DNA of 64,000 nucleotides from Eubacteriales bacterium. GTDB lineage: Bacteria > Bacillota > Clostridia > Lachnospirales > Lachnospiraceae. The notes beneath the pieces are model-generated. The model was not told the origin of the DNA, did not search any database, and saw only the letters and a list, made by a program, of their open reading frames with translations. Every line of letters begins with the position of its first letter. The stretch's first letter is position 1. Position numbers and translations under genes: made by a program. Below, in pieces: positions 1 through 64,000 of this stretch. The stretch covers positions 20,130 through 84,129 of the forward strand of contig JAUNNI010000003.1 in assembly GCA_030531555.1 (NCBI GenBank), in the 5' to 3' direction.

Positions 1-2480
1 CCAATGATTCGGCGAAAGGCTTGCTGTTCTACAATTATACAGCATTTCATATGTTCTCCAAAAAGACGATCCCTCTGTGTCTATGGGCAGTGGATGAAGA
101 AAGCGGTGTTGATGCCATCACCTATGCTTATTGGAATAAGGAGGGAAAGATAGTGGAGAAAACATGGAAGAATGATCATTTCTCCAATACATTTTCTAAG
201 GTAGCTAATCTGGATCTGGATGATTTTCAAGGGTGGATTTCAATGAAAGCAATCAATGGACGAGGGCTGGAATGTGAAGAAATCAAGAGTCCTTCATTTC
301 TCTGGGAATCCAAAGAGACACATGAAAAACTTTCTCATATCAAATTGAATTTGGAAAAAGCAGTTTATACAGATGAAAAAGAAAAAATAAAGTATTATCG
401 GGAAAAGCCAGATATCTTTGTGGAAGGTGCAGATGAGTATTCGGGGATTGCCAAAAGTTATGTAAAAGCCACTTTTGGTAATGACGATGATAAGGAAGAG
501 AAAAAATATAGTGATGGAAAGGAGATTACCTATCACTACAAGCAAAAATATGATCTCTCTTTCCAACATATGAATACATCCAATGAGAAAAAAGCAATTA
601 GAATCACAGCTGGTTTTACCGATAATGCTGGTCATAGCAGCAAATATGACAGTTATGATTATGGCATCGTGGTGGATCGAAAAAATCCGGAAATCTCGGT
701 ATCTTATGATCAGAATGAGGAAAACTCTTATTATAAGGAGACAAGAACTGCTACCGTTACTGTGGAGGATCTTAATCTAAATATTAATACGATTGATTGG
801 AAGATAGAAGGACCGAAAAATGGGTATGAAATTGGAAAATGGCATAGAGAAGGAAATCACTATTATTGCCATGTTATTTTCTCAAAAGATGGGAAGTACC
901 GTTTGGGATTAAATGTCTCTGATTTTTCAGGCAATAAAGCAAGTTTTAAAGAAAAAGAATCCTTCTATATGGATAAAACAGTTCCGCAAATACGCTTATG
1001 GATGAACGTGCAGGATGTGTGCCATGAGAAATATTATAATAAGGGAAAATCCGTGTATATTCTGGTGAAAGATGAGCACATGGACATGAGGGAAATCAAT
1101 GTGTATTCTGGCAAGAAAAGATATCCGGTTTCACTTGTTATGAAGGAAAATACAATTCCAGGCGGATCGATAGGAATCATGCGTCAGGCAGGATGGAGTG
1201 TTTATGTAGTGAATCTTACAAAAGATGGGTGTTATCAATTGCAGGCTTCCTGTGTAGATCAGGCTGGAAACTTATCTGGGAAAGTAAGAATGAATCCCTT
1301 CATCATTGACCAAAAGGCCCCGATTATAGCTTTTGAGCATTTGAAAGCACAGATCACTTATAGTGATATCGTAAATCCAAAGATTCTTATGGAAGATTCT
1401 TATCTGGATGCCAAAGATTGCACAGTGGAAATTTACAGAAGAAATGGAATAAAGGCGGGGTTCCTTGATAAAAGAATAATTCGAACCAGTGGAAAAACAA
1501 ACAGTGTTTTCCATATGGAGGATTTTCCTAGAAAACAAGAGTATGATAACGGATATCTTTTAAAAGTGATAGCAAAGGATCTGGCTGGGAATCAGAAGAT
1601 GTCAGAGATTCCTTTTTATGTAAACCGATTTGGTGTGAGATATGATATCACGGAAGAAAGCAAAAAATATTTAAAACACTATTACCATAAGAAAGAGAAG
1701 GATCTTACAGTGAAAGCATACTCTCTTCATCCATTGTCAACCGATGTGATTATGACGGTGAATGATGGAGAAATTATTGTGCTAAATAGCAAGGATTACG
1801 AAAAAGAATCCCGTAAGATAAAAAATAAGGATGGGGAATTTTCAAAAAATAAGAAGATCCTGCCTTCCAATATGACAGGATGGTATGAGACAACCTACCG
1901 TTTACCAAAAGAACTTTTTTCGGAAGAAGGAAATTATGAGATTGCTTTTAGCAGCGTGGAACAATGTGTTGGCGATAGCCATGGATTTGTAAAGGAAAGT
2001 GAAAATATAATGTGGACAGAACCGATTCAATTTGCCATTGATAAAACACCTCCAACGGTTGAGATTGGAGGATTAGATGAAAAAATCTATCCTTGCAATC
2101 GCCATAAATACACCATTACAGCCATGGACAATTACCGCTTAAGACGCGTTCGAATGCATGTCAGAAAGGACGGGATGGATTTCGTGAAAGATTACAAAGA
2201 GGCGGACTTTGATGAACTGCATCGAATCACCTCAGAGCTTACTTCATCTTCGAATTATCAGGTCATCGGTTACGAGGCATGGGATGAAGCGGGAAATGAG
2301 GCAAATATTTTAAATTCTTCTTTGGAAAAGAAAGTTCTTGTGACGGAAGAACCTATGGTTCAAGATATCAAAAAACGTTCTTTTGGTATCTTCTTTGCCA
2401 TTGTGCTTGCTTTTGCCGGATTATTGTTTTTGACGAGACATCGTTTTTTTGCTATATTAAAAAATAGTGAGAAGAAATAG
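1..2480 (+). CDS. Ig-like domain repeat surface protein with C-terminal membrane anchor (5' truncated by the window)
   Basis: Frame is open from base 3, so the TTG at 21 is probably not the real start. Recurrent D-x-x-x-P strand starts (DRKNPEI, DKTVPQI, DQKAPII, DKTPPTV) with D-x-A-G-N turns. C-terminal hydrophobic helix plus basic tail, no LPxTG. Confidence 0.7.
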   Translation, partial: NDSAKGLLFYNYTAFHMFSKKTIPLCLWAVDEESGVDAITYAYWNKEGKIVEKTWKNDHFSNTFSKVANLDLDDFQGWISMKAINGRGLECEEIKSPSFLWESKETHEKLSHIKLNLEKAVYTDEKEKIKYYREKPDIFVEGADEYSGIAKSYVKATFGNDDDKEEKKYSDGKEITYHYKQKYDLSFQHMNTSNEKKAIRITAGFTDNAGHSSKYDSYDYGIVVDRKNPEISVSYDQNEENSYYKETRTATVTVEDLNLNINTIDWKIEGPKNGYEIGKWHREGNHYYCHVIFSKDGKYRLGLNVSDFSGNKASFKEKESFYMDKTVPQIRLWMNVQDVCHEKYYNKGKSVYILVKDEHMDMREINVYSGKKRYPVSLVMKENTIPGGSIGIMRQAGWSVYVVNLTKDGCYQLQASCVDQAGNLSGKVRMNPFIIDQKAPIIAFEHLKAQITYSDIVNPKILMEDSYLDAKDCTVEIYRRNGIKAGFLDKRIIRTSGKTNSVFHMEDFPRKQEYDNGYLLKVIAKDLAGNQKMSEIPFYVNRFGVRYDITEESKKYLKHYYHKKEKDLTVKAYSLHPLSTDVIMTVNDGEIIVLNSKDYEKESRKIKNKDGEFSKNKKILPSNMTGWYETTYRLPKELFSEEGNYEIAFSSVEQCVGDSHGFVKESENIMWTEPIQFAIDKTPPTVEIGGLDEKIYPCNRHKYTITAMDNYRLRRVRMHVRKDGMDFVKDYKEADFDELHRITSELTSSSNYQVIGYEAWDEAGNEANILNSSLEKKVLVTEEPMVQDIKKRSFGIFFAIVLAFAGLLFLTRHRFFAILKNSEKK

Positions 2481-2524
2481 TTAATATTGGATCAGGGAAA
2501 GGTAGAATCGCAGGTGGAAAGTCT

Positions 2525-2698
2525 ATGGATTTTCAGGTAGGACAATTAGTGAAGATGAAAAAACCACATCCTTGTGGTGGAAATGAATGGAAACTTTTGA
2601 GAGTTGGAATGGATTTTCGAATCCAATGCCTGAAATGTGGAAGAGAAGTTATGGTTCCACGAAAGCTAGTAGAAAAAAATTTTCGAGGTTTTCTTTAA
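2525..2698 (+). CDS. DUF951 family small protein (57 aa, absent from the ORF track)
   Basis: Translated by hand: MDFQVGQLVKMKKPHPCGGNEWKLLRVGMDFRIQCLKCGREVMVPRKLVEKNFRGFL. Has the KKPHPCG and CxxC motifs; this family typically lies upstream of rpsF. Confidence 0.9.
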   Translation: MDFQVGQLVKMKKPHPCGGNEWKLLRVGMDFRIQCLKCGREVMVPRKLVEKNFRGFL

Positions 2699-2701
2699 AA
2701 A

Positions 2702-2730
2702 TTGACTTGTTTTTATTAAGGCTCTATGAT
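2702..2730 (+). promoter_or_regulatory. sigma-A promoter of the rpsF operon
   Basis: TTGACT (2702-2707)-N17-TATGAT (2725-2730). Confidence 0.7.
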
Positions 2731-2754
2731 AGAATGGTTAACTGTAGTGTAAAA

Positions 2755-2800
2755 ATCCTTGCTCTTTCTTAAGAAAGGGCCGATCAAGACCAAAAGGAGG
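2755..2800 (+). promoter_or_regulatory. S6:S18 ribosomal protein leader
   Basis: TCCTT can pair with the rpsF SD (AAGGAGG). Inner hairpin GCTCTTTCTTAAGAAAGGGC followed by CCG. Lies directly upstream of rpsF. Confidence 0.7.
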
Positions 2801-2810
2801 TGCAGAAACC

Positions 2811-3098
2811 ATGAATAAGTATGAATTATGTCTGGTTGTAAATGCAAAAATCGAAGAAGACGCTAGAACAGAAGCCGTTGATAAAGTAAAAGCTTTAATC
2901 GAAAGATTCAACGGAACAATCACTAACGTTGATGAAGCTGGTAAGAAAAGATTAGCTTACGAGATTCAGAAAATGAGAGAAGGATATTACTTCTTCATCC
3001 AGTTCGATGCATCAAGTGATGCTCCAGCAGAAATTGAACGTCGTGTACGTATTATGGAGCCTATCATGAGATTTTTATGTGTTAGAGTAGACGCATAA
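2811..3098 (+). CDS. rpsF: 30S ribosomal protein S6
   Basis: MNKYELCLVV...GKKRLAYEIQK...EGYY. Confidence 0.98.
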   Translation: MNKYELCLVVNAKIEEDARTEAVDKVKALIERFNGTITNVDEAGKKRLAYEIQKMREGYYFFIQFDASSDAPAEIERRVRIMEPIMRFLCVRVDA

Positions 3099-3117
3099 AA
3101 CGAATAGGAGGAATTCC

Positions 3118-3618
3118 ATGAATAAAGTAATTTTGATGGGGCGTTTAACCCGTGATCCTGATGTCCGTCAGGGAGCAGGAGAAAACGGAATGCTCGTAGC
3201 AAGATATACTTTGGCAGTTGACAGAAGATTCAAAAGAGATGGTGGTCAGGATGCAGATTTCATTGGTTGTGTGGCTTTTGGCCGCAGCGCTGAGTTTGCT
3301 CAGAAGTACTTAAAACAGGGTACAAAGATCGCAATCACCGGTAGAATCCAGACAGGCAGTTACACAAACAGAGACGGTGTTAGAGTATACACCACGGATG
3401 TTGTTGTAGAAGAACAGGAATTTGCAGAAAGTAAAGCAAGCTCTGCGAACTACGGCGGCGGAGTTGCACAGGGTAACACAGGTTATCAGCAGGCACCATA
3501 TCAGGCGCCAGCAGCAAGTGCTCAGGCACCTGCTCGTCCTGACCCGGCAGAAGCAGCAAAAAACGGTGACTTTATGACAATCCCAGAAGGAATTGAAGAG
3601 GAACTGCCTTTTATCTAA
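3118..3618 (+). CDS. ssb: single-stranded DNA-binding protein
   Basis: MNKVILMGRLTRDP, GRIQTGSY, acidic C-terminal ELPF(I). Confidence 0.98.
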   Translation: MNKVILMGRLTRDPDVRQGAGENGMLVARYTLAVDRRFKRDGGQDADFIGCVAFGRSAEFAQKYLKQGTKIAITGRIQTGSYTNRDGVRVYTTDVVVEEQEFAESKASSANYGGGVAQGNTGYQQAPYQAPAASAQAPARPDPAEAAKNGDFMTIPEGIEEELPFI

Positions 3619-3646
3619 TTAATTAACGAATATGGAGGTAATATCA

Positions 3647-3907
3647 ATGGCATATAGCAAAGATCGTGGCGATTCTTCTATGAGAAGAAGAGGCGGCCGC
3701 AGAAGAAAAAAAGTTTGCATCTTTTGTGCAGATCAGAACGCAGTAATCGATTACAAGGATACAAACAGATTAAAAAGATACGTATCTGAAAGAGGTAAAA
3801 TCTTACCTAGAAGAATCACAGGAAGCTGTGCTAAACATCAGAGAGCTCTCACTGTAGCAATCAAGAGAGCAAGACACGTATCCTTAATGCCTTATACTGC
3901 AGAATAA
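3647..3907 (+). CDS. rpsR: 30S ribosomal protein S18 (zinc-binding C+ form)
   Basis: [29 protein letters not shown]. Start placed at ATG 3647, behind the GGAGG SD. Confidence 0.97.
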
Positions 3908-3961
3908 TCCATCAGGGATTGTGGCAGCTTTGGCTGCATGAAAAAGTAAAAGGTTTGTGGT

Positions 3962-4110
3962 ATCAGATAACTGTATGATATATACGTTTCAAACAGCAAT
4001 CTAACGTAATCCATAAGAAGGCAACTGCTTTCTTATGAACAGACATCTGGCACTACAATAATTGAATACGATTATCTGAGGACTAAACCAAAAAGGTTTG
4101 GTCCTTTTTT
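3962..4110 (+). ncRNA. candidate structured small RNA (unassigned)
   Basis: Nested inverted repeats and its own intrinsic terminator, with no plausible ORF. See findings. Confidence 0.35.
4080..4110 (+). terminator. intrinsic terminator
   Basis: GGACTAAACC-AAAA-GGTTTGGTCC followed by T7. Confidence 0.85.
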
Positions 4111-4318
4111 CTTGCAATCTTCTTTCTAAATTCCTGTGTTTTTCTGAAAACCTTTACAAAGTGTCCAAGAGTTATGGAAATTATATTAATAAAACCTTAA
4201 TTTTTTATAAAAGGGCTTGAAAGGAACAAAAAAACAAGTTATACTTTGAAATAACATTAAAATTAGTTTACTATGGATTGGTTTTGTCTATTTTTGTACG
4301 TAGAAAGGAGGTACTTTG

Positions 4319-5148
4319 ATGTCAAAGATTCGGATTCCTCATGATGGAAAAGATTTGGAAGTGAATATTATTTTAGGCTCCTGGCGTTATGTCAAGCTTG
4401 TGGTCAATGATGATTTGTCCATTGATATGAAGGTACCTGTTGGAATGAAGCAGGATATGATTCATTCTTTCCTTGAAGCTAATAAGCGGGAATTGCTCCA
4501 GGAATACGACCGAAAGAAGAATCGTAACCATCAGGCGTTACCAATTACCATGGATCTGCAAGAAGGCAGATTGGTCTATCGCAACGGACTACAGATGCCA
4601 TTTCTTGGCAATATGGATTTGAAGCTCCGCATCCGCCATGTTCCTGAAGGGGAAGAAACCAAAGTTTTTGTAGATCAGATTTCCGAGCATGAAAGAGTTC
4701 TTACGATTCGTACTGATAATGATGATCAGGATTTCATCCGTTATTGTATCATGCGTTATTATAAAAAGTGTGCAACTGGAATTGTAAGACGTTATGTGAA
4801 AGAATTTTCTGAGAAACTTGGTTTATCTTATGGAAATATCCATATCACAAACCTTACGACAGGAGGTTCCCGTCTGGCCCTTCCAAAACTTCGATATAGC
4901 AACCTTACCGTAAAGAATCAGACTACTTTATGGGGACGTTGTACAAGAAGGCACACCTTAAAATTTGACTGGAAACTCGCGATGCTTCCAGAAGAAGTCA
5001 TTCAGTATATTATTGTACATGAGATGACCCATATGAAAAAATGAATCACTCTTCCGCTTTCTGGAGAGAAATTGAAAGTGTGATGCCAGAATATCAGGAA
5101 TGTCGAAATTGGCTTTCTAAACACGGAAAAGAATACGAAATTTTCTAA
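4319..5148 (+). pseudogene. YgjP/DUF45 (M48-like, SprT-like) zinc hydrolase with a frameshift at A6 (5036-5041)
   Basis: TLWGRC...LAMLPEEVIQYIIVHEMTH stops at 5044. The expected tail MNHSSAFWREIESVMPEYQECRNWLSKHG continues in another frame (5041-5148). Confidence 0.8.
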
Positions 5149-5179
5149 GGAAGGCTTCTAGACAAATGAAATCAAGGAT

Positions 5180-5216
5180 TACCCTCTTTGTCGCTTTGGC
5201 AAAGAGGGTATTTTTT
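5180..5216 (+). terminator. intrinsic terminator
   Basis: TACCCTCTTTGTC...GGCAAAGAGGGTA followed by T6. Confidence 0.85.
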
Positions 5217-5291
5217 AAAGAATAAAATAGAAATTTTTTCCAAATAAATAATTTTTAACAAGATATATAAGAAGAGAGAAGAATAGATATT

Positions 5292-6860
5292 ATGAAAGAA
5301 AAGAATCAGCAGGGAGAGACAATCCTTCATCCAATTCCTCCCTTATTTGACAAGGAATCCAGAATACTGATTTTAGGAAGCTTCCCCTCTGTAAAATCCA
5401 GGGAGGCAGCCTTTTTTTACGGACATCCACAAAATCGTTTTTGGAAATTGATGTCCAGACTTTTGTCGGAGGAATTTCCAGAAACAACAGAGGAAAGGGC
5501 AGCGCTCATGCATCGCAATCACATTGCAGTGTGGGATACCATTGCCAGCTGCAATATTGTGGGTTCTTCCGACAGTAGTATCAAAGACGTGGTTCCCAAC
5601 GACCTTTCCATAATTTTAGAGAATGCTCCTATTGAAAAAATCTACTGTAATGGAGCCAAATCTCATGAATATTATAAAAAATATATAGAGAAAGAAACTG
5701 GAATGCAGGCAATCAAGCTTCCTTCCACCAGCCCTGCCAATGCTGCCTGTAACATGGATAAATTAATTGATCAATGGAAGCAGATTTTGATTCCTTTGAA
5801 AATCGCGCCAGCAGGTATCGGAGATGTCCTGGTTCGCTGGTATGATTATAATGCCAGAATTCTTCCGTGGAGAAGCGATCCAACTCCATATCATGTATGG
5901 ATTTCAGAAATTATGCTGCAGCAGACCAGAGTGGAGGCAGTGAAAAAATATTATGAGCGTTGGATGGATGCCTTGCCTGATATTGCAAGCCTTGCAGCCA
6001 TTGATGACGATGAATTAATGAAACTGTGGGAAGGACTGGGATATTATAGCAGAGTAAGAAATATAAAAGCCGCAGCCATTACCGTCATGGAAGAGTATGG
6101 TGGCCAGCTTCCAGCGAATTACGATCAGCTACTTTCTCTGAAAGGAATCGGAGAGTACACGGCAGGTGCGATTTCCTCCATCGCATTTCATTTGCCAAAA
6201 GCAGCGGTGGATGGTAATGTTTTGCGAGTTTTTTCCAGAATTCTTGCAGAGGAAGGTAAGATTAACCAATCGAAGGTGAAAAAGACCTTGGAAAAAGAAG
6301 TTCTCCGTGTTATGCCAAAAGAACGTCCCGGGGACTTTAATCAGGCACTTATGGATCTTGGAGCAACCATTTGCCTGCCAAATGGAAAGCCGCTTTGTGA
6401 ACAGTGTCCATGGGAATCTGTCTGTCAGGCCCACAAAATGGACAGGGAGTGCGATTTTCCAATGAAAGAACAGAAAAAGCCGAGAAGAATTGAGGAAAAA
6501 GGGGTTTTCCTTATTGAATGGGAAGGAAAGATTTATCTTCATAAACGGCCAAAAAAAGGTCTTCTTGCGCAACTTTGGGAGTTTCCTAATTTTGAGGGAG
6601 CCTACACTTTAGAAAAAGCCAGAGAGAAGATTGAATCCTGGAATGGTGCCGATTATAAGATCCACTCCATGGGAGAAGGCAAGCACATATTCTCTCATGT
6701 TGAATGGCATATGACAGGTTATTATATCCGCCTCCTCGTTTTGTCTAAAAAAATGAAAAATTTGATCGAGGAAAAAGAGTGGATTCTGGTTTCCAAAGAA
6801 GAGGTAGAGAATACTTATGCGATTCCATCTGCGTTTGAGGCTTTTCGAAAACGTATATAG
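5292..6860 (+). CDS. mutY: fusion: N-terminal UDG-superfamily DNA-deoxyinosine (hypoxanthine) glycosylase + A/G-specific adenine glycosylase MutY
   Basis: N-terminal part: ILILGSFPSVKSR, FYGHPQNRFW, LPSTSPANA. MutY part: LPWR, SEIMLQQT, HhH motif LKGIGEYTAGAI, VDGNV, 4Fe-4S motif CLPNGKPLCEQCPWESVC, NUDIX-like tail. Confidence 0.9.
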   Translation: MKEKNQQGETILHPIPPLFDKESRILILGSFPSVKSREAAFFYGHPQNRFWKLMSRLLSEEFPETTEERAALMHRNHIAVWDTIASCNIVGSSDSSIKDVVPNDLSIILENAPIEKIYCNGAKSHEYYKKYIEKETGMQAIKLPSTSPANAACNMDKLIDQWKQILIPLKIAPAGIGDVLVRWYDYNARILPWRSDPTPYHVWISEIMLQQTRVEAVKKYYERWMDALPDIASLAAIDDDELMKLWEGLGYYSRVRNIKAAAITVMEEYGGQLPANYDQLLSLKGIGEYTAGAISSIAFHLPKAAVDGNVLRVFSRILAEEGKINQSKVKKTLEKEVLRVMPKERPGDFNQALMDLGATICLPNGKPLCEQCPWESVCQAHKMDRECDFPMKEQKKPRRIEEKGVFLIEWEGKIYLHKRPKKGLLAQLWEFPNFEGAYTLEKAREKIESWNGADYKIHSMGEGKHIFSHVEWHMTGYYIRLLVLSKKMKNLIEEKEWILVSKEEVENTYAIPSAFEAFRKRI

Positions 6861-6884
6861 CTTTAGAATAGAAATTAAATAAAC

Positions 6885-6968
6885 AGAGATATTGAAATAA
6901 TACAGACAGTCAGAAAAATAGAGACATTAAACTATACAGATAGTCAGAAAAAAGAGATATTAAAAAAA
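6885..6968 (+). repeat. imperfect ~34-bp tandem repeat, about 2.5 copies
   Basis: AGAGA(T/C)ATT at 6885, 6920 and 6953; TACAGA(C/T)AGTCAGAAAA at 6901 and 6935. Confidence 0.7.
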
Positions 6969-7023
6969 CAAAGTCTTTGTAAAAAAGTTTGAAGAATGAA
7001 TTTGACATAGTGAGGAGAAAAAC

Positions 7024-7803
7024 ATGAAATTTCGTCCATGTATAGATATTCATAATGGAAAAGTAAAACAAATCGTAGGAGGAAGCCTGCTGGATGAAGG
7101 GGACTTCGCGGAGGATAACTTCGTTTCGGAAAAAGATGGGGATTTTTATGCGAACCTGTACAAAAAAGCAGGGTTGATTGGCGGACATATTATTCTGCTG
7201 AACCCTGCAGGCAGTGAATATTATGAAGAAGATGTACGTCAGGCCTGTCTTGCTCTAAAGGCTTATCCTGGTGGGCTTCAGATTGGCGGTGGCATGAATG
7301 CTGACAATGCTGCCTTTTTCTTAGAACAGGGAGCAACCCATATTATCGTTACTTCCTATGTTTTTAAAAATGGAGCCATTAACTGGGAAAACCTTAAAAA
7401 GATGGTAAATGTAACAGGAAAAGAACATTTGGTACTTGATTTAAGCTGCAGAAAAAAAGACGGTCGTTACTATATTGTAACAGACCGTTGGCAGAAATTT
7501 ACGGATGTGCTTTTAAATCGTGAAACCTTGGAACAGTTATCCAGCTACTGCAGTGAGTTTTTAATTCATGCGGTGGACGTAGAAGGGAAGGCCAGCGGAA
7601 TCGAAGAAGAAATCGCAGCACTTCTTGGTGACTGGGATGGCATTCCTGTAACTTATGCCGGAGGCGTTGGATCCTTTGAGGATCTTCGTAAATTAAAAGA
7701 ATTGGGCAAAGGAAAGGTGGATGTGACCATTGGCAGTGCGTTAGATCTTTTTGGGGGAAACATGGCCTTTGAACAGGTGCTTTCTGTGATTGGAGAGCAG
7801 TAG
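7024..7803 (+). CDS. hisA: ProFAR isomerase, His6/eukaryote-like type
   Basis: N-terminus MKFRPCIDIHNGKVKQIVGGSL, plus LQIGGG, HAVDVEG and TIGSALD. Confidence 0.9.
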   Translation: MKFRPCIDIHNGKVKQIVGGSLLDEGDFAEDNFVSEKDGDFYANLYKKAGLIGGHIILLNPAGSEYYEEDVRQACLALKAYPGGLQIGGGMNADNAAFFLEQGATHIIVTSYVFKNGAINWENLKKMVNVTGKEHLVLDLSCRKKDGRYYIVTDRWQKFTDVLLNRETLEQLSSYCSEFLIHAVDVEGKASGIEEEIAALLGDWDGIPVTYAGGVGSFEDLRKLKELGKGKVDVTIGSALDLFGGNMAFEQVLSVIGEQ

Positions 7804-7892
7804 ATATTCTGAGAATGATTTGATTAAAATATATCCAAATAATAAGATATATAAACAATAAGACATATCCGAACAAGAGGAATTGTTGAACT

Positions 7893-8114
7893 GTGGGTAT
7901 ATACGTATAATTTGAATGCAGATTACCAAAGATTAAAGGTTTTTTGGGGGCGATTGGGTAAAAGAAAAGTGCAAAAAGTCAATATACCAACAAAAATAAG
8001 ATTTTCTAGAAAATCGTTGGTATATACAGATTTTTTGCACATTATTTTACCCAAAAACTAAGAATTGATTGAAATATTGGGTAAGAGAGAATAAATGGAG
8101 TAAATTATACCCAA
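7893..8114. repeat. array of eight 8-bp motifs (KT[GT]GGTAW-like) in alternating orientation, ~30.5-bp spacing
   Basis: Sites start at 7893(F), 7923(R), 7954(F), 7984(R), 8016(F), 8047(R), 8077(F), 8107(R). Confidence 0.75.
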
Positions 8115-8134
8115 AGTATAGGATTATCCATTTT

Positions 8135-9271
8135 TTAGCTCATCTTTGATAGAGCGATTGTAATTCCTTTAAACTTTGCTTTATCCACCAGGATTTTTCC
8201 TTTTCCAGATGCCAGATAGGAACTGGCGGTGGATACTGATAAAACACCGGTTTGTTTTGCCACAAAGTCGGATTGTTTGATTCCAAGCTCATTAATATCA
8301 AGAGCCTCGATTTCTTCGGTAGGAATTACTTTTAATGGAACATGTAAATGGTCAGCGGTAGTCAGAATTCCTGGCTCATCTGCCTTTAAAGGAATGGTGC
8401 TGATGGCATTTAAGGAAAGAGGGCTTAAGCCTTCTTTTTTTAATGTTTCAAGAAGTGCTTCTTCGATGGGAGCGGCCTCCATATTTCGTTTGCAGCCAAT
8501 CCCGGCAAAGATGGTTCTTGGACGCAGGTAGAGAACCGGGGCACCAAGTCTGCTTTCATCTTCTTCACTTAAAGTATAGCCTTCATCAATAATGACCGTA
8601 GGCATTCCATCAACTACAGATGTTGCCTCTGCCGTAGGCATTCCATCGACGACAGATGTTGCCCCTGCCATAGACAGAGCGTCTTTTGAAAGAAATTCCA
8701 ATGGGTCAGAATGATTGAACTCCTCTGAAAATCCTTCTACTGTTTTAAGGATAAACTTTCCGTCTTTCTTTCCATTTTCCAGTTCATCATCCTGAAGATC
8801 GGTGACAACTCGCACAGCTTTCCCTTCTAATAGAGCGCCGCTAATATGTTTGAGCTTTCCTATATTTTCAATGGCCATGTTTCTCTTTTTGGCAAAAGTG
8901 TCAAATGACAGTTCTCCGGCAACGTCTGTGGCGGTTGTAATAACGGCCTCACCTCCAGACAGGAATGCCATTTCGCGGGCAAGATCGTTGGCACCTCCCA
9001 AATGACCGGATAAAAGAGAGATGGCATGCTGACCTTTCTGATCTAAAACAACAACGCCTGGATCACTGGTTTTATGAACAATCAATGGTGCCAAAATGCG
9101 GACAACGATTCCTGTGGCCATAATGCAGACAAGATAGTCATAGCTTTGGAAGCCTTTTTGTAGATTCTCTTTAAAATTTTCTTTTCCATATAAATCTCCG
9201 GGATGGCCGGCAGCTAATTTTTCTGCTAAAGATTTGCCTTCCGGTGTCAGATAATAATATGCTGTGCTCAA
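8135..9271 (-). CDS. cbiG: cobalt-precorrin-5A hydrolase CbiG
   Basis: The protein reads on the reverse complement (the track's '+' is wrong). Motifs CIMATGIVVR, DPGVVVLD, ISLLSGHLGGAN, GIGCKR. Likely TTG start at 9271 behind an AGAGAGG SD. Confidence 0.92.
   Translation of the reverse strand: MSTAYYYLTPEGKSLAEKLAAGHPGDLYGKENFKENLQKGFQSYDYLVCIMATGIVVRILAPLIVHKTSDPGVVVLDQKGQHAISLLSGHLGGANDLAREMAFLSGGEAVITTATDVAGELSFDTFAKKRNMAIENIGKLKHISGALLEGKAVRVVTDLQDDELENGKKDGKFILKTVEGFSEEFNHSDPLEFLSKDALSMAGATSVVDGMPTAEATSVVDGMPTVIIDEGYTLSEEDESRLGAPVLYLRPRTIFAGIGCKRNMEAAPIEEALLETLKKEGLSPLSLNAISTIPLKADEPGILTTADHLHVPLKVIPTEEIEALDINELGIKQSDFVAKQTGVLSVSTASSYLASGKGKILVDKAKFKGITIALSKMS
8596..8667 (-). repeat. 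in-frame 36-bp tandem duplication inside cbiG
   Basis: CCGTAGGCATTCCATCAACTACAGATGTTGCCTCTG / CCGTAGGCATTCCATCGACGACAGATGTTGCCCCTG (3 differences), encoding A(G/E)ATSVVDGMPT twice. Confidence 0.95.
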
Positions 9272-9638
9272 AATAAAACCTCTCTTTTTTCTCTTTGCAT
9301 ACATAGACACTATGTATTCTCGCTGATATTTTACCATGGAAAAGGTGAAATCGCAAAAAAGACAAAAAAACCATAATTATACGATAAAATGGTAAAAAAT
9401 TGACATTGATAAAATTTCAATTGTAATATTCGACACATTTACTAGTATAAATACTATTTTGTTATGACAAAAACAATATCTTATACCCTCTATTAGGACA
9501 ATATTGTACAGATAATTGGAAAACTACCTTTAGTGAAAATATCTTTCGTGCTATAATACAAACTATATATTGGAAAATGTCGTAAATTTTCATTTTTTGT
9601 AAAAATAGAAAGAAAAAATACAATGGAGGTACATTTTT

Positions 9639-10910
9639 ATGAATATCGCAAAATCCGAAGAACTCTATAAAGTTGCCCTGGATCTGATGCCAGGTGGAGT
9701 AAACTCTCCAGTTCGTGCATTTGGTTCTGTTGGAAGAAATCCATTATTTATTGATCATGCCAAAGGTTCCCGTATCTTTGATGTGGATGGCAATGAATTT
9801 ATTGACTATGTATGTTCCTGGGGGCCTGGTATTCTTGGTCATGCTCATCCAGAAGTTATTGAGGCAGTACAGAAAGCTTGTGTGGATGGTCTTACTTTTG
9901 GTGCACCAACCAGAAAAGAAAGTGAACTTGCAGCTATGATTCGTGATTGTGTTCCTTCCATGGAACTGATGCGTATGGTTAGCTCTGGTACAGAAGCAAC
10001 CATGAGTGCAATCCGCGCAGCAAGAGGTTATACAAAGAGAGATAAAATTATCAAATTCAAAGGATGCTACCATGGTCATTCCGATGGCCTTTTGGTGCAG
10101 GCAGGCTCCGCCGCTTTGACACAGTCTGTTCCAGATAGTGCGGGAGTTCCAGCATCTTTTGCACAGCAGACATTGGTTGCTTTATACAATGACAAGGATT
10201 CTGTTCGCGAATTATTTGAAAATAACAAAGACCAGATTGCAGCTCTCATCGTTGAGCCTGTTGCAGCTAATATGGGTGTTGTTTTACCAGAAGAAGGTTT
10301 CTTGGAATTTTTACGTGAGATCACAGCAGAAAACGGTACCGTTTTGATTTTCGATGAAGTTATCACAGGCTTCCGTCTCAGTGTTGGTGGTGCTCAGGCA
10401 TGGTATAATATCGATCCGGACCTCACCACATTTGGTAAGATTGTCGGTGGTGGTATGCCAATGGCAGTTTATGGTGGCAAGAAAGAAATCATGAAAAATG
10501 TGGCACCAACCGGTAAAGTTTACCAGGCTGGAACACTCTCTGGTAATCCAATCGCAACCACAGCCGGAATCAAAACTTTACAGCTTCTCATGGATCATCC
10601 GGAAGTTTATACAAAGATTGAAGCAAATGCGAAAAAATTAGCAGAGGCATTCAAGATGCGTGCCCAGCAGAAGAACATTCCACTTCATGTAAATCAGGTT
10701 GGATCTTTACTTTGTGCATTCCACACAGCAGAAAATGTAAAAGACTACACTGGTGCATTATCTTCCGATACAGCTGCTTATGCAAGCTATTTTGGTGACA
10801 TGCTTGAATCCGGCATCTACGTAGCACCATCCCAGTTTGAGGCCATGTTCGTATCCGGAGCACATTCTGACGAAGATATTGCAAGAACCATCGAAGCAAT
10901 TTTGAAATAA
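9639..10910 (+). CDS. hemL: glutamate-1-semialdehyde 2,1-aminomutase
   Basis: PGGVNSPVRAF, SSGTEATMSAIR, GCYHGH, FDEVITGFR, TFGKIVGGG (PLP lysine). Confidence 0.97.
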   Translation: MNIAKSEELYKVALDLMPGGVNSPVRAFGSVGRNPLFIDHAKGSRIFDVDGNEFIDYVCSWGPGILGHAHPEVIEAVQKACVDGLTFGAPTRKESELAAMIRDCVPSMELMRMVSSGTEATMSAIRAARGYTKRDKIIKFKGCYHGHSDGLLVQAGSAALTQSVPDSAGVPASFAQQTLVALYNDKDSVRELFENNKDQIAALIVEPVAANMGVVLPEEGFLEFLREITAENGTVLIFDEVITGFRLSVGGAQAWYNIDPDLTTFGKIVGGGMPMAVYGGKKEIMKNVAPTGKVYQAGTLSGNPIATTAGIKTLQLLMDHPEVYTKIEANAKKLAEAFKMRAQQKNIPLHVNQVGSLLCAFHTAENVKDYTGALSSDTAAYASYFGDMLESGIYVAPSQFEAMFVSGAHSDEDIARTIEAILK

Positions 10911-11037
10911 TCGGATGACATCTGGCTTGTAGCAAAAACAGTCTCATTATTTTTGGAAAAAACATCATAATTTACATATAAAACATAGAAAAAGGCATTC
11001 GACAATGGGATGTCAAAAAGAAAGGAAACAGAAGAAA

Positions 11038-11790
11038 ATGGTACATTTTATTGGAGCGGGTCCTGGAGATCCAGAGTTATTAACAATCAAAGGCAAACGT
11101 TTAATTGATAATGCAGATGTTATCATCTATGCAGGATCTTTAGTAAATAAAGAGGTTCTTGCCGGAGCAAAAGAAGGCGCAAAGATTTATAACAGCGCAA
11201 GCATGACTTTAGAAGAAGTTATCGAAGTTATGAAAGATGCCGAAGCAAAAGGTTTAGATACTTGCCGTGTTCATACTGGTGACCCTGCTATCTTTGGTGC
11301 TCACAGAGAACAGATGGATGAATTAGATCGTCTTGGTATTGCCCATGAAGTTATTCCAGGCGTAAGTTCCTTCCTTGCAACTGCAGCAGCATTACAGAAA
11401 GAATACACACTTCCAGGTGTATCTCAGACAGTCATCCTTACCAGAATGGAAGGAAGAACTCCAATGCCACCAAAGGAAAAATTAAGAGATCTTGCAAAAC
11501 ATAATTCTACAATGATCATCTTCTTAAGTGTTGGTATGATCGATCAGTTAGCAGATACATTAAAAGAAGAATACCGCGAAGATACACCAGTTGCTGTTGT
11601 TTACAAGGCATCCTGGGAAGATCAGAAGATTGTGATCGGAAATCTTACTAACATTGCTGAAAAAGTAAAAGAAGCAGGCATCACAAAGACAGCTCTCACT
11701 GTTGTTGGTGATTTCCTTGGAGATGAATACGAACTTTCCAAATTATATGATAAAACATTTACACACGAATTCAGAACAGCGAAGGAATAA
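11038..11790 (+). CDS. cbiF: cobalt-precorrin-4 C11-methyltransferase
   Basis: MVHFIGAGPGDPELLTIKG, YAGSLV, RVHTGDP, SQTVILTR. Confidence 0.95.
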   Translation: MVHFIGAGPGDPELLTIKGKRLIDNADVIIYAGSLVNKEVLAGAKEGAKIYNSASMTLEEVIEVMKDAEAKGLDTCRVHTGDPAIFGAHREQMDELDRLGIAHEVIPGVSSFLATAAALQKEYTLPGVSQTVILTRMEGRTPMPPKEKLRDLAKHNSTMIIFLSVGMIDQLADTLKEEYREDTPVAVVYKASWEDQKIVIGNLTNIAEKVKEAGITKTALTVVGDFLGDEYELSKLYDKTFTHEFRTAKE

Positions 11791-11792
11791 AA

Positions 11793-12971
11793 ATGGGAAT
11801 TCAGATAATTAGCATCAGTCATAAGATTGCACCGCTTGCTGTCAGAGAATTGTTTGCTTTTACACAAGAACAACAGGATAGCATCATGAAAAAAATGATC
11901 GCTCATCTCGAAGTGACGGAGTGTGTTGTTCTTTCCACATGCAACCGTACGGAAGTTTATGTGTATGCAGATTCTGATAGTACAGGAAATGTATATCGAA
12001 TCATGGAAGAAGTGCTTTTACAGGAAGCAGGAGCCGAAGATGTGGAAGAAATCGGTGATTATCTTCTTTTCTATCATGGTAAAAAAGCCATTCATCACCT
12101 TTTCCAGGTGGCTTCTGGTTTGGATTCCATGGTAATTGGAGAAGATCAGATTTTAGGACAGGTAAAAACTGCCCATAAAAACGCCAGAGAAATTGGTACA
12201 ACCGGCGTATTTTTGAACACCTTCTTCCGCATGGCCATCACTGCTTCAAAAAAGGTAAAGACCGATACGGATCTTTCTCGCACTTCCGTTTCCACAGCGA
12301 CACTGGCCCTTAAGGTGGCAGAAGAAAAGCTGGGAACGTTGACTGGCAAAAAATTGATGATCATCGGTGCCACTGGCAAGATTGGCGGCATCGTTCTCAT
12401 GAATGCCATGTCAGGCTATGATGCAGAGATATATGTGACAACAAGAAGCAACAAAGTGATTAGCACAAAGCATGGTCAGGATGATTTCATTATGATTGAA
12501 TACGAAGATCGTTATGAATACCTTGATCAGATGGATGTGGTAATCAGTGCCACAGCAAGTCCACATTACACATTGACATTTAACAAGATGAAAAAACAGC
12601 TTGTCACAGAAAAAACACGTGTCTTTGTGGATCTGGCAGTTCCGATGGATATCGATTCTAAGATCGATACCATAGAACAATGTTTCTATTTTAATATTGA
12701 TGATTTTACAAGAATCGCCATTGAGAATAACCAGAAGAAGATGATGGAAGCAGAAGTGGCCAGCACGATTCTTGGGGAATACGAATTACAGTTTGAACAA
12801 TGGATGGTTTTCCAGAAATCCCTCTCCATCATGAATAACGTAAGAGATAATTTCATGAAGGTGACAGAACATAAGGGTGTGGAGAAGGCCTTTGACCATC
12901 TCTTTTATTGGGTAAGAGAGAACAACACACCGGAAGACCTCGAGATCTTTTTCAAATGTCTCGACCATTAG
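11793..12971 (+). CDS. hemA: glutamyl-tRNA reductase
   Basis: ISHKIAPLAVRE, LSTCNRTE (catalytic Cys), GLDSMVIGEDQILGQVK, DLAVPMDI. Confidence 0.95.
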   Translation: MGIQIISISHKIAPLAVRELFAFTQEQQDSIMKKMIAHLEVTECVVLSTCNRTEVYVYADSDSTGNVYRIMEEVLLQEAGAEDVEEIGDYLLFYHGKKAIHHLFQVASGLDSMVIGEDQILGQVKTAHKNAREIGTTGVFLNTFFRMAITASKKVKTDTDLSRTSVSTATLALKVAEEKLGTLTGKKLMIIGATGKIGGIVLMNAMSGYDAEIYVTTRSNKVISTKHGQDDFIMIEYEDRYEYLDQMDVVISATASPHYTLTFNKMKKQLVTEKTRVFVDLAVPMDIDSKIDTIEQCFYFNIDDFTRIAIENNQKKMMEAEVASTILGEYELQFEQWMVFQKSLSIMNNVRDNFMKVTEHKGVEKAFDHLFYWVRENNTPEDLEIFFKCLDH

Positions 12972-12989
12972 AATCAGGAGGAGAAAAAA

Positions 12990-13748
12990 ATGGGTAAATT
13001 ATACGCAGTTGGTTTTGGACCAGGCGGCATCGAACACATGACACAGAAAGCGATTGATGTAATCAAAGAAGCTGATGTGATCACAGGATATACAACATAT
13101 GTTGACATGATGAAAAAATACTTCCCGGATAAGGAATACATTTCCACAGCTATGACTAAGGAAATGGATCGTTGCCGTATGGCAGTAGATCTTGCAGAAG
13201 AAGGTAAAACAGTAGCGATGATCAGCTCCGGCGACAGCGGAATCTACGGTATGGCTGGAATTCTTCTTGAAATCAAAAATGAGAAGAAATCTGACGTGGA
13301 AATCGAGACCGTTCCAGGTGTGACAGCAGCAAGTGCAGCAGCTTCCGTTTTAGGTGCTCCTTTAATGCACGATTTTACTGTTATCAGCTTAAGCGACCTT
13401 ATGACACCACTTAACCGCATCATGAAGAGAATCGACTGTGCAGGTCAGGGCGATTTCATCGTATGTCTCTACAATCCAAAGAGCAAAAAACGTGCGGATT
13501 ATTTAAAGAGAGCAGCAGATATTCTTATGATCTACCGTGAAGATGATACACCAGTTGGTGTTGTTCGTAATGCAGGTCGTGAAGACGAATCTTCCTATAT
13601 TACAACACTTGGAGAACTGGAAAATGCACCAGTAGATATGTTCAGTATCGTTATCATTGGTAATTCCAACACTTATGTAAAAGACGGAAAAATGATCACA
13701 CCACGTGGATATCAGGATAAATACGGTTTTGTATCCGACGATAAATAG
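12990..13748 (+). CDS. cbiH: cobalt-factor III/precorrin-3B C17-methyltransferase
   Basis: VGFGPG, SSGDSGIYGMAG, APLMHDF, LYNPKSKKR, MITPRGY. Confidence 0.95.
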   Translation: MGKLYAVGFGPGGIEHMTQKAIDVIKEADVITGYTTYVDMMKKYFPDKEYISTAMTKEMDRCRMAVDLAEEGKTVAMISSGDSGIYGMAGILLEIKNEKKSDVEIETVPGVTAASAAASVLGAPLMHDFTVISLSDLMTPLNRIMKRIDCAGQGDFIVCLYNPKSKKRADYLKRAADILMIYREDDTPVGVVRNAGREDESSYITTLGELENAPVDMFSIVIIGNSNTYVKDGKMITPRGYQDKYGFVSDDK

Positions 13749-13757
13749 GAGGAACAG

Positions 13758-16178
13758 ATGAGTAATTCCATTAAGATTGGCACAAGAAAAAGCCAGCTTG
13801 CTTTGATTCAGACAGAGATTGTAAAGAATCGAATTCTGCAGGCCTTTCCTGAAAAAACAGTGGAAATCGTAAAGATTGACACAAAGGGTGATCAGATTTT
13901 AGATAAATCCCTGACATCTTTTGGCGGTAAGGGTGTATTTACTGCAGAATTAGAAGCAGAGCTCTTATCCGGACAGATTGATATTGCTGTTCACAGTGCG
14001 AAGGATATGCCGATGGAGTTTCCGGAAGGATTAGGAATTGGGGCAGCTTTAGAACGTGCGGACATTCGTGATTGTTTTGTTACAACAAATGGCATGAAAT
14101 TAGCGGATCTTGCACCAGGCAGTATTGTTGGAACCAGCTCCCTTCGCCGTGAGCTTCTCATTAAAGAAATCAATCCATATGTTCAGATTCGTATGCTTCG
14201 TGGCAATGTGCAGACAAGACTTCGCAAATTAAAAGAAGGTCAGTATGACGGTATCATTCTTGCAGCAGCAGGAATTGAACGTCTGGAATACACAGAGATG
14301 GAAGGAGTTCATTTCGAATACATGGATCCGGAACAGTTCCTTCCAGCGGCAGGACAGGGAATTCTTGCGGTGGAATGTCGCGAGGATGACCAGGAGATGG
14401 CAAATGTTTTGGCAGCCATCAATTGTGAAGAAGCAGCATGTCTTCTCGAGGCAGAGCGTAATTTCTTAAAGACCATCGGTGGCAGCTGTAATGCTCCAGC
14501 AGCAGGCTTCTGTAAAGAAAACGATGGCAGCTTCACCATGCATGCCATGTATGTAAAAGATGGTGTTCATGGCAAAAAAGCTGTGAAATCAGTGGAGATT
14601 CCAGAAGGAGCCAGCGCAGAAGAGAAAAAAGCTTTGGCAGGTGACCTTGGAAAATCCATTGCCAAAGAAGTAAATAAAGGCATGGTTTATTTGGTAGGTG
14701 CCGGTCCTGGAGATGAAGATTTATTTACCAGAAAGGGACTTCGTCTCATCCAGCAGGCGGACGTTGTGGTTTATGACAATTTAGCTTCCAGCTCCCTTTT
14801 AAATGAAGTGAGAGACGATGCAGAACTGATCTATGCCGGCAAACGTTCTTCCCACCACCATCTGAAACAGTATGAAACCAATCAGCTCTTAGTTGAGCTT
14901 GCTTTAGAAGGCAAAAATGTAGTTCGTTTAAAAGGTGGAGATCCTTATATTTTCGGCCGTGGCGGCGAAGAAGGACAGGAACTTCGCGAAGCAGGTGTAG
15001 ATTTTGAAGTGGTTCCAGGAATTTCTTCCTCCTACTCCGTACCAGCTTATTGCGGTATTCCGGTAACACACCGTGATTTTGCTTCCTCCTTCCATGTGAT
15101 CACAGGCCATGAAGGCAACCATAAAAACGGAGCTACTGTATTAAATTATGAAACACTGGCTAAAGAAGAAGGTACTTTAATCTTCCTCATGGGCCTTAAA
15201 AACCTTCCAAATATCGTGGCTTCCCTCATGGCAAATGGAAAAGATCCAGAAACACCAGTGGGCGTTCTTCAGGAAGGAACCACTGCAAGACAGCGTGTGG
15301 CAACCGGAAGATTATGCGACATTGTGGAAATTGTAAAAAGAGAAGGCATCCAGACACCAGCCATCACCGTAGTTGGTGATGTGGTAGGTCTTAGAGATGT
15401 GCTTAACTGGTATGGTATGAAGCCATTATCCGGACAGCGTGTCATTGTAACTGGCAGCCGTTCCATGGTGGACCGTTTATCCCCAATTTTAAAAGAGGAG
15501 GGTGCGGAAGCCATTTCCTTCAGCCTCATTCGTACGGAGGCTTTAGAAAGTCCAGAATTTACCAAAGCCATTGAAGAGATTGATACTTATACCTGGGCTG
15601 TGTTCACCAGTGCCAACGGAGTGGATTGTTTCTTTGACAAAATGAAAGAACTCCGCAAAGATATCCGAAGCTTCGCCAATGTGAAATTCGCAGTGATCGG
15701 CGATGGCACAAGAAAGGCTTTGGAAGAGCACGGTATTTTCAGCGACTTTATTCCAACGGCGTATTCTTCCAAAGATATGGCAGAAAGCATGATCCCACTT
15801 CTTAAGAAAGAGGACCGCGTGCTTCTCCTCCGTGCGGAAGAGGCCAATGAAGTCCTTCCAAATGCTTTGGGAGAAGCTGGCATTGACCATACAACCATTT
15901 CCTTATATCACACGGTATATGATATGAGAAAAGCAGAAGAATTGGGACGCCTTGTGAAGTCTGCCGACTATATTACATTTGCAAGTTCCTCTGCAGTGAA
16001 GGCATTTGTGGAAATGGTGGATGACCTTGACAGTGTATGCGGAAAATACATTAGTATCGGTCCGGTTACCACAAAAACAGCAGAAAAGTCTGGCCTTACC
16101 GTGGCAAAGACTGCAATTTCCTACACAGCAAAAGGAATCGTGGACGTCATCCGTCAGGATGTGGAAGAGAATCGATAA
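13758..16178 (+). CDS. hemC-cobA-hemD: trifunctional fusion: hydroxymethylbilane synthase + uroporphyrinogen-III C-methyltransferase + uroporphyrinogen-III synthase
   Basis: HemC: IGTRKSQLA, AVHSAKD, GTSSLRR, RGNVQTR, GGSC. CobA: LVGAGPGD, RLKGGDPYIFGRGGEE, IPVTHR. HemD: VFTSANGV, IGDGT, TFASSSAV, SIGPVT. One uninterrupted ORF. Confidence 0.93.
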   Translation: MSNSIKIGTRKSQLALIQTEIVKNRILQAFPEKTVEIVKIDTKGDQILDKSLTSFGGKGVFTAELEAELLSGQIDIAVHSAKDMPMEFPEGLGIGAALERADIRDCFVTTNGMKLADLAPGSIVGTSSLRRELLIKEINPYVQIRMLRGNVQTRLRKLKEGQYDGIILAAAGIERLEYTEMEGVHFEYMDPEQFLPAAGQGILAVECREDDQEMANVLAAINCEEAACLLEAERNFLKTIGGSCNAPAAGFCKENDGSFTMHAMYVKDGVHGKKAVKSVEIPEGASAEEKKALAGDLGKSIAKEVNKGMVYLVGAGPGDEDLFTRKGLRLIQQADVVVYDNLASSSLLNEVRDDAELIYAGKRSSHHHLKQYETNQLLVELALEGKNVVRLKGGDPYIFGRGGEEGQELREAGVDFEVVPGISSSYSVPAYCGIPVTHRDFASSFHVITGHEGNHKNGATVLNYETLAKEEGTLIFLMGLKNLPNIVASLMANGKDPETPVGVLQEGTTARQRVATGRLCDIVEIVKREGIQTPAITVVGDVVGLRDVLNWYGMKPLSGQRVIVTGSRSMVDRLSPILKEEGAEAISFSLIRTEALESPEFTKAIEEIDTYTWAVFTSANGVDCFFDKMKELRKDIRSFANVKFAVIGDGTRKALEEHGIFSDFIPTAYSSKDMAESMIPLLKKEDRVLLLRAEEANEVLPNALGEAGIDHTTISLYHTVYDMRKAEELGRLVKSADYITFASSSAVKAFVEMVDDLDSVCGKYISIGPVTTKTAEKSGLTVAKTAISYTAKGIVDVIRQDVEENR

Positions 16179-16193
16179 GATAGAGGAAGTAGC

Positions 16194-16991
16194 ATGAAAA
16201 CACAAATCAAACGTTTTTTATTAACCCTTGGATTTATGACAAGAATTCCGGTTAATGTGGACCTTGGAGAAGTCAAGGATGAAGATATGCACAAAGGATT
16301 TCTCTACTATCCGGTGGTGGGTCTTATCATCGGTTTGGTGGATGTCATTGTGTATCTTCTGGTGACTTTGATTCTTCCGGAAATCTTTGGAATTATATTT
16401 GCCATGCTGGCAAATTTCTGTGTGACAGGAGCCTTTCATCTTGATGGGCTTTCTGACACAGCCGATGGCATCTATTCTGCGAGAACCAGAGAACGTATGC
16501 TTGAAATCATGAAGGACAGCCGTATCGGAACGAACGGTGCCATCGCCATGTGCTTTGACATCGCACTTAAGTTCTGTGGGCTTGCCGCTTTTGAAGGTTG
16601 GCAGATTCCTCTGATGATCCTCATGATGCCAATCGCCGGCAAAATGGTTCAGGGTGCCATCGTATATAAAGCAATCTACCCTAGAAAGACAGGAATTGGT
16701 ATTTACGTAGGTACCGTAAGTCTTGGAACTGTCATTGGAACCATGATTTTGGGAATCGTTGCCATGGTGGCAGCATTCTCCTTCTGGGGACTTGGAATAT
16801 TTGCTATTTTATTTATATTTGCCTATCTTTTCCGTGTGTATATCACGGGCAAGATCGGAGGAATTACCGGAGATATCATGGGAGCGGGAAGTGAGCTTAG
16901 TGAAGTTCTTCTTCTCATGGTGGTTCTTGTGATCGTGAGATTCTGGGGATTCCCAATGGGACTTGGCAGTCTTCTCGCCGGGTTATTGTAA
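16194..16991 (+). CDS. cobS: adenosylcobinamide-GDP ribazoletransferase (cobamide synthase)
   Basis: FMTRIP, HLDGLSDTADG, IMKDSRIGTNG, GGITGDIMGA; multi-TM. Confidence 0.95.
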   Translation: MKTQIKRFLLTLGFMTRIPVNVDLGEVKDEDMHKGFLYYPVVGLIIGLVDVIVYLLVTLILPEIFGIIFAMLANFCVTGAFHLDGLSDTADGIYSARTRERMLEIMKDSRIGTNGAIAMCFDIALKFCGLAAFEGWQIPLMILMMPIAGKMVQGAIVYKAIYPRKTGIGIYVGTVSLGTVIGTMILGIVAMVAAFSFWGLGIFAILFIFAYLFRVYITGKIGGITGDIMGAGSELSEVLLLMVVLVIVRFWGFPMGLGSLLAGLL

Positions 16992-17003
16992 CAAGAAAGA
17001 AGG

Positions 17004-18071
17004 ATGAAGATTATGACATTACAGGAAACCATAGAAAAAATCATGCCCCTCGATGAAGAGGCCATGAAATACACCAGAGCAAGATGGAATACTCTTGGAA
17101 AACCACTCTATAGTCTTGGAAGATTAGAAGAGATGGTAATCGATTTTGCCGGAATTTATCGCGATAAGAAACCAACCATTGGAAAAAAAGCAGTGATTGT
17201 TATGGCGGCAGACAACGGTGTTGTGGCAGAAGGTGTAACTCAGACCGGACAGGAAGTTACAAAGACTGTAACAGAAAATATGACAAAGCATAATGCAACC
17301 ATCTGTATTATGTCTGGTATGAGTGGAGCCGATGTATTTCCTGTGGATATCGGGATTGTCACAGATTGCGACAACCCGGGAGTGATTTCCCGCAAGATCA
17401 AATATGGCACAGATAATATGTTAAAAGGATCTGCCATGAGCAGAGAGGAAGCCATCAAGGCCATCGAAGTTGGGATTGAAATGGTGGAAGACTTAAAAGC
17501 AAAGGGTTATACCCTTTTTGCTACCGGTGAAATGGGAATTGGTAATACCACCACTAGTTCTGCTATCTGTTCCGTGCTTTTGGACCAGTCCGTAGAAAAG
17601 GTAACTGGAAAAGGTGCTGGCCTTAGCAGCAAGGATTTGGAGCATAAGATTGAGGTAATCAAAGAAAGTATTGCCATCAATCAGGTCGATAAAAATGATC
17701 CAATCGATGTACTTTCCAAAGTGGGTGGTCTGGATATTGCAGGTCTTGTTGGATGCTTTATCGGTGCAGCAGCACTCAATGTTCCAATCTTTATCGATGG
17801 ATTTATCTCCTCTGTGGCAGCACTCCTTGCAACAAAGATTGCTCCACAATGTTCCCCATATCTTTTCCCATCCCACTGCTCCAACGAGCCAGCCGGACGT
17901 ATGGTTTTAGATGCCATGGGAAAACAGCCTTATATCCTTGCAAATATGTGCCTTGGAGAAGGAACCGGTGCAGTTATGGGATTCACCATCGCAGATTATG
18001 CATTTAAGGCATATTGGGAGCTTCCAAGTTTTGAACAGACGAACTTTGGAACTTATGAGGAATTAGATTAA
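17004..18071 (+). CDS. cobT: nicotinate-nucleotide:lower-ligand base phosphoribosyltransferase
   Basis: KPLYSLGRLE, AADNGV, GEMGIGNTT, DGFIS, LGEGTGA. Confidence 0.95.
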   Translation: MKIMTLQETIEKIMPLDEEAMKYTRARWNTLGKPLYSLGRLEEMVIDFAGIYRDKKPTIGKKAVIVMAADNGVVAEGVTQTGQEVTKTVTENMTKHNATICIMSGMSGADVFPVDIGIVTDCDNPGVISRKIKYGTDNMLKGSAMSREEAIKAIEVGIEMVEDLKAKGYTLFATGEMGIGNTTTSSAICSVLLDQSVEKVTGKGAGLSSKDLEHKIEVIKESIAINQVDKNDPIDVLSKVGGLDIAGLVGCFIGAAALNVPIFIDGFISSVAALLATKIAPQCSPYLFPSHCSNEPAGRMVLDAMGKQPYILANMCLGEGTGAVMGFTIADYAFKAYWELPSFEQTNFGTYEELD

Positions 18072-18105
18072 GAAGAATAGTTTTAGAATAGAAGGATTAA
18101 AACAT

Positions 18106-18732
18106 ATGTTAGATTCAATTCAGATTGTAAAACCTGCAGATATTGAAAAACGCAGTATGGAAATTATTACCAGCGAATTAAATGGCCGCACATGGCCGGA
18201 CCCGGAATTCGGCATTGTAAAACGTTGCATCCATACTTCTGCAGATTTTGATTATGCGGATAATCTTTGTTTTTCCGAAAACGCAGCCAAGCTGGGTATG
18301 GAAGCCATCAAACGTGGTGCTCATATTGTAACAGATACCCGTATGGCATGGTCCGGAATCAATAAAAAGAAATTGGAATCTTTCGGTGGCCAGGCACATT
18401 GCTTCATGTCCGATGAAGATGTGGCAGCGGAAGCCAAAGAAAGAGGATGCACTCGTGCAGCGATCTGCATGGAGAGAGGCGCAGCTTTAGAAGGCGAAGT
18501 GATCTTTGCGGTAGGAAATGCTCCAACTGCTCTCATTCGTCTTTATGAAATGATTGAAGCAGGTCAGGTGAAACCGGCACTGATCATCGGTGCCCCTGTT
18601 GGATTTGTAAATGTTGTGGAATCCAAAGAGCTGATCATGAAGGCTGGAATTCCATTTATCGTACCACGTGGCAGAAAAGGTGGCAGCAATATCGCAGCAA
18701 CCATCTGCAACGCTATGTTATATCAGATTTAG
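18106..18732 (+). CDS. cbiC: cobalt-precorrin-8 methylmutase
   Basis: KRCIHTSADF, AVGNAPTAL, PVGFVNVVESKE, GRKGGS. Confidence 0.95.
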   Translation: MLDSIQIVKPADIEKRSMEIITSELNGRTWPDPEFGIVKRCIHTSADFDYADNLCFSENAAKLGMEAIKRGAHIVTDTRMAWSGINKKKLESFGGQAHCFMSDEDVAAEAKERGCTRAAICMERGAALEGEVIFAVGNAPTALIRLYEMIEAGQVKPALIIGAPVGFVNVVESKELIMKAGIPFIVPRGRKGGSNIAATICNAMLYQI

Positions 18733-18744
18733 AAGAATTCGTTT

Positions 18745-19821
18745 ATGAAGAAATTAAGAGAAGGGTTTTCCACCGGCTCCTGTATGACAGGAGGTGCAGC
18801 GGCGGCAGCCTTGTGGCTGACCACGGGGCATTGTCCCCATGTAGTTGAGGTGGAGACACCCATTGGAAGAACCTTATATCTGGATGTGATTCCGAAGAAA
18901 AAAGGGACCTGTGGCATCATCAAGGACGCCGGAGATGATCCAGATGTGACTCACGGAAGTGAGATTATCACTTCTGTTGAGATTCTTGATCATGATGGAC
19001 CAATCCATTTTGTGGGAGGTCCGGGAATCGGACGAATCACCCAGGAGGGGCTGAAGATTCCGCCGGGGGACTGGGCCATCAATCCGGTTCCAAGACAGAT
19101 GACGGAAAAGGCCCTTCGCAAGATTATTGGAGAAAAAGCATGTGTAGTGACCGTAACTATTCCGGGAGGGGAAGAACTGGCTAAAAAGACCTTCAATCCT
19201 CGCCTTGGTATTGTGGATGGTTTGTCAATTCTGGGAACTACCGGTATCGTTCGCCCTATGAGTGAAGAAGCTATGAAGGATTCTTTGCTGGCGGAGCTTG
19301 ACATGTATGCCAAACAAGGCTTTCATGAGATTCTTTTCGTCTTAGGAACCACAGGGGAGAATGCATTAAAAGCAGCCTATGGTGAGTTCAAATGCATCCT
19401 TCAAGTGAGTAATTACATCGGTTTTATGATAGAAGAAGCGGTGGAGCGTGGATTTACCACTATTTTAATCGGCGGCTTTGTGGGCAAGCTGGTAAAAGTG
19501 GCGTCTGGAACCATGAACACCCACAGTCATGTGGCTGATGGAAGAATCGAGACCATCTGCACTCATGTGGCACTCCACGGTGCTCCGGTGGAAGTGGTTC
19601 GAAAGATTTACGATTGCATCACCACCAAGGCAGCCATGAAAGTGGTGGAGGAAGAAGGCTATGGAGCCATCTGGCCAAATATCGCGGAGAAGGCATCCCG
19701 CTATTGTATGAAAACAGCCCATGAAATGGCGGAAGTGGGAATCATTTTCTTAGATGGAAATAATGAAATCCTGGCCCAGAGCAAAAATGCAGACTCCGTT
19801 CTTACAAAGGTAAAAAAATAA
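18745..19821 (+). CDS. cbiD: cobalt-precorrin-5B C1-methyltransferase
   Basis: LREGFSTGSC, KDAGDDPDVTHG, TFNPRLGIVDGLSILGTTG, GKLVKVA. Confidence 0.95.
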   Translation: MKKLREGFSTGSCMTGGAAAAALWLTTGHCPHVVEVETPIGRTLYLDVIPKKKGTCGIIKDAGDDPDVTHGSEIITSVEILDHDGPIHFVGGPGIGRITQEGLKIPPGDWAINPVPRQMTEKALRKIIGEKACVVTVTIPGGEELAKKTFNPRLGIVDGLSILGTTGIVRPMSEEAMKDSLLAELDMYAKQGFHEILFVLGTTGENALKAAYGEFKCILQVSNYIGFMIEEAVERGFTTILIGGFVGKLVKVASGTMNTHSHVADGRIETICTHVALHGAPVEVVRKIYDCITTKAAMKVVEEEGYGAIWPNIAEKASRYCMKTAHEMAEVGIIFLDGNNEILAQSKNADSVLTKVKK

Positions 19822-19832
19822 GGAGAACATCC

Positions 19833-21065
19833 ATGAGTATGTTAACCATCGTTGGTATCGGTCCGGGAAATGCCGGGTATTTTATGCCGATTGCCAAAGA
19901 AAAAATGGAAAAAGCCCATACAGTCATCGCTGCAAGACGTATTCTTCCTATGCTTGAGGAAAAATGTGACAGCGAGACCACACAGTTTACGGTCATGGGT
20001 AAGATCAAGGATACTTTCCTTTTGATTGACCAACTGTTAAAAGAAGAAAAAGATGTTGTATTGACGGTTAGCGGAGATCCGCTGATGTACAGTCTTTACA
20101 AAACCATACAAAATGATCCAATCAGCGCAGACTGGAACATGGAGATCCTTCCGGGAATCGGCTCTTTGCAGATGCTTGGTGCAGCCTTCGGAGAAACTAT
20201 GGAGGATGCCAAGCTTTTGAGTGTCCACGGAAGAAGCAAAAGTGCTGGCTCCATCGCCCTGGCAGTGACAGAGAATCCAAAAGTATTCTTTTTATGTAGC
20301 AAAGAACAAGGACCTGCCTGGCTTTCCCAGATTATGCTGGATTATGGCATGAACGATGTTACAGTTTATGCAGGATCTGATTTGTCTTATGATAACCAGC
20401 TTCTTGTAAGCGGCTCTCCAGAAGAGATGGCAAAGAAAGAATTCCCATCCCTTTGCGTCGCCATGATTAAAAACCCTTGTCCAAAGGAAGTCACAAGACC
20501 ATGCTTCTTGTCTGACTCCGATTTTGAGAGGGATAAAACACCGATGACAAAGGAAGAGATTCGTGTGCTCATTCTTCACAAAATGAAGCTGCATCCGGAT
20601 GATATCGTCTGGGATGTGGGGGCAGGAACCGGCTCCATCTCCATCGAGTGTGCAAGACAGGTACCATTTGGACAGGTACATGCCGTTGAAAGAAATGACC
20701 TGGCAATCTCTCTGATTGCAAAAAATAAAGAAAAATTTTCCACAGACAATCTGACCATCTGGCAGGGAGATGCTGCCGAGGAAGTGAAAAAGCTTCCTGT
20801 GCCAACAAAAGTATTTATCGGTGGAAGCGGCGGAAAACTGGCCCAGATCATGGAAGTGATCGCCAGCTTTGGAAGCCCTGTTCAGGTAACGGTTTCTGCA
20901 GTAACCATTGAAACCATTGCAGAATCCAATGAGATTCTTGGAAAATACGATCCAAACTTTGATGTGATCCAGGCAACGGTGGGAAGAGGCCGCAAGATTG
21001 GCAGCTACCACATCATGGACACAAACAATCCGGTGATGATCTTCACCGCTCAGATTGGCCACTAA
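19833..21065 (+). CDS. cbiET: bifunctional CbiE/CbiT (C5 methyltransferase and C15 methyltransferase/decarboxylase)
   Basis: N-terminal VGIGPG and SGDP; C-terminal PMTKEEIR, WDVGAGTGSISIE, FIGGSGG. Confidence 0.93.
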   Translation: MSMLTIVGIGPGNAGYFMPIAKEKMEKAHTVIAARRILPMLEEKCDSETTQFTVMGKIKDTFLLIDQLLKEEKDVVLTVSGDPLMYSLYKTIQNDPISADWNMEILPGIGSLQMLGAAFGETMEDAKLLSVHGRSKSAGSIALAVTENPKVFFLCSKEQGPAWLSQIMLDYGMNDVTVYAGSDLSYDNQLLVSGSPEEMAKKEFPSLCVAMIKNPCPKEVTRPCFLSDSDFERDKTPMTKEEIRVLILHKMKLHPDDIVWDVGAGTGSISIECARQVPFGQVHAVERNDLAISLIAKNKEKFSTDNLTIWQGDAAEEVKKLPVPTKVFIGGSGGKLAQIMEVIASFGSPVQVTVSAVTIETIAESNEILGKYDPNFDVIQATVGRGRKIGSYHIMDTNNPVMIFTAQIGH

Positions 21066-21169
21066 GAAAATATTTTAAAAAAGCTGTTTACTCAAAATCT
21101 CCATTATGCGATTGTGAAGTCACAGCGGATGAATAGATTTCATAAAAATTAAGAAGGAGATTTGATACG

Positions 21170-21952
21170 ATGAGTAAAAAAGCATTAGTTGTTGTAAGTT
21201 TTGGAACCAGTTTTGATGTAGCTATGCCAGCCATTGAGAATATCGAAGCAATCTGTAAAAAAGCATATCCTGATTATGATTTCTTCCGTGCATTTACTTC
21301 CGGAATGATCATCCGTAAGTTAAAAAGAACAAAAGATATCACCATCTTAAATCCAGATGAAGTGATGCAGAAATTGGTGGAAGAAGGGTATGAAGAAGTG
21401 CTTTGTCAGCCAACCCATATCATTAACGGTGTGGAAAATGACAAAATGATCAATATGCTTTCAAAATATAAAGAAGAAATTCCGGTTATCCGCATCGGCA
21501 GTCCACTTCTTACAGAAGAATCTGACTATGCGACATCCTGTGAAATCGTTATGAATGAGCTGGACCATTCTTTAGAAAGCAACGAAGCTTTTGTTCTCAT
21601 GGGACATGGAACCGAACATTATGCCAACAGTGCTTATTGCCAGTTTGAAAATATGCTTCGTGATATGGGACATGAAAATACATATGTTGGTACAGTGGAA
21701 GGCTTCCCAAGTCTTGACTATGTCATTGGCCGTCTTAGAAGAAGAAATATTGAAAAGGTTACTATCATGCCATTGATGATCGTGGCAGGTGACCATGCAA
21801 GAAATGATCTGGCAGGTGCAGAAGCTGATTCCTGGGATTCCATCCTTAAGGCAGAAGGCTTCAAAACATCTGTAATTTTAAAAGGACTTGGCGAAATTGA
21901 CGCCATTGGCGACCTTTTTGTAAAACATTTAGAAGAAGCAAAACAGATCTAG
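21170..21952 (+). CDS. cbiK: sirohydrochlorin cobaltochelatase
   Basis: LVVVSFGTS, RAFTSGMI, QPTHIING, MGHGTEH, PLMIVAGDHA. Confidence 0.95.
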   Translation: MSKKALVVVSFGTSFDVAMPAIENIEAICKKAYPDYDFFRAFTSGMIIRKLKRTKDITILNPDEVMQKLVEEGYEEVLCQPTHIINGVENDKMINMLSKYKEEIPVIRIGSPLLTEESDYATSCEIVMNELDHSLESNEAFVLMGHGTEHYANSAYCQFENMLRDMGHENTYVGTVEGFPSLDYVIGRLRRRNIEKVTIMPLMIVAGDHARNDLAGAEADSWDSILKAEGFKTSVILKGLGEIDAIGDLFVKHLEEAKQI

Positions 21953-21987
21953 AGACATAATCTGGATTTATTGAATAGGAGACTGAT

Positions 21988-22683
21988 ATGAAAGGTAAAT
22001 TGTACGGAATTGGCGTAGGCCCTGGAGATCCGGAATTATTAACATTAAAAGCGAAACGACTGATTGAGGAATGTGACTACGTTGCAGTTCCTGTAAAAAA
22101 AGCCGGGGAGGATAGCGTTGCCCTTAATATTGCAAAGGGTGCTGTAGAGATTCCAGAGGATAAAGTCATCGAGATTCTTTTTACCATGAACAAGGATAAA
22201 GAAAAACGTGAAAAATGCCGTCAGGAAGCAGCCAATGAGATCGCTAAAATCTTGGACGAAGGCCATTCCATTGCCATGCTTGCTCTTGGTGATATCGGTA
22301 TTTACAGCACATATTCTTACGTACACAAACGTTTGATCAATGCAGGCTACGAAGTGCAGATGATTTCTGGTATTCCATCTTTCTGTGCAGGTGCCAGTAC
22401 TGCAAATATTTCCATCGTTGAAGGAAATGAAGGTTTTGGTGTAATTCCATCTTTAAAAGGAATCGATCAGGTAGAAAAAGCTATGGCAGTTTTTGATAAC
22501 CTTGTAATCATGAAGGTTGGAAATCATGTCAAAGAGGTTTATGACATTTTAAAAGCACAGGGCAAAGAAGACAATGCCATCATTATCAGTAACGTGGGAA
22601 TGGAAGGAGAATACGTTGGTCCATTGCTCCCAGAACGTGAGTATGGATATTTCACAACGATGATTATTAAAAATGAATTATAA
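21988..22683 (+). CDS. cbiL: cobalt-precorrin-2 C20-methyltransferase
   Basis: LYGIGVGPGDPELLTLKA, LGDIGIYST, ISGIPS, VIMKV. Confidence 0.92.
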   Translation: MKGKLYGIGVGPGDPELLTLKAKRLIEECDYVAVPVKKAGEDSVALNIAKGAVEIPEDKVIEILFTMNKDKEKREKCRQEAANEIAKILDEGHSIAMLALGDIGIYSTYSYVHKRLINAGYEVQMISGIPSFCAGASTANISIVEGNEGFGVIPSLKGIDQVEKAMAVFDNLVIMKVGNHVKEVYDILKAQGKEDNAIIISNVGMEGEYVGPLLPEREYGYFTTMIIKNEL

Positions 22684-23377
22684 TACCATCGTCATTGCGG
22701 GAACGAAAGATTCAAGAGAAGTCATCGAACAGCAGTTAAAGGAAGGAAAAAGTATTCTTGCCTGTGTTGCCACAGATTTAGGTGCAGAAATGCTGGAAGA
22801 GTATGGGATTGATCTCCATGTAGGACGATTGGACCTTTCTGGCTTTCTCCAGCTATTCAAAGAAAATCCTTGCGATAAGATCATCGATGCGTCTCATCCA
22901 TTTGCTAAAATTGTTACCGATACGGTAATCAAGGCAGCAGAAGAATTGGGAATCCCTTATGAACGCCATGAAAGAAATCATCTTACCTATGATTATGACA
23001 AGATTATCTCCGTGGCGGATATGGAGGAAGCTATTGCGGTTCTCAATAGCATGGAGGGAAATATCTTTCTGACAACAGGAGTCAATACCTGTGGTGCTTA
23101 CCAAAAGGGTGTGAGCGACGCCAAGAACAGAGTCTATGTCCGTGTGTTAGATAATGCCGCATCTTATGAGGGATGTGAAAAAGCCGGATATGACAAGGAG
23201 CATGTTTTTGGAGAGATGCCTCCTTATAGTGTGGAGGATAATCTGAGACTGATCCGAAAAACTAATGCGACCGTCATGGTATCGAAAGACAGTGGTGCCA
23301 CCGGCGGTGTGGATGTGAAGGTAAATGCCTGTAAAGAAGCAGGAATTCCGATGGTTTTAATTCGCAGACCACAGTAG
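22673..23377 (+). CDS. cbiJ: cobalt-precorrin-6A reductase
   Basis: IAGTKDSR, IIDASHPFA, FLTTG, VSKDSG, VLIRRP. Confidence 0.93.
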   Translation: MNYNTIVIAGTKDSREVIEQQLKEGKSILACVATDLGAEMLEEYGIDLHVGRLDLSGFLQLFKENPCDKIIDASHPFAKIVTDTVIKAAEELGIPYERHERNHLTYDYDKIISVADMEEAIAVLNSMEGNIFLTTGVNTCGAYQKGVSDAKNRVYVRVLDNAASYEGCEKAGYDKEHVFGEMPPYSVEDNLRLIRKTNATVMVSKDSGATGGVDVKVNACKEAGIPMVLIRRPQ

Positions 23378-23395
23378 TATCCATATGGAAAAGAG

Positions 23396-24760
23396 ATGAC
23401 ATTTATGAATCAAAAACAGAAGATGCCAAGGATTATGTTTGCCGGAGCCAATAGTGGCTGTGGAAAAACAAGCATAACCTGTGGTGTATTACAGGCTTTG
23501 GTGGACAGAGGCATGTCCATTCAGGCTTATAAATGCGGGCCGGATTACATCGACCCCATGCTGCACAGCCATATCACAAAAGGAACGTGCAGAAATTTAG
23601 ATCCATTTTTCTCCACAGGAGAGGATCTCAGGTACCTCATGGCTAAAGATAGTGCTAAAGTGGATTTTTCCGTGGTGGAAGGCGTTATGGGCTACTATGA
23701 TGGTATCGGTGTATCCTGTGAGAAAAGCACTTACACGGTATCGGTGGAGACAAAAACTCCAGTCATTCTTATTTTTAATGTGAAAGGAATGTCTCACACC
23801 ATGATTCCTTTGATCAAAGGTATGATCGAATACCAGAAAAATCCGGTCAAAGGTGTGATTTTGAACCGTTGCAGTAAGGGTATGTTCCAGATGATGAAGC
23901 CGGAGATTGAAAAAGCTCTTCCGGTAAAAGTTGTGGGATATTTCCCACCGAAAGAGGGAATCTACATCGGCAGCCGTCATTTAGGGCTCATGACTGCAGC
24001 AGAAATCCAGAATTTGGATGAGGTTTTGGCCGTGCTTGGCGATACTGCCAGAGAAGGCATCGATTTGGATGCAATCCTGGCCATTGGTCAGGAAGCTGCA
24101 GAACTTCCGGTGGTAGAAAAAGTAATTCCGGAGAAGAAAAAAGCGAGAATTGCTGTGGCCATGGACAAGGCATTTTGCTTCTATTATCAGGAAAACTTAG
24201 AGATTCTTGAGGAGATGGGAGCGGAGCTGGTTCCATTTAGCCCGGTCAATGATATAAAGCTTCCGGAGGATATTGGCGGCATCTATCTTGGTGGCGGATA
24301 TCCAGAAACTTACCGAAAAGAACTGGCAGAAAATGATTCCATGCGTCAGGCCATTCGTGCAGCGGCAGAAGAAGGAAAACCAGTTTTTGCAGAATGTGGA
24401 GGTTTTATGTATGCCTGTGACCATCTCATTGAGCTAGATGGCAGCAGTGAACCGATGTTGGGACTGATTCCTACGGATGTTCAGATGACCAGTAAGTTAT
24501 CCATGCAATTTGGCTATGTGACCCTGACCGGTCAAAAAGACAGTTCCTTTATCAAAAAAGACGAGGAAATCCACGTCCATGAATTCCATTATTCCAAAGC
24601 CATCAAGCGTGGGGACCAGGCCGTCATGACAAAGTCCACCGGCAGAAAATGGGAAGGGCTTTACGTGGAAGGAAATGTTTTAGCCGGATATCCACATTTT
24701 TATTTCCATAACTGTAAAGAAGTTGCCAGACGTTTTGTCGATATGGCAGCAAGATTCTAA
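23396..24760 (+). CDS. cbiA: cobyrinate a,c-diamide synthase
   Basis: SGCGKT, YKCGPDYIDP, EGVMGYYDG, SRHLGL, FCFYY, AECGGFMY, HEFHYS. Confidence 0.95.
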   Translation: MTFMNQKQKMPRIMFAGANSGCGKTSITCGVLQALVDRGMSIQAYKCGPDYIDPMLHSHITKGTCRNLDPFFSTGEDLRYLMAKDSAKVDFSVVEGVMGYYDGIGVSCEKSTYTVSVETKTPVILIFNVKGMSHTMIPLIKGMIEYQKNPVKGVILNRCSKGMFQMMKPEIEKALPVKVVGYFPPKEGIYIGSRHLGLMTAAEIQNLDEVLAVLGDTAREGIDLDAILAIGQEAAELPVVEKVIPEKKKARIAVAMDKAFCFYYQENLEILEEMGAELVPFSPVNDIKLPEDIGGIYLGGGYPETYRKELAENDSMRQAIRAAAEEGKPVFAECGGFMYACDHLIELDGSSEPMLGLIPTDVQMTSKLSMQFGYVTLTGQKDSSFIKKDEEIHVHEFHYSKAIKRGDQAVMTKSTGRKWEGLYVEGNVLAGYPHFYFHNCKEVARRFVDMAARF

Positions 24761-24779
24761 TGGAAGAAAAGAGAAAACT

Positions 24780-25784
24780 ATGAAATTAATCTATGCTATG
24801 ATCCTGGGCTTCGCCATCGATCTTCTGGTGGGGGATCCCCATGGATTGATTCATCCGGTCCAGATCATCGGATGGTTTATCACAAAAATAAAAAATGGAA
24901 TGCAGCATATGATCTATGGCTGCTCCTACCAGGAAGTGAAGGAGAAGAATCTCCCAAGAAAAGAAAAAGCAGAGCTGCTTTGTGGCTATGTGCTGACGCT
25001 GGTGATCGTGCTTGGTACATTTGCTGTAGTTTACGGCATTCTTTTTCTGGCTGGTAAAGTTCATCCAATGCTTGCTTTTGCTTTGGAAACCTTCTTTATA
25101 TATCAGATTCTTGCGACAAAAAGTCTTAAAAAAGAATCTATGAAAGTTTATTACAAACTAAAAGAAGGAGACCTCGCCGGAGCGAGAGTGGAAATTTCTT
25201 ATCTGGTTGGAAGAGATACCATGGAACTTGATGAGAGCGAAGTGGCCAAAGCTGACGTTGAGACCATCGCGGAGAATACTGCAGATGGAATCATCGCGCC
25301 ACTTTTCTTTATTGCTCTTGGAGGCGCACCTCTGGGATTTGCCTATAAAGCAGTAAATACTCTGGATTCCATGGTGGCTTACCGCAATGAGGAGCTGATT
25401 CATATTGGGCATGCTTCCGCCCATTTAGATGATATCTGCAACTTTATTCCTGCAAGAATCGCAGCGGTTTTAATGATTTTATCCAGTGCGATTTTACGAT
25501 TTGACACCAAAGGTGCCATCCGTATCTTTAAGAGAGACCGTTTTAATCACCTGAGCCCAAACAGTGCACAGACAGAAGCGGTTGCGGCCGGGGCACTGAA
25601 TATTCAGCTGGGTGGAACCCATCTTTACTTTGGTAAGCCGGTTGTAAAACCAACCATTGGAGATGATATCCGTCCGGTAGAGTACGAAGATATTAAAAGA
25701 ACCAATCAAATGTTATATGTCAGTGCCACCTTAATGCTGGTACTTGGCGTAGGAATTGCGGCTTTGATCGCATTTCTTGTGTAA
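24780..25784 (+). CDS. cbiB: adenosylcobinamide-phosphate synthase
   Basis: GDP...HPV, VGRDT, ETIAENTADG, YKAVNTLDSMV, SPNSA. Start at ATG 24780. Confidence 0.95.
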   Translation: MKLIYAMILGFAIDLLVGDPHGLIHPVQIIGWFITKIKNGMQHMIYGCSYQEVKEKNLPRKEKAELLCGYVLTLVIVLGTFAVVYGILFLAGKVHPMLAFALETFFIYQILATKSLKKESMKVYYKLKEGDLAGARVEISYLVGRDTMELDESEVAKADVETIAENTADGIIAPLFFIALGGAPLGFAYKAVNTLDSMVAYRNEELIHIGHASAHLDDICNFIPARIAAVLMILSSAILRFDTKGAIRIFKRDRFNHLSPNSAQTEAVAAGALNIQLGGTHLYFGKPVVKPTIGDDIRPVEYEDIKRTNQMLYVSATLMLVLGVGIAALIAFLV

Positions 25785-25817
25785 CTTGCAAATAAAACGA
25801 AAACAGAGGGTTTTAAG

Positions 25818-26879
25818 ATGAAGAAAGATTCACATGGCGGAAATATATATAAAAAAGCGAAAGAACTGGGAATTCGGGAAGAGGATATCCTTGATTTTTC
25901 TGCCAATATCAGTCCATTGGGACTCCCACAGGAGATCCGTGAAGCTATGATCCAGGCCGTCGATGGGATTATCAACTACCCGGATCCGGAATGCATGGAA
26001 CTTCGAGAGGCCATAGCAGCCTGTGATCATGTGGAGGAGGAATGGATTGCCTGCGGAAACGGAGGAGCAGATCTTCTTTATCGAATTGCCTTTGGTTTAA
26101 AACCGAAAAAAGTCCTTCTTCCGGTCCCAGCCTTTGTGGAATACGAGGAGGCCTTGACAGCTTCTGGAGCAGAGATGGTTTACGTCCCTATGGATGAGAC
26201 CATGCTGCCAGGGGAGGAAGTCATTGATCAGATTACGGAGGATATCGATTTGATTGTTCTCTGCAATCCAAACAATCCAACCGGGCTTTTAGTGAATAGA
26301 GATTTTATTATTCGCGTTATTGAAAAAGCTGCCTTAGTTGGAGCCAAGCTTCTTCTTGATGAATGCTTCCTGGAAATATGTAGCAGGGAAGAAGCATACA
26401 CTTTAAAACCATACCTTGGTCACTACCATAATCTGATGATTTTAAAATCATTTACCAAGCTGTATGCAATCCCAGGGGTAAGACTGGGTTACCTTTTAAG
26501 TAGCAATTCAGATTTAATTGCTTCGGTAAACCATGCCGGACAGGCCTGGTCTGTAAGCACCATGGCCCAGAAAGCAGGGGTTTGTGCTTTATCCTTAGCA
26601 GAATACAAACAGGCTGTCATTGATAAGGTGGCAGAGGAGCTTACTTTTATGAAGGAGCGAATGAAAGCGTTGCCAATCCGTCTTTATGATGGACAGGCCA
26701 ACTATCTCTTTTTCCGTGCTCCGGGCTGTACGGATTTGGATCGTCGTTTGGAAAAGAAAGGCATCATGATAAGAAATTGTAGCAATTATGTGAATCTTAC
26801 CAATGATTACTGGAGAGTTGCGGTAAAGGACCGGGCATCCAATGAACGACTTATTGCTGCCTTAAAAGAAGTATTTTAA
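25818..26879 (+). CDS. cobD: L-threonine-O-3-phosphate decarboxylase (PLP)
   Basis: HGGN, DFSANISPLG, YPDP, CNPNNPTG, DECF, SFTKLYAIPGVRLGY; cob operon context. Confidence 0.9.
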   Translation: MKKDSHGGNIYKKAKELGIREEDILDFSANISPLGLPQEIREAMIQAVDGIINYPDPECMELREAIAACDHVEEEWIACGNGGADLLYRIAFGLKPKKVLLPVPAFVEYEEALTASGAEMVYVPMDETMLPGEEVIDQITEDIDLIVLCNPNNPTGLLVNRDFIIRVIEKAALVGAKLLLDECFLEICSREEAYTLKPYLGHYHNLMILKSFTKLYAIPGVRLGYLLSSNSDLIASVNHAGQAWSVSTMAQKAGVCALSLAEYKQAVIDKVAEELTFMKERMKALPIRLYDGQANYLFFRAPGCTDLDRRLEKKGIMIRNCSNYVNLTNDYWRVAVKDRASNERLIAALKEVF

Positions 26880-26938
26880 AGAAGAGAATAAGGGTTCTAA
26901 GGGACCGTATTGATAGAAAAAGAAACAGGAGGATCGTT

Positions 26939-29020
26939 ATGGCAAAAGCAATTATGGTGCAGGGTACCATGTCAAATTCCGGTAAAACATTTGTTACTGC
27001 CGGATTATGCCGTGTATTTAAGCAGGACGGCTACCGCGTTGCACCTTTTAAATCCCAGAATATGGCATTGAATTCCTATATCACAAAGGAAGGTCTCGAG
27101 ATTGGACGTGCCCAGGCCATGCAGGCTGAGGCAGCGATGATTGAGCCAACCCATTGGATGAATCCAATCCTGTTGAAACCAACTTCCCACATGGGATCCC
27201 AGGTCATCGTAAATGGTGAAGTTTATGATAATTTAAGTGCACAGGAATATTACAAGATGAAAGATAATCTGGCACCAGCAGTAAAAGCAGCTTTTGATCA
27301 TCTTGCGTCTGAAAATGATATCATCGTCATCGAAGGTGCCGGCTCCCCAGCGGAGATCAATCTGGCAGAAAATGATATTGTAAATATGGGCATGGCAAAA
27401 ATGGCCGATGCTCCGGTTATTCTTGTGGCTGATATTGACCGTGGTGGTGTTTTTGCTTCCGCTTATGGAACGGTAAAGCTTCTTCCTCAGGAAGACCAGG
27501 ACCGTTTCTGTGGTATTGTCATCAACAAATTCCGTGGAGATGTGGAGATTTTAAGACCAGGTCTTAAGATGTTAGAAGATCTGACAGAGAAACCGGTTCT
27601 CGGTGTTCTTCCACTGGAAAAAATCGATGTGGATGATGAGGATAGCTTATCCGATCGTCTCAATCAGAAAACTATCACAGAAGGAATTGATGTGGCAGTA
27701 ATCCGCCTTCCACACATTTCCAATTTCACGGATTTTAGTGTATTTGAATTGATTAATGGCGTATCTTTACGCTATGTTACCGATAAAAAAGAATTGGGCA
27801 CACCGGACCTTATCCTTCTTCCTGGTACCAAAAATACCATGGCAGATATGGAATGGCTTATTGAGAGCGGTTTGGAAGGTGCCATCATCCGCCAGGCAAG
27901 AAATACAAGAGTTATCGGTATTTGCGGTGGCTTCCAGCTTCTTGGAAAAGAACTCCACGATCCAGATGGCGTAGAGCACGGTGGAGACATGCGAGGGCTT
28001 GGCATTCTTGATACTTCCACTGTATTCCAGGGAGGAAAAACCAGAACCCGTATCCATGGAACCATCGATGAGAACCGTAATATTTACGGCATGGAAAACC
28101 GCGATGTTGAAGGCTATGAGATTCATATGGGTCTTACCACGAACCTTGGTTCTGCCATTCCGATGATTACTTTAGAAGATGGTCGTGTGGATGCTTACAT
28201 GACAGAAGATGGAAGAATCTGGGGAAGCTACCTCCATGGAATCTTTGATAACGAAGATCTGGTATTCGCCTTAGTTCACGATATTATGCGTGAAAAGGGT
28301 ATCGATCCAGAAGCAAATGAGCTGAGTATCGCAGAATACAAAGAGATTCAGTATAATAAATTGGCAGACTTAATCCGCAATAATCTGGATATGGATCAGA
28401 TTTATTCCATTCTTTTTGGTGGACAAAAGGAAGAAAATGTGGATAAAGTCGAAGAAAAATCCGCAAAATGTGGATGCGCAAACCTTCCGGATGACACCTC
28501 CGGAGAAGGTTTGCTTCATCTTTATTGCGGGGATGGCAAAGGAAAAACCACTTGCTGTATGGGATTATTAACCCGCGCAGCCGGCAGTGGTAAAAAGGTT
28601 CTTCTCCATCAATTCTTAAAGGATAACGAATCCAGCGAGAGAAAGCTGGTGGAAAAATTCCCTGGAGTAAAAGTAATCCCAAGCTTAGCCCTTGATAAAT
28701 GGACCTTCCAGATGAATGAGGAAGAGCTTAGGGATCTTCGCGAAAAGAATGATAAGATTTTAGAGGATATCGTTGCACAGGCAGCTTCCTTTGACATGAT
28801 CGTCATGGATGAAGCCCTCTATGCCATTGATAAAAATCTTTTATCCGAAGATAAAGTGATTGAATTTATTGAGAAAAAACCAAGACACCTTGAAGTAGTA
28901 TTAAGTGGAAGAAATCCTTCCGAACGTATGCAGGAGCATGCAGATTATATCTCTGAAATCTGCAAGAGAAAGCATCCATTTGACAGGGGCGTTTCCTCCC
29001 GATTAGGAATTGAAAAATAA
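26939..29020 (+). CDS. cbiP-cobO: cobyric acid synthase fused to a C-terminal CobO/BtuR-type corrinoid adenosyltransferase
   Basis: CbiP: QGTMSNSGK, FKSQNM, EGAGSPAEINL, GICGGFQ, GYEIH, SYLHG. Last ~190 aa: HLYCGDGKGKTT, QFLK, MDEA, EVVLSGRNP, ADYISE, KHPF, GIE. Confidence 0.92.
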   Translation: MAKAIMVQGTMSNSGKTFVTAGLCRVFKQDGYRVAPFKSQNMALNSYITKEGLEIGRAQAMQAEAAMIEPTHWMNPILLKPTSHMGSQVIVNGEVYDNLSAQEYYKMKDNLAPAVKAAFDHLASENDIIVIEGAGSPAEINLAENDIVNMGMAKMADAPVILVADIDRGGVFASAYGTVKLLPQEDQDRFCGIVINKFRGDVEILRPGLKMLEDLTEKPVLGVLPLEKIDVDDEDSLSDRLNQKTITEGIDVAVIRLPHISNFTDFSVFELINGVSLRYVTDKKELGTPDLILLPGTKNTMADMEWLIESGLEGAIIRQARNTRVIGICGGFQLLGKELHDPDGVEHGGDMRGLGILDTSTVFQGGKTRTRIHGTIDENRNIYGMENRDVEGYEIHMGLTTNLGSAIPMITLEDGRVDAYMTEDGRIWGSYLHGIFDNEDLVFALVHDIMREKGIDPEANELSIAEYKEIQYNKLADLIRNNLDMDQIYSILFGGQKEENVDKVEEKSAKCGCANLPDDTSGEGLLHLYCGDGKGKTTCCMGLLTRAAGSGKKVLLHQFLKDNESSERKLVEKFPGVKVIPSLALDKWTFQMNEEELRDLREKNDKILEDIVAQAASFDMIVMDEALYAIDKNLLSEDKVIEFIEKKPRHLEVVLSGRNPSERMQEHADYISEICKRKHPFDRGVSSRLGIEK

Positions 29021-29637
29021 TGGCTTACTTTCCAATATTTACGGACCTTTCTCATCAGAAATGTATCATTTTTGGTGGAGGAAAGGTCGCGTTTCGAAAA
29101 ATAGAATCCTTGATGAAATACGATGCGGATGTGGAAGTCATTTCTTTGGATTTTGATCCGGAAATTGAAAAGATTTTGCCGGAGGACAAACTGCATCAGG
29201 AAGCAATCGAGAAGGATAATATGCTTTCCTGGCTTTCCCAAGCAGATTTTGTCATCGCAGCTACCAGCAGCAGAAGGATCAATCAATCTATTTCAAGCTG
29301 GTGTCATGAAAATCATATTTTGGTGGATGTCATTGATGCACCGGGAGAATGTACTTTCCTCTTCCCTTCCATTGTAAAAAGGGGAGAGATCAGTATCGGA
29401 ATTAATACAGGTGGGAAAAGCCCTATTGTATCCAAGAAGATCCGTCAGGAGATTGAAAAAGCAATCCCGGAATATTACGGGGAGATAGCGGATCAGCTTG
29501 GTCAGGTAAGAATTTATGTGAAGGAACATTTTCCAGAAGAAGGGGATCGCCGTCGCATCTTAAAAGAAGTAGCGGGACAGGCTTTTGTCAGAGAGAGAGC
29601 TCTTCTTGAGGAAGAATTACTTGAGATTCTTAAGTAA
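29020..29637 (+). CDS. sirC: precorrin-2 dehydrogenase / sirohydrochlorin ferrochelatase (CysG N-terminal/SirC)
   Basis: YFPIF, FGGGKVAFRK, VIAATS, FLFPSIVKRG, TGGKSP. Confidence 0.9.
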   Translation: MAYFPIFTDLSHQKCIIFGGGKVAFRKIESLMKYDADVEVISLDFDPEIEKILPEDKLHQEAIEKDNMLSWLSQADFVIAATSSRRINQSISSWCHENHILVDVIDAPGECTFLFPSIVKRGEISIGINTGGKSPIVSKKIRQEIEKAIPEYYGEIADQLGQVRIYVKEHFPEEGDRRRILKEVAGQAFVRERALLEEELLEILK

Positions 29638-29764
29638 GAGGGCCCATTTCTTTCATCCGCAGGACTTAAAGCAAGAAATAAATTTTCATTGCAAGGAAAA
29701 CTGATTTGTTGTATTCTACAAGTTAGGTTATCAACATCAAAATTAAATGTTAGGATATAGAAGA

Positions 29765-30184
29765 ATGATTCAACTTGTAGAAGATCAATTAGATATTGAC
29801 ACTTACCTTCGTCTGAGACAGGCGGTGAACTTTAAACCATTGACCAGAGATCAGGCCCAGAGAGCGCTCAGTAATAGTCTGTATATTTTGACAGCCTACA
29901 TGGATGGCAAAGCGGTCGGTATGGGTCGAATCGTGGGAGATGCTTCGGTGGTTTGCTATGTTCAGGATCTTATCATCCTGCCGGAAGTACAGGGTCAGGG
30001 AATCGGAGGATTGATTCTTGAGACTTTGAAAAAGTTCGTCATCAACATTGGATTTGAAGGAACAACCATGATGTTCTGCCTCATGTGTGCAAAAGGCAGA
30101 GAACATTTTTATGAAAAACATGGTTTCATTGCCAGACCGACGGAGAATCTTGGCCCGGGAATGATCACATATCTGGAGCTGTAA
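29765..30184 (+). CDS. GNAT family N-acetyltransferase
   Basis: VGMGRIVGD, VQDLIILPEVQGQGIGG (motif A), FYEKHGF. Upstream TTGCAA-N17-TATTCT promoter-like sequence. Confidence 0.88.
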   Translation: MIQLVEDQLDIDTYLRLRQAVNFKPLTRDQAQRALSNSLYILTAYMDGKAVGMGRIVGDASVVCYVQDLIILPEVQGQGIGGLILETLKKFVINIGFEGTTMMFCLMCAKGREHFYEKHGFIARPTENLGPGMITYLEL

Positions 30185-30218
30185 AGGACAGCTTCACCAT
30201 GAAAGAGGAGGAAAAGAT

Positions 30219-31187
30219 ATGATTAGAAGAAGAAGATTAAGATCCAGCGCAGGAATGAGAGCATTGGTTCGCGAGACATCCGTAGTTGTTAACGATCTCA
30301 TTTACCCTCTTTTTGTCGTAGAAGGAGAAAACCAGAAGAATCCAATTCCATCCATGCCTGGAATCTATCAGTTCAGCTTAGACCGCATCGATGAAGAATT
30401 GGACCGCATCCGCGAAGCGGGTGTTATGGGTGTTCTTTTATTCGGTATTCCAGAACACAAAGATGAAGTAGGATCCGAAGCTTATAACGAACATGGTATC
30501 ATCCAGGAAGCCATCCGTTATATCAAAAAAGTATTTCCTGAGCTTGTTGTAATCGCTGACATCTGTCTTTGCGAATACACATCCCATGGCCACTGTGGTC
30601 TCATTGAAAATGGAGAAATCTTAAATGATGCGACTCTTCCACTTCTTGCAAAAACAGCGGTAACCTGTGCACAGGCAGGTGCTGACATGGTAGCTCCATC
30701 CAACATGATGGATGGTCATGTAGAGGCAATCCGTGAAGCATTGGATGAAGCAGGTCTTCAGACAACACCAATCATGGCTTACAGTGCAAAAATGGCTTCC
30801 GGTTACTACGGACCATTCCGTGATGCAGCACATTCCGCACCAGGATTTGGCGATCGTAAAACTTACCAGATGGATTACCATAACCCAAGAGAAGCAATGC
30901 GTGATATCTGGGATGATATTGATGAAGGTGCTGACATCATCATCGTTAAACCAGCACTCGCTTACCTTGATATCTTAAAAACAGCTTCCATGGAAACCAA
31001 TATGCCTCTTGCAGCATACAATGTAAGTGGGGAATACTCCATCGTAAAAGCTGCAGCAGCCAACGGCTGGGTAGATGAAAAGAAACTGGTTATGGAAAAT
31101 ATGATCGGTATGAAACGTGCCGGCGCACAGATGATCATCACTTACCACGCACTTGATGTGGCAAAATGGATCAAAGAAGGATATTAA
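30219..31187 (+). CDS. hemB: porphobilinogen synthase
   Basis: RRLR, DICLCEYTSHGHCG (Zn site), APSNMMDG, YSAK...YGPFRDA, VKP, AYNVSGEY. Confidence 0.97.
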   Translation: MIRRRRLRSSAGMRALVRETSVVVNDLIYPLFVVEGENQKNPIPSMPGIYQFSLDRIDEELDRIREAGVMGVLLFGIPEHKDEVGSEAYNEHGIIQEAIRYIKKVFPELVVIADICLCEYTSHGHCGLIENGEILNDATLPLLAKTAVTCAQAGADMVAPSNMMDGHVEAIREALDEAGLQTTPIMAYSAKMASGYYGPFRDAAHSAPGFGDRKTYQMDYHNPREAMRDIWDDIDEGADIIIVKPALAYLDILKTASMETNMPLAAYNVSGEYSIVKAAAANGWVDEKKLVMENMIGMKRAGAQMIITYHALDVAKWIKEGY

Positions 31188-31215
31188 GAAAAATTCAAAT
31201 CGTTACTTTTTTACG

Positions 31216-31249
31216 ACAGGCCCATGTAATGAACATGGGTCTGTTTTTT
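31216..31249 (+). terminator. intrinsic terminator after hemB
   Basis: ACAGGCCCATGT-AATGA-ACATGGGTCTGT followed by a T run. Confidence 0.85.
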
Positions 31250-31358
31250 GTAAAATTATCGTAAAAATAATGTGTTGAAAAGATATGTTTTCGTAGTATA
31301 TAATACTAAATTGATGGAATTTTAGTGAAATATTTAAAATAGAATAGGAAGAGAAGAT

Positions 31359-32249
31359 ATGATTCATTCAATGAAAAGAGGAAGTGCCCGTTTTCTTTTC
31401 AGTGCGATTTTTTTGGGGATTCTTCTCCTTCTTCTGGGGCTTTTTGTCTCCACTGGCATTTATTCCGGAGTGAAATTCTCCGAGGAGAAAGGAATGACAA
31501 AAATTTATCTGGAAAGGAAGCGTTTTTTTGCGGATCAATGTCAGGCATTATCCATAGAAGGAAAGTGTTTGATTATAAAAGAAGGGGGAATCTATCAATT
31601 ATCCGGCATCATGGATGATGGTCAGATTATTGTGGATGCGGATAAAGAGGAGAAAATCACTTTGAAATTAGACTCCGTTGATATCACTTGTAAAGATTCT
31701 GCTCCTCTGTTTGTGAAATCTGCAGATCAGGTGGTAATCAAATTAAAAAAGGGCAGTGTTAATTATTTTAGAGATGGTTCGGAATATAAAGAAGTGGCCG
31801 ACGGAAAGATTCAGCCTAGAGCCTGTATCGATTCCAGAGAAGATCTAAAGATTAAAGGTCCTTATGGAAGCCTTATCGTGGAAGGCAATTATAAACATGG
31901 AATCTGCAGCAGTGATGATCTCAAAATAAAAAGTGGTAACATAGAGATTCATGCAGTAAATACTGCATTAAAAGGCAAAGATTCTGTGAAAATCATCGAT
32001 GGAAAGCTGGTATTAGATGCTGGAAAAGATGGAATCTATAGTGATCAAATTGTCAGGTTAGAAAAAGGACAGATTGCCATCAAAGCAAGTCGCTATGGAA
32101 TCTTTGGCAGAGAAAGTTTGAATTTTTCTACGGATTGTCAGGTTACCATAGAGGGAAGCCTGTCCCCGGTGGCAGGAAATGATTTTCTTGCATTGCCAGA
32201 ATCCATTCAGATCATAGAAAATAGTGAACCAACAGATTCAAAAGAATAG
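31359..32249 (+). CDS. Cthe_2159/DUF4353-like beta-helix carbohydrate-binding protein, N-terminal membrane anchor
   Basis: GIYQLSG...GQIIVDA, APLFVKSA, ACIDSREDLKI, GNYKHGICSSDDLKI, DGIYS; hydrophobic N-terminus. Confidence 0.82.
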   Translation: MIHSMKRGSARFLFSAIFLGILLLLLGLFVSTGIYSGVKFSEEKGMTKIYLERKRFFADQCQALSIEGKCLIIKEGGIYQLSGIMDDGQIIVDADKEEKITLKLDSVDITCKDSAPLFVKSADQVVIKLKKGSVNYFRDGSEYKEVADGKIQPRACIDSREDLKIKGPYGSLIVEGNYKHGICSSDDLKIKSGNIEIHAVNTALKGKDSVKIIDGKLVLDAGKDGIYSDQIVRLEKGQIAIKASRYGIFGRESLNFSTDCQVTIEGSLSPVAGNDFLALPESIQIIENSEPTDSKE

Positions 32250-32260
32250 AAGGAAAAACG

Positions 32261-33073
32261 ATGGCAGATATAACAGTATTTCAAAGACATGAGAAAAAGT
32301 TTTTGATGGATGTGGAGACCATGGAAAGAATCCTTCCTGAAATCAAAAAACATATGGATCCTGATAAGTATTGCCAAAATGGACGGACTTATGCCATCAG
32401 TAACCTGTATTTTGATACAGAAAATAATGATGTGATTCGGGAATCTTTACAAAAACCATTTTATAAAGAAAAATTACGAATGCGCTGCTACGGTGTACCC
32501 AAAAACGACCAGTCGCAGGTGTTTTTGGAAATTAAAAAGAAAGTCAATAAGGTTGTGACAAAGCGCCGCGTCAAATTAACATACGGAGAGGCAAAACTCT
32601 TTCTCTATTATGGAATCTTTCCAGAGACGGATGATTATATGACCAATCAGGTGCTGAAAGAGATTCAGTATTATCTGACCCATAAAAATGTATATGCTTC
32701 CACCAGGATTTCCTATGACAGGCATGCATTTTTTGATCGGGAGGACAGTAGTTTTCGTCTGACTTTTGATGAGAATCTTTTTTATTTGAAAGGAGAATGT
32801 CCCGACAATATCAAAGATTTTATCAAAGGGCTTGCAAAGCCTGGTGGTGTAAATTATCAGGATTCCCGCAAAGGAAAGCGAATTATACCGGAACATCTTC
32901 GTCTGATGGAGGTTAAGGTGAGCAATGCTTATCCCATGTGGTTTGCCAGACTTTTGAGCGATGATGGGATTTTTGCCACATCTTTTTCCAAATATGGGGT
33001 GTCCTACAAACACGAACTGTTAAATGATGAATCTTTTGATTCTGAAATGTTTGATGTCTTATCTCATATTTAA
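32261..33073 (+). CDS. VTC/polyphosphate polymerase domain protein (CYTH-like tunnel fold)
   Basis: RHEKKF (ExK), NLYFDT, EKLRMRCY, FLEIKKK, KRR, YDRHAF, RLTFD, LMEVK, FSKY. Confidence 0.88.
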   Translation: MADITVFQRHEKKFLMDVETMERILPEIKKHMDPDKYCQNGRTYAISNLYFDTENNDVIRESLQKPFYKEKLRMRCYGVPKNDQSQVFLEIKKKVNKVVTKRRVKLTYGEAKLFLYYGIFPETDDYMTNQVLKEIQYYLTHKNVYASTRISYDRHAFFDREDSSFRLTFDENLFYLKGECPDNIKDFIKGLAKPGGVNYQDSRKGKRIIPEHLRLMEVKVSNAYPMWFARLLSDDGIFATSFSKYGVSYKHELLNDESFDSEMFDVLSHI

Positions 33074-33135
33074 AAGGCAGATCATGGAAAAGAGAAAATT
33101 AAAAAGAGAAATATGAATCGAAAAAGGAGAAAATT

Positions 33136-33852
33136 ATGTTATTAGCAAATGGATTGCTTTCTGTATTTGATGCAGATATTGCAATGAATGTCAGCCCAAT
33201 GAGCTTTTTACTGATCTTACTATCTTCCATCTTATGTGGCTTAGTAATCAGCGGGGCATATGTTTTTCATAAAAGAAATGATGTGTTACAAGGCGGAATG
33301 GCCATTGTCATGGTAATTGTTCCAGCCGCCGCAGGTATTGTTATTATGCTGGTCGGAAGAAATATCGCAGCAGCCCTTGGCTTAAGTGGTATCTTCGTTT
33401 TAGTTCGTTTTCGAAGTGCAGCGGTGGAAAGCAAGGATTTGGGTTATCTTTTTGTATCCATTTGCTCCGGAGTCTTAAATGGTTGTGGCTACGTGGCCTA
33501 TGCCATTATATTTACAGGTATTTTAGTGCTTCTGATTTCTGTTTTAGAGTTCGCAGGCTGGGGGCAGACCAGTGGAAAGCCGATGTTGTTGAAGATTTGG
33601 GTGCCGGAATCCCTTGATTTTCAGGGAGTATTTGAACCGGTTTTACGCCAGCATACGGAAGAATATACGCTTCTTATGGTGCGTACCACTGATTTTGGTT
33701 CCAATTGTGAACTTCGATATCGTCTGATTCCCAAAAAAGATATGAAACAGAAACAGCTTTTGGATGATATTCGTACTAGAAATGGCAATATGAATGTGGT
33801 GCTGATCATCGCTCCTCAGATTGTGGAGCGAAATAGTAAACAGGTATTATAA
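33136..33852 (+). CDS. DUF4956 family membrane protein
   Basis: IVIMLVGRNIAAALGLSGIFVLVRFRSA...SKDLGY, followed by a C-terminal ACT-like region (ELRYRL); adjacent to the VTC gene. Confidence 0.88.
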   Translation: MLLANGLLSVFDADIAMNVSPMSFLLILLSSILCGLVISGAYVFHKRNDVLQGGMAIVMVIVPAAAGIVIMLVGRNIAAALGLSGIFVLVRFRSAAVESKDLGYLFVSICSGVLNGCGYVAYAIIFTGILVLLISVLEFAGWGQTSGKPMLLKIWVPESLDFQGVFEPVLRQHTEEYTLLMVRTTDFGSNCELRYRLIPKKDMKQKQLLDDIRTRNGNMNVVLIIAPQIVERNSKQVL

Positions 33853-34752
33853 ATGAGAAGAAAACGAAAGTTTTTTATGAAAAATAACAAAGGGTATCTG
33901 GTTCTGCTTCTCATGATGATTCTGGCAGCTGCCTGTTTTGGCCTGTTAAAAGAAGTTACCAGATATGGCAAAGATGAAAAGGAAGCCGGTAAGCGAAATT
34001 ATGGGGTCATGGAGGTAATCTGCCCGAAACTTAGTGAGAGTGCAGATGCTTTTCTGATCTTGGAAGGAAAGCATGCAATTTTGATTGATACTGGTGTGAC
34101 TCAGGATACAGAAACTCTTCTTGCCATGTTGGAGCAATACGAGGTGAATCATTTGGATGCCCTGATTCTTACCCATTATGATAAAGATCACATCGGAGGT
34201 GCTGCAGGGGTACTCAAAGCTCTTACTGTGGAAAAGTGCTATATGACCTGTGGCTCGGAAGATAGTGCAGAGTATAGAGCATTTATGGATGCTTTAGTAG
34301 AAAATGGGGCGGAGCAGATTCTTCCAACAACAACCCTTACTGTACAAAATCAGGATAGTAGCTATACAATCTATCCACCGCTATCTTATACCTATGAAAA
34401 AAACAATGACAACAATCGTTCCCTGATTGTCACATTTTCCTATGAAGGAAAACACCTTCTTTTTGCGGGGGATGCGCAAGGATTGCGTATGAACGAGTAT
34501 TTAAAACAGCAATATGATGGCAGCTCTTTTGATTTTGTGAAGATTCCTCATCATGGAAGAAATAAAAAGCCGGTGGAACTGCTGCTGAAAAAAGGGATTC
34601 CTTCTCTTGCGTTAATTACTTCGTCAGAGGAAGAGCCGGCGGACGAAGATCTTGTGGAACAATTAAATCAAGCTGGAATCACTGTGGCTTATCCAAAAGA
34701 TGGGAATGTCATTGTTCAGGTTGATCAGGAAGGAATTCGATTTCTTCCGTAG
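33853..34752 (+). CDS. ComEC/Rec2-like metallo-beta-lactamase-fold hydrolase, membrane anchored
   Basis: ILIDTG, LILTHYDKDHIGG, NDNNRS, LFAGDA, KIPHHG; N-terminal TM helix. Confidence 0.85.
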   Translation: MRRKRKFFMKNNKGYLVLLLMMILAAACFGLLKEVTRYGKDEKEAGKRNYGVMEVICPKLSESADAFLILEGKHAILIDTGVTQDTETLLAMLEQYEVNHLDALILTHYDKDHIGGAAGVLKALTVEKCYMTCGSEDSAEYRAFMDALVENGAEQILPTTTLTVQNQDSSYTIYPPLSYTYEKNNDNNRSLIVTFSYEGKHLLFAGDAQGLRMNEYLKQQYDGSSFDFVKIPHHGRNKKPVELLLKKGIPSLALITSSEEEPADEDLVEQLNQAGITVAYPKDGNVIVQVDQEGIRFLP

Positions 34753-34766
34753 AAATGGAGTGAAAA

Positions 34767-36821
34767 TTGAAAAATCGAAGAATAAAAGAAAAACATATGG
34801 TATGTGCTCTGGCTCTATGTCTTGTGACTTTCTTTCTTGTGGCCTGCGCTTCCATGAATTCTTCCAATAAACAAACAGAAGAGACAAAAGAAGTTCTACG
34901 AAAAGAACCGGTCTTTTCCAAGGCAAGTGGCTTTTACAGTAAGGAAGTAACTCTTAGCATGGAGGCGGAAGAAGGAACGAAAATCTATTATACTTTAGAC
35001 AGCACTACTCCAACCGTAAAATCTAGTGAGTATCAAGGGGAAATCCTTTTAAAAGATCCTTCCTCTGAGCCCAATCGTTATGCCTATACGCCAGAATTTT
35101 CCCCATATCGAACAGAGCCTGCTGCAGCAGGAGAGCCTCAGGTGGCTCCCGGCTATTATGCCCGCTATGAATCTTTAAAAAAAGAAGTTGATAAATGTGT
35201 GGTTGTCCGTGCCATAGCTGTGGACGCAGATGGCAATACCAGCCCGGTAAAAACGGCTACTTATTTTATAGATTATGAGAAAAAAAGTGGTTATACGGGC
35301 ATTTCTGTACTTTCTGTTGTGACAGATCCCGACGGCTTGTTTGGTGATGAGAATGGAATCATGGTAAATGGCAAAAAGTACAAAGAGGCATTGGCCAGTG
35401 GCAAATTAAATGGAATCACAGATACCCATATCTTAAGAGAGTACACCAATGCTTTTACCGGTAGAGGAAGAGATTGGGAACGAGAGGTTCATGTGGATTA
35501 TTTTGCAGAAGGCGGGCAGGATCTTACATTTTCTCAGGAGGCAGGGATTCGCCTCCATGGAAATCAGTCCCGTGTTGCGGAAGAACAAAAATCCTTTAAT
35601 CTTTATGCCAGAAAAGAATACGATGGCAATAAAACATTTTTAAGTCCTTTTTATGGGGATGGCATCCTCTCTGATCGAATTACCCTCATGAAGGGGGATG
35701 ATATTCTAAACTATTATCTTTCTGATGCGATAGATGATCCCGATGCCCATTCTCAGAAATATACCATGACCCAGCTTTTTATTGATGGGGAATACTGGGG
35801 ACTTTATGCCATTCAGGAACGTTATAACAGCAAGGAATATATGAAAACCCGTTATGGATTAGCGAAAGGGGAGTACAGTTTATTTTCCGGGCAACACTAT
35901 GGATTCGACTATAAAAAAGGAGATAAAAATGCGACAAAAACATCCTTACATCTTCTTAGAGATTATATTCAAACCCATGATTTGTCTGACGAAAAGGAAT
36001 ACAAGAAGCTTTCTTCCATGATGGATGTGGATAGCTTTATCCGTCATTATGCTCTCCATCTCTATATCAATGACCAGGATTGGAGCTGGCATAAGAATCT
36101 GTATATTATGCTTCACCATAATAAATGGTATTGGCTGCCTTATGATCTTGATTATGGCGCAGGCAGCCATGATAATTCCAAAGCTTATATTAACAGCTTT
36201 ACTTGCAACCGCCTTACGGGAATAGATTCTTTGAGAACAGATCCCTTTTTCCCATATTTGATAAAAAATAAGGACTTCTGTAACCAGTTTATCCAGACTT
36301 TCCTGGACTTCTCTAACGAAATCTTCCGAAAAGATCTGGTGGAAAAGGATAAAAAAGCCTTTCTTTCCAGTTACAAGGATGCTATTGCCAAAAGTGTGGC
36401 ACGCTATCCTGGTCAGGAGAGAGAAGGAATCATGCAGGGATGCAGCTGTTATGAGGCATGCTGGAACAATACCGTGTCCTTTTTTGCACAGCGTCCGGAT
36501 TATGCGATTTCTCAGCTGAAAGATTATTTTGGAATCGCTCAGCCACTTGTCAAGGTGATTGTGAAGGTAAATGATTGTCAAGGTGGCAGTATTCATTTTA
36601 ACAGCATCTGTCCAAATCTTGGGGAGAAGGGCAGCTGGAGTGGCTCTTACTTTGCAAATATTCCAGTGAAACTTACTGCCAAGCCAAAAGATGGATGGAA
36701 ATTTGTCGGGTGGCAATGCGAAGGTGGAAAAGTGCTGGATGATAGCAATCCTTCCACAAGTCTTACTTTTGAAAGTAATGTTACGGTGACCGCAATTTTT
36801 GAGAATATGTCCCAAAATTAA
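34767..36821 (+). CDS. CotH-family kinase, predicted lipoprotein, with chitobiase/FN3-like and B-repeat-like accessory domains
   Basis: Lipobox LVAC; PVFSKASGFY and IYYTLDSTTP; kinase motifs GIRLHGNQSR, KSFNL, YWGLYAIQER, NDQDWSWHKN, PYDLDY; C-terminal LTAKPKDGWKFVGW. Confidence 0.85.
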   Translation: MKNRRIKEKHMVCALALCLVTFFLVACASMNSSNKQTEETKEVLRKEPVFSKASGFYSKEVTLSMEAEEGTKIYYTLDSTTPTVKSSEYQGEILLKDPSSEPNRYAYTPEFSPYRTEPAAAGEPQVAPGYYARYESLKKEVDKCVVVRAIAVDADGNTSPVKTATYFIDYEKKSGYTGISVLSVVTDPDGLFGDENGIMVNGKKYKEALASGKLNGITDTHILREYTNAFTGRGRDWEREVHVDYFAEGGQDLTFSQEAGIRLHGNQSRVAEEQKSFNLYARKEYDGNKTFLSPFYGDGILSDRITLMKGDDILNYYLSDAIDDPDAHSQKYTMTQLFIDGEYWGLYAIQERYNSKEYMKTRYGLAKGEYSLFSGQHYGFDYKKGDKNATKTSLHLLRDYIQTHDLSDEKEYKKLSSMMDVDSFIRHYALHLYINDQDWSWHKNLYIMLHHNKWYWLPYDLDYGAGSHDNSKAYINSFTCNRLTGIDSLRTDPFFPYLIKNKDFCNQFIQTFLDFSNEIFRKDLVEKDKKAFLSSYKDAIAKSVARYPGQEREGIMQGCSCYEACWNNTVSFFAQRPDYAISQLKDYFGIAQPLVKVIVKVNDCQGGSIHFNSICPNLGEKGSWSGSYFANIPVKLTAKPKDGWKFVGWQCEGGKVLDDSNPSTSLTFESNVTVTAIFENMSQN

Positions 36822-36833
36822 TAATTGGAATGG

Positions 36834-36878
36834 TTGACGTGTGACACCCTGTCATATATAATGTGTGACAGGGTGTCA
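36834..36878 (+). promoter_or_regulatory. sigma-A promoter overlapped by a double palindromic operator (probably TetR)
   Basis: TTGACG (36834-39)-N17-TATAAT (36857-62). TGACACCCTGTCA (36842-54) and TGACAGGGTGTCA (36866-78) are exact inverted copies. Confidence 0.85.
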
Positions 36879-36951
36879 TTTTGTGCTTTTTACCTTGGCA
36901 CATTGTATGACACAAGGAGTATATAGAAGAAAGGCAAAGAGGAAGAAAAAG

Positions 36952-39900
36952 ATGACCAAATTATTTGTTAAAAAACCCTTCCTGACATTGGTAACCATTG
37001 TGGTTGTTATCACCATCGGTATCGTCAGCCTCACAAAGATGCAGACTAACCTGATGCCGGATATGGAGCTTCCATATATGATCGTTATCGTCACAGATCC
37101 CGGTGCATCACCGGAAGAAGTGGAGGAGGAAGTCATTAAGCCGTCGGAGAGTGCTCTGGGTACCATCAGTGGTGTGGAGAATCTCCGAAGTACCGCATCG
37201 AATAACTACGGTTATATCATGCTGGAATTTGCGGAAGACACTGATATGAATTCTGCTCTGGTCCGTGTGTCTCAGGCAGTCAATACCATTTCCTATCCGG
37301 AAGGTTGTGGTACACCAAATATCATGGAGATTGGTGTTGATATGATGGCTACCATGTATGCCAATGTCAACTATGAAGGCAAAGATATCAAGGATCTTAC
37401 CAAATTTTCTGAGAAGATTGTTCAGCCTTATCTGGAGAGACAGGATGGCGTGGCCAGTGTTTCTGCAACGGGTGGTATCGTGAATACGGTGGAAATCCGA
37501 CTCAATCAGGAAAAAGTGGATAAGATCAATAAGAAATTATCAGACTATGTGGAAAATAAGCTGGATGATGCTCAGAGTGAGATCGATGAAGGTCTTGATA
37601 AGATTGAATCTGGCGAGAGCACTTTGAAATCTCAGCAGAAAAAGCTGGAAAAAACCCAGAAAACTACCAATGAAAAATTGGGAAATGCAAACACACAGCT
37701 TAATAAAGCACAGTCTACAAAAGCAGCTTATGAAGCGAACCTTAACTCTTTAAAGACCAGTGAGGCTGCATTAAATGCAGAGAAAAAGGCCTATGAAGAC
37801 GCCAAGATTGAAGAGAATTATAATCAGCTGGATTCTGCATTTGCAGGCTTCCAGGCAGGACTTGGAGAGATGGCCGCTGCTGCCGGTATCGAGATTCCAA
37901 GTAGTGTAAAAGACTGTATCAGTCATCCGGATAAACTTAATAAGTTTAAAGAATGGATGACTAGCATGGGAATGGGTGAACAGGTAGCACCATTTACAGT
38001 GGAGACCATGAAACAGCTCAGTGATGCCAAAGATCGCCTTCCACAGATTGATACAGAGCTTTCCAATTTAAAGACAGAAATCATGGCAGCACAGACCATG
38101 GTGGACCAGATCAACAAACAGTTAAAAGATTTGGACAAACAGCAGGCAGCTGCCATCGCTGGCGGATATGCGGCAGCCTCTGCATTTGGTGCCGGACAGG
38201 CACAGATGTCCGCAGCACAGTCTCAGCTTGAAAGTGCGAAAACTCAGTTAGAAAGTGCGCAGGATCAGTTAGATGATTCCATCGAAACTGCACTGAAGAA
38301 TGCGAACATCGATAAACTGATCAGCTTAGATACCCTTTCCAGCTTGATCTATGCACAAAACTTTGCCATGCCTGCCGGTTATGTCGATGATAAGAACGAT
38401 AACCAATGGCTGGTAGAGGTCGGCGACAAATACGAAGACGTTGATACATTAAAGAAAATGGTCCTCGCTAAGATTGATGGCGTAGGTACAATCCGTGTTT
38501 CTGATGTGGCAGATGTTGTGGTCATTGATAATGCCGATGAAAGTTTCTCCAAAGTAAATGGAGAGGATGCCCTCATGCTGGCTATTTTCAAATCATCCAC
38601 AGCAAGTACCGGTGAGGTTTCCAAAAATATTCAGGAAGCGTTCACTGAGCTGGAGGATAAATACGAAGGACTTTCCTTTACCATCATGATGAATCAGGGC
38701 GATTATATTGACCGTATCATCGACAGTGTACTTAGCAGTATCCTTCTCGGTGCAGCACTTGCGGTATTGGTTCTTGCTTTATTCCTGCGTGATGTTCGTC
38801 CGACCATTGTTGTTGCATTCAGTATTCCATTTAGTGTACTTTTTGCAATCATCCTTATGTACTTTACAGGAATTACCATTAATGTTATGTCTTTAGGTGG
38901 TCTGTGTCTCGGTATCGGTATGCTGGTAGATAACTCCATCGTAGTCATGGAAAATGTATACCGATTAAGAAACCGTGGATACTCTGCCCCAATGGCAGCT
39001 GTTTATGGAGCAAAACAGGTTGCAGGACCAATCATTGCTTCCACTATCACAACCGTTTGTGTATTCCTTCCAATGGTATATACTTCCGGTATTGTAAGTC
39101 AGCTGATGATTCCGTTTGCGTTCACCATTTCATTTGCTTTGGCAGCATCTCTCTTAGTTGCGCTTACGGTTGTACCATCTCTTGGCTTTGTTATGCTTCG
39201 TAAAACCAAGAATAAAAAATCAAAAATATATGAAAAAATTCAGGATCTCTATGGAAATGTTTTGGCCTTCTGTCTTCGATTCAAGATTGTGCCACTTCTC
39301 ATCTCTATTGTATTGCTTGCTTTCTGTACCATGCGATTAAGCACGACAGGGCTTGCTCTCTTAGATGATATGGAAAGTAACCAGATTACAGGTTCTTTAA
39401 CTATGGATGACGAATGTGACAAAGAAACCGCTTATGCCACAGCGACAGAAGCCATGGAACGCATTCAGAAAGTGGATGGTGTATCCCGTGTCAGCATGAT
39501 GGATGGCAGTGCCGGTCTTGTCAGCAGCATGACAGGTTCCACATCCGCCAACGGATTTAAGCAATTCAGCATTTATGTCATCACGGAAGAAGGAATTAAG
39601 AGCACACAGGAATTCCACAGAATTATCAAAGATGTAGAAAAATCTGTGGATGGATTAGAATATGAAGACTTCTCTGTATCCTCCTCCGCCATGGGTGGCA
39701 TGGGTGGTATGATGAGTCAGGGTATGGAAGTTACGGTTAGTGGTACGGATCAGGATAAGCTTATTTCCATCAGTGAAGACGTCATGGATATGTTGGAAGA
39801 AACTGATGGATTTGAAGATGTGAGCAATGGTATCACAGAACAGAATCGTCAGATTCATATCACATTGAAGAAAAATGAGCTGGCCAAACATAGCCTTACC

Positions 39901-40902
39901 GTAGCGCAGGTATATCAGCAGATTGCCGGAAAGATCACTTCTGATAAAACAGCCATTTCCCTCTCTTATGAAAATGCAGACATGGATGTTGATATCATCA
40001 AAGATAAATCCGAGCTTCTCACCTATGAGAATCTTATGGACATGAAGATTAAGGCAACGGAAACAGATTCCGACGGAAAGAGCGAAGAGAAAGAATACAA
40101 GCTTTCCAAATTTGCAGAATCCGAAAGTGGTTATACCATGGATAATATCACCCGCCGTAATCAGAACCGTTATTTAAGTGTTACTGCAAGTACAAAAGAA
40201 GGTGCGAACACCACACTTCTTTCCCGTGAAGTTCAGAAAAAACTGGACAAATATCAGGTTCCGGAAGGATATAATGTGGAGATTAACGGTGAGACAGAGC
40301 AGGTAATGGATATGATGAAACAGATGCTCCTTGCCATCGCTCTTGGTTTATTGCTCATCTATCTCGTTATGGTAGCACAGTTCCAGAGTCTCCTTTCCCC
40401 ATTCATCATTCTCTTCACCATCCCACTTGCCTTCACAGGTGGTATGATCGGCTTGATGATCTTCGGAAAGACTATCTCCGCTATTTCCATGATGGGCTTC
40501 ATGATCCTCATGGGTACTGTAGTTAATAACGGTATCGTATTCGTTGATTATGCGAACCAGCTTCGTATTAAAGGGGTAGAAAAACGTATCGCATTGATCC
40601 TTACCGGAAAGACTCGTATGAGACCAATCATCATGACAGCTCTGACCACCATCTTATCCATGAGTGTTATGGTATTCTCCAACGATGCCGGTAATGCGAT
40701 GCAGAAAGGAATGGCCATTGTTGTATCCTTTGGTTTGATCTATTCTACCTTTATGACACTTTTCATTGTACCGGTATTATATGATATCTTCTATCGCCGT
40801 AAGCCAATGGTAATTGATGTGGATGATGAAGTAGAAAATATTCCGGATGAAACAGAAGATCTTCTGGAAGAATACGGATATTCCCTCGAACTTGAAGATT
40901 AG
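36952..40902 (+). CDS. RND efflux permease (AcrB/SwrC-like) with a large coiled-coil insertion
   Basis: LMPDMELP, AFSIPFSV, IGMLVDNSIVVMEN, TIPLAFTGG, GTVVNNGIVFVD, RMRPIIMTALTT. Start at ATG 36952. Confidence 0.92.
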   Translation: MTKLFVKKPFLTLVTIVVVITIGIVSLTKMQTNLMPDMELPYMIVIVTDPGASPEEVEEEVIKPSESALGTISGVENLRSTASNNYGYIMLEFAEDTDMNSALVRVSQAVNTISYPEGCGTPNIMEIGVDMMATMYANVNYEGKDIKDLTKFSEKIVQPYLERQDGVASVSATGGIVNTVEIRLNQEKVDKINKKLSDYVENKLDDAQSEIDEGLDKIESGESTLKSQQKKLEKTQKTTNEKLGNANTQLNKAQSTKAAYEANLNSLKTSEAALNAEKKAYEDAKIEENYNQLDSAFAGFQAGLGEMAAAAGIEIPSSVKDCISHPDKLNKFKEWMTSMGMGEQVAPFTVETMKQLSDAKDRLPQIDTELSNLKTEIMAAQTMVDQINKQLKDLDKQQAAAIAGGYAAASAFGAGQAQMSAAQSQLESAKTQLESAQDQLDDSIETALKNANIDKLISLDTLSSLIYAQNFAMPAGYVDDKNDNQWLVEVGDKYEDVDTLKKMVLAKIDGVGTIRVSDVADVVVIDNADESFSKVNGEDALMLAIFKSSTASTGEVSKNIQEAFTELEDKYEGLSFTIMMNQGDYIDRIIDSVLSSILLGAALAVLVLALFLRDVRPTIVVAFSIPFSVLFAIILMYFTGITINVMSLGGLCLGIGMLVDNSIVVMENVYRLRNRGYSAPMAAVYGAKQVAGPIIASTITTVCVFLPMVYTSGIVSQLMIPFAFTISFALAASLLVALTVVPSLGFVMLRKTKNKKSKIYEKIQDLYGNVLAFCLRFKIVPLLISIVLLAFCTMRLSTTGLALLDDMESNQITGSLTMDDECDKETAYATATEAMERIQKVDGVSRVSMMDGSAGLVSSMTGSTSANGFKQFSIYVITEEGIKSTQEFHRIIKDVEKSVDGLEYEDFSVSSSAMGGMGGMMSQGMEVTVSGTDQDKLISISEDVMDMLEETDGFEDVSNGITEQNRQIHITLKKNELAKHSLTVAQVYQQIAGKITSDKTAISLSYENADMDVDIIKDKSELLTYENLMDMKIKATETDSDGKSEEKEYKLSKFAESESGYTMDNITRRNQNRYLSVTASTKEGANTTLLSREVQKKLDKYQVPEGYNVEINGETEQVMDMMKQMLLAIALGLLLIYLVMVAQFQSLLSPFIILFTIPLAFTGGMIGLMIFGKTISAISMMGFMILMGTVVNNGIVFVDYANQLRIKGVEKRIALILTGKTRMRPIIMTALTTILSMSVMVFSNDAGNAMQKGMAIVVSFGLIYSTFMTLFIVPVLYDIFYRRKPMVIDVDDEVENIPDETEDLLEEYGYSLELED

Positions 40903-40967
40903 GAAGACATGAGAATAAGGATAGTATGATGACACTTTTAAGATAAAGTGGAAAATGGAGAGAAAAA

Positions 40968-41597
40968 ATGCCAAAAGATACATTTTATCGTCTGCCTGAC
41001 GAAAAAAGAGAACGTATTCTTAATGCGGCAAAAAATGAATTCTTCCGCGTTCCTTATGGACAGGCTTCCATCAATCAGATCATAAAGAATGCGGATATCC
41101 CAAGAGGAAGCTTTTATCAGTATTTTGAGGACAAGAAAGATATCTTCTTATACGTGCTGTCAGAGCAACATGATACCATTGTCAGTGCTGTTTTTGAAAA
41201 ATTATCCAGAGTAAATGGAGATATCTTTCGTCTGGTCGATTTTTATATCGATAAAATTGCTGCATTATATCAAAAGGAAAACTGTGCAAGATTCCTTGAT
41301 ACCTTTCTCAACAAAGAGACTTGTTGTGTGATCGACGGCATCATACGAGGGGAAGGAATCTATGATTGCATGGAAGAGAAATTAGAAAATAAATTGTTAG
41401 AAGATACCGATTTTTCTTTGTATGATATGGAAAATGATGAGGAAAAACGATATTTCCTTAATATCATCAGTGCAGTTCTTCGGGACAGCATGAGAAAGTT
41501 GGTTCGTATTGAAGTTGAGAGAGACCCTCTTGAAATCTGTGACCAGTTGAAAAAAAGAATGCTTTTTCTGGAAAAGCGATTTCGAAAAATATCATAA
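40968..41597 (+). CDS. TetR/AcrR family regulator
   Basis: MPKDTFYRLPDEKRERIL, ASINQIIKNADIPRGSFYQYFEDKKD. Confidence 0.93.
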   Translation: MPKDTFYRLPDEKRERILNAAKNEFFRVPYGQASINQIIKNADIPRGSFYQYFEDKKDIFLYVLSEQHDTIVSAVFEKLSRVNGDIFRLVDFYIDKIAALYQKENCARFLDTFLNKETCCVIDGIIRGEGIYDCMEEKLENKLLEDTDFSLYDMENDEEKRYFLNIISAVLRDSMRKLVRIEVERDPLEICDQLKKRMLFLEKRFRKIS

Positions 41598-41721
41598 AGG
41601 TGATTGATGTAAGAAAATCGAAACTTTCTTGAAATTATCTTTTTATTTATCTTACTATTTGTTTGTGATACAATGATGGAACAATGACACAAAGTATAAT
41701 GACAGATGAGGAGGAAGGAAT

Positions 41722-42186
41722 ATGGAAGCATTGTATTGGCTCATTGCAGCAGCAGTTTTTATCTTGCTTGAAATCCTTACAATGGGACTTACAACCATTT
41801 GGTTTGCAGGCGGTGCATTGGTTGCAGCGGTAGCGGCCATGCTTTTACTCCCGATCAGTGTACAAGTTATCATTTTCATTGTAGTGTCTCTGATTCTTCT
41901 TATGATCACCAGACCACTGGCATCTCATTTTATCAATAACAAGGCGATTCGTACCAATGCCGAGAGTTTGATTGGTCAGAGCTGCCTTGTCACGGAGGAA
42001 ATCGATAACTTGCGGGCAACCGGTCAGGTTACGATTCGGGGTCAGGCGTGGTCAGCAAGAAGCAAACAGGCTGACAAGGTAATTCCACAGAATGCCATTG
42101 TTAAAGTGGAGCATATTTCTGGGGTGAAGCTGATTGTCAGTGTTGTTTCTTATCCGGAAAAACTAAATACTGAGAAGAATGCATAA
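41722..42186 (+). CDS. short NfeD family protein
   Basis: Three TM helices then an OB fold (ESLIG, GQVTIRGQAWSA); paired with the SPFH gene. Confidence 0.9.
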   Translation: MEALYWLIAAAVFILLEILTMGLTTIWFAGGALVAAVAAMLLLPISVQVIIFIVVSLILLMITRPLASHFINNKAIRTNAESLIGQSCLVTEEIDNLRATGQVTIRGQAWSARSKQADKVIPQNAIVKVEHISGVKLIVSVVSYPEKLNTEKNA

Positions 42187-42210
42187 GGATGAGAAGAATA
42201 GAATGGAGGA

Positions 42211-43167
42211 ATGAACATGCAGATTGTTGGAACAATTTTGGTTATTTTAGTAATTTTGATCGTTCTGTATACCGCGCTTTCCTGTGTGCGAATTGTACCA
42301 CAGGCCCACGCGTATGTTATTGAACGACTTGGTGCTTACAATGGCACATGGTCCGTTGGACTTCATTTCAAGGTACCATTTATTGATCGCGTTGCAAAAA
42401 GAGTTCTTTTGAAAGAGCAGGTGGTTGACTTTGCTCCACAGCCGGTTATCACAAAAGATAACGTAACGATGCGAATTGATACGGTTGTATATTATCAGAT
42501 TACAGATCCTAAGCTTTATGCTTACGGTGTAGATAATCCAATCATGGCCATTGAAAACCTGACAGCGACAACTCTTCGTAACATCATTGGTGATCTTGAA
42601 CTTGATGCCACACTGACATCTCGTGAGACGATCAATACAAAGATGAGAGCAACTTTAGATGTTGCAACTGACCCTTGGGGAATCAAAGTTAACCGTGTAG
42701 AATTAAAGAACATTATTCCACCAACTGAGATTCAAAATGCCATGGAAAAACAGATGAAGGCAGAACGTGAGCGTCGTGAAGCCATTCTTCGTGCAGAAGG
42801 TGAGAAAAAATCTTCCGTACTTCGTGCAGAAGGTCATAAAGAATCCATGATCTTAGAGGCAGAAGCGGAAAAAGAGGCAGCTATCCTTCGTGCAGAAGCA
42901 CAGAAAGAAGCAACCATTCGCGAGGCAGAAGGTCAGGCAGAAGCCATCCTTAAAGTACAGCAGGCAACAGCAGCAGGTTTAAAAGCAATCAAAGATGCTG
43001 GTGCAGATGATGCCGTTATCAAACTGAAATCTTTAGAAGCATTTGCAGCAGCTGCAGATGGACAGGCAACAAAGATCATCATCCCATCTGAAATTCAGAA
43101 TATGGCAGGTGTGATTGGTGCATTAAAAGAAGTTGCAGTGACAGACGATGTTACAAAGAACAAATAA
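42211..43167 (+). CDS. SPFH/stomatin-like (QmcA-type) protein
   Basis: VIERLG, VITKDNV, LRNIIG, WGIKVNRVE, QMKAERERR, repeated AEA/AEG. Confidence 0.93.
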   Translation: MNMQIVGTILVILVILIVLYTALSCVRIVPQAHAYVIERLGAYNGTWSVGLHFKVPFIDRVAKRVLLKEQVVDFAPQPVITKDNVTMRIDTVVYYQITDPKLYAYGVDNPIMAIENLTATTLRNIIGDLELDATLTSRETINTKMRATLDVATDPWGIKVNRVELKNIIPPTEIQNAMEKQMKAERERREAILRAEGEKKSSVLRAEGHKESMILEAEAEKEAAILRAEAQKEATIREAEGQAEAILKVQQATAAGLKAIKDAGADDAVIKLKSLEAFAAAADGQATKIIIPSEIQNMAGVIGALKEVAVTDDVTKNK

Positions 43168-43243
43168 TTAATGGATAAGCTTAGGGGTTGTTACATTCTC
43201 AAGTGGAACAACCCCACTTTTTTATATAAGAGAACAAGAAACC

Positions 43244-45112
43244 ATGGCATTTATTATTATATTATTAAAAACTTTTATCTTTTATTGGCAGACGGATCGA
43301 CTAGATATGATGTCTGTTTGGGAAGTGCCGCTCCTGACTATCTTATTTTTTGTATGTCTTTGGTTTTTCTGTAAAGGAAGAGGACGAGTCGGGGCAGTAC
43401 TGTTTTACGTTATATATACCTTTTTTACCATCCTGATGCTGATGGATGCCGCTTATAGTAGTTATTTTGGCAAATATATCTCTGTGAATCAGTTGTATCA
43501 GCTAGGTAGCCTAAGTCAGATTGCCGGAGATGGAAATGTGATTGGTGCAGCGGTGAATCCGCTATGTGTTTTAACCTTGCTTGATTTGCCAATCATGTTC
43601 TTTTTCTTTCATCGACATAGGAATCATGATGGAAAAAAAGAGAAGGATTCCAACAAGAATGAGAAAAAAATCAGAGTATGGAAGATTGGAAAAAGAATCA
43701 TCCATCTTGCTGTTTATGTCATATCGGTGATTTCTTTTATTTATTATGGATTTAATTTCACCGAAGAACGTTATGTACAAAAAGTGAACCATATCGAATT
43801 TTTTACCTATCATACTAACGATCTTCTGGTTAATGTTGGGGGGAGAATTCGACGAAGAAATGTAGATGAGACGGATATTCAGAACAGAATGAAAGAAGTA
43901 GTCCCACAGTCAGAAGGCGAGAATTACCAGGGAATCGCCAAAGGAAAGAATCTGATCCTAATTCAGATTGAATCTTTTAACGATTTTGTCATTGGTGCGG
44001 AATATAATGGGCAGACCTTAACTCCAAATATCAACGCTTTGTTGAAAAAAGACACTTTCTATTTTGATCGATTCTATTCTACTACCGGTGTTGGCAATAC
44101 CTGTGATGCAGAATTTGCAACCTTAAATAGTCTATATCCCAATGAAATTCGAGAATGTTACCGTATGTACGTGGATAATACCTACCAAGGTCTTCCATGG
44201 ATGCTTCGTGAGCAGGGCTATTCTACCATGGCATTCCATGGCTATGTGAAAACTTTCTGGAATCGAGATGAAGCTTACAAAAATCAGGGAATTCAACGAT
44301 ACTATTCCCAGGATGATTTTGATATGACAGAAATATCTGGTTTTGGTCTGACGGATAAGAAAATGTTCCGGCAGGCAGTGGACATCTTGAAGACAAAGCA
44401 AGAGCCATTTTTCAGCTATATGATTACTTTAACCAATCATATCCCATATGATATGCCGCAGGAACTGGCAAGTCTTACTTTGAAAGAGGAAGATAAGAAT
44501 ACCACATTTGGCAGATATCTTCAGACCATCCGTTATACAGATGAGGCAATTGGGGAATTGATTGAAGAACTGAAGGAAGCAGGACTTTACGACAATACGA
44601 TGATTGCATTCTACGGGGACCATCAGGGCCTTAATAAAGAGACTCCGGAAGTACAGAGATCCATGACCAGATATCTGGGAAAAGAGTATGGTTTTGATGA
44701 GATGCTGAAGATTCCTTTGGTGATCCATATCCCTGGAATGGGAGAAAGTAAGACCATCACAACGGTGGGGGGAGAAATTGATACCATGCCAACCCTGGCC
44801 AATCTTATGGGACTTGAGCTTCCTCAGCCTTATGTGTTAGGGCATGATCTTCTGAACACCAAAGAAGGTTTTCTGGCGCAGATTTCCTATATAGGAAAAG
44901 GATCTTTTATCGATGGAAGCAGTGAACAGATTTTTGAAATCGGAAAAGATGGCTCTGTGGAAAACGGGCAGGTTTATCACATTCCAGATGGAAGCTCCAT
45001 GAACCTTAATATGGAGTTATGTATGAAAAATAGTGTGCGTGCCTTAAAACTTTTGGAACTGAGCAGAGAGATTTTGGATAATAATCTGATTGCAAATTAT
45101 GTGACACATTAA
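43244..45112 (+). CDS. LTA synthase family (LtaS-like sulfatase)
   Basis: N-terminal TM helices, QIESF, GNTCDAEF (catalytic Thr), FHG...FWNR, TNHIPY, YGDH. Confidence 0.88.
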   Translation: MAFIIILLKTFIFYWQTDRLDMMSVWEVPLLTILFFVCLWFFCKGRGRVGAVLFYVIYTFFTILMLMDAAYSSYFGKYISVNQLYQLGSLSQIAGDGNVIGAAVNPLCVLTLLDLPIMFFFFHRHRNHDGKKEKDSNKNEKKIRVWKIGKRIIHLAVYVISVISFIYYGFNFTEERYVQKVNHIEFFTYHTNDLLVNVGGRIRRRNVDETDIQNRMKEVVPQSEGENYQGIAKGKNLILIQIESFNDFVIGAEYNGQTLTPNINALLKKDTFYFDRFYSTTGVGNTCDAEFATLNSLYPNEIRECYRMYVDNTYQGLPWMLREQGYSTMAFHGYVKTFWNRDEAYKNQGIQRYYSQDDFDMTEISGFGLTDKKMFRQAVDILKTKQEPFFSYMITLTNHIPYDMPQELASLTLKEEDKNTTFGRYLQTIRYTDEAIGELIEELKEAGLYDNTMIAFYGDHQGLNKETPEVQRSMTRYLGKEYGFDEMLKIPLVIHIPGMGESKTITTVGGEIDTMPTLANLMGLELPQPYVLGHDLLNTKEGFLAQISYIGKGSFIDGSSEQIFEIGKDGSVENGQVYHIPDGSSMNLNMELCMKNSVRALKLLELSREILDNNLIANYVTH

Positions 45113-45335
45113 AATAAAATAGAATATTGTTAAAAATTTAATTATTTTAGTTCAATAAAGTGAAATTCTCTTGACAATGATGGAAAAATTTGATATTTGT
45201 TTAAGAGCGAGAATGGGCTTATTTTCTTTAGAGAAATAAGCTTATCTTTCATTTTTATCGAAAAATATATTGTGATATGAGACAGCTTTATTTGCTTTCA
45301 AATGCATAAGAAAAATAGAACAGGAGACGAAGAAA

Positions 45336-46322
45336 ATGAATTTAAAAGGACGTAGTTTCTTAACTTTGCTTGATTTTAACAAAGAAGAAATCCGTGGTAT
45401 GCTTGATCTTGCCCATGAATTAAAAGCAAAGAAGAAACGTGGAGAGCTTGGAGAAGAATTAAAAGGAAAAAATATCGTATTGATTTTTGATAAATCATCT
45501 ACAAGAACACGTTGCTCTTTTGAAGTAGGTGCAGTGGATGAAGGTGCCCATGTAACATATCTTTCCAATTCTCATATGAATAAGAAAGAATCCTTAGAAG
45601 ATTCCGCTAAAGTATTCGGCAGAATGTTTGATGCCATCGAATACCGTGGATATTCTCAGAAGACAGTGGAGGACCTTGCGAAATATTCGGGTGTTCCAGT
45701 ATGGAATGGTCTTACTGACACAGACCATCCAACACAGGTACTTGCTGACTTCATTACCATTGAAGAACATATTGACAAACCATTGGAAGAAGTAAACTTT
45801 ACATTCGTTGGTGACCTTTCCGATAACGTTATGTATGCTTTAATGTATGGCTGTGCCATCATGGGTATGAACTTTAAAGCAGTAGGTCCTGTTGAAACAG
45901 TTTGTGATGAACAGGTATTGAAAGTATCTCAGGAACTTGCAGCTAAGAGTGGAGCTACTATCACCATTTCCCATGACCCAGAAGATGTAAAAGGATCCGA
46001 TGTAATTTACACAGATATCTGGGTAAGTATGGGCGAACCAGAAGAACTTTACCCAATCCGTGTGGCTGCTTTATCTCCATATAAAGTAACACAGAAAATG
46101 ATGAAAGATACAGAAAATGACAAGTGTTTATTCATGCATTGTCTCCCTGCATACCATGATTTTGAAACTCATATTGCAGTGGATATGCGTGATCGTCTTG
46201 GCTTAGATATTCGTGAAGTGGAAGATGAAGTATTCCGTTCTGAAAATTCTGTAGTATTTGATGAAGCAGAAAATCGTATGCATTCCATCAAAGCAGTTAT
46301 GGTTGCTACTTTAGGCAGATAA
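45336..46322 (+). CDS. argF: ornithine carbamoyltransferase
   Basis: STRTR, NGLTDTDHPTQ, YTDIWVSMG, HCLP, AENRMH. Confidence 0.92.
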   Translation: MNLKGRSFLTLLDFNKEEIRGMLDLAHELKAKKKRGELGEELKGKNIVLIFDKSSTRTRCSFEVGAVDEGAHVTYLSNSHMNKKESLEDSAKVFGRMFDAIEYRGYSQKTVEDLAKYSGVPVWNGLTDTDHPTQVLADFITIEEHIDKPLEEVNFTFVGDLSDNVMYALMYGCAIMGMNFKAVGPVETVCDEQVLKVSQELAAKSGATITISHDPEDVKGSDVIYTDIWVSMGEPEELYPIRVAALSPYKVTQKMMKDTENDKCLFMHCLPAYHDFETHIAVDMRDRLGLDIREVEDEVFRSENSVVFDEAENRMHSIKAVMVATLGR

Positions 46323-46326
46323 TAAA

Positions 46327-47307
46327 ATGAAACAGAAGATACTTACCCTTTTGAAACAACAGCAGGGTTATGTTTCCGGGCAGGAGATTTCCAACACGTT
46401 TGGTGTAACAAGAACTGCCATCTGGAAATACATCAATGCGCTACGAGAAGAGGGATATGAGATAGAATCTATGACAAGAAAGGGATACCGTTTGGTGAAC
46501 AGTCCCGATTTTCTGTCAGAAGAAGAAATCAGAAATTGTCTTACAGAAAATGTGCTTCCAGGAGAATTAAAGATTTTTGACACCATTGATTCTACCAATG
46601 AGGAAGCCAAGCGAGCTTTCCAGAGAGGAGCGGGGGATCGAAGTCTCTATGTTTCCGAGGAACAGACTGCAGGGAAAGGCAGAAGAGGCAGAAACTGGAT
46701 TTCACCAAAAGGACAGGATGTATTCTTCAGCTTCCTTTTGCAGCCGGACCTTCCACCGGAATCAGCTTCCATGATTACTTTGGTAGCTGCTTTGGCTGGT
46801 GTGAAGGCAGTGGAGAAACATACTTCTGCAAGATGTCAGATTAAATGGCCCAATGATCTGGTTATAAATGGGCGCAAAGTATGTGGCATTCTCACGGAGA
46901 TGAGTGCCGACATGGACCAGATTCATTATGTCGTACCAGGGATTGGTTTTAATTTAAATCGAACAGAGTTCGACGAAACTATTGCTTCCATCGCATCATC
47001 TGTTTATGTAGAAACAGGCTGTAAAGTTGAACGGAATGCTTTCCTTGCCGATTATGTGATGGAATTTATGAAACGATATGATCTTTTTCTGAAAGAGCAG
47101 AATTTGTCTGCTTTTATGGAAGAATATAACCAGCATCTCATTAATGTGGGCCGTGAAGTTAAAATCATCCGAAGAAATGATGAGGTGATCCGCAAGGCCC
47201 TTGGCATCAATGAGAGGGGAGAGCTGCAGGTAGCAGATGAATCCGGAACCATTGAAAATGTTTTCTCTGGGGAAGTGTCTGTCCGTGGACTTTATGGTTA
47301 TGTATAA
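46327..47307 (+). CDS. birA: bifunctional biotin ligase/repressor
   Basis: HTH (SGQEIS...VTRTAIWK), DSTN, QTAGKGRRGRNW, IKWPND, KVCGILTE. Confidence 0.96.
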   Translation: MKQKILTLLKQQQGYVSGQEISNTFGVTRTAIWKYINALREEGYEIESMTRKGYRLVNSPDFLSEEEIRNCLTENVLPGELKIFDTIDSTNEEAKRAFQRGAGDRSLYVSEEQTAGKGRRGRNWISPKGQDVFFSFLLQPDLPPESASMITLVAALAGVKAVEKHTSARCQIKWPNDLVINGRKVCGILTEMSADMDQIHYVVPGIGFNLNRTEFDETIASIASSVYVETGCKVERNAFLADYVMEFMKRYDLFLKEQNLSAFMEEYNQHLINVGREVKIIRRNDEVIRKALGINERGELQVADESGTIENVFSGEVSVRGLYGYV

Positions 47308-47320
47308 AGGAGAATAATCG

Positions 47321-47662
47321 ATGTTTTCAGATAAAACAATTTTATGTGGTGCGAGCCACTATGAGCAGCTTTTTTATTTCAATCCGGATTTTGACGCACT
47401 TCCAAAAGAAGTAAAACAGGAATTAAATATCATCTGTGTTCTTTTCACAGAGGATGTTGGTGGAATTATCCGATTCGAATTTGATGAGGTTGGCAATCTT
47501 AACATGGTTGTGGAATCCAAAGAGGATGATATCTTATTTGATGAAATTGGAAGCGTTTTAAAAATAAAACAGATTCAGCAGGAGAAAAGAGAACTGTTAG
47601 AGAGCCTTGAAACATATTATCGCGTGTTCTTTTTACAAGGGGGAGCAGATGACGCGAATTAA
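47321..47662 (+). CDS. conserved hypothetical protein (DUF6145-like)
   Basis: LCGASHYEQLFYFNPDF...LPKEVKQEL...FDEIGSVL; strong SD. Confidence 0.65.
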   Translation: MFSDKTILCGASHYEQLFYFNPDFDALPKEVKQELNIICVLFTEDVGGIIRFEFDEVGNLNMVVESKEDDILFDEIGSVLKIKQIQQEKRELLESLETYYRVFFLQGGADDAN

Positions 47663-47682
47663 GACTCTCGGAGGAGGAAAAA

Positions 47683-48450
47683 ATGTTAATAGGAATTGAT
47701 ATTGGTAATACGGATTTTACAATCGGAATTTTTCAGGGAAGCAAGCTTCTTGATACATTTCGAATGAGATCAAAGAGCAAAAAGACATCTGATGAATACG
47801 GGATGTTTATGCTTGATGTGATCAAATACCGTGGATATAGCGTGGAGGATGTAGAGGATGTTATTATAGCGTCCGTTGTACCAAACGTTATGCATTCATT
47901 TACCAGTGCAATCATTAAATATCTGGATTTACGTCCAATCATTGTTGGTCCTGGTATTAAAACGGGAATCAAGATCATGACAAATAATCCAAAAGAAACC
48001 GGAGCAGACCGAATCGTAGATGCAGTGGCTGCATACGAGATTTACAAAAGACCAGTTATCGTCATCGACTTTGGTACAGCTACCACTTATGATGTGATCA
48101 ATGAAAAAGGAGAATTTATTGGTGGTGTGATTACACCAGGTCTTGGTACTGCAGTAAAAATGTTAGGTCAGCAGGCAGCGAAGCTTCCTGAAATCGAGAT
48201 TCGTAAACCAAACCATATCATTGGAAAAGATACGGTTTCTGCCATGCAGGCAGGATGTGTATACGGTTATATTGGCCAGACAGAATACATTATCCGTAAA
48301 CTGAAGGAAGAAAGTGGATATAAAGATGCATTCGTTGTAGCAACAGGTGGTCTTGGAAGAATGATTTCCGAAGAAACCAACACCATTGATGAATACGATC
48401 AGTATCTCACTTTAAAAGGTCTTCAGATTATCTATGAAAAACAGAAATAA
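47683..48450 (+). CDS. coaX: type III pantothenate kinase
   Basis: IDIGNT, ASVVP, GADR, IDFGTATTYD, GGVITPG, ATGG. Confidence 0.96.
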   Translation: MLIGIDIGNTDFTIGIFQGSKLLDTFRMRSKSKKTSDEYGMFMLDVIKYRGYSVEDVEDVIIASVVPNVMHSFTSAIIKYLDLRPIIVGPGIKTGIKIMTNNPKETGADRIVDAVAAYEIYKRPVIVIDFGTATTYDVINEKGEFIGGVITPGLGTAVKMLGQQAAKLPEIEIRKPNHIIGKDTVSAMQAGCVYGYIGQTEYIIRKLKEESGYKDAFVVATGGLGRMISEETNTIDEYDQYLTLKGLQIIYEKQK

Positions 48451-48489
48451 TCCACTTTAAGAATCATTTTATATGATGAAGAGAGTAGT

Positions 48490-49461
48490 ATGAGTAAGAC
48501 AAAAGACATATATGGAACCGACTTTCCGATATTTCTGGCCCCCATGGCTGGAATCACAGATTTGCCATATCGCATGCTTTGTAAAGAGCAGGGGTGTGAT
48601 GTCATGGTTACAGAAATGGTCAGTGCCAAAGCTTTGTTTTATGGGAACAAAAATACCATTCCGCTCATGGAGACCAACGAGATGGAAAGTCCAATTGGTA
48701 TCCAGTTATTTGGGTCAGATCCAGAGCTGATGGGTGAGATGGCTCATAAGATTGAAGATCAGGGATTCGCTTTTATTGATATTAATATGGGCTGTCCGGT
48801 TCCAAAGATTGTAAACAATAAAGAAGGTTCTGCCTTAATGCTGAATCCTGAGCTTGCCGGAAAGATTGTTGCAGCGATCAAAAGACATGTTTCCCTGCCG
48901 GTTACCGTCAAGTTTCGAAAAGGGTTCAATGATGAACTTGGGGATCCGGTGGAATTTGCCAAAGTATTGGAGGCAAATGGAGCAGATGCCCTGGCAGTTC
49001 ATGGGCGAACCAGAGAACAATTTTATAGTGGAAAGGCCGATTGGGATGCCATTCGCAGAGTAAAAGAAAGTGTCTCTATTCCGGTGATTGGAAATGGGGA
49101 TATTTTTCATGGTATGGATGCCATTCGCATGAGAGAAGAAACCGGATGTGACGGAGTCATGGTTGGACGAGGTGCCAAAGGAAATCCATGGATTTTCCGA
49201 GAAATTAAGGCTGTGCTATCTGGGGAAGAGCTTCCTGGAAGACCATCCACATCAGAGGTGGTGGAAATGCTCCTTCGTCATGCCAGATTAAGTATCCAAT
49301 CCAAAGGAGAATTCACTGGAATCCGTGAGATGAGAAAACATACTGCCTGGTATACTGCCGGTATGCATGGTTCTTCCAAACTTCGAGATGCAGTCAATCA
49401 GGTTACTAACTATGAAGAATTGGAAAAATTATTGATTCCCTTGACAAGAAGGGAAGCTTAA
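48490..49461 (+). CDS. dusB: tRNA dihydrouridine synthase B
   Basis: LAPMAGITD, QLFGSDP, INMGCP, VHGRTR, GNGDI, MVGRG. Confidence 0.93.
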   Translation: MSKTKDIYGTDFPIFLAPMAGITDLPYRMLCKEQGCDVMVTEMVSAKALFYGNKNTIPLMETNEMESPIGIQLFGSDPELMGEMAHKIEDQGFAFIDINMGCPVPKIVNNKEGSALMLNPELAGKIVAAIKRHVSLPVTVKFRKGFNDELGDPVEFAKVLEANGADALAVHGRTREQFYSGKADWDAIRRVKESVSIPVIGNGDIFHGMDAIRMREETGCDGVMVGRGAKGNPWIFREIKAVLSGEELPGRPSTSEVVEMLLRHARLSIQSKGEFTGIREMRKHTAWYTAGMHGSSKLRDAVNQVTNYEELEKLLIPLTRREA

Positions 49462-49546
49462 CTTATAATATTATCCCATGTGATGAATGATTATTTCATT
49501 CAAGAGTTGTGTAAATAGCAATGGGAAAAGAAAGGTGTGGACGAAA

Positions 49547-50032
49547 ATGGACGCAAAAAAACATATTCTGACCAGCAAAGGTATGCAGGCATTACAGGAT
49601 GAACTTCAGGAACTGAAGGTTGTCACTAGAAAAGAAATCGCACAGAAGATCAAAGAAGCCAGAGAACAGGGTGACTTATCTGAAAATGCGGAATATGATG
49701 CAGCGAAAGATGAGCAGCGTGCCATCGAAGCTCGTATCGAAGAGTTAGAAAAAATCATTAAAAATGCGGAAGTTATCAGCGAAGATAACATGGATAGCGA
49801 CGTTGTTAACATCGGAAGCACCGTAACATTCTATGATGCAGAGTTCGATGAAGAATTAACTTATCGCATTGTTGGTTCTACAGAATCTAACATTTTAAAT
49901 GGATTAATCTCTAATGAATGTCCACTTGGAGCAGCATTAATTGGCTCCAGAATTGGTGAAACTGTGAATGTAGAAGGTCCTGAGGGAGTATCCCAGTACA
50001 AGATCTTAAATATCACAAGACCAGAAATGTAA
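49547..50032 (+). CDS. greA: transcription elongation factor GreA
   Basis: AREQGDLSENAEYDAAK, ISNECPLG. Confidence 0.96.
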   Translation: MDAKKHILTSKGMQALQDELQELKVVTRKEIAQKIKEAREQGDLSENAEYDAAKDEQRAIEARIEELEKIIKNAEVISEDNMDSDVVNIGSTVTFYDAEFDEELTYRIVGSTESNILNGLISNECPLGAALIGSRIGETVNVEGPEGVSQYKILNITRPEM

Positions 50033-50072
50033 TATGGTCTTTTCATCTGACACATTTTAGAACGATTATATG

Positions 50073-50101
50073 CCGGCAGAGTTTTCTCTGCCGGTTTTTT
50101 T
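50073..50101 (+). terminator. intrinsic terminator after greA
   Basis: CCGGCAGAG-TTTT-CTCTGCCGG followed by a T run. Confidence 0.85.
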
Positions 50102-50289
50102 GATGAAAATTTTTGATAGAAAAGATTATTTGCTTGATTTTGGATTATATTTCAAAATTCTTTCGTGAAAATGACAGCAATTTATAACAGATATGAAATA
50201 TCTTTGTAATTGATACCCTCTTGTATTTGACAGAAAAAACATGTTATACTAATAACAATCCATGTCTGAAATTAAAAGAGGTATTTTTT

Positions 50290-50736
50290 ATGATAGATAC
50301 AAAAAAAGTAAGGCTTATGACCAAGATTTCCATGTATGAGAGTGGACAAGGGAAAGAAGATTTACGTATGTACAAGTGGAAGCAGGGAACTTATGTGAGT
50401 ATGAAGGTTTTAGAAAGTCTGATTTATATCACCATTTCATTTGCTTTGATTGCATGCATCTATGCCGTTCGATATCTTTCTGCCATCATGAAAGATGGTA
50501 TGTCCGTCATTAAGATGATTGGTCTTCGCATTGCCATCGTATATGGAATCCTTATGGCACTTAGCTGGCTGATTCTTCATTTTTATTATAAAAAGAGGTA
50601 TCGAATGGCCAGAAAAAGAGTGGTCCGTTACGATAAAGATCTTTATAATCTGGAAGTTTATCTGAAAGAGGAAAAAGAAACAAAGAATGACTATAATGAA
50701 TCCTTAAAGAAAAAAGAAGAGGTTGAAACCTTATGA
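50290..50736 (+). CDS. hypothetical 2-TM membrane protein
   Basis: MIDTKKVRLMTKISMYE..., two hydrophobic segments; stop overlaps the next start (ATGA). Confidence 0.7.
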   Translation: MIDTKKVRLMTKISMYESGQGKEDLRMYKWKQGTYVSMKVLESLIYITISFALIACIYAVRYLSAIMKDGMSVIKMIGLRIAIVYGILMALSWLILHFYYKKRYRMARKRVVRYDKDLYNLEVYLKEEKETKNDYNESLKKKEEVETL

Positions 50737-51848
50737 AACAGAACACATTCGTGGTCAGTTTGATCAGTACAAAAGAAAAATTACATAAATTTTATCAGGA
50801 CAAACATAGGGTGATTACACCAATCCTGCGATTCCTGCTTTCTTTAGCAGTGTTATTTATTTTAAAAGAAATGTTCCCATTTGGCGCAATTGTCGACAAA
50901 ACATGGTGTCTTGTGGCAATTTCTGTCATACAGGCATTTCTGCCATTATCTTTTTTATATTATATTGGATCAATTTTTATTATATATAATTTGTGGCAGG
51001 TTAGTTTTGATCTGAGTATTGGATTTTTGGTATTTGTGATTGTTTGTGTAATCTGTTATTTTCGAATTGACAGTCGATACACCTATTTGGCTTTGGTAGT
51101 TCCTGCTTTATTTTATTTGAAAGTGGGAATCGTTATTCCGGCAGTTCTTGCAGTGGCGATTGGTTTCCATGCTCTTGTTCCTACTCTGGCCGGTGTGGTC
51201 CTTTATTATTTCTATGTGACTTTACTGGAAGTTGTTCCAATCCTCAAAGGCGCTGAAGTTTCCGGAATGGGGGCCGGTGTCATGTACGCGGCCAACAGCA
51301 TCATTAAAAACCAAACCTTTTTTATTGTTGTTGTGGCAAGTGCATTGACCATTATTCTTACCAGTTTGTTAAATCGTATGTTCAACGAGAGAGCCTGGTT
51401 GATTTCTGGTGCCCTTGGAAGTGCAATCATGGCATTTACTGTGATGGCAGGTTCTTTGTATTATAAAGTAAATATTCCAATCTGGAATGTTTTGATTGAG
51501 ATGGCAGTAAGTTTTGTTCTCTGTCTGATCTTTAATCTTTTCCGAGGAATTGGGGATGTTTCCCGCATCGAAAAAACAGTTTTTGAAGATGATGAGTATA
51601 TCTATTATGTGAAAGCTGTTCCTAAGGTGAAGGTTTCTCAAAGTGATCGTAATGTAAAGATTATCAACGAAAAGATTCCGACAGAAATCATGGATGAAGC
51701 AGAAGAAACATTTGAGATGGACGATGAAATTCTGGAAATGGACACTTGGGATTCTTCTTTAGAAAATGATGAATTTGATGAAATAGAAGAAGATTCATCG
51801 AATGATATGTTTGAGAACCCAGAAGAAAATATCGAAGAAAACAAATAA
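50733..51848 (+). CDS. hypothetical multi-TM membrane protein with an acidic C-terminal tail
   Basis: About 9 hydrophobic segments, then FEDDEYIYYVKAVPK and a D/E-rich tail. Confidence 0.75.
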   Translation: MKQNTFVVSLISTKEKLHKFYQDKHRVITPILRFLLSLAVLFILKEMFPFGAIVDKTWCLVAISVIQAFLPLSFLYYIGSIFIIYNLWQVSFDLSIGFLVFVIVCVICYFRIDSRYTYLALVVPALFYLKVGIVIPAVLAVAIGFHALVPTLAGVVLYYFYVTLLEVVPILKGAEVSGMGAGVMYAANSIIKNQTFFIVVVASALTIILTSLLNRMFNERAWLISGALGSAIMAFTVMAGSLYYKVNIPIWNVLIEMAVSFVLCLIFNLFRGIGDVSRIEKTVFEDDEYIYYVKAVPKVKVSQSDRNVKIINEKIPTEIMDEAEETFEMDDEILEMDTWDSSLENDEFDEIEEDSSNDMFENPEENIEENK

Positions 51849-51869
51849 ATTACAGGAGAGAGAATAAAA

Positions 51870-52778
51870 ATGAGTATTGGAACATTACAAAAACTCATTG
51901 AAAAATATCTGTTTTGGTTGTCCCTTCCATCCATTGGATTAACGGACATCTTAGAGATCATAATTATTAGTGTCATCGTATATCAGGTGTTACGATGGGT
52001 AAAATTTACACGTGCATGGACTCTTTTTAAGGGTATTCTGGTACTGTTGGTTTTTGCTCTGATTGCCGCTGTATTCCAGCTTAACACCATCACCTGGCTG
52101 TTATCAAACTCCATTGGTGTCGGTGTTACCGCAGCAATCATCATTTTTCAGCCTGAACTTCGTAGAGCATTAGAACAGCTGGGAAGAGGAAGCTTTATCA
52201 GCAACATCATTTCTTTCTCCTCCTCAGATTCCAAAGAGGATAATTCGAAGATTACTGAAAAGACGATCAACGAGATTGTAAAAGCTTCCGTTGATATGGG
52301 AAAAGTAAAGACGGGTGCTTTGATTGTTATTGAGCGTTCCGTGGCACTTGGTGAATATGTGCGAACTGGTATCCGCATTGATGGAATTGTTACCAGCCAG
52401 CTTTTGATCAATATATTTGAACATAATACTCCACTTCATGATGGAGCGGTAATTATTCGTGGAAATCGACTGGTTTCAGCAACCTGTTATCTCCCACTTT
52501 CTGAAAATATGAATATAGGAAAAGAACTGGGAACGCGTCATCGTGCTGCAATCGGAATCAGCGAAGTTTCAGATAGCCTGGTTGTAATTGTGTCGGAAGA
52601 AACCGGTGCAATCAGCATAGCTCACGAAGGAAAACTTAGAAAAACTCTCACCAAAGAAACATTGTTAAAAGAATTAGAAATTCTAAAAGAGGATGATGTT
52701 TCCATTGGCGGAGATGTATTTAAAAAATGGAAAGGTCTGCTTTGGAATGATAAACGTACAAAAGATAAAGGACAATGA
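51870..52778 (+). CDS. cdaA: diadenylate cyclase CdaA
   Basis: Three TM helices, FQPELRRALE, TPLHDGAV (DGA), GTRHRAA (RHR), SEETG. Confidence 0.96.
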   Translation: MSIGTLQKLIEKYLFWLSLPSIGLTDILEIIIISVIVYQVLRWVKFTRAWTLFKGILVLLVFALIAAVFQLNTITWLLSNSIGVGVTAAIIIFQPELRRALEQLGRGSFISNIISFSSSDSKEDNSKITEKTINEIVKASVDMGKVKTGALIVIERSVALGEYVRTGIRIDGIVTSQLLINIFEHNTPLHDGAVIIRGNRLVSATCYLPLSENMNIGKELGTRHRAAIGISEVSDSLVVIVSEETGAISIAHEGKLRKTLTKETLLKELEILKEDDVSIGGDVFKKWKGLLWNDKRTKDKGQ

Positions 52779-53979
52779 TATATGGATGAAAGTGCTGTCT
52801 GTTATCGTTGCAATCGTAATCTGGATTATCGTAGCCAACATTAATGATCCGGTGATTTCGAAGCATTTTACAGATATTCCGGTGCGTGTTGTCAACGAAA
52901 AAGCTCTGACAGATAACGGATATGCTTATGAAGTGTTGGAAGGGAACCTGGTTTCCTTTACCATCAAAGGGAAAAAAAGCATTGTATATAATATGACAAC
53001 TCTGGATTTTGATGTGGTAGCTGATTTTTCGAAGCTATCCCTTACGGATGCAGTGCCAATTGACGTCAGCTCAAAAAAATATGGTGACCAGCTGGAAATC
53101 AATCTTGGTAATGTCAATACAATGAAGATTAAGAAGGATGAGATGATCAGCGTCAGTCTTCCGGTAAATGTTTATGCCAGTGGAAATGTTGCTGAAGGTT
53201 TCTATATTGGAAAGACAACGGCCACTCCAAACTTAATAAAAGTAAATGGTCCGGAAAATCTTCTGAAAAATGCGAAAGAGATTCGTGCAGAAGTTGAGAC
53301 AGACGGAATTGATAAAGATGTTACCACGGTTGTTAAGCCAAAGCTTTATGATGGAAAAGGACAGCCGATTGAAAATACTCAGATTGATATCGATGAATCC
53401 AGCATCAATGTATTTATTGGGTTATGGAAGATGAAATCTGTTAAGGTTAATCTCTCTTTTGATGGGGAGCCAGAAGAAGGATATCTTCTTTCTTCCTTTG
53501 ATTATGAACCAAAGACAGTTCTTGTGGCTGCGGCTGACGATATTTACGATGAATTGGAATCTTTGGATCTGGTTTCCATCGATCTTAGCGGGGAAACCGA
53601 GAACTACGAAAAGGATATTCCAATTTCTTCAGGTAGTTTTCCAGATGGTGTGATTCTGGCAGAGTCTTTAAACAGTATAAAAGTAAACGCAAAAATTGAA
53701 AAAATCATCGATCGTAAGATGGTATTTTCTAACAAAGATATCAATATTAAGAATGCTTCTGGATACCATGTGGAATTTGATTCCTCAAACCGTTATTTTA
53801 TTGATATCAATGGTGCGAATTCTTTAGTAAAAGAAGCAACAGTGAAAGACTTTGAACCTTGGATTGATCTTTCGAATCTTGAGGAAGGGGAACACACTGT
53901 AAAAGTTCATGTAAAGAAGACAAAAGGAATCAGTGTGGAAGATATCTCCACGATAGTAGTTCGTTTGACAAGAGAGTGA
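52747..53979 (+). CDS. cdaR: CdaR/YbbR-domain regulator
   Basis: Single N-terminal TM helix (KVLSVIVAIVIWIIV) then YbbR repeats (VNGPEN, FDYEPKTV, WIDLSNL); overlaps cdaA. Start uncertain. Confidence 0.88.
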   Translation: MINVQKIKDNDIWMKVLSVIVAIVIWIIVANINDPVISKHFTDIPVRVVNEKALTDNGYAYEVLEGNLVSFTIKGKKSIVYNMTTLDFDVVADFSKLSLTDAVPIDVSSKKYGDQLEINLGNVNTMKIKKDEMISVSLPVNVYASGNVAEGFYIGKTTATPNLIKVNGPENLLKNAKEIRAEVETDGIDKDVTTVVKPKLYDGKGQPIENTQIDIDESSINVFIGLWKMKSVKVNLSFDGEPEEGYLLSSFDYEPKTVLVAAADDIYDELESLDLVSIDLSGETENYEKDIPISSGSFPDGVILAESLNSIKVNAKIEKIIDRKMVFSNKDINIKNASGYHVEFDSSNRYFIDINGANSLVKEATVKDFEPWIDLSNLEEGEHTVKVHVKKTKGISVEDISTIVVRLTRE

Positions 53980-54010
53980 TACTGATTTTGAAAAATGTAA
54001 GGATAGAACA

Positions 54011-54784
54011 ATGATTTCAAGTACAACGAACAGCAGAATAAAAAATATTGTTCAACTGAAAAAAAGTGCCAAGGCCAGAAAGGATCAGGGATGTTTTCTG
54101 GTTGAGGGACCAAGAATGTTTTTCGAAGTTCCAAAATCCCAGCTGAAAGAAGTATATGTGACAGAGGCATTCGAAAAAAAATATGAAGCAGAACTTAGTG
54201 GTTATCGTTATGAAGTGATTTCTGAAAATGTCTGCAAACATATTTCTGATACCAAAACTCCTCAGGGAGTAACTGCCCTTGTGAAGCAGAGTAGTTTATC
54301 CTTCGAAGAACTGTTAAATTTAGAGAAAGATCCTCTCTTTATCGTTCTTGAGAATCTTCAGGATCCCGGCAATCTGGGAACCATTCTTAGAACGGCAGAG
54401 GGAGCGGGCGTTACAGGAATTATCATGAATCGTGAGACCGTGGATCCCTACAATCCAAAAGTAATCCGGTCTACCATGGGAACAATCTTCCGTGTGCCAT
54501 TTGTTATTGTGGACGATCTTCATGAAGCACTTGGACGATTAAAGAAAGCTGGGGTTGCAAGTTATGCGGCGCATCTTGGTGGGGATTCTTTCTATCAACA
54601 GGATTACACAAAAGGAAGTGCTTTTCTTATCGGTAATGAAGGAAATGGTCTGACCGATGAGATCACATCCATGGCAGAACATAAGATAAAGATTCCGATG
54701 AAGGGACAGGTGGAATCACTCAATGCAGCGATTGCATCCACCGTTCTTGTATATGAAGCACAGAGACAGAGAGGCTGGAGATAG
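54011..54784 (+). CDS. SpoU/TrmH family RNA methyltransferase
   Basis: LVEGP, TPQG, LENLQDPGNLGTILRTA, IGNEGNG, IPM...ESLNAA. Confidence 0.93.
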   Translation: MISSTTNSRIKNIVQLKKSAKARKDQGCFLVEGPRMFFEVPKSQLKEVYVTEAFEKKYEAELSGYRYEVISENVCKHISDTKTPQGVTALVKQSSLSFEELLNLEKDPLFIVLENLQDPGNLGTILRTAEGAGVTGIIMNRETVDPYNPKVIRSTMGTIFRVPFVIVDDLHEALGRLKKAGVASYAAHLGGDSFYQQDYTKGSAFLIGNEGNGLTDEITSMAEHKIKIPMKGQVESLNAAIASTVLVYEAQRQRGWR

Positions 54785-55065
54785 CCTCTCTTTTTTTGAC
54801 TTAAATACACGAAAATATCGTGAAAAATTAGATAAATAGAACAAAAGATAAATGGGATTTTGTGACAAATGTTTAGTTAAAAAATATGAGCTAAAAAATT
54901 AATTATCAAAAGTGTTGAAAATAATAAAGGAAATAACGTAAATAATAGTGCAAAAAAATAAAAAATATTACAAAAACAAAGAATTGTATAAATACAAGCA
55001 TATAAAACTGTGATAATATATCAATAGATTGACCACGAGATGAAGGTGTGGTTAAAAATCTATGA

Positions 55066-56586
<1,521 letters not shown>

Positions 56587-56627
56587 TTCACTCTTACGTG
56601 AATGTTATCTAACATAGAATAATCATT

Positions 56628-56658
56628 CCCCGGAAACTTCGGTTTCCGGGGTTTTTTT
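56628..56658 (+). terminator. intrinsic terminator after glpK
   Basis: CCCCGGAAAC-TTCG-GTTTCCGGGG followed by T7. Confidence 0.92.
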
Positions 56659-57038
56659 ATGTCATAGAATTTTAGCAAAAGTTTCATAAAATCTTATATG
56701 TGGCTTTTTGCATACTAATTTGGGTCAGATGTGTGAAACTGAAGTACACATCTTATAACAAAGTTTATTATTGACTAATTTTAGACTTATTCGTTATACT
56801 TTTATTCAGTTGGGATTCCATTCCACAAGAATAAGTACAAACAAGAATATACACGGTATAGAAAGAGGAGCCAAATCATCATCTGGAATAAGATGGAAGA
56901 GGCCCCTTTTCTTACGTTTTGGGGATGTTTGCCTTATGAAACTGAAGTTGTATTTTTACAACTCTAGCAAGGAATGTGAAATCCGAGAGAAAGATCGCAG
57001 GATCAAGAAATAAGTGAAAAGGATGGAGGAGGAGTATA

Positions 57039-57944
57039 ATGAATCCAAAGGAAAGTAAAAAAATTGCAATGAAGATCTCCAATGTGAGTATTGCAGTCAA
57101 CGTGTTATTATCTGTCATTAAATGTTTCGCAGGAATTTTGGCCCATTCAAGCGCCATGATATCCGATGCAATCCATTCGTTATCTGATGTTTTAAGCACT
57201 TTTGTTGTTATGATCGGTATTCAGATTTCATCAAAAGAATCTGATGATGAACATCCGTATGGTCATGAAAGATTTGAATGTGTTGCTTCCATCATATTGG
57301 CTACCATGCTTGCTCTTACCGGTGCTGGCATCGGTTACAGTGGAATCAAAACAATCATGAGTGGTGCATCTGATTTGAAAGCACCGGGCTTCCTTGCATT
57401 AGTTGCGGCAGTGGTTTCCATTCTGGTAAAAGAAGCAATGTTCTGGTATACAAAAGCTGGTGCGGATAAGATCAAATCAGGTGCCTTAATGGCCGATGCC
57501 TGGCATCATCGTTCGGATGCTTTATCTTCCGTGGGCAGTTTACTTGGTATCGGAGCAGCCAGGCTTGGCTTCCCAATTTTTGATCCAATTGCCTCTGTTG
57601 TAATTTGTCTTTTCATTTTCAAGGCAGCCTATGACATCTATAAAGATGCTGTGAATAAAATGGTAGATGCTTCCATCGATTCCCAGGAAGAGGAAATGAT
57701 TCGCGAAACCATCAAGAAAGAAGAAGGTGTTTGCGATGTCGATGAAATTCGAACAAGAGTATTTGGTTCCAGATATTATGTGGATGTGGAGATTGCAGTG
57801 GATGGTAAGTTGACTTTGGATGCAAGTCATGCCATCGCAGAACGTGTTCATGATAAGATAGAAAAGGAATTTCCAGAAATCAAGCATGTTATGGTTCATG
57901 TAAATCCTTGTAAAGAATGTGCGAAAAGTTCAAGTGGAAATTAG
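57039..57944 (+). CDS. cation diffusion facilitator (FieF-like) metal exporter
   Basis: SDAIHSLSD, HPYGHERFE, ADAWHHRSD, HVMVHVNP. Confidence 0.94.
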   Translation: MNPKESKKIAMKISNVSIAVNVLLSVIKCFAGILAHSSAMISDAIHSLSDVLSTFVVMIGIQISSKESDDEHPYGHERFECVASIILATMLALTGAGIGYSGIKTIMSGASDLKAPGFLALVAAVVSILVKEAMFWYTKAGADKIKSGALMADAWHHRSDALSSVGSLLGIGAARLGFPIFDPIASVVICLFIFKAAYDIYKDAVNKMVDASIDSQEEEMIRETIKKEEGVCDVDEIRTRVFGSRYYVDVEIAVDGKLTLDASHAIAERVHDKIEKEFPEIKHVMVHVNPCKECAKSSSGN

Positions 57945-58035
57945 AGGGAATTTCATTTATAATAGAGAAGATGTTTTATGAAAATCTTCCGGAGAAGACC
58001 ATCCGGTATGCAAGGAAAGGAAGAAGGAGAATCCT

Positions 58036-58749
58036 ATGGAAGGACAATATAAGGTAACTTATCTGGAACACAGCTCATTTTTGGTGGAGACAGATAAGTG
58101 CTATTTGCTCTTTGATTATTGGAAAGGTCAGATTCCGGCCTTAGATTATAAGAAAGCACTTTATGTTTTTGCGTCCCATGCCCATCATGATCACTATTCC
58201 AAAGAGATTTATCGTTTGGAAAACTTATGTGAGAAAGTTTATTATATCTTATCCTTTGATATCAAGAAGGCTGATCGAAGTTACATGACGGTAGAAAATG
58301 TTACATTTATGGATGCCCATGAGAAGAAAGCTGTTGGAGACCTTCAGGTGGAAACCTTCTTGTCTACAGACGAAGGTGTAGCTTTCCTTTTAGAGCTGGA
58401 TGGAAAGACCATTTACCATGCCGGTGACCTTCACTGGTGGGAATGGCCAGGAGAACCGGAAGAAGAAAATGAAGCATATATCGCTGCTTATAAAAAAGAG
58501 ATGGAAAAACTAAAAGGCAGAAAACTTGATTTGGCCTTTGTGGTATTAGACCCTAGACAGGAAGAAGCAGGAGGAAGAGGAATGGATTATTTCCTGGCAC
58601 AGATTGGCGCCAGATATGTCTTTCCAATGCATCTCTGGGGAGAATACTCTTTGATAGCAGCTTATAAAATGGAAAACCAGTTAAAATATATCAATAGTCG
58701 TATTATGGATATCCATAAGGCTGGAGATATATTTGAAATTATGGTATAG
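58036..58749 (+). CDS. MBL-fold metallohydrolase (UlaG-like)
   Basis: TYLEHSSF, SHAHHDH, YHAGDL, FPMH. Confidence 0.88.
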   Translation: MEGQYKVTYLEHSSFLVETDKCYLLFDYWKGQIPALDYKKALYVFASHAHHDHYSKEIYRLENLCEKVYYILSFDIKKADRSYMTVENVTFMDAHEKKAVGDLQVETFLSTDEGVAFLLELDGKTIYHAGDLHWWEWPGEPEEENEAYIAAYKKEMEKLKGRKLDLAFVVLDPRQEEAGGRGMDYFLAQIGARYVFPMHLWGEYSLIAAYKMENQLKYINSRIMDIHKAGDIFEIMV

Positions 58750-58797
58750 CAGATGAAAATCCAGAAAGATTGAAAGCAAGGATAGGAGGATAGAAAG

Positions 58798-59175
58798 ATG
58801 GAGAAACATGTAATCGCAACAGAAAAAGCACCCGCAGCACTTGGCCCATATTCTCAGGCCATTGAAGTAAATGGAATGGTATACACATCCGGTGTGATTG
58901 GAATTGATCCTGCAACAGGTGTAGCAAAAGATACCATCGAAGAACAGACAAAACAGGTATTTGAGAACCTGAAAGCAGTGTTAGAAGCTGCAGGAAGCTG
59001 TCTTAATAATACAGTGAAAACAACCGTATTTCTTAAAGATATGAACGATTTTGGAAAAGTAAATGAAATCTATGCAGGATATTTTGAAGGTGCATTTCCA
59101 GCACGTTCCTGTGTAGAGGTTGCTCGACTTCCAAAAGATTTTCTCATTGAAATTGAGGTAATTGCAATCAAATAA
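58798..59175 (+). CDS. ridA: RidA family enamine/imine deaminase
   Basis: APAALGPYSQA, KTTVFL, PARSCVEV, IEIE. Confidence 0.93.
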   Translation: MEKHVIATEKAPAALGPYSQAIEVNGMVYTSGVIGIDPATGVAKDTIEEQTKQVFENLKAVLEAAGSCLNNTVKTTVFLKDMNDFGKVNEIYAGYFEGAFPARSCVEVARLPKDFLIEIEVIAIK

Positions 59176-59193
59176 TTGTGAAATAATTTACAT
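59176..59193. promoter_or_regulatory. possible Rex-like operator upstream of the HPr-like gene
   Basis: TTGTGAAATAATTTACAT differs at 2 positions from TTGTGAA-N4-TTCACAA. Confidence 0.35.
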
Positions 59194-59280
59194 GAAATAA
59201 TTGAAAGTGTGTGTAAAATATGCTATACTTTCAATAATTTATTAACAATATTTTAAATTTTTGGGAGGGTGATTACCACT

Positions 59281-59550
59281 ATGGTACGAGCGGAGCTGAC
59301 AGTTGAAAGCGCTCAAGGCATTCATTTGGGTCCAGCCAATTTGATTGCGAATACAGCAGATAAGTTTGACTCATCAATTCATTTTAAGACAGAATATATG
59401 GACATTAACGCCAAAAGTATTATTAACATCGTAAGTGGAACTTTGCGCTACGGCGATACATTCCTTTGCGTATGTGACGGTCCGGATGAAAAGAAGGCAT
59501 TGGCAGCAATGAAGGAGTTAATGGCACAGGACCTTGAGGATCTGCTTTAG
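59281..59550 (+). CDS. HPr-family phosphocarrier paralogue
   Basis: From ATG 59281, His15 (GIHLGPA) and Ser46 (NAKSII) fall at canonical HPr positions; C-terminal GPDEKKA. Confidence 0.88.
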   Translation: MVRAELTVESAQGIHLGPANLIANTADKFDSSIHFKTEYMDINAKSIINIVSGTLRYGDTFLCVCDGPDEKKALAAMKELMAQDLEDLL

Positions 59551-59589
59551 AATAGGGTAAGATAACCGATTGCATCATATATGAATTTT

Positions 59590-59628
59590 AAAAGTCGTAG
59601 TAACGAAGGCGTTACTACGACTTTTTTT
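59590..59628. terminator. bidirectional terminator between convergent genes
   Basis: AAAAGTCGTAGTAACG-AAGG-CGTTACTACGACTTTT with further Ts. Confidence 0.9.
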
Positions 59629-59672
59629 GAGTTGTTTCATGAAATTTTCTGATGTACTTGAGAAGGGCTATC

Positions 59673-60284
59673 TTACACCCATTCGATTCGATCCTCCATC
59701 ATGAGGAATTGTTCTCCCATACGTCGAAGCTCGCCCAATACAATCTCTCTTCCATGGGCGGTGTGATACCATGTATCCTTTGTGATACCGTCGATATCAA
59801 CCGGATAAATGATCCATTCGATTTCCGGGAACACCATGGAGTAATAGAGATGAGAGCGTCTTGCGTGGTAGGATTTACAGCAGAGAATGCCGGTTTGAAT
59901 GGTGATTCCCTTTTCTTCTAATAGTTTTTTTGATAATTCCGCATTTTCCAAAGTATAGGTGGAATGGCATTCTTTTAAGATGGCTTCCTGTGGAACATCG
60001 TGCGCTAAGAGAACTGCTTCCAGGAAGTCAGCCTCGCAGGAAAAATCGGAGCCATATTTCTCTCCACCTGCTTTTACCCCGGCAAATCCACCTTCCACTT
60101 TGGTGTAGCCACCAGAGGGAATTAGAAGAGGGGCAAATCCTTCTTTGTAGAGACCGGCCGCGGCGATGGTGTGGTCTGGTCGGGCGCAACCAGGGATAAA
60201 GATGGCATCTGCCTTCTTTAAAGGGTCTTTGCGAAAAATATAATTACTAATACTTTCAATCTGTTCTTTTTCTAAATGATACAT
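59673..60284 (-). CDS. YdcF/ElyC/SanA (DUF218) family protein
   Basis: Reads on the reverse strand (track label wrong): DAIFIPG, LIPSGG, EADF, ECHSTYTLENA, YHARRS. Confidence 0.88.
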   Translation of the reverse strand: MYHLEKEQIESISNYIFRKDPLKKADAIFIPGCARPDHTIAAAGLYKEGFAPLLIPSGGYTKVEGGFAGVKAGGEKYGSDFSCEADFLEAVLLAHDVPQEAILKECHSTYTLENAELSKKLLEEKGITIQTGILCCKSYHARRSHLYYSMVFPEIEWIIYPVDIDGITKDTWYHTAHGREIVLGELRRMGEQFLMMEDRIEWV

Positions 60285-60287
60285 AAG

Positions 60288-61271
60288 CTAATGATTCTTC
60301 TTTTTGTGATGTTTTTCTTCTTCTTCTTTTCGCATCATTTCCTCTCGAAGTTTTCGCTTTCTTCGGAAACTTGGACGAATGATTTGAATCAGTGCATGAT
60401 AGTTTTCCTTATTTTCCAGGAAAAAATTGACTTCAGCACCATAAAAGATCATGGACATACAGAAATACATCCAGATCAATAAGATCATGATACCAGCCAT
60501 ACTTCCATAGATGTAAGTAAAGTTACTAAAATTGTTCATGTACATGGAACAAAGCCAGGATACGATACTCCAACCCAATGTGGCAACCAGAGCTCCAGGA
60601 AACTGGTGTAAAAAATTACGTTTTCGTCCAGATACGAATTTATAAATCCACATGAAAGTAAAGATTAAGCTAACTGTGGAAAGAACCGTTCCTCGCTGAA
60701 TAATGATGCTGGCAATTGGCTGTAGGAATGGAAAATGTATTTTAATGTAAGTATATAATGATTGTCCGAAGACCCAGACAATCATTACAATGATAATGAT
60801 TACTGTAAAAATCAGTGTGTAGAACATACTGAAGATACGAAGGACAAAGTAGTTTCGATTGTCATCGATATCATAGACGGAATTCAGACCCTTTACGATG
60901 GAATACATCCCCTTGGAAGAAGACCAGAGCGCCGCCAGGATTGATACCGTAAATACGGATGCAGAAGTTTTATGATAGACTTCGTTTATCATGCTGAAAA
61001 TCATGGAACTTCTTTCAAATGTTACAACTTTCTGTAAAACGACCAAAATATCATCCTTGGTAAATGGAAGGTATTTGGTCAAAGTTAAAAGAAAGAGCAT
61101 AAATGGCAAAAGAGATAGCAGAAAGAAGAAAGCAGACATGGCTCCAAAAGCGGTAACATGATCATCGTTACATTTTTTGATAAAGTCGATGATAAGCTGA
61201 TAAAGATCCTGCAATCTTTTTCTTTTTAGTAAAGATTTCAGCTTTTGTAATTTATCTTTAAAATTAATCAT
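60288..61271 (-). CDS. YihY/virulence factor BrkB family membrane protein
   Basis: Reverse strand (track label wrong): AFFFLLSLLPF, LWSSSKG, LNSVYD, FPGA, YGSMAGIMILLIWMY, GAEVN. Confidence 0.9.
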   Translation of the reverse strand: MINFKDKLQKLKSLLKRKRLQDLYQLIIDFIKKCNDDHVTAFGAMSAFFFLLSLLPFMLFLLTLTKYLPFTKDDILVVLQKVVTFERSSMIFSMINEVYHKTSASVFTVSILAALWSSSKGMYSIVKGLNSVYDIDDNRNYFVLRIFSMFYTLIFTVIIIIVMIVWVFGQSLYTYIKIHFPFLQPIASIIIQRGTVLSTVSLIFTFMWIYKFVSGRKRNFLHQFPGALVATLGWSIVSWLCSMYMNNFSNFTYIYGSMAGIMILLIWMYFCMSMIFYGAEVNFFLENKENYHALIQIIRPSFRRKRKLREEMMRKEEEEKHHKKKNH

Positions 61272-61325
61272 AAGAGATTTCTCCAATATGAATTGCTACA
61301 ATATGTTTACAATTTCAAATAAGAT

Positions 61326-61355
61326 AAAAAAAGCCGTCTCAGAAGATGAGACGGC
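61326..61355 (-). terminator. terminator of 6S RNA
   Basis: Minus strand: GCCGTCTCA-TCTTC-TGAGACGGC followed by T7. Confidence 0.85.
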
Positions 61356-61363
61356 GTAAAAAT

Positions 61364-61551
61364 CTGACCCGAAATGCCGCATCCTGCAATTTTGAGTCCT
61401 AGCCAAGCTAGGTGGGTAACCGCAATCACGTTCCTGACTTCCACTGGAAGATAAAAATGAGGCCTGTCATTCCGGTGATTATTATGTTTCCCGAGTTCAA
61501 AAATGTAGGTTCAAAATAACAAGATTATATCGAACACCCCAGGCTATTTAT
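61364..61551 (-). ncRNA. ssrS: 6S RNA
   Basis: Minus strand reads CCTGGGGTGTTCG...TTGAACC...TGAACTCGGGA...GCGGTTACCCACCT...CAAAA...GCGGCATTTCGGG, resembling clostridial 6S RNA. About 185 nt, with its own TTGTCA-N17-TATATT promoter and a terminator. Confidence 0.82.
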
Positions 61552-61598
61552 GAATTAAATATATCCTATTATGAATCAATTGACAAGGTATTTTTTTG

Positions 61599-62174
61599 CT
61601 AATCAAGAACCAGTTTCTGGTTGATTACATGATAATCTCCGTCAATATTTTTCAATAAAACCTTACGTACATAAGAGATAAAATAGTCTTCTCCTTTTTT
61701 GGCAAGAATTGTCAGTAGATAACGAGTAAGAAAATCAGTTTCCGGATCAATGATCATCATTTCTCTGCCACGCATGTAATAAATCAAGGCGCTGTCATCT
61801 TTGTAAGCATCCTTCTGATAATTTTTGCTGGCACAGATGCGGTCAATGACCATCTCGAGAACATAACGTTTTGGCATCTTCATACCAACAAATCCCTCGC
61901 CTGGAACCGGACTCATATCAATCCAATATTCAAAATGATGGGGATTTCTTCCTTTATGATGAAGCCAGCCTTTGGAAAGACGATGCAATTTTTTCTCCAT
62001 ATTATATGGGCTGCAGGTGCCTTGATAGTAGATGATACCTGGAATAAACTCCTTCGGATGGTATTTGGACAAGTCATGGAGAAGTCCCTGTTTGTAAAGG
62101 CCTACTTTAAAGCACATGAGAGTTACTAGTTTTTTATGATGATTGATGGTTTTTAAATGACCTCGAATATTCAT
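61599..62174 (-). CDS. DUF5662 family HD-like protein
   Basis: HLKTINHH, GLLHDLSKY, WLHHKGRNPHHFEYW, MPKRYVLEMVIDRI. Confidence 0.78.
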   Translation of the reverse strand: MNIRGHLKTINHHKKLVTLMCFKVGLYKQGLLHDLSKYHPKEFIPGIIYYQGTCSPYNMEKKLHRLSKGWLHHKGRNPHHFEYWIDMSPVPGEGFVGMKMPKRYVLEMVIDRICASKNYQKDAYKDDSALIYYMRGREMMIIDPETDFLTRYLLTILAKKGEDYFISYVRKVLLKNIDGDYHVINQKLVLD

Positions 62175-62350
62175 GGAATAATGACCTCCTTTTGGTCAAA
62201 TGATAATAAAATACGATAGTTTTCCTTTATTTTTCTATATTACTACGAAGGTCTTCTTTTCGCAAGAATCCCTTTACATCCTTATTTTTTCGTGTTAAAC
62301 TTTTAAGCAAAGTAGACACTATTTGTATGAGGACGGAAAGGAGGAGTGAA

Positions 62351-62947
62351 ATGGCAATTGATAAAGATGCAATCAAAGAACATATCAGAGGAATTCTGAT
62401 CGCATTGGGCGATGATCCGGATCGTGAAGGATTAAAGGAAACACCTGATCGTGTTGCCAGAATGTACGAAGAGGTATTTGAGGGCATGAATTATAGCAAT
62501 CACGAGATTGCCATGATGTTTAATAAAGCATTTAAAGACGACCTAGCTCTTCCATCTGGAGATAAAAAGAAGGATATTGTCCTTGTGAAGGACATTCCGA
62601 TTTTCAGTTATTGTGAACATCATATTGCATTGATGTATGATATGAAAGTTTCCGTGGCCTATATTCCAAACGAAAAGGTCCTTGGCCTTAGCAAGATTGC
62701 CAGAATCTGTGATATGGCATCCAAGCGTCTTCAGTTGCAGGAACGCATCGGAAGTGATGTGGCAGAAATCATGATGGAGGCTGCAGATACAGATAATGTG
62801 GCGGTAATCATTCGAGGAACTCACAGCTGTATGAGTGCGCGTGGCATTAAGAAAGAATCCGCGACCACAGTGACAACAACTTTCCGCGGACGTTTTGAGA
62901 CCGATTCCGAAATTCAGAGTCAGCTTGCCATGATGATGGCTCAGTAG
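62351..62947 (+). CDS. folE: GTP cyclohydrolase I
   Basis: [45 protein letters not shown]. Confidence 0.94.
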
Positions 62948-62977
62948 GATTTATATGGCATTCTCATAAAATGTTCA

Positions 62978-63006
62978 TTGACATTTATGATAGAACATAG
63001 TATATT
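62978..63006 (+). promoter_or_regulatory. sigma-A promoter of the queT leader
   Basis: TTGACA (62978-83)-N17-TATATT (63001-06). Confidence 0.75.
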
Positions 63007-63017
63007 GTTACATGTTG

Positions 63018-63070
63018 TAACTGACAGTTCATTTGTACCTTCCTGTCATTAAATAAAACCGGGACTAACG
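63018..63070 (+). ncRNA. preQ1 class I riboswitch aptamer
   Basis: P1 TGACAG/CTGTCA around a TTC...ACC loop, then an A-rich tail TTAAATAAAAC. Lies upstream of a queuosine precursor transporter. GGGACT (63061) can pair with AGTCC in the terminator, forming an antiterminator. Confidence 0.78.
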
Positions 63071-63089
63071 ATATAATCTATGGTTTTGT

Positions 63090-63124
63090 GGACTGTTGCA
63101 GCATCTGCTACAGTCCTTTTTTTG
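63090..63124 (+). terminator. riboswitch expression-platform terminator
   Basis: GGACTGTTGCAG-CAT-CTGCTACAGTCC followed by a T run. Confidence 0.85.
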
Positions 63125-63217
63125 CCTTTTTAACAATTTATTTGCGAAGTTATGTAAAAAGGCAACAACAGTGAGTACAGGTGAAGCAATATTATTCCAA
63201 TAGAAAAGGAGAAAAAA

Positions 63218-63895
63218 ATGAAAAAGAATAATACTGTTTCCAAATGTTTTCTTATGCTCACAGTACTGTACATTACCTGCTTGTTATTATCCAATCTGAT
63301 CGCAGGTAAAATGTGGGCAGTGACTGGCTCCATCACATTGCCAGCCGCAGTTATTTTATTTCCAATTACTTATATTATGGGTGACATCTTCACAGAAGTT
63401 TATGGTTTCAAGGATACCCGCATGGTAATCTGGCTTGGTTTTGCCTGCAGCTTTTTCGCTGTTGTGATCTATCTGATCACCATCGCCCTGCCACATCCGG
63501 AATTCTGGACCAATCAGGAAGCCTTTGTTACAGTTATGGGCACCACACCACGTGTAGCCTGTGCCTCATTCCTGGGATATCTTTTTGGTGAGTTTTCTAA
63601 CTCCATGATTTTATCCAAGATGAAGGTGGCAACCAAAGGCGATAAATTATGGATGAGAACCATCGGCTCCACCATCGTGGGAGAAGGCTTTGATTCCATT
63701 ATCTTTATTACCATTTCTTTTGCAGGAACTATGGATGCGAATACTTTGGCACATATGATCTTATATCAGTATCTTTTTAAGGTATGTTATGAAATCATCT
63801 GTACACCTCTGACTTATAAAGTAGTTTCCATGGTGAAAAAAGCAGAAGGTATTGACACTTACGACTATGAGGTAATTTATAAGGTTTTAGGATAA
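63218..63895 (+). CDS. yhhQ: queuosine precursor transporter (VUT/YhhQ family)
   Basis: LLSNLIAGK, FPITYIMGDIFTEVYG, TTPRV, ASFLGYLFGE, RTIGSTIVGEGFDS. Confidence 0.92.
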   Translation: MKKNNTVSKCFLMLTVLYITCLLLSNLIAGKMWAVTGSITLPAAVILFPITYIMGDIFTEVYGFKDTRMVIWLGFACSFFAVVIYLITIALPHPEFWTNQEAFVTVMGTTPRVACASFLGYLFGEFSNSMILSKMKVATKGDKLWMRTIGSTIVGEGFDSIIFITISFAGTMDANTLAHMILYQYLFKVCYEIICTPLTYKVVSMVKKAEGIDTYDYEVIYKVLG

Positions 63896-63922
63896 AAAAC
63901 GAAAATATATTTTCTTTCTTCA

Positions 63923-63950
63923 TTGACAAAGGAAGAAAATGTGATATGAT
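63923..63950 (+). promoter_or_regulatory. sigma-A promoter for a transcript running off the window
   Basis: TTGACA (63923-28)-N16-TATGAT (63945-50), with an extended TG. Confidence 0.7.
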
Positions 63951-64000
63951 GTAATATACATTTTCATTTACAAATAAATACGCACCAAAGTCATGATGAT

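What the first reader, a model, noticed from the sequence alone, without database searches (positions are those of the whole stretch)
7893..8114. Phased array of eight alternating-orientation motifs at ~30.5-bp spacing between convergent hisA and cbiG
Seen: GTGGGTAT (7893), TTACCAAA (7923), TTGGGTAA (7954), ATACCAAC (7984), GTTGGTAT (8016), TTACCCAA (8047), TTGGGTAA (8077), ATACCCAA (8107). Spacings are 30, 31, 30, 32, 31, 30, 30 bp and the orientation alternates strictly. The pairs 7984/8016 and 8047/8077 are perfect inverted repeats of different variants, so the variation looks paired. The 7984/8016 pair encloses a perfect 16-bp palindrome, GATTTTCTAGAAAATC (8000-8015). A promoter-like TTGTTG (7883)-N17-TATAAT (7906) overlaps the first site and points toward the 3' end of cbiG. 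Known: spacing of about three helical turns is typical of DNA-wrapping oligomeric regulators such as the Lrp/AsnC family. Inference: this could be a wrapped nucleoprotein site controlling an antisense or small RNA against cbiG, a multi-hairpin sRNA, a chromosome-organising or recombination site, or an orphaned operator of a lost gene. Such an ordered array between two gene 3' ends is unexpected.
Basis: partly seen in the sequence, partly recalled or inferred. Interest (0 to 1): 0.7.

Follow-up and report, generated by a model that had tools for sequence, protein, structure and literature searches.

The report
Phased TGGGTA half-site arrays in Lachnospiraceae
The eight alternating motifs are real and belong to an apparently undescribed family of intergenic arrays, found at many places in gut Clostridia genomes, whose fixed spacing and helical register suggest a docking platform for a DNA-bending protein that is still unknown.

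Summary
The eight motifs sit at the stated coordinates, with spacings 30,31,30,32,31,30,30 and strict alternation. They are 8 of only 24 KTKGGTAW matches in 64 kb; shuffles never chain more than 3.

The array is better described as four ~38-bp units "E" (T[G/T]GGTAW-N22-WTACC[C/A]A). It is not unique. Pattern scans found about 29 such arrays of 3-12 half-sites in at least 11 Lachnospiraceae/Eubacteriales genome assemblies, with 8 loci in one. All are intergenic and lie beside unrelated genes. None occurs in 2.9 million viral contigs.

- Only the hexamer TGGGTA(W) is conserved.
- Spacing within a unit is 30-31 bp.
- Distances between units are 22/31/41/53/72..., in a ~10.2-bp register.
- Spacer AT content oscillates with a 10-bp period.
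- Orthologous arrays keep the hexamers (33/36 columns) while the spacers drift (46/123).

Best reading: a double-stranded DNA docking array for an oligomeric, sequence-specific protein that bends or wraps DNA. The binder is unknown; the half-site resembles GntR-family boxes. The Lrp assignment, the antisense promoter and the sRNA reading are not supported. Relatives lack the array between hisA and cbiG; two of them carry an ordinary hairpin terminator just after hisA.

The parts
7893..8114 (.). Whole array: eight half-sites T[G/T]GGTA(W) in strictly alternating orientation, making four E units
7893..7930 (.). Unit E1: GTGGGTAT (7893, +) - N22 - TTACCAAA (7923, -)
7954..7991 (.). Unit E2: TTGGGTAA (7954, +) - N22 - ATACCAAC (7984, -); 33/39 identical to the reverse complement of E3
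8016..8054 (.). Unit E3: GTTGGTAT (8016, +) - N23 - TTACCCAA (8047, -). A sister strain lacks one base at 8031, which gives the canonical 30-bp spacing
8077..8114 (.). Unit E4: TTGGGTAA (8077, +) - N22 - ATACCCAA (8107, -). A sister strain has T8082C inside the first hexamer
7954..8054 (.). Inverted duplication E2-spacer-E3. It can form a ~100-nt hairpin or cruciform on either strand (DNA fold -26.6 kcal/mol, z = -8.0)
8000..8015 (.). Perfect 16-bp palindrome at the centre of the inverted duplication. It is a by-product of the duplication and differs at three positions in a sister strain
7811..7876 (.). Degenerate left flank. 7811-7848 is 76% identical to 8087-8124. ATATCCAA (7830) and ATATCCGA (7864) look like decayed minus-type half-sites; 7864 is in phase (29 bp before 7893). 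TRF reports a 16-bp period with an 18-nt consensus unit, TAAGATATATCCAAACAA, x3
7883..7911 (+). The -35 matches only 3/6, the consensus scan did not call it, and there is no transcript evidence
7024..7803 (+). Flanking gene: HisA-type His_biosynth protein (259 aa), not part of a his operon
8135..9337 (-). Flanking gene: cbiG (cobalt-precorrin-5A hydrolase). The 100%-identical database entry is 378 aa, so the true start is probably internal to this ORF

Best explanation
The array is one member of a dispersed family of intergenic arrays in Lachnospiraceae and related Clostridia.

The elementary unit (E) is an inverted pair of hexamers, TGGGTA(W)-N22-(W)TACCCA. Their centres are 30-31 bp apart, about three helical turns, so both lie on the same face of the helix. 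Two to six units stand in a row. The gaps between them are always a whole number of helical turns.

Inferred mechanism:
- Each unit is bound on double-stranded DNA by a symmetric dimer, or a dimer of dimers. Its two DNA-reading heads are held about 100 Angstrom apart, as in a 'molecular ruler'.
- Neighbouring bound units touch each other on one face of the helix.
- The DNA is bent or wrapped smoothly around the resulting oligomer. In the window this covers about 220 bp and eight half-sites.

The binder is not identified. The half-site resembles the boxes read by GntR-family winged-helix domains, so a GntR/MocR-like or other ruler-type regulator is the leading candidate; this is a weak inference.

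In this window no intrinsic terminator was found in the hisA-cbiG spacer, whereas two relatives have a hairpin terminator just after hisA. If the array is occupied, it would most plausibly act as a protein roadblock or topological barrier between the two converging transcription units. That last step is speculation.

Shown: the family exists, its geometry, the helical register, the AT phasing, and selective conservation of the hexamers. Inferred: protein binding and wrapping. Guessed: the identity of the binder and the physiological role.
For: 1. The array is real and not chance.

2. The same architecture recurs.
- A genome-contig scan gave 23 true arrays in 11 Clostridia genome assemblies (MAGs and draft scaffolds). 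These include 8 contigs of one Lachnospiraceae MAG (STD2_184), and arrays of 12, 10 and 8 half-sites.
- The metagenome scan added 6 more.

3. Only TGGGTA plus W is informative; the rest of the unit carries almost no information. Spacers from different loci of one genome are unrelated: 0.35 identity against 0.28 expected from composition.

4. Geometry.
- Plus-to-minus spacing is 30 (50 cases) or 31 (23 cases).
- Minus-to-plus spacing is 31-32, or 22, 40-42, 53, 62, 72.
- The pattern holds for pairs that the search pattern did not constrain.
- The 16 inter-unit distances outside 30-32 are in register with 31 at a period of 10.2 bp (R = 0.84, mean phase 0.0).

5. Across 50 non-redundant units, the AT content of non-hexamer positions peaks at 0, about 11, about 19.5 and about 30.5 bp from the unit dyad. 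It has troughs at about 6.5 and 24.5 bp. None of 500 shuffles reached the 10-bp Fourier amplitude. This is the signature of DNA bent toward a protein surface.

6. Purifying selection on the hexamers at orthologous loci.
- comEC-array-blaI locus in three assemblies, two of them nearly identical: 33/36 hexamer columns are identical against 46/123 spacer columns.
- asnB locus in two genera: 7 of 8 aligned hexamers are identical while the spacers drift.

7. The arrays are not phage-borne: 0 hits in 2.9 million viral contigs.

8. There are precedents for the geometry.
- BusR reads two motifs 22 bp apart, three turns, same face (PMC8517857).
- The PurR PurBoxes are 14-bp inverted repeats 16-17 bp apart, with DNA wrapping (PMC8789054).
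- MocR operators have 2-4 boxes, some in alternating direction, at whole helical turns (PMC5320631).
- GntR-family boxes include ATACCA (GabR), TGGTATAW (NanR) and TGGTATT (NagQ) (PMC4494728).
Against: - No binding protein is identified. No gene family recurs next to the arrays, and the window encodes no GntR/MocR protein.
- The neighbouring genes share no function, which is unusual for a transcription-factor regulon.
- Some arrays spread by duplication. Two loci of one genome share unit interiors and a ~50-bp left flank. The window's array is absent from the same spacer in relatives. Both facts fit a selfish repeat as well.
- In a sister strain one hexamer is mutated, and the array as a whole is no more variable in its spacers than in its hexamers. 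That comparison has too few differences to test anything.
- All spacing statistics come from loci ascertained with a spacing-restricted pattern. One search shows the unconstrained pairs behave the same.
Confidence: 0.6

Rival explanations
1. A REP/BIME-like selfish or semi-domesticated repeat. Each E unit would be a hairpin-forming palindrome recognised as single-stranded DNA by a dedicated transposase (RAYT-like or other). Arrays would grow by local duplication and spread to new intergenic sites, with any protein binding secondary.
For: - The arrays are extragenic, multi-copy and regularly spaced in alternating orientation, as BIMEs are described (PMC2817692).
- The array was gained in the window's lineage.
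- There are tandem amplifications of near-identical 61-bp units (L099).
- Two paralogous arrays in one genome share a flank.
- Assemblies break inside the array.
Against: - Only 6-8 bp per arm are conserved, and the 22-nt 'loop' has a fixed length but a free sequence.
- A hairpin gives no reason for a 10.2-bp register between units or for 10-bp AT phasing.
- The unit ends carry no GTAG or CGTC tag (PMC3733652).
- Spacers and interiors are unrelated between loci of one genome.
- Hexamers are maintained at orthologous loci while the rest drifts. That points to selection in place rather than turnover.
- No transposase gene lies near any array.
Confidence: 0.15
2. An RNA element. The array would be transcribed as the shared 3' region of hisA and cbiG, or from its own promoter. 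It would act as a multi-hairpin stabiliser, a terminator without a U-tract, an RNase III target, or an sRNA antisense to cbiG.
For: - Both strands fold far better than shuffles (z = -6.7).
- There is no intrinsic terminator in the spacer, so read-through from both genes is likely.
- In the comEC-blaI locus the array lies between the stop codon and the terminator.
Against: - The fold signal is equal on both strands and comes from one inverted duplication.
- Within units the two half-sites are not complementary variants in the window (E1 and E2 would pair at only 5 of 8 positions by my hand pairing of the sequences).
- No bacterial Rfam family matches; there is only sub-threshold plant miRNA-precursor noise.
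- In four loci the array lies downstream of the upstream gene's terminator.
- The sequence of the stems is conserved, not their pairing.
- RNA does not explain the 10-bp register or the AT phasing.
Confidence: 0.1
3. A site-specific recombination substrate (res-like accessory sites, a shufflon or inverton) in which a recombinase pairs inverted half-sites.
For: - The half-sites are short and alternate in orientation.
- Adjacent units are inverted copies of each other in the window.
- Copy number varies between orthologous arrays.
Against: - The arrays hold up to 12 half-sites.
- No recombinase gene is nearby.
- No alternative joints appear in the contigs laid on the region.
- No conserved crossover core lies between the half-sites.
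Confidence: 0.07
4. A locally generated duplication with no function: chance half-sites multiplied by tandem and inverted duplication.
For: E2 and E3 are an inverted duplicate, and the left flank shows decayed copies.
Against: - E1 and E4 share only the half-sites with E2/E3.
- The same half-site and geometry recur in about 29 arrays of other genomes with unrelated spacers.
- The hexamers are selectively conserved.
Confidence: 0.03

Closest known systems
Bacterial interspersed mosaic elements (BIMEs), clusters of REP sequences in Enterobacteria and Pseudomonas
   Same: - Both are extragenic and present at many loci per genome.
- The motifs are regularly spaced in alternating orientation.
- Unit number is variable.
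- BIMEs are described as binding sites for host proteins (PMC2817692).
   Different: - REPs are 20-40-bp GC-rich stem-loops with a GTAG or CGTC tag, and are linked to RAYT transposases (PMC3733652).
- Here only a hexamer is conserved and the 22-bp interior is free.
- The units here stand in helical register, the host is a Firmicute, and no transposase is seen.
Multi-box operators of MocR/GabR-type (GntR-family) regulators
   Same: - The boxes are 6-9 bp and resemble TGGTAT/ATACCA.
- They can be direct, inverted or alternating.
- They are separated by whole helical turns (PMC5320631, PMC4494728).
   Different: - MocR operators have 2-4 boxes, occur once or a few times per genome, and normally sit next to the regulator gene.
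- Here there are 4-12 boxes at 8 loci in one genome, and no adjacent regulator.
BusR operator (GntR-type head plus coiled-coil 'molecular ruler')
   Same: Two short motifs lie 22 bp apart, three helical turns in all, on the same face. A +5-bp or -10-bp change abolishes binding (PMC8517857).
   Different: The BusR motif is GAC. It has one or two sites at a single promoter and regulates osmolyte uptake only.
Bacillus subtilis PurR and its PurBoxes
   Same: The boxes are inverted with centres 30-31 bp apart. Several dimers load, the DNA wraps, and the footprint extends (PMC8789054).
   Different: PurBoxes are 14 bp with a CGAA core and lie at promoters of a coherent purine regulon of about 15 sites.
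Lrp/AsnC-family wrapped operators
   Same: The phasing is about 30-32 bp, and multiple sites are wrapped on an octamer or hexadecamer (my own knowledge, not tested here).
   Different: Lrp-family sites are 13-15-bp AT-rich pseudo-palindromes, each bound by one dimer. Here each site is an asymmetric TGGGTA whose orientation alternates.

Membership tests
Lrp/AsnC wrapped operator | Sites phased at about 30-32 bp | tested here: met
   Spacings are 30-32 bp in the window and 30-31 / 31-32 bp across the family.
Lrp/AsnC wrapped operator | Each site is a 13-15-bp AT-rich pseudo-palindrome bound by one dimer | tested here: not met
   The position matrix shows information only in ttTGGGTAw, which is asymmetric, with no palindromic partner within the site. 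Orientation alternates.
REP / BIME | Regularly spaced units in alternating orientation, extragenic, many loci per genome | tested here: met
   Eight contigs of one MAG carry arrays; more than 100 copies per genome was not shown.
REP / BIME | 20-40-bp GC-rich imperfect palindrome carrying a GTAG or CGTC tag | tested here: not met
   Only 6-8-bp arms are conserved, around an unconserved 22-nt interior. The base after GGTA is A or T in 96% of sites, so no GTAG forms. Definition from PMC3733652.
REP / BIME | Cognate RAYT (IS200/IS605-like) transposase in the genome | not testable with these tools
   Only 8-kb pieces of the MAGs were available, and none of the ~70 neighbouring proteins run through Pfam is a transposase.
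MITE | Copies share a conserved interior, terminal inverted repeats and target-site duplications | tested here: not met
   Interiors and spacers of different loci of one genome are at background identity, 0.35 against 0.28. No flanking duplication was noticed by eye; this was not tested formally.
CRISPR array | Identical direct repeats of 24-48 bp separated by unique spacers, usually with cas genes | tested here: not met
   The conserved part is a hexamer whose orientation alternates. Spacers within an array are often related, with a 123-124-bp super-period. No cas-like family appeared among the 54 of 58 window ORFs that were run through Pfam.
MocR/GntR-type multi-box operator | Short boxes of GntR type at whole helical turns, direct, inverted or alternating | tested here: met
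   T[G/T]GGTAW compares with ATACCA, TGGTATAW and TGGTATT. The register was shown. This is a resemblance only.
MocR/GntR-type multi-box operator | Two to four boxes next to the regulator gene, with a coherent small regulon | tested here: not met
   The arrays hold 4-12 boxes. No GntR/MocR gene lies next to any array or in the window, and the neighbouring genes are heterogeneous.
Intrinsic (bidirectional) terminator | GC-rich short hairpin followed by a T-run | tested here: not met
   There are 0 terminator-like sites in 7000-9700 and none in the spacer with my own scan. Relatives have one just after hisA: L004 in the same hisA-cbiG spacer, and L119 on a contig that ends before cbiG.
Known structured RNA family | Match to an Rfam covariance model at gathering score | tested here: not met
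   There are only sub-threshold plant miRNA-precursor hits, 36 bits against a 120-bit threshold, on both strands.

The most novel reading that the evidence does not exclude
Lachnospiraceae and their relatives may possess a previously undescribed, sequence-specific chromatin-like system. A conserved oligomeric protein would assemble on several, possibly many, phased TGGGTA arrays per chromosome. Each assembly would wrap about 120-370 bp. The assemblies could serve as topological or transcriptional barriers between transcription units, or as loading or titration sites. The arrays would be gained, amplified and lost like mobile DNA, yet kept by selection once in place.
Probability: 0.3. Interest if true: 0.85.

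Novelty: new variant of a known kind. Interest (0 to 1): 0.72.

Why it matters
Lachnospiraceae are dominant gut bacteria whose chromosome organisation and global regulation are almost unstudied.

This is a conserved DNA architecture present at multiple loci per genome. It has a clear structural signature: a rigid 30-bp inverted half-site pair, a whole-turn register, and AT phasing. That gives a direct handle for fishing out an unknown DNA-wrapping protein by pull-down or DAP-seq.

It also lets two questions be tested. One is whether bacteria outside the Proteobacteria have BIME-like protein-binding intergenic arrays. The other is whether such arrays can substitute for terminators between convergent genes.

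For annotation, the motif rule (TGGGTAW-N22-WTACCCA repeated in helical register) is specific enough to flag the family automatically.

Tried and rejected
- **tRNA/tmRNA and Rfam.** The gathering scan of the whole window and the E-value scan of 7700-9700 gave nothing relevant.
- **TRF.** It does not call the array as a tandem repeat. It reports only a 16-bp-period repeat in the left flank.
- **Literature search by sequence strings.** TTGGGTAA/TTACCCAA and TGGGTAT/ATACCCA gave only unrelated primer and siRNA hits. A concept search gave nothing.
- **Search for a recurrent neighbouring gene that could be the binder.** I ran all-against-all BLAST of 156 ORFs around 22 arrays, plus Pfam on about 70 of them. 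Only orthologous neighbourhoods and generic ABC ATPases recur.
- **RNA evidence.** No RNA run holds the region; only three DNA-type runs do.
- **CodY box.** The central palindrome ATTTTC-TA-GAAAAT is one base longer than AATTTTCWGAAAATT (consensus from my own knowledge). It is not conserved in the sister strain. Rejected.
- **SigB-type -10 element ((G/T)GGTAWA, from my own knowledge).** There is no -35-like signal at a fixed distance in the position matrix. Rejected.
- **DnaA boxes (TTATCCACA, from my own knowledge).** Two mismatches and the wrong spacing logic. Rejected.
- **Integron attC.** The R'/R'' cores do not fit. Rejected.
- **Shared left flank of the two Horse_feces273 arrays.** It matches no Rfam family and occurs in no other fetched locus.
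- **False positives.**
  - Six metagenome hits were CCATGGGTATAC-type tandem repeats.
  - About 75 genome hits were three-site chance matches in unrelated phyla.

Full report
**1. The observation**

The 331-bp spacer 7804-8134 has 27% G+C, against 40% for the window. It lies between a HisA-type gene (7024-7803, +; PF00977) and cbiG (8135-9337, -; CbiG_N/mid/C).

The centre-to-centre spacings are 30, 31, 30, 32, 31, 30, 30. Aligned in one orientation they give KTKGGTAW, with core T[G/T]GGTA.

- The whole window has 24 matches to this consensus on both strands, and 8 are in these 222 bp.
- Twenty thousand first-order Markov sequences with the spacer's own composition gave a mean of 0.23 matches and a maximum of 4.
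- With one mismatch to TGGGTA allowed, the longest alternating chain with 29-33-bp steps is 8 here and 2 anywhere else in the window. Thirty block-shuffles never exceeded 3.

The palindrome at 8000-8015 and the TTGTTG-N17-TATAAT at 7883-7911 are also there.

**2. Anatomy**

The array is better read as four units "E" of 38-39 bp. Each is an inverted pair of half-sites around 22-23 free bases:

- E1 7893-7930
- E2 7954-7991
- E3 8016-8054
- E4 8077-8114

E2 equals the reverse complement of E3 at 33/39 positions. The other pairs share little beyond the half-sites.

- the "paired" variants 7984/8016;
- the perfect central palindrome;
- the strong folding of both strands (RNA z = -6.65 and -6.77, DNA z = -8.0).

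The left flank (7811-7876) holds decayed copies: 76% identity to 8087-8124, and ATATCCGA at 7864 in phase.

There is no intrinsic terminator in the spacer.

**3. Close and distant relatives of this locus**

- Two other assemblies carry the identical spacer.
- A strain 90-95% identical (run X1) also has the array, and its contigs break inside it. That strain differs at three positions of the palindrome. It also lacks one base at 8031, which turns E3's 31-bp spacing into the canonical 30. One hexamer is changed (T8082C).
- More distant relatives have no array at this locus (HisA 94-84% identical, CbiG 80-70% identical). L004 keeps the same convergent hisA/cbiG arrangement and has a plain GC-hairpin terminator in the spacer. 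L119 also has one just after hisA, but that contig ends before cbiG.

So the array was gained in the window's lineage. No intrinsic terminator is detectable there now.

**4. It is a family**

I scanned one genome for each of 185,579 species with TTGGGTAW-N21-24-WTACCMA-N22-26-TKGGTAW. The scan returned 100 loci.

- About three quarters are three-site chance hits in unrelated phyla.
- Twenty-three loci from 11 Clostridia genome assemblies (MAGs and draft scaffolds) carry chains of 3 to 12 half-sites. These MAGs are Lachnospiraceae, "Eubacteriales", Wujia, CAG:882, UMGS782, and one bin labelled Desulfocucumaceae.
- One MAG, STD2_184, has arrays on eight contigs. Most of them have the layout E-41-E-31-E-41-E.
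- A four-site pattern in JGI/ENA metagenome contigs added six more arrays and six unrelated tandem repeats.
- A three-site pattern found nothing in 2.9 million viral contigs.

All arrays are intergenic. Their flanking genes are co-directional, divergent or convergent in ordinary proportions.

The neighbours have no common function. They include dinB, an OPT transporter, hrcA, blaI-blaR1, aminotransferases, a carbamate-type kinase, nifU, a nucleoside phosphorylase, MatE, rubrerythrin, asnB, ispF, deoC and others. No gene family recurs beside them apart from orthologous neighbourhoods.

**5. What is conserved**

Across 44 non-redundant units, only ttTGGGTAw carries information. Some genomes use TGGGTAA, others TGGGTAT; the window has both, plus three TTGGTA variants.

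Spacers and unit interiors from different loci of one genome are at background identity, 0.35 against 0.28.

At orthologous loci the hexamers are kept while everything else drifts:
- comEC-array-terminator-blaI locus in three assemblies, two of them nearly identical: 33/36 hexamer columns are identical against 46/123 spacer columns.
- asnB 3' end in Wujia and another Lachnospiraceae genus: 7 of 8 aligned hexamers are identical, and one genome has two extra units.

**6. Geometry**

- Plus-to-minus distances are 30 (50 cases) or 31 (23 cases).
- Minus-to-plus distances are 31-32 (44 cases), or 22, 40-42, 53, 62, 72.
- Pairs lying outside the stretches that matched the search pattern show the same values, so this is not an ascertainment artefact.
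- The 16 inter-unit distances outside 30-32 are in phase with 31 at a period of 10.2 bp (resultant 0.84, mean phase 0.0 bp).
- In 50 non-redundant units, the AT content of the free positions peaks at the unit dyad and at about 11, 19.5 and 30.5 bp from it. It has troughs at about 6.5 and 24.5 bp, and the GGG of the hexamer lies at 15 bp. None of 500 within-sequence shuffles reached the 10-bp Fourier amplitude.

The rigid unit, the whole-turn spacing between units and the phased AT/GC pattern are what one expects of double-stranded DNA held on one face and bent toward a protein. A hairpin or an RNA gives no reason for any of them.

**7. Mechanism proposed**

- Each unit is bound by a symmetric dimer, or a dimer of dimers, whose two reading heads are about three turns apart.
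- Bound units contact each other along one face.
- The DNA is bent or wrapped.
- Arrays are open-ended, from two to six units.

Precedents for such geometry:
- BusR reads two motifs 22 bp apart, three turns, same face, and is sensitive to +5 and -10 bp changes (PMC8517857).
- The PurR PurBoxes are 14-bp inverted repeats 16-17 bp apart, with several dimers and wrapping (PMC8789054).
- MocR-type operators have boxes, sometimes alternating, at whole helical turns (PMC5320631).

The half-site resembles boxes read by GntR-family winged-helix domains: ATACCA for GabR, TGGTATAW for NanR, TGGTATT for NagQ (PMC4494728). That makes a GntR/MocR-like or other ruler-type protein the leading but weak candidate. 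No such gene lies next to any array or in the window.

The physiological role is open. Many loci, unrelated neighbours and any type of spacer point to a nucleoid-associated or global factor, or to a barrier or roadblock. They do not point to a pathway regulator. No intrinsic terminator was found in the window's spacer, whereas two relatives have a hairpin terminator just after hisA. A roadblock or topological-barrier role between the two converging genes is therefore my best guess.

**8. Rivals**

The closest known architecture is the BIME, in which regularly spaced REPs in alternating orientation act as extragenic protein-binding sites (PMC2817692).

Some behaviour fits a repeat that spreads:
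- the gain in this lineage;
- near-identical 61-bp units amplified in tandem (L099);
- two arrays of one genome that share unit interiors and a ~50-bp left flank.

However, the defining REP features are not met: a 20-40-bp GC-rich stem-loop, a GTAG/CGTC tag and a RAYT transposase (PMC3733652). Hairpin recognition would not produce the helical register.

RNA readings fail for four reasons:
- the fold is equally good on both strands;
- compensatory variation is lacking;
- no Rfam family matches;
- four arrays lie downstream of the upstream gene's terminator.

A recombination site is unlikely, because arrays reach 12 half-sites and no recombinase is nearby. A meaningless local duplication is excluded by the family.

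**9. Verdict**

The finding is real and more interesting than a single odd spacer. It is one member of an apparently undescribed family of phased half-site arrays in gut Clostridia, and it carries strong sequence signatures of a wrapped nucleoprotein complex.

The Lrp assignment, the antisense promoter, the sRNA reading and the orphan-operator reading are not.

I class it as a new variant of a known kind: a phased multi-operator, BIME-like array. I put about a 0.3 chance on it marking a new chromatin-like system.

The main gaps are the binder's identity and any experimental or transcript data.

Noticed in passing
window 61362-61548 (-): 6S RNA (SsrS) gene: full-length Rfam match, 65.8 bits against a gathering score of 46.4.
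   Followed up: no
window 7825-7876: TRF reports a short tandem repeat just left of the array: period 16, 18-nt consensus unit TAAGATATATCCAAACAA, about 3 copies. It contains ATATCC(A/G)AA motifs that look like decayed half-sites.
   Followed up: partly
window 7804-8134; L004 5081-5308; L119 3781-3849: No intrinsic terminator was found between the convergent hisA-type gene and cbiG in the window. L004 has a GC-hairpin terminator in the same spacer, and L119 has one just after hisA on a contig that ends before cbiG.
   Followed up: partly
L100 270-1136 (-) and 1247-1415: In Lachnospiraceae MAG STD2_184, the 67%-identical ortholog of the window's HisA-type gene also has an array next to it, but on its 5' side. 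This may be coincidence; my rough estimate of the chance is a few per cent.
   Followed up: partly
window 5292-6860 (+): A 522-aa protein combines a uracil-DNA-glycosylase-superfamily domain with a MutY-like HhH-GPD/NUDIX_4 module. It is conserved upstream of hisA in relatives.
   Followed up: no
window 8135-31187: This is a large hem/cbi/cob cluster. cbiG is the only minus-strand gene before 59.6 kb; every other called ORF in that stretch is on the plus strand. The cluster includes fusion genes: HemC-methylase-HemD (13758-16178) and CobQ-CobO (26939-29020). No cobalamin riboswitch was detected in the 9338-9638 divergent spacer, even at E <= 1.
   Followed up: no
L045 227-267 and L039 5746-5787: The two arrays of MAG Horse_feces273 share a ~50-bp left flank, GAGACGGTCTTAGCATATATT...CCCTAGTGCGTTTT, and two alternating types of unit interior. 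The flank matches no Rfam family and occurs in no other fetched locus.
   Followed up: partly
L109-L111, L116-L118: Metagenome contigs made of long CCATGGGTATAC-like tandem repeats matched the four-site pattern by accident. They are unrelated to the arrays.
   Followed up: no
window 51849-52692 and 56587-57038: These two long stretches (844 and 452 bp) have no ORF of 90 aa or more. I did not examine them.
   Followed up: no
L070 6400-6560, L072, L112: The blaI-blaR1 upstream region is almost identical in three assemblies. It contains repeated TACA/TGTA-type operator-like sequences and a terminator between the array and blaI.
   Followed up: no

Follow-up and report, generated by a model that had tools for sequence, protein, structure and literature searches.

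A conserved two-part locus in a gut Clostridia bacterium encodes a putative VTC-type polyphosphate polymerase, a DUF4956 membrane protein and three predicted surface proteins

Five co-directional genes of a gut Clostridia bacterium, encoding members of the Cthe_2159, VTC, DUF4956, MBL and CotH families, very probably form a conserved functional module with two parts, VTC-DUF4956 and Cthe_2159-MBL-CotH. The genes lie in the 64-kb stretch of DNA that we analysed (hereafter, the window), where five open reading frames on the + strand span 31359-36821 with intergenic gaps of 11, 62, 0 and 14 bp, in agreement with the tight, co-directional packing described in a first-pass annotation of the same DNA. 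The genes and their flanking elements are:

30219-31187: hemB, upstream neighbour of the module
31215-31245, + strand: terminator-like hairpin after hemB, upstream boundary (pattern match only)
31275-31304, + strand: sigma-70-like promoter candidate, TTGAAA-18-TATAAT (pattern match only)
31359-32249, + strand: Cthe_2159-family gene, 296 aa
32261-33073, + strand: VTC gene, 270 aa
33136-33852, + strand: DUF4956 gene, 238 aa
33853-34752, + strand: MBL gene, 299 aa
34767-36821, + strand: CotH gene, 684 aa, TTG start, GGAG ribosome-binding site
36834-36862: RND promoter-like site, TTGACG-17-TATAAT, directly before the RND gene (consensus match only)
36841-36879, + strand: long palindrome with an 18-pair stem and a T-run, downstream boundary
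40968-41597: TetR gene, downstream of the RND gene

The hairpin after hemB has a 13-bp stem, 6 pairs of which are GC, and runs into TTTTTGT, and the promoter candidate behind it matches 11/12 consensus positions, with the first ATG 55 bp downstream. The palindrome overlaps the -10 of the RND promoter-like site and may serve as operon terminator, as TetR operator or in both roles. Elements matching the hemB terminator and RND promoter earlier named as bounds are present, as consensus matches only. For the CotH gene, the gene caller had chosen the ATG at 34797 (P0121), but the TTG at 34767 has a better ribosome-binding site and yields a positively charged n-region. A Pfam scan bore out the five family names given at first pass, 5/5 assignments exceeding their cut-offs. 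The 64-kb window contains neither pelDEADAFG nor other EPS synthase genes, and the five-gene locus includes no DUF4832 glycoside hydrolase.

The VTC protein (PF09359, 166.5 bits vs a cut-off of 23, 1e-48) has neither a hydrophobic/TM segment nor an SPX domain. Its family profile matches Vtc4 (3g3q) at E 5e-10, and the profile alignment equates K13 with Vtc4 K200 and R73/R75 with R264/R266, residues altered in published catalytic mutants of Vtc4, whose equivalents are invariant across the bacterial VTC family. When an AF2 model (pLDDT 85) was searched with Foldseek, each of the top 13 matches was a tunnel domain of Vtc4/2/3 (E about 1e-15 to 1e-12, TM 0.61-0.70), with E-values seven orders of magnitude better than those of generic TTMs; the next-best matches were triphosphatases and cyclases. 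Also invariant in the bacterial family is a first-strand glutamate, E11 (R-x-E-K-K), which is Thr in Vtc4 and recalls ExExK, the motif of hydrolytic TTMs. Alignment and model point to a soluble VTC-type triphosphate-tunnel enzyme and putative polyphosphate (polyP) polymerase, consistent with the earlier description of a soluble protein that keeps the tunnel-fold motifs.

The DUF4956 protein (PF16316, 52.1 bits vs a cut-off of 30.6, 8e-14) has four or five hydrophobic helices and is predicted, with the aid of an AF2 model (pLDDT 81; helices 21-140, beta-alpha-beta-beta-alpha-beta domain 150-225), to have five TM helices, an N-terminus outside and a cytoplasmic ACT-like domain. Weak ACT/PII-like fold matches likewise agree with the multi-TM protein with a cytoplasmic ACT-like tail proposed before. 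The protein has invariant motifs of its own: RFRS, where the third helix is predicted to end on the cytoplasmic side, and DxxRxxNGN. Neither its sequence nor its fold was detectably similar to the membrane domains of Vtc1/3/4; sub-threshold Pfam MgtC matches occur in 6/36 DUF4956 members, and the window protein itself gave no MgtC match at E<=10. The known role of MgtC is regulatory, not that of a channel. Because DUF4956 weakly resembles MgtC and not Vtc1/3/4, the "split VTC complex" envisaged in the first-pass annotation is at best an analogy.

The remaining three products are predicted to lie outside and carry the membrane anchor or lipoboxes attributed to them earlier. The Cthe_2159 protein (PF14262, 186 bits vs a cut-off of 25.8, 9e-55; E 5e-36 against crystal structure 4peu) has a hydrophobic segment at residues 12-30 and is predicted to be a short-form beta-helix that faces outward and whose N-terminus serves as membrane anchor or signal sequence. 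Its mature pI is 5.35 and VTC-linked Cthe_2159 proteins are very acidic (median pI 4.3), so that polyP binding would need cation bridging; direct binding of polyP by the beta-helix, suggested at first pass, is not favoured. The MBL protein (Lactamase_B, 57.5 bits vs a cut-off of 22.7, 2e-15) has an ILAAAC lipobox and the motifs THYDKDH and PHHG. The solved structures closest to it are the ComEC-type competence protein 9ic4 (2.6e-11), ComEC (9vc6, 30bt) and Pce, a teichoic-acid phosphorylcholine esterase (1wra/2bib, 1e-5). These relatives are extracytoplasmic phosphodiesterases, and the MBL is predicted to be a ComEC/Pce-type phosphodiesterase lipoprotein of the metallo-beta-lactamase fold, which fits the action on phospho-groups ascribed to it originally. 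A beta-lactamase assignment was rejected, the scores falling far below the NCBIfam beta-lactamase cut-offs. CotH (92.4 bits vs a cut-off of 23.8, 5e-26) has the lipobox FLVAC, N-terminal CHB_HEX_C_1/Fn3_assoc domains and a C-terminal Flg_new_2 domain. Its family profile matches Bacillus cereus CotH (5jd9) at 2e-7, and it retains the catalytic-site equivalents D438, N444 and D460 together with the conserved K275 and E342, which suggests a catalytically intact, extracytoplasmic kinase lipoprotein.

VTC and DUF4956 genes adjoin in 78/80 species; the stop codon of one frequently overlaps the start codon of the other, and the pair is also found alone. A Pfam-confirmed Cthe_2159-family gene lies <=7 kb from the pair in 43/80 species. 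The complete five-gene order recurs in L001 (64% VTC identity, same flanks) and, at 57% VTC identity and with unrelated flanking genes, in L002, L003 and L006; the DUF4956-MBL junction measures 0 bp in the window and L001 and is overlapping in L002. At least three gene orders combine CotH with the core: that of the window, VTC-DUF4956-Cthe-giant CotH (L038, L042, L058, L064) and CotH-Cthe-VTC-DUF4956 (L087). Close relatives encode MBL::CotH fusions as single proteins inside the same module, and in Clostridium perfringens NELoc-2 CotH is linked to VTC and DUF4956. CotH is absent within 7-10 kb of most sampled VTC-DUF4956 pairs (present at 9/about 83 loci), and many CotH paralogues lack a neighbouring VTC gene: CotH pairs with Cthe_2159 both with and without VTC, CotH-Cthe_2159 pairs and lone CotH genes occur in glycopolymer loci lacking VTC, and CotH paralogues have glycan-modifying genes as neighbours. 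No clean fusion of VTC and DUF4956 at full length turned up. Mere chance or lineage-specific synteny of five genes with no shared function is effectively refuted as an explanation: the gene order survives amid unrelated flanks at 57% VTC identity, the partners keep reappearing among the 80 species, and relatives carry MBL and CotH as one fused protein.

The VTC/DUF4956/CotH co-occurrence mentioned at first pass is real in our census, and also in the literature (PMC7112168; PMC12345266; PMC2879425). Gram-positive Pel loci carry an accessory set of cotH, VTC polyphosphate polymerase, DUF4956 and DUF4832 genes (Whitfield et al., 2020, PMC7112168), the linkage of CotH to VTC and DUF4956 being seen in streptococcal, clostridial and bifidobacterial Pel loci (PMC7112168). 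The set corresponds to SIR_1591-1594 in Streptococcus intermedius, for which genetics appeared in 2025 (PMC12345266): deletion of the DUF4956-type or CotH gene reduced Pel-dependent aggregation, CotH deletion altering Pel levels as well, and no defect shared with these deletions was reported for the VTC gene. The same paper reported the trio as not found outside Pel loci; it lies outside Pel loci in the window and in L002, L086 and L087. The module is accordingly less novel than first assumed, as the gene set is already published, while the statement that no biochemical description is known still appears true. New in the window locus are the trio without Pel genes and the addition of Cthe_2159 and the MBL.

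We propose tentatively, at less than even confidence, that the locus is one two-part envelope operon for polyP export and extracellular phosphorylation; the overall interpretation of the first-pass annotation is partly supported. At the cytoplasmic face, where VTC and the DUF4956 tail are predicted to lie, VTC would most likely polymerise polyP from ATP like Vtc4 and dock on DUF4956, its near-obligate, MgtC-like partner of roughly five helices. The polymer, or phosphoryl groups from it, would then reach the outer face of the membrane, site of the anchored Cthe_2159 protein and the MBL and CotH lipoproteins. There CotH, which would have no ATP supply outside the cell, might phosphorylate a surface glycopolymer or protein with the polymer, the MBL would cleave or trim phospho-linkages and the beta-helix would hold the polymer substrate. 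MBL and CotH probably work as a unit, as they are one polypeptide in relatives. PolyP export and polyP-driven CotH activity are conjecture, and several observations count against the proposal: DUF4956 is unlike the yeast channel subunits and its weak relative MgtC is a regulator; VTC deletion in S. intermedius was not reported with the CotH/DUF4956 defect; most VTC-DUF4956 pairs lack CotH and many CotH paralogues lack VTC; VTC-linked Cthe_2159 is acidic; and the fusion mentioned above is missing.

Several of these observations would fit an alternative, only slightly less likely than the proposal, in which VTC and DUF4956 serve phosphate/polyP homeostasis as a cytoplasmic unit, polyP stays inside and the genes cluster through shared phosphate-linked regulation. 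DUF4956 would serve as an MgtC-like membrane anchor or regulator, with the ACT-like domain as its ligand sensor, and the three exported proteins would independently remodel or scavenge a phosphorylated surface polymer (teichoic-acid-like, EPS or eDNA). The MgtC-like architecture and sub-threshold matches favour it, as does the published MgtC-like reading of the streptococcal homologue (PMC12345266), along with the frequent lack of an exported partner near VTC-DUF4956, the VTC-free CotH loci, the S. intermedius VTC deletion, for which no aggregation defect was reported (PMC12345266), and the teichoic-acid phosphorylcholine esterase among the MBL relatives. However, the two sub-modules have been joined repeatedly in several different gene orders, DUF4956 and MBL are tightly coupled stop to start, and an exported kinase still needs an extracellular phosphoryl donor.

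We consider it improbable that the VTC-domain protein is instead a tri-/polyphosphatase or a nucleotide-processing or signalling tunnel enzyme, whose product or activity DUF4956 would sense or relay in control of the surface enzymes. The TTM superfamily does hold triphosphatases and cyclases, E11 is invariant and the protein lacks SPX and TM domains, but Vtc4/2/3 are by far the best structural matches and the K200, R264 and R266 equivalents are invariant. Slightly more improbable still is a CotH that acts as a protein kinase regulating exopolysaccharide or another envelope process, with VTC and DUF4956 merely accessory. Such a role was proposed for Pel-linked CotH (PMC7112168), fits the effects of CotH deletion on Pel levels and aggregation (PMC12345266) and has a precedent in Bacillus CotH, a proven Ser kinase; yet neither pel nor any other EPS synthase gene occurs in the window, the lipobox puts CotH on the outer side, where ATP and cytoplasmic regulators are out of reach, and its accessory domains are of glycan-binding type, with paralogues among glycan-modifying genes.

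Compared with the Pel accessory set, the window shares a contiguous co-directional block of secreted CotH, soluble VTC and DUF4956, the last with about four to five TM segments and an ACT-like tail, but lacks Pel genes and DUF4832 and adds the Cthe_2159 beta-helix and ComEC/Pce-type MBL. Relative to the spore-coat CotH of Bacillus (5jd9/5jda), CotH keeps equivalents of B. subtilis catalytic D228 and metal-binding D251, but is a lipoprotein with glycan-binding-type domains, is predicted to be extracytoplasmic in vegetative cells, has no CotB/CotG-type substrates nearby and belongs to a type fused to MBL in relatives. The closest solved relatives of the MBL, the ComEC C-terminal MBL nuclease and Streptococcus pneumoniae Pce/CbpE, share its HxDxDH and HHG metal motifs and extracytoplasmic location and act on phosphodiesters, whereas the window MBL is a stand-alone lipoprotein without the ComEC channel or choline-binding repeats. 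Clostridium thermocellum Cthe_2159 (4peu), a beta-helix for which cellulose and polygalacturonic acid are reported ligands, is a direct homologue of similar size; the window protein is membrane-anchored and sits in a phosphate/kinase operon, not in a plant-cell-wall context, which suggests that the native ligand of the family may be a bacterial surface polymer. With the MgtC/SapB family, DUF4956 shares the layout of helices in the membrane and then an ACT-like domain at the C-terminus and, in several members, the sub-threshold matches, but differs in its RFRS and DxxRxxNGN motifs and near-obligatory VTC neighbour. The yeast VTC complex (PDB 7ytj, 8i6v), in which the Vtc4 catalytic TTM domain is combined with a Vtc1/Vtc3/Vtc4 membrane channel, has a homologous catalytic domain (Pfam VTC, Foldseek E about 1e-15, K200/R264/R266), and the adjoining gene for a dedicated membrane protein is compatible with synthesis-membrane coupling; here, however, the catalytic domain is separate, soluble and without SPX, its DUF4956 partner has no detectable similarity to the Vtc membrane domains, and the proposed destination of polyP is the cell exterior, not the vacuole.

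The five module genes lie on the plus strand between the end of hemB (31187) and an RND gene, with 11, 62, 0 and 14 bp between consecutive open reading frames (ORFs). The first-pass annotation had read them as one tightly packed unit encoding a Cthe_2159-like protein, a VTC protein, a DUF4956 protein, a metallo-beta-lactamase-fold (MBL) protein and a CotH protein, and we recovered the same coordinates, gaps and families, all five products exceeding the curated Pfam cut-offs. The boundary elements that it had placed on either side are matches to consensus patterns:

31215-31245: hairpin and T-run between hemB and the module (consensus pattern only)
31275-31304: promoter-like site, TTGAAA-18-TATAAT, upstream of the module (consensus pattern only)
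31359-32249, + strand: Cthe_2159-like gene (Pfam Cthe_2159, 9e-55)
32261-33073, + strand: VTC gene (Pfam VTC, 1e-48)
33136-33852, + strand: DUF4956 gene (Pfam DUF4956, 8e-14)
33853-34752, + strand: MBL gene (Pfam Lactamase_B, 2e-15)
34767-36821, + strand: CotH gene (Pfam CotH, 5e-26)
36834-36862: promoter-like site, TTGACG-17-TATAAT, 3' of the CotH stop and before the RND gene (consensus pattern only)
36841-36879: 18-pair palindrome (GTGACACCCTGTCA...TGACAGGGTGTCAT) overlapping the -10 box of the RND-side promoter-like site

The palindrome is probably a TetR operator, since a TetR-family gene (40968-41597) lies just 3' of the RND gene, whose own start is most likely ATG 36933 (MTKLF...) and not the GTG 36865 given by the ORF finder. 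The module, flanked by a cobalamin/heme cluster on one side and the RND and TetR genes on the other, has a GC content of 0.37-0.44, near the value of the neighbouring genes. No tandem repeats were found in the module region, and an Rfam search of the whole window returned no riboswitch or other RNA element 5' of the module, its sole match being a 6S/SsrS RNA gene on the minus strand (61362-61548; RF00013, 65.8 bits vs a gathering score of 46.4). A 622-aa protein encoded some 6 kb past the 3' end of the module (43244-45112) has a sulfatase-family domain at residues 235-523 after a long N-terminal region, a layout like that of LtaS-type lipoteichoic-acid synthases, and we found no evidence tying it to the module. 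The ORF at 21-2480, whose start may be unreliable because it is near the window edge, encodes 819 aa with bacterial Ig-like domains (Big_13, Big_3_3); its product is probably located at the cell surface.

The VTC protein (270 aa) consists of the VTC domain alone, matching the Pfam profile at 166.5 bits (cut-off 23) over positions 1-232 of 235, with no SPX match and no hydrophobic segment. A family profile built from 23 homologues aligned with yeast Vtc4, the polyphosphate (polyP) polymerase subunit of the VTC complex (3g3q; E 5e-10). Counted through this profile alignment, K200 of Vtc4, a residue whose role was reportedly described by Hothorn and colleagues in 2009, corresponds to K13, and R264/R266 to R73/R75; K13, R73 and R75 are invariant in the 23 bacterial homologues. 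The invariant E217 (strand MEVKV) is likely the equivalent of the acidic metal ligand E426 of Vtc4, the HMM alignment itself ending at profile position 179. The combination R264A/R266A/E426N is a published catalytically impaired Vtc4 (PMC9911596). When an AlphaFold2 model of the protein (pLDDT 84.9) was compared with the PDB by Foldseek, the best 13 matches were all tunnel domains of Vtc4, Vtc2 or Vtc3 (E 2e-15 to 1.6e-12, TM 0.61-0.70), and generic CYTH and other triphosphate-tunnel (TTM) enzymes in the same list begin at 5e-8. We therefore conclude that the protein is a stand-alone VTC-type tunnel domain, without SPX or TM domain, and a putative polyP polymerase; its initial description as soluble and retaining the tunnel-fold motifs agrees with the modelled, Vtc4-like fold.

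The DUF4956 protein exceeds its Pfam cut-off (52.1 bits vs 30.6) through the membrane region only (residues 35-138). In the model (pLDDT 80.8), helices at residues 21-45, 55-73, 75-92, 99-116 and 120-140 precede a beta-alpha-beta-beta-alpha-beta domain (residues 150-225), and hydropathy and charge distribution suggest an external N-terminus and a cytoplasmic C-terminus. Foldseek matches were weak, those of the C-terminal domain being to ACT/PII-type folds (IlvN, the Ser33 ACT domain, SbtB), so that the five predicted helices and this modelled fold fit the multi-TM protein with a cytoplasmic ACT-like tail that had been proposed. A likeness to the yeast VTC channel was rejected for want of fold or sequence similarity: no yeast VTC membrane subunit appeared among the best 50 Foldseek PDB matches, and Pfam at E<=10 returned DUF4956 alone, with no match to MgtC (PF02308). 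Sub-threshold MgtC matches occur in 6 of 36 DUF4956 homologues (best 0.004), and protein P0309 gives one at 6e-4 (20.5 bits, where the cut-off is 31.4); we read the likeness to MgtC as resemblance, not family membership. These sub-threshold matches agree with the published description of a streptococcal homologue as MgtC + ACT (PMC12345266). Residues invariant in the family, which numbers 7,453 clusters at 50% identity (E<=1e-3), include D210, R213, N216 and N218 in the tail and, where the third helix reaches the cytoplasm, the RFRS motif (R91-S94). Three representative proteins considered as natural VTC-DUF4956 (Rosetta-stone) fusions, P0382, P0428 and P0320, were judged deletion or assembly artefacts because both domains are truncated, and were left out of the count.

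The other three products carry a predicted membrane anchor or lipobox, as the first-pass annotation had noted. The MBL protein (lipobox ILAAAC) has its nearest solved structures in ComEC C-terminal domains (9ic4, 2.6e-11; 9vc6, 1e-8; 30bt), followed by Pce/CbpE (1wra, 1e-5), the pneumococcal teichoic-acid phosphorylcholine esterase; NCBIfam ComEC_Rec2 matches the MBL part (5e-17), and the metal motifs HxDxDH and HHG are present as THYDKDH and PHHG. It is predicted to be a ComEC/Pce-type phosphodiesterase and a lipoprotein. Assignment as a class B beta-lactamase was rejected, the best NCBIfam model (blaAHM) scoring 139.8 bits vs a cut-off of 590 and the others falling far below theirs. The CotH protein (PF08757; 92.4 bits vs 23.8) starts at TTG 34767 with a GGAG ribosome-binding site, has a typical lipoprotein signal peptide ending FLVAC, and contains additional CHB_HEX_C_1/Fn3_assoc and Flg_new_2 domains. 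Its family profile aligns with B. cereus CotH (5jd9, 2e-7), and the experimentally validated catalytic D228 and metal-binding D251 of B. subtilis CotH correspond to D438 (Asp in 21 of 25 homologues) and D460 (25/25); N444 (25/25), K275 and E342 are also conserved. The Cthe_2159-like protein (PF14262; 186 bits vs 25.8) has an N-terminal anchor and matches the Cthe_2159 crystal structure 4peu over residues 46-250 (E 5e-36). Direct electrostatic polyP binding by this beta-helix is disfavoured because VTC-linked Cthe_2159 proteins are acidic (median pI 4.3; 48 proteins). Among fungi, only anaerobic gut fungi have both Cthe_2159 and CotH Pfam domains, having acquired Cthe_2159 from rumen Clostridiales (PMC6712302); in the bacterial loci that we examined, genes of the same two families are conserved as a pair.

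Among the relatives compared, L001 (VTC identity 64%) is syntenic with the window, flanking genes included, and in L002, L003 and L006 (VTC identity 57%; Oscillospiraceae MAG) the five genes keep their order among wholly different neighbours (TGT/YajC upstream, YgjP downstream); adjacency of the five genes by chance is effectively excluded. A census with the VTC profile, taking one genome per species, gave 80 loci from 80 species. DUF4956 lies directly 3' of VTC in 78 of these (the remainder being truncated contigs), frequently so close that the stop and start codons overlap. The pair is widespread, and gut and rumen Clostridia often carry it. A Pfam-confirmed Cthe_2159-family gene (450-800 aa), mostly immediately downstream, occurs within 7 kb of VTC in 43/80. 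CotH is near VTC in at least 9 of about 83 distinct loci, a lower bound obtained with a CotH profile iterated with two seeds. Four species (L038, L042, L058 and L064) share a second architecture, VTC-DUF4956-Cthe_2159-giant CotH, in which the CotH proteins (about 1,750 aa) carry F5/8 type C domains (for example, L058 13224-18458). Searches seeded with CotH added the following loci:

L086: Cthe_2159-VTC-DUF4956-MBL::CotH, MBL and CotH being one 949-aa protein
L087: CotH-Cthe_2159-VTC-DUF4956, in a Lachnospiraceae genome
L089: CotH-Cthe_2159 pair after EPS genes, without VTC
L090 and L088: CotH amid glycan-modifying or LicD/choline-kinase genes
L091: CotH with uninformative neighbours

CotH paralogues are found near GT2, pyruvyl transferase and flippase genes in L089 (8001-11324), near GtrA, a sulfatase-like protein, a second CotH and MBOAT in L090 (6968-15610), and near LicC/choline-kinase, IspD-like and LicD genes in L088 (8001-14786). 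The L086 fusion has a signal anchor, the motif THYDKDHIGG as in the window MBL, and an acidic linker, and at least nine MBL-CotH fusions occur among close CotH orthologues; because they are fused in relatives, MBL and CotH would appear to act as one unit. The loci comprise two sub-modules, {VTC + DUF4956} and {CotH + Cthe_2159 +/- MBL}, joined repeatedly in differing orders. Neighbourhood conservation, to which the first-pass annotation had looked, is thus evident both in the recurrence of the five-gene order with different flanks and in the adjacency of VTC and DUF4956, and its statement that VTC, DUF4956 and CotH co-occur in other genomes was borne out by census loci and by published Pel loci (PMC7112168).

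An OmpR-type two-component system (response regulator and HAMP/HisKA histidine kinase; for example, L068 13905-14594 and L047 5688-7163) lies near VTC-DUF4956(-Cthe_2159) in 17 of the 80 loci, and none was found near the module in the window. A PhoPR-like identity for these systems gained no support, the NCBIfam matches being generic OmpR/WalK/PhoR-class, below every cut-off and pointing to no specific two-component system. The cobalamin/heme cluster abuts the module in the window (8135-31187) and in L001 (1-8987), and in L087 the reshuffled module sits inside a cobalamin cluster (1-7546 and 13004-18535). As the remaining VTC loci of the 80 have no cob genes close by, we rejected a functional link to cobalamin biosynthesis and regard this neighbourhood as probably coincidental.

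A mechanism in two compartments is the reading with most support, and we propose its export link tentatively, as rather less likely than not. A Vtc4-like enzyme would work at the inner face with DUF4956 as its dedicated membrane partner, through which polyP, or phosphoryl groups from polyP, would cross the membrane; on the outer side, the exported CotH kinase, the MBL phosphodiesterase and the beta-helix would act on a surface polymer, with the exported polyP or phosphoryl groups supplying CotH, which would have no ATP outside the cell. Topology, the conservation of catalytic residues and the finding that the two sub-modules have come together in genomes again and again argue for the export link. 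The mechanism is weakened by the MgtC-like features of DUF4956 and its unlikeness to the yeast channel, by the many VTC-DUF4956 pairs without CotH nearby and the many CotH genes without VTC nearby, and by the acidity of the VTC-linked beta-helices. It is weakened, too, by genetics in S. intermedius, where deletion of SIR_1592 (DUF4956-type) or SIR_1594 (CotH) cuts aggregation in artificial sputum medium by >50% and changes Pel levels, and no such aggregation defect is reported for deletion of SIR_1593 (VTC) (PMC12345266).

The MgtC-like features and the separate occurrence of the sub-modules also bear on a reading in which VTC and DUF4956 serve polyP/phosphate homeostasis as a unit in the cytoplasm and share regulation with surface-polymer enzymes that work independently of them; set beside the repeated joining of the two sub-modules, we judge it somewhat unlikely, slightly more so than the export link. 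That VTC is a non-polymerase TTM is improbable in our estimate, given that Vtc tunnel domains precede generic TTM enzymes among its structural matches. We give equally little credence to CotH as a protein-kinase regulator; Clostridia CotH paralogues often lie within surface-glycopolymer loci, which hints that the exported paralogues may act on glycans rather than proteins. Returning to export, its broadest form, a widespread bacterial VTC + DUF4956 polyP synthase-exporter, in which surface polyP would supply phosphoryl groups or energy to a CotH-MBL pair that builds or edits the phosphate decorations of a Cthe_2159-held polymer, is in our view unlikely; if true, it would be the first dedicated bacterial extracellular phosphorylation system independent of ATP outside the cell. 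The module bears on how exported bacterial kinases are supplied with phosphoryl donor and on whether a bacterial VTC-type polyP polymerase works with a membrane partner, and its five proteins, whose chemistry is predicted, make a small system in which extracellular polyP and surface phosphorylation, should they occur, could be put to the test. Since VTC-DUF4956 has Cthe_2159 as its commonest third partner, the native ligand of that family may be a bacterial surface polymer, not plant cell wall.

The first-pass annotation overestimated the novelty of the gene set, the core trio of VTC, DUF4956 and CotH being already published (PMC7112168; PMC2879425; PMC12345266), and was right that its components lack a biochemical description: we found none in the searchable literature for any bacterial VTC-domain protein, for DUF4956 or for secreted bacterial CotH. 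Contiguous cotH, polyphosphate-polymerase and DUF4956 genes, with DUF4832, accompany the pel genes of Gram-positive bacteria (streptococci, clostridia and bifidobacteria) as an accessory block (PMC7112168), and the necrotic-enteritis locus NELoc-2 of C. perfringens includes VTC and CotH together with a membrane protein that bears the annotation 'tubulin/FtsZ' (PMC2879425). Homologues of the trio influence how an opportunistic streptococcus aggregates through Pel, and they are present in a disease-associated clostridial locus. The contiguous trio is common to the Pel accessory cluster and the module, but the cluster adjoins pelDEADAFG and includes DUF4832, whereas a Pfam search of 27 window ORFs of at least 145 aa (including all in 29020-50032) found no pel-type or DUF4832 protein. 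Because the window has no pel genes, we regard the module as a Pel-independent variant of the published trio, plus two components, Cthe_2159 and the predicted ComEC/Pce-type MBL; it shows the trio existing independently of Pel, where the authors of the S. intermedius study state that they had not found it outside Pel loci (PMC12345266). New comparative facts are the near-obligate VTC-DUF4956 pairing, the rank of Cthe_2159 as most frequent third partner, the occurrence of the CotH-Cthe_2159 pair also on its own, and the fusion of MBL to CotH in relatives. With Bacillus spore-coat CotH the module protein shares the catalytic and metal-binding Asp, but it is a predicted lipoprotein, and no cotB- or cotG-like substrate gene lies in the module. 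As for the proposed split analogue of the yeast VTC complex, the tunnel domain agrees, the window VTC matching that of Vtc4 in its model; the membrane part does not, since DUF4956 is unlike the TM domains of Vtc1/3/4 and an SPX domain is absent. Where the yeast complex couples synthase to translocator, the module and its relatives show a genomic coupling, with VTC and DUF4956 side by side in nearly every species of the census.
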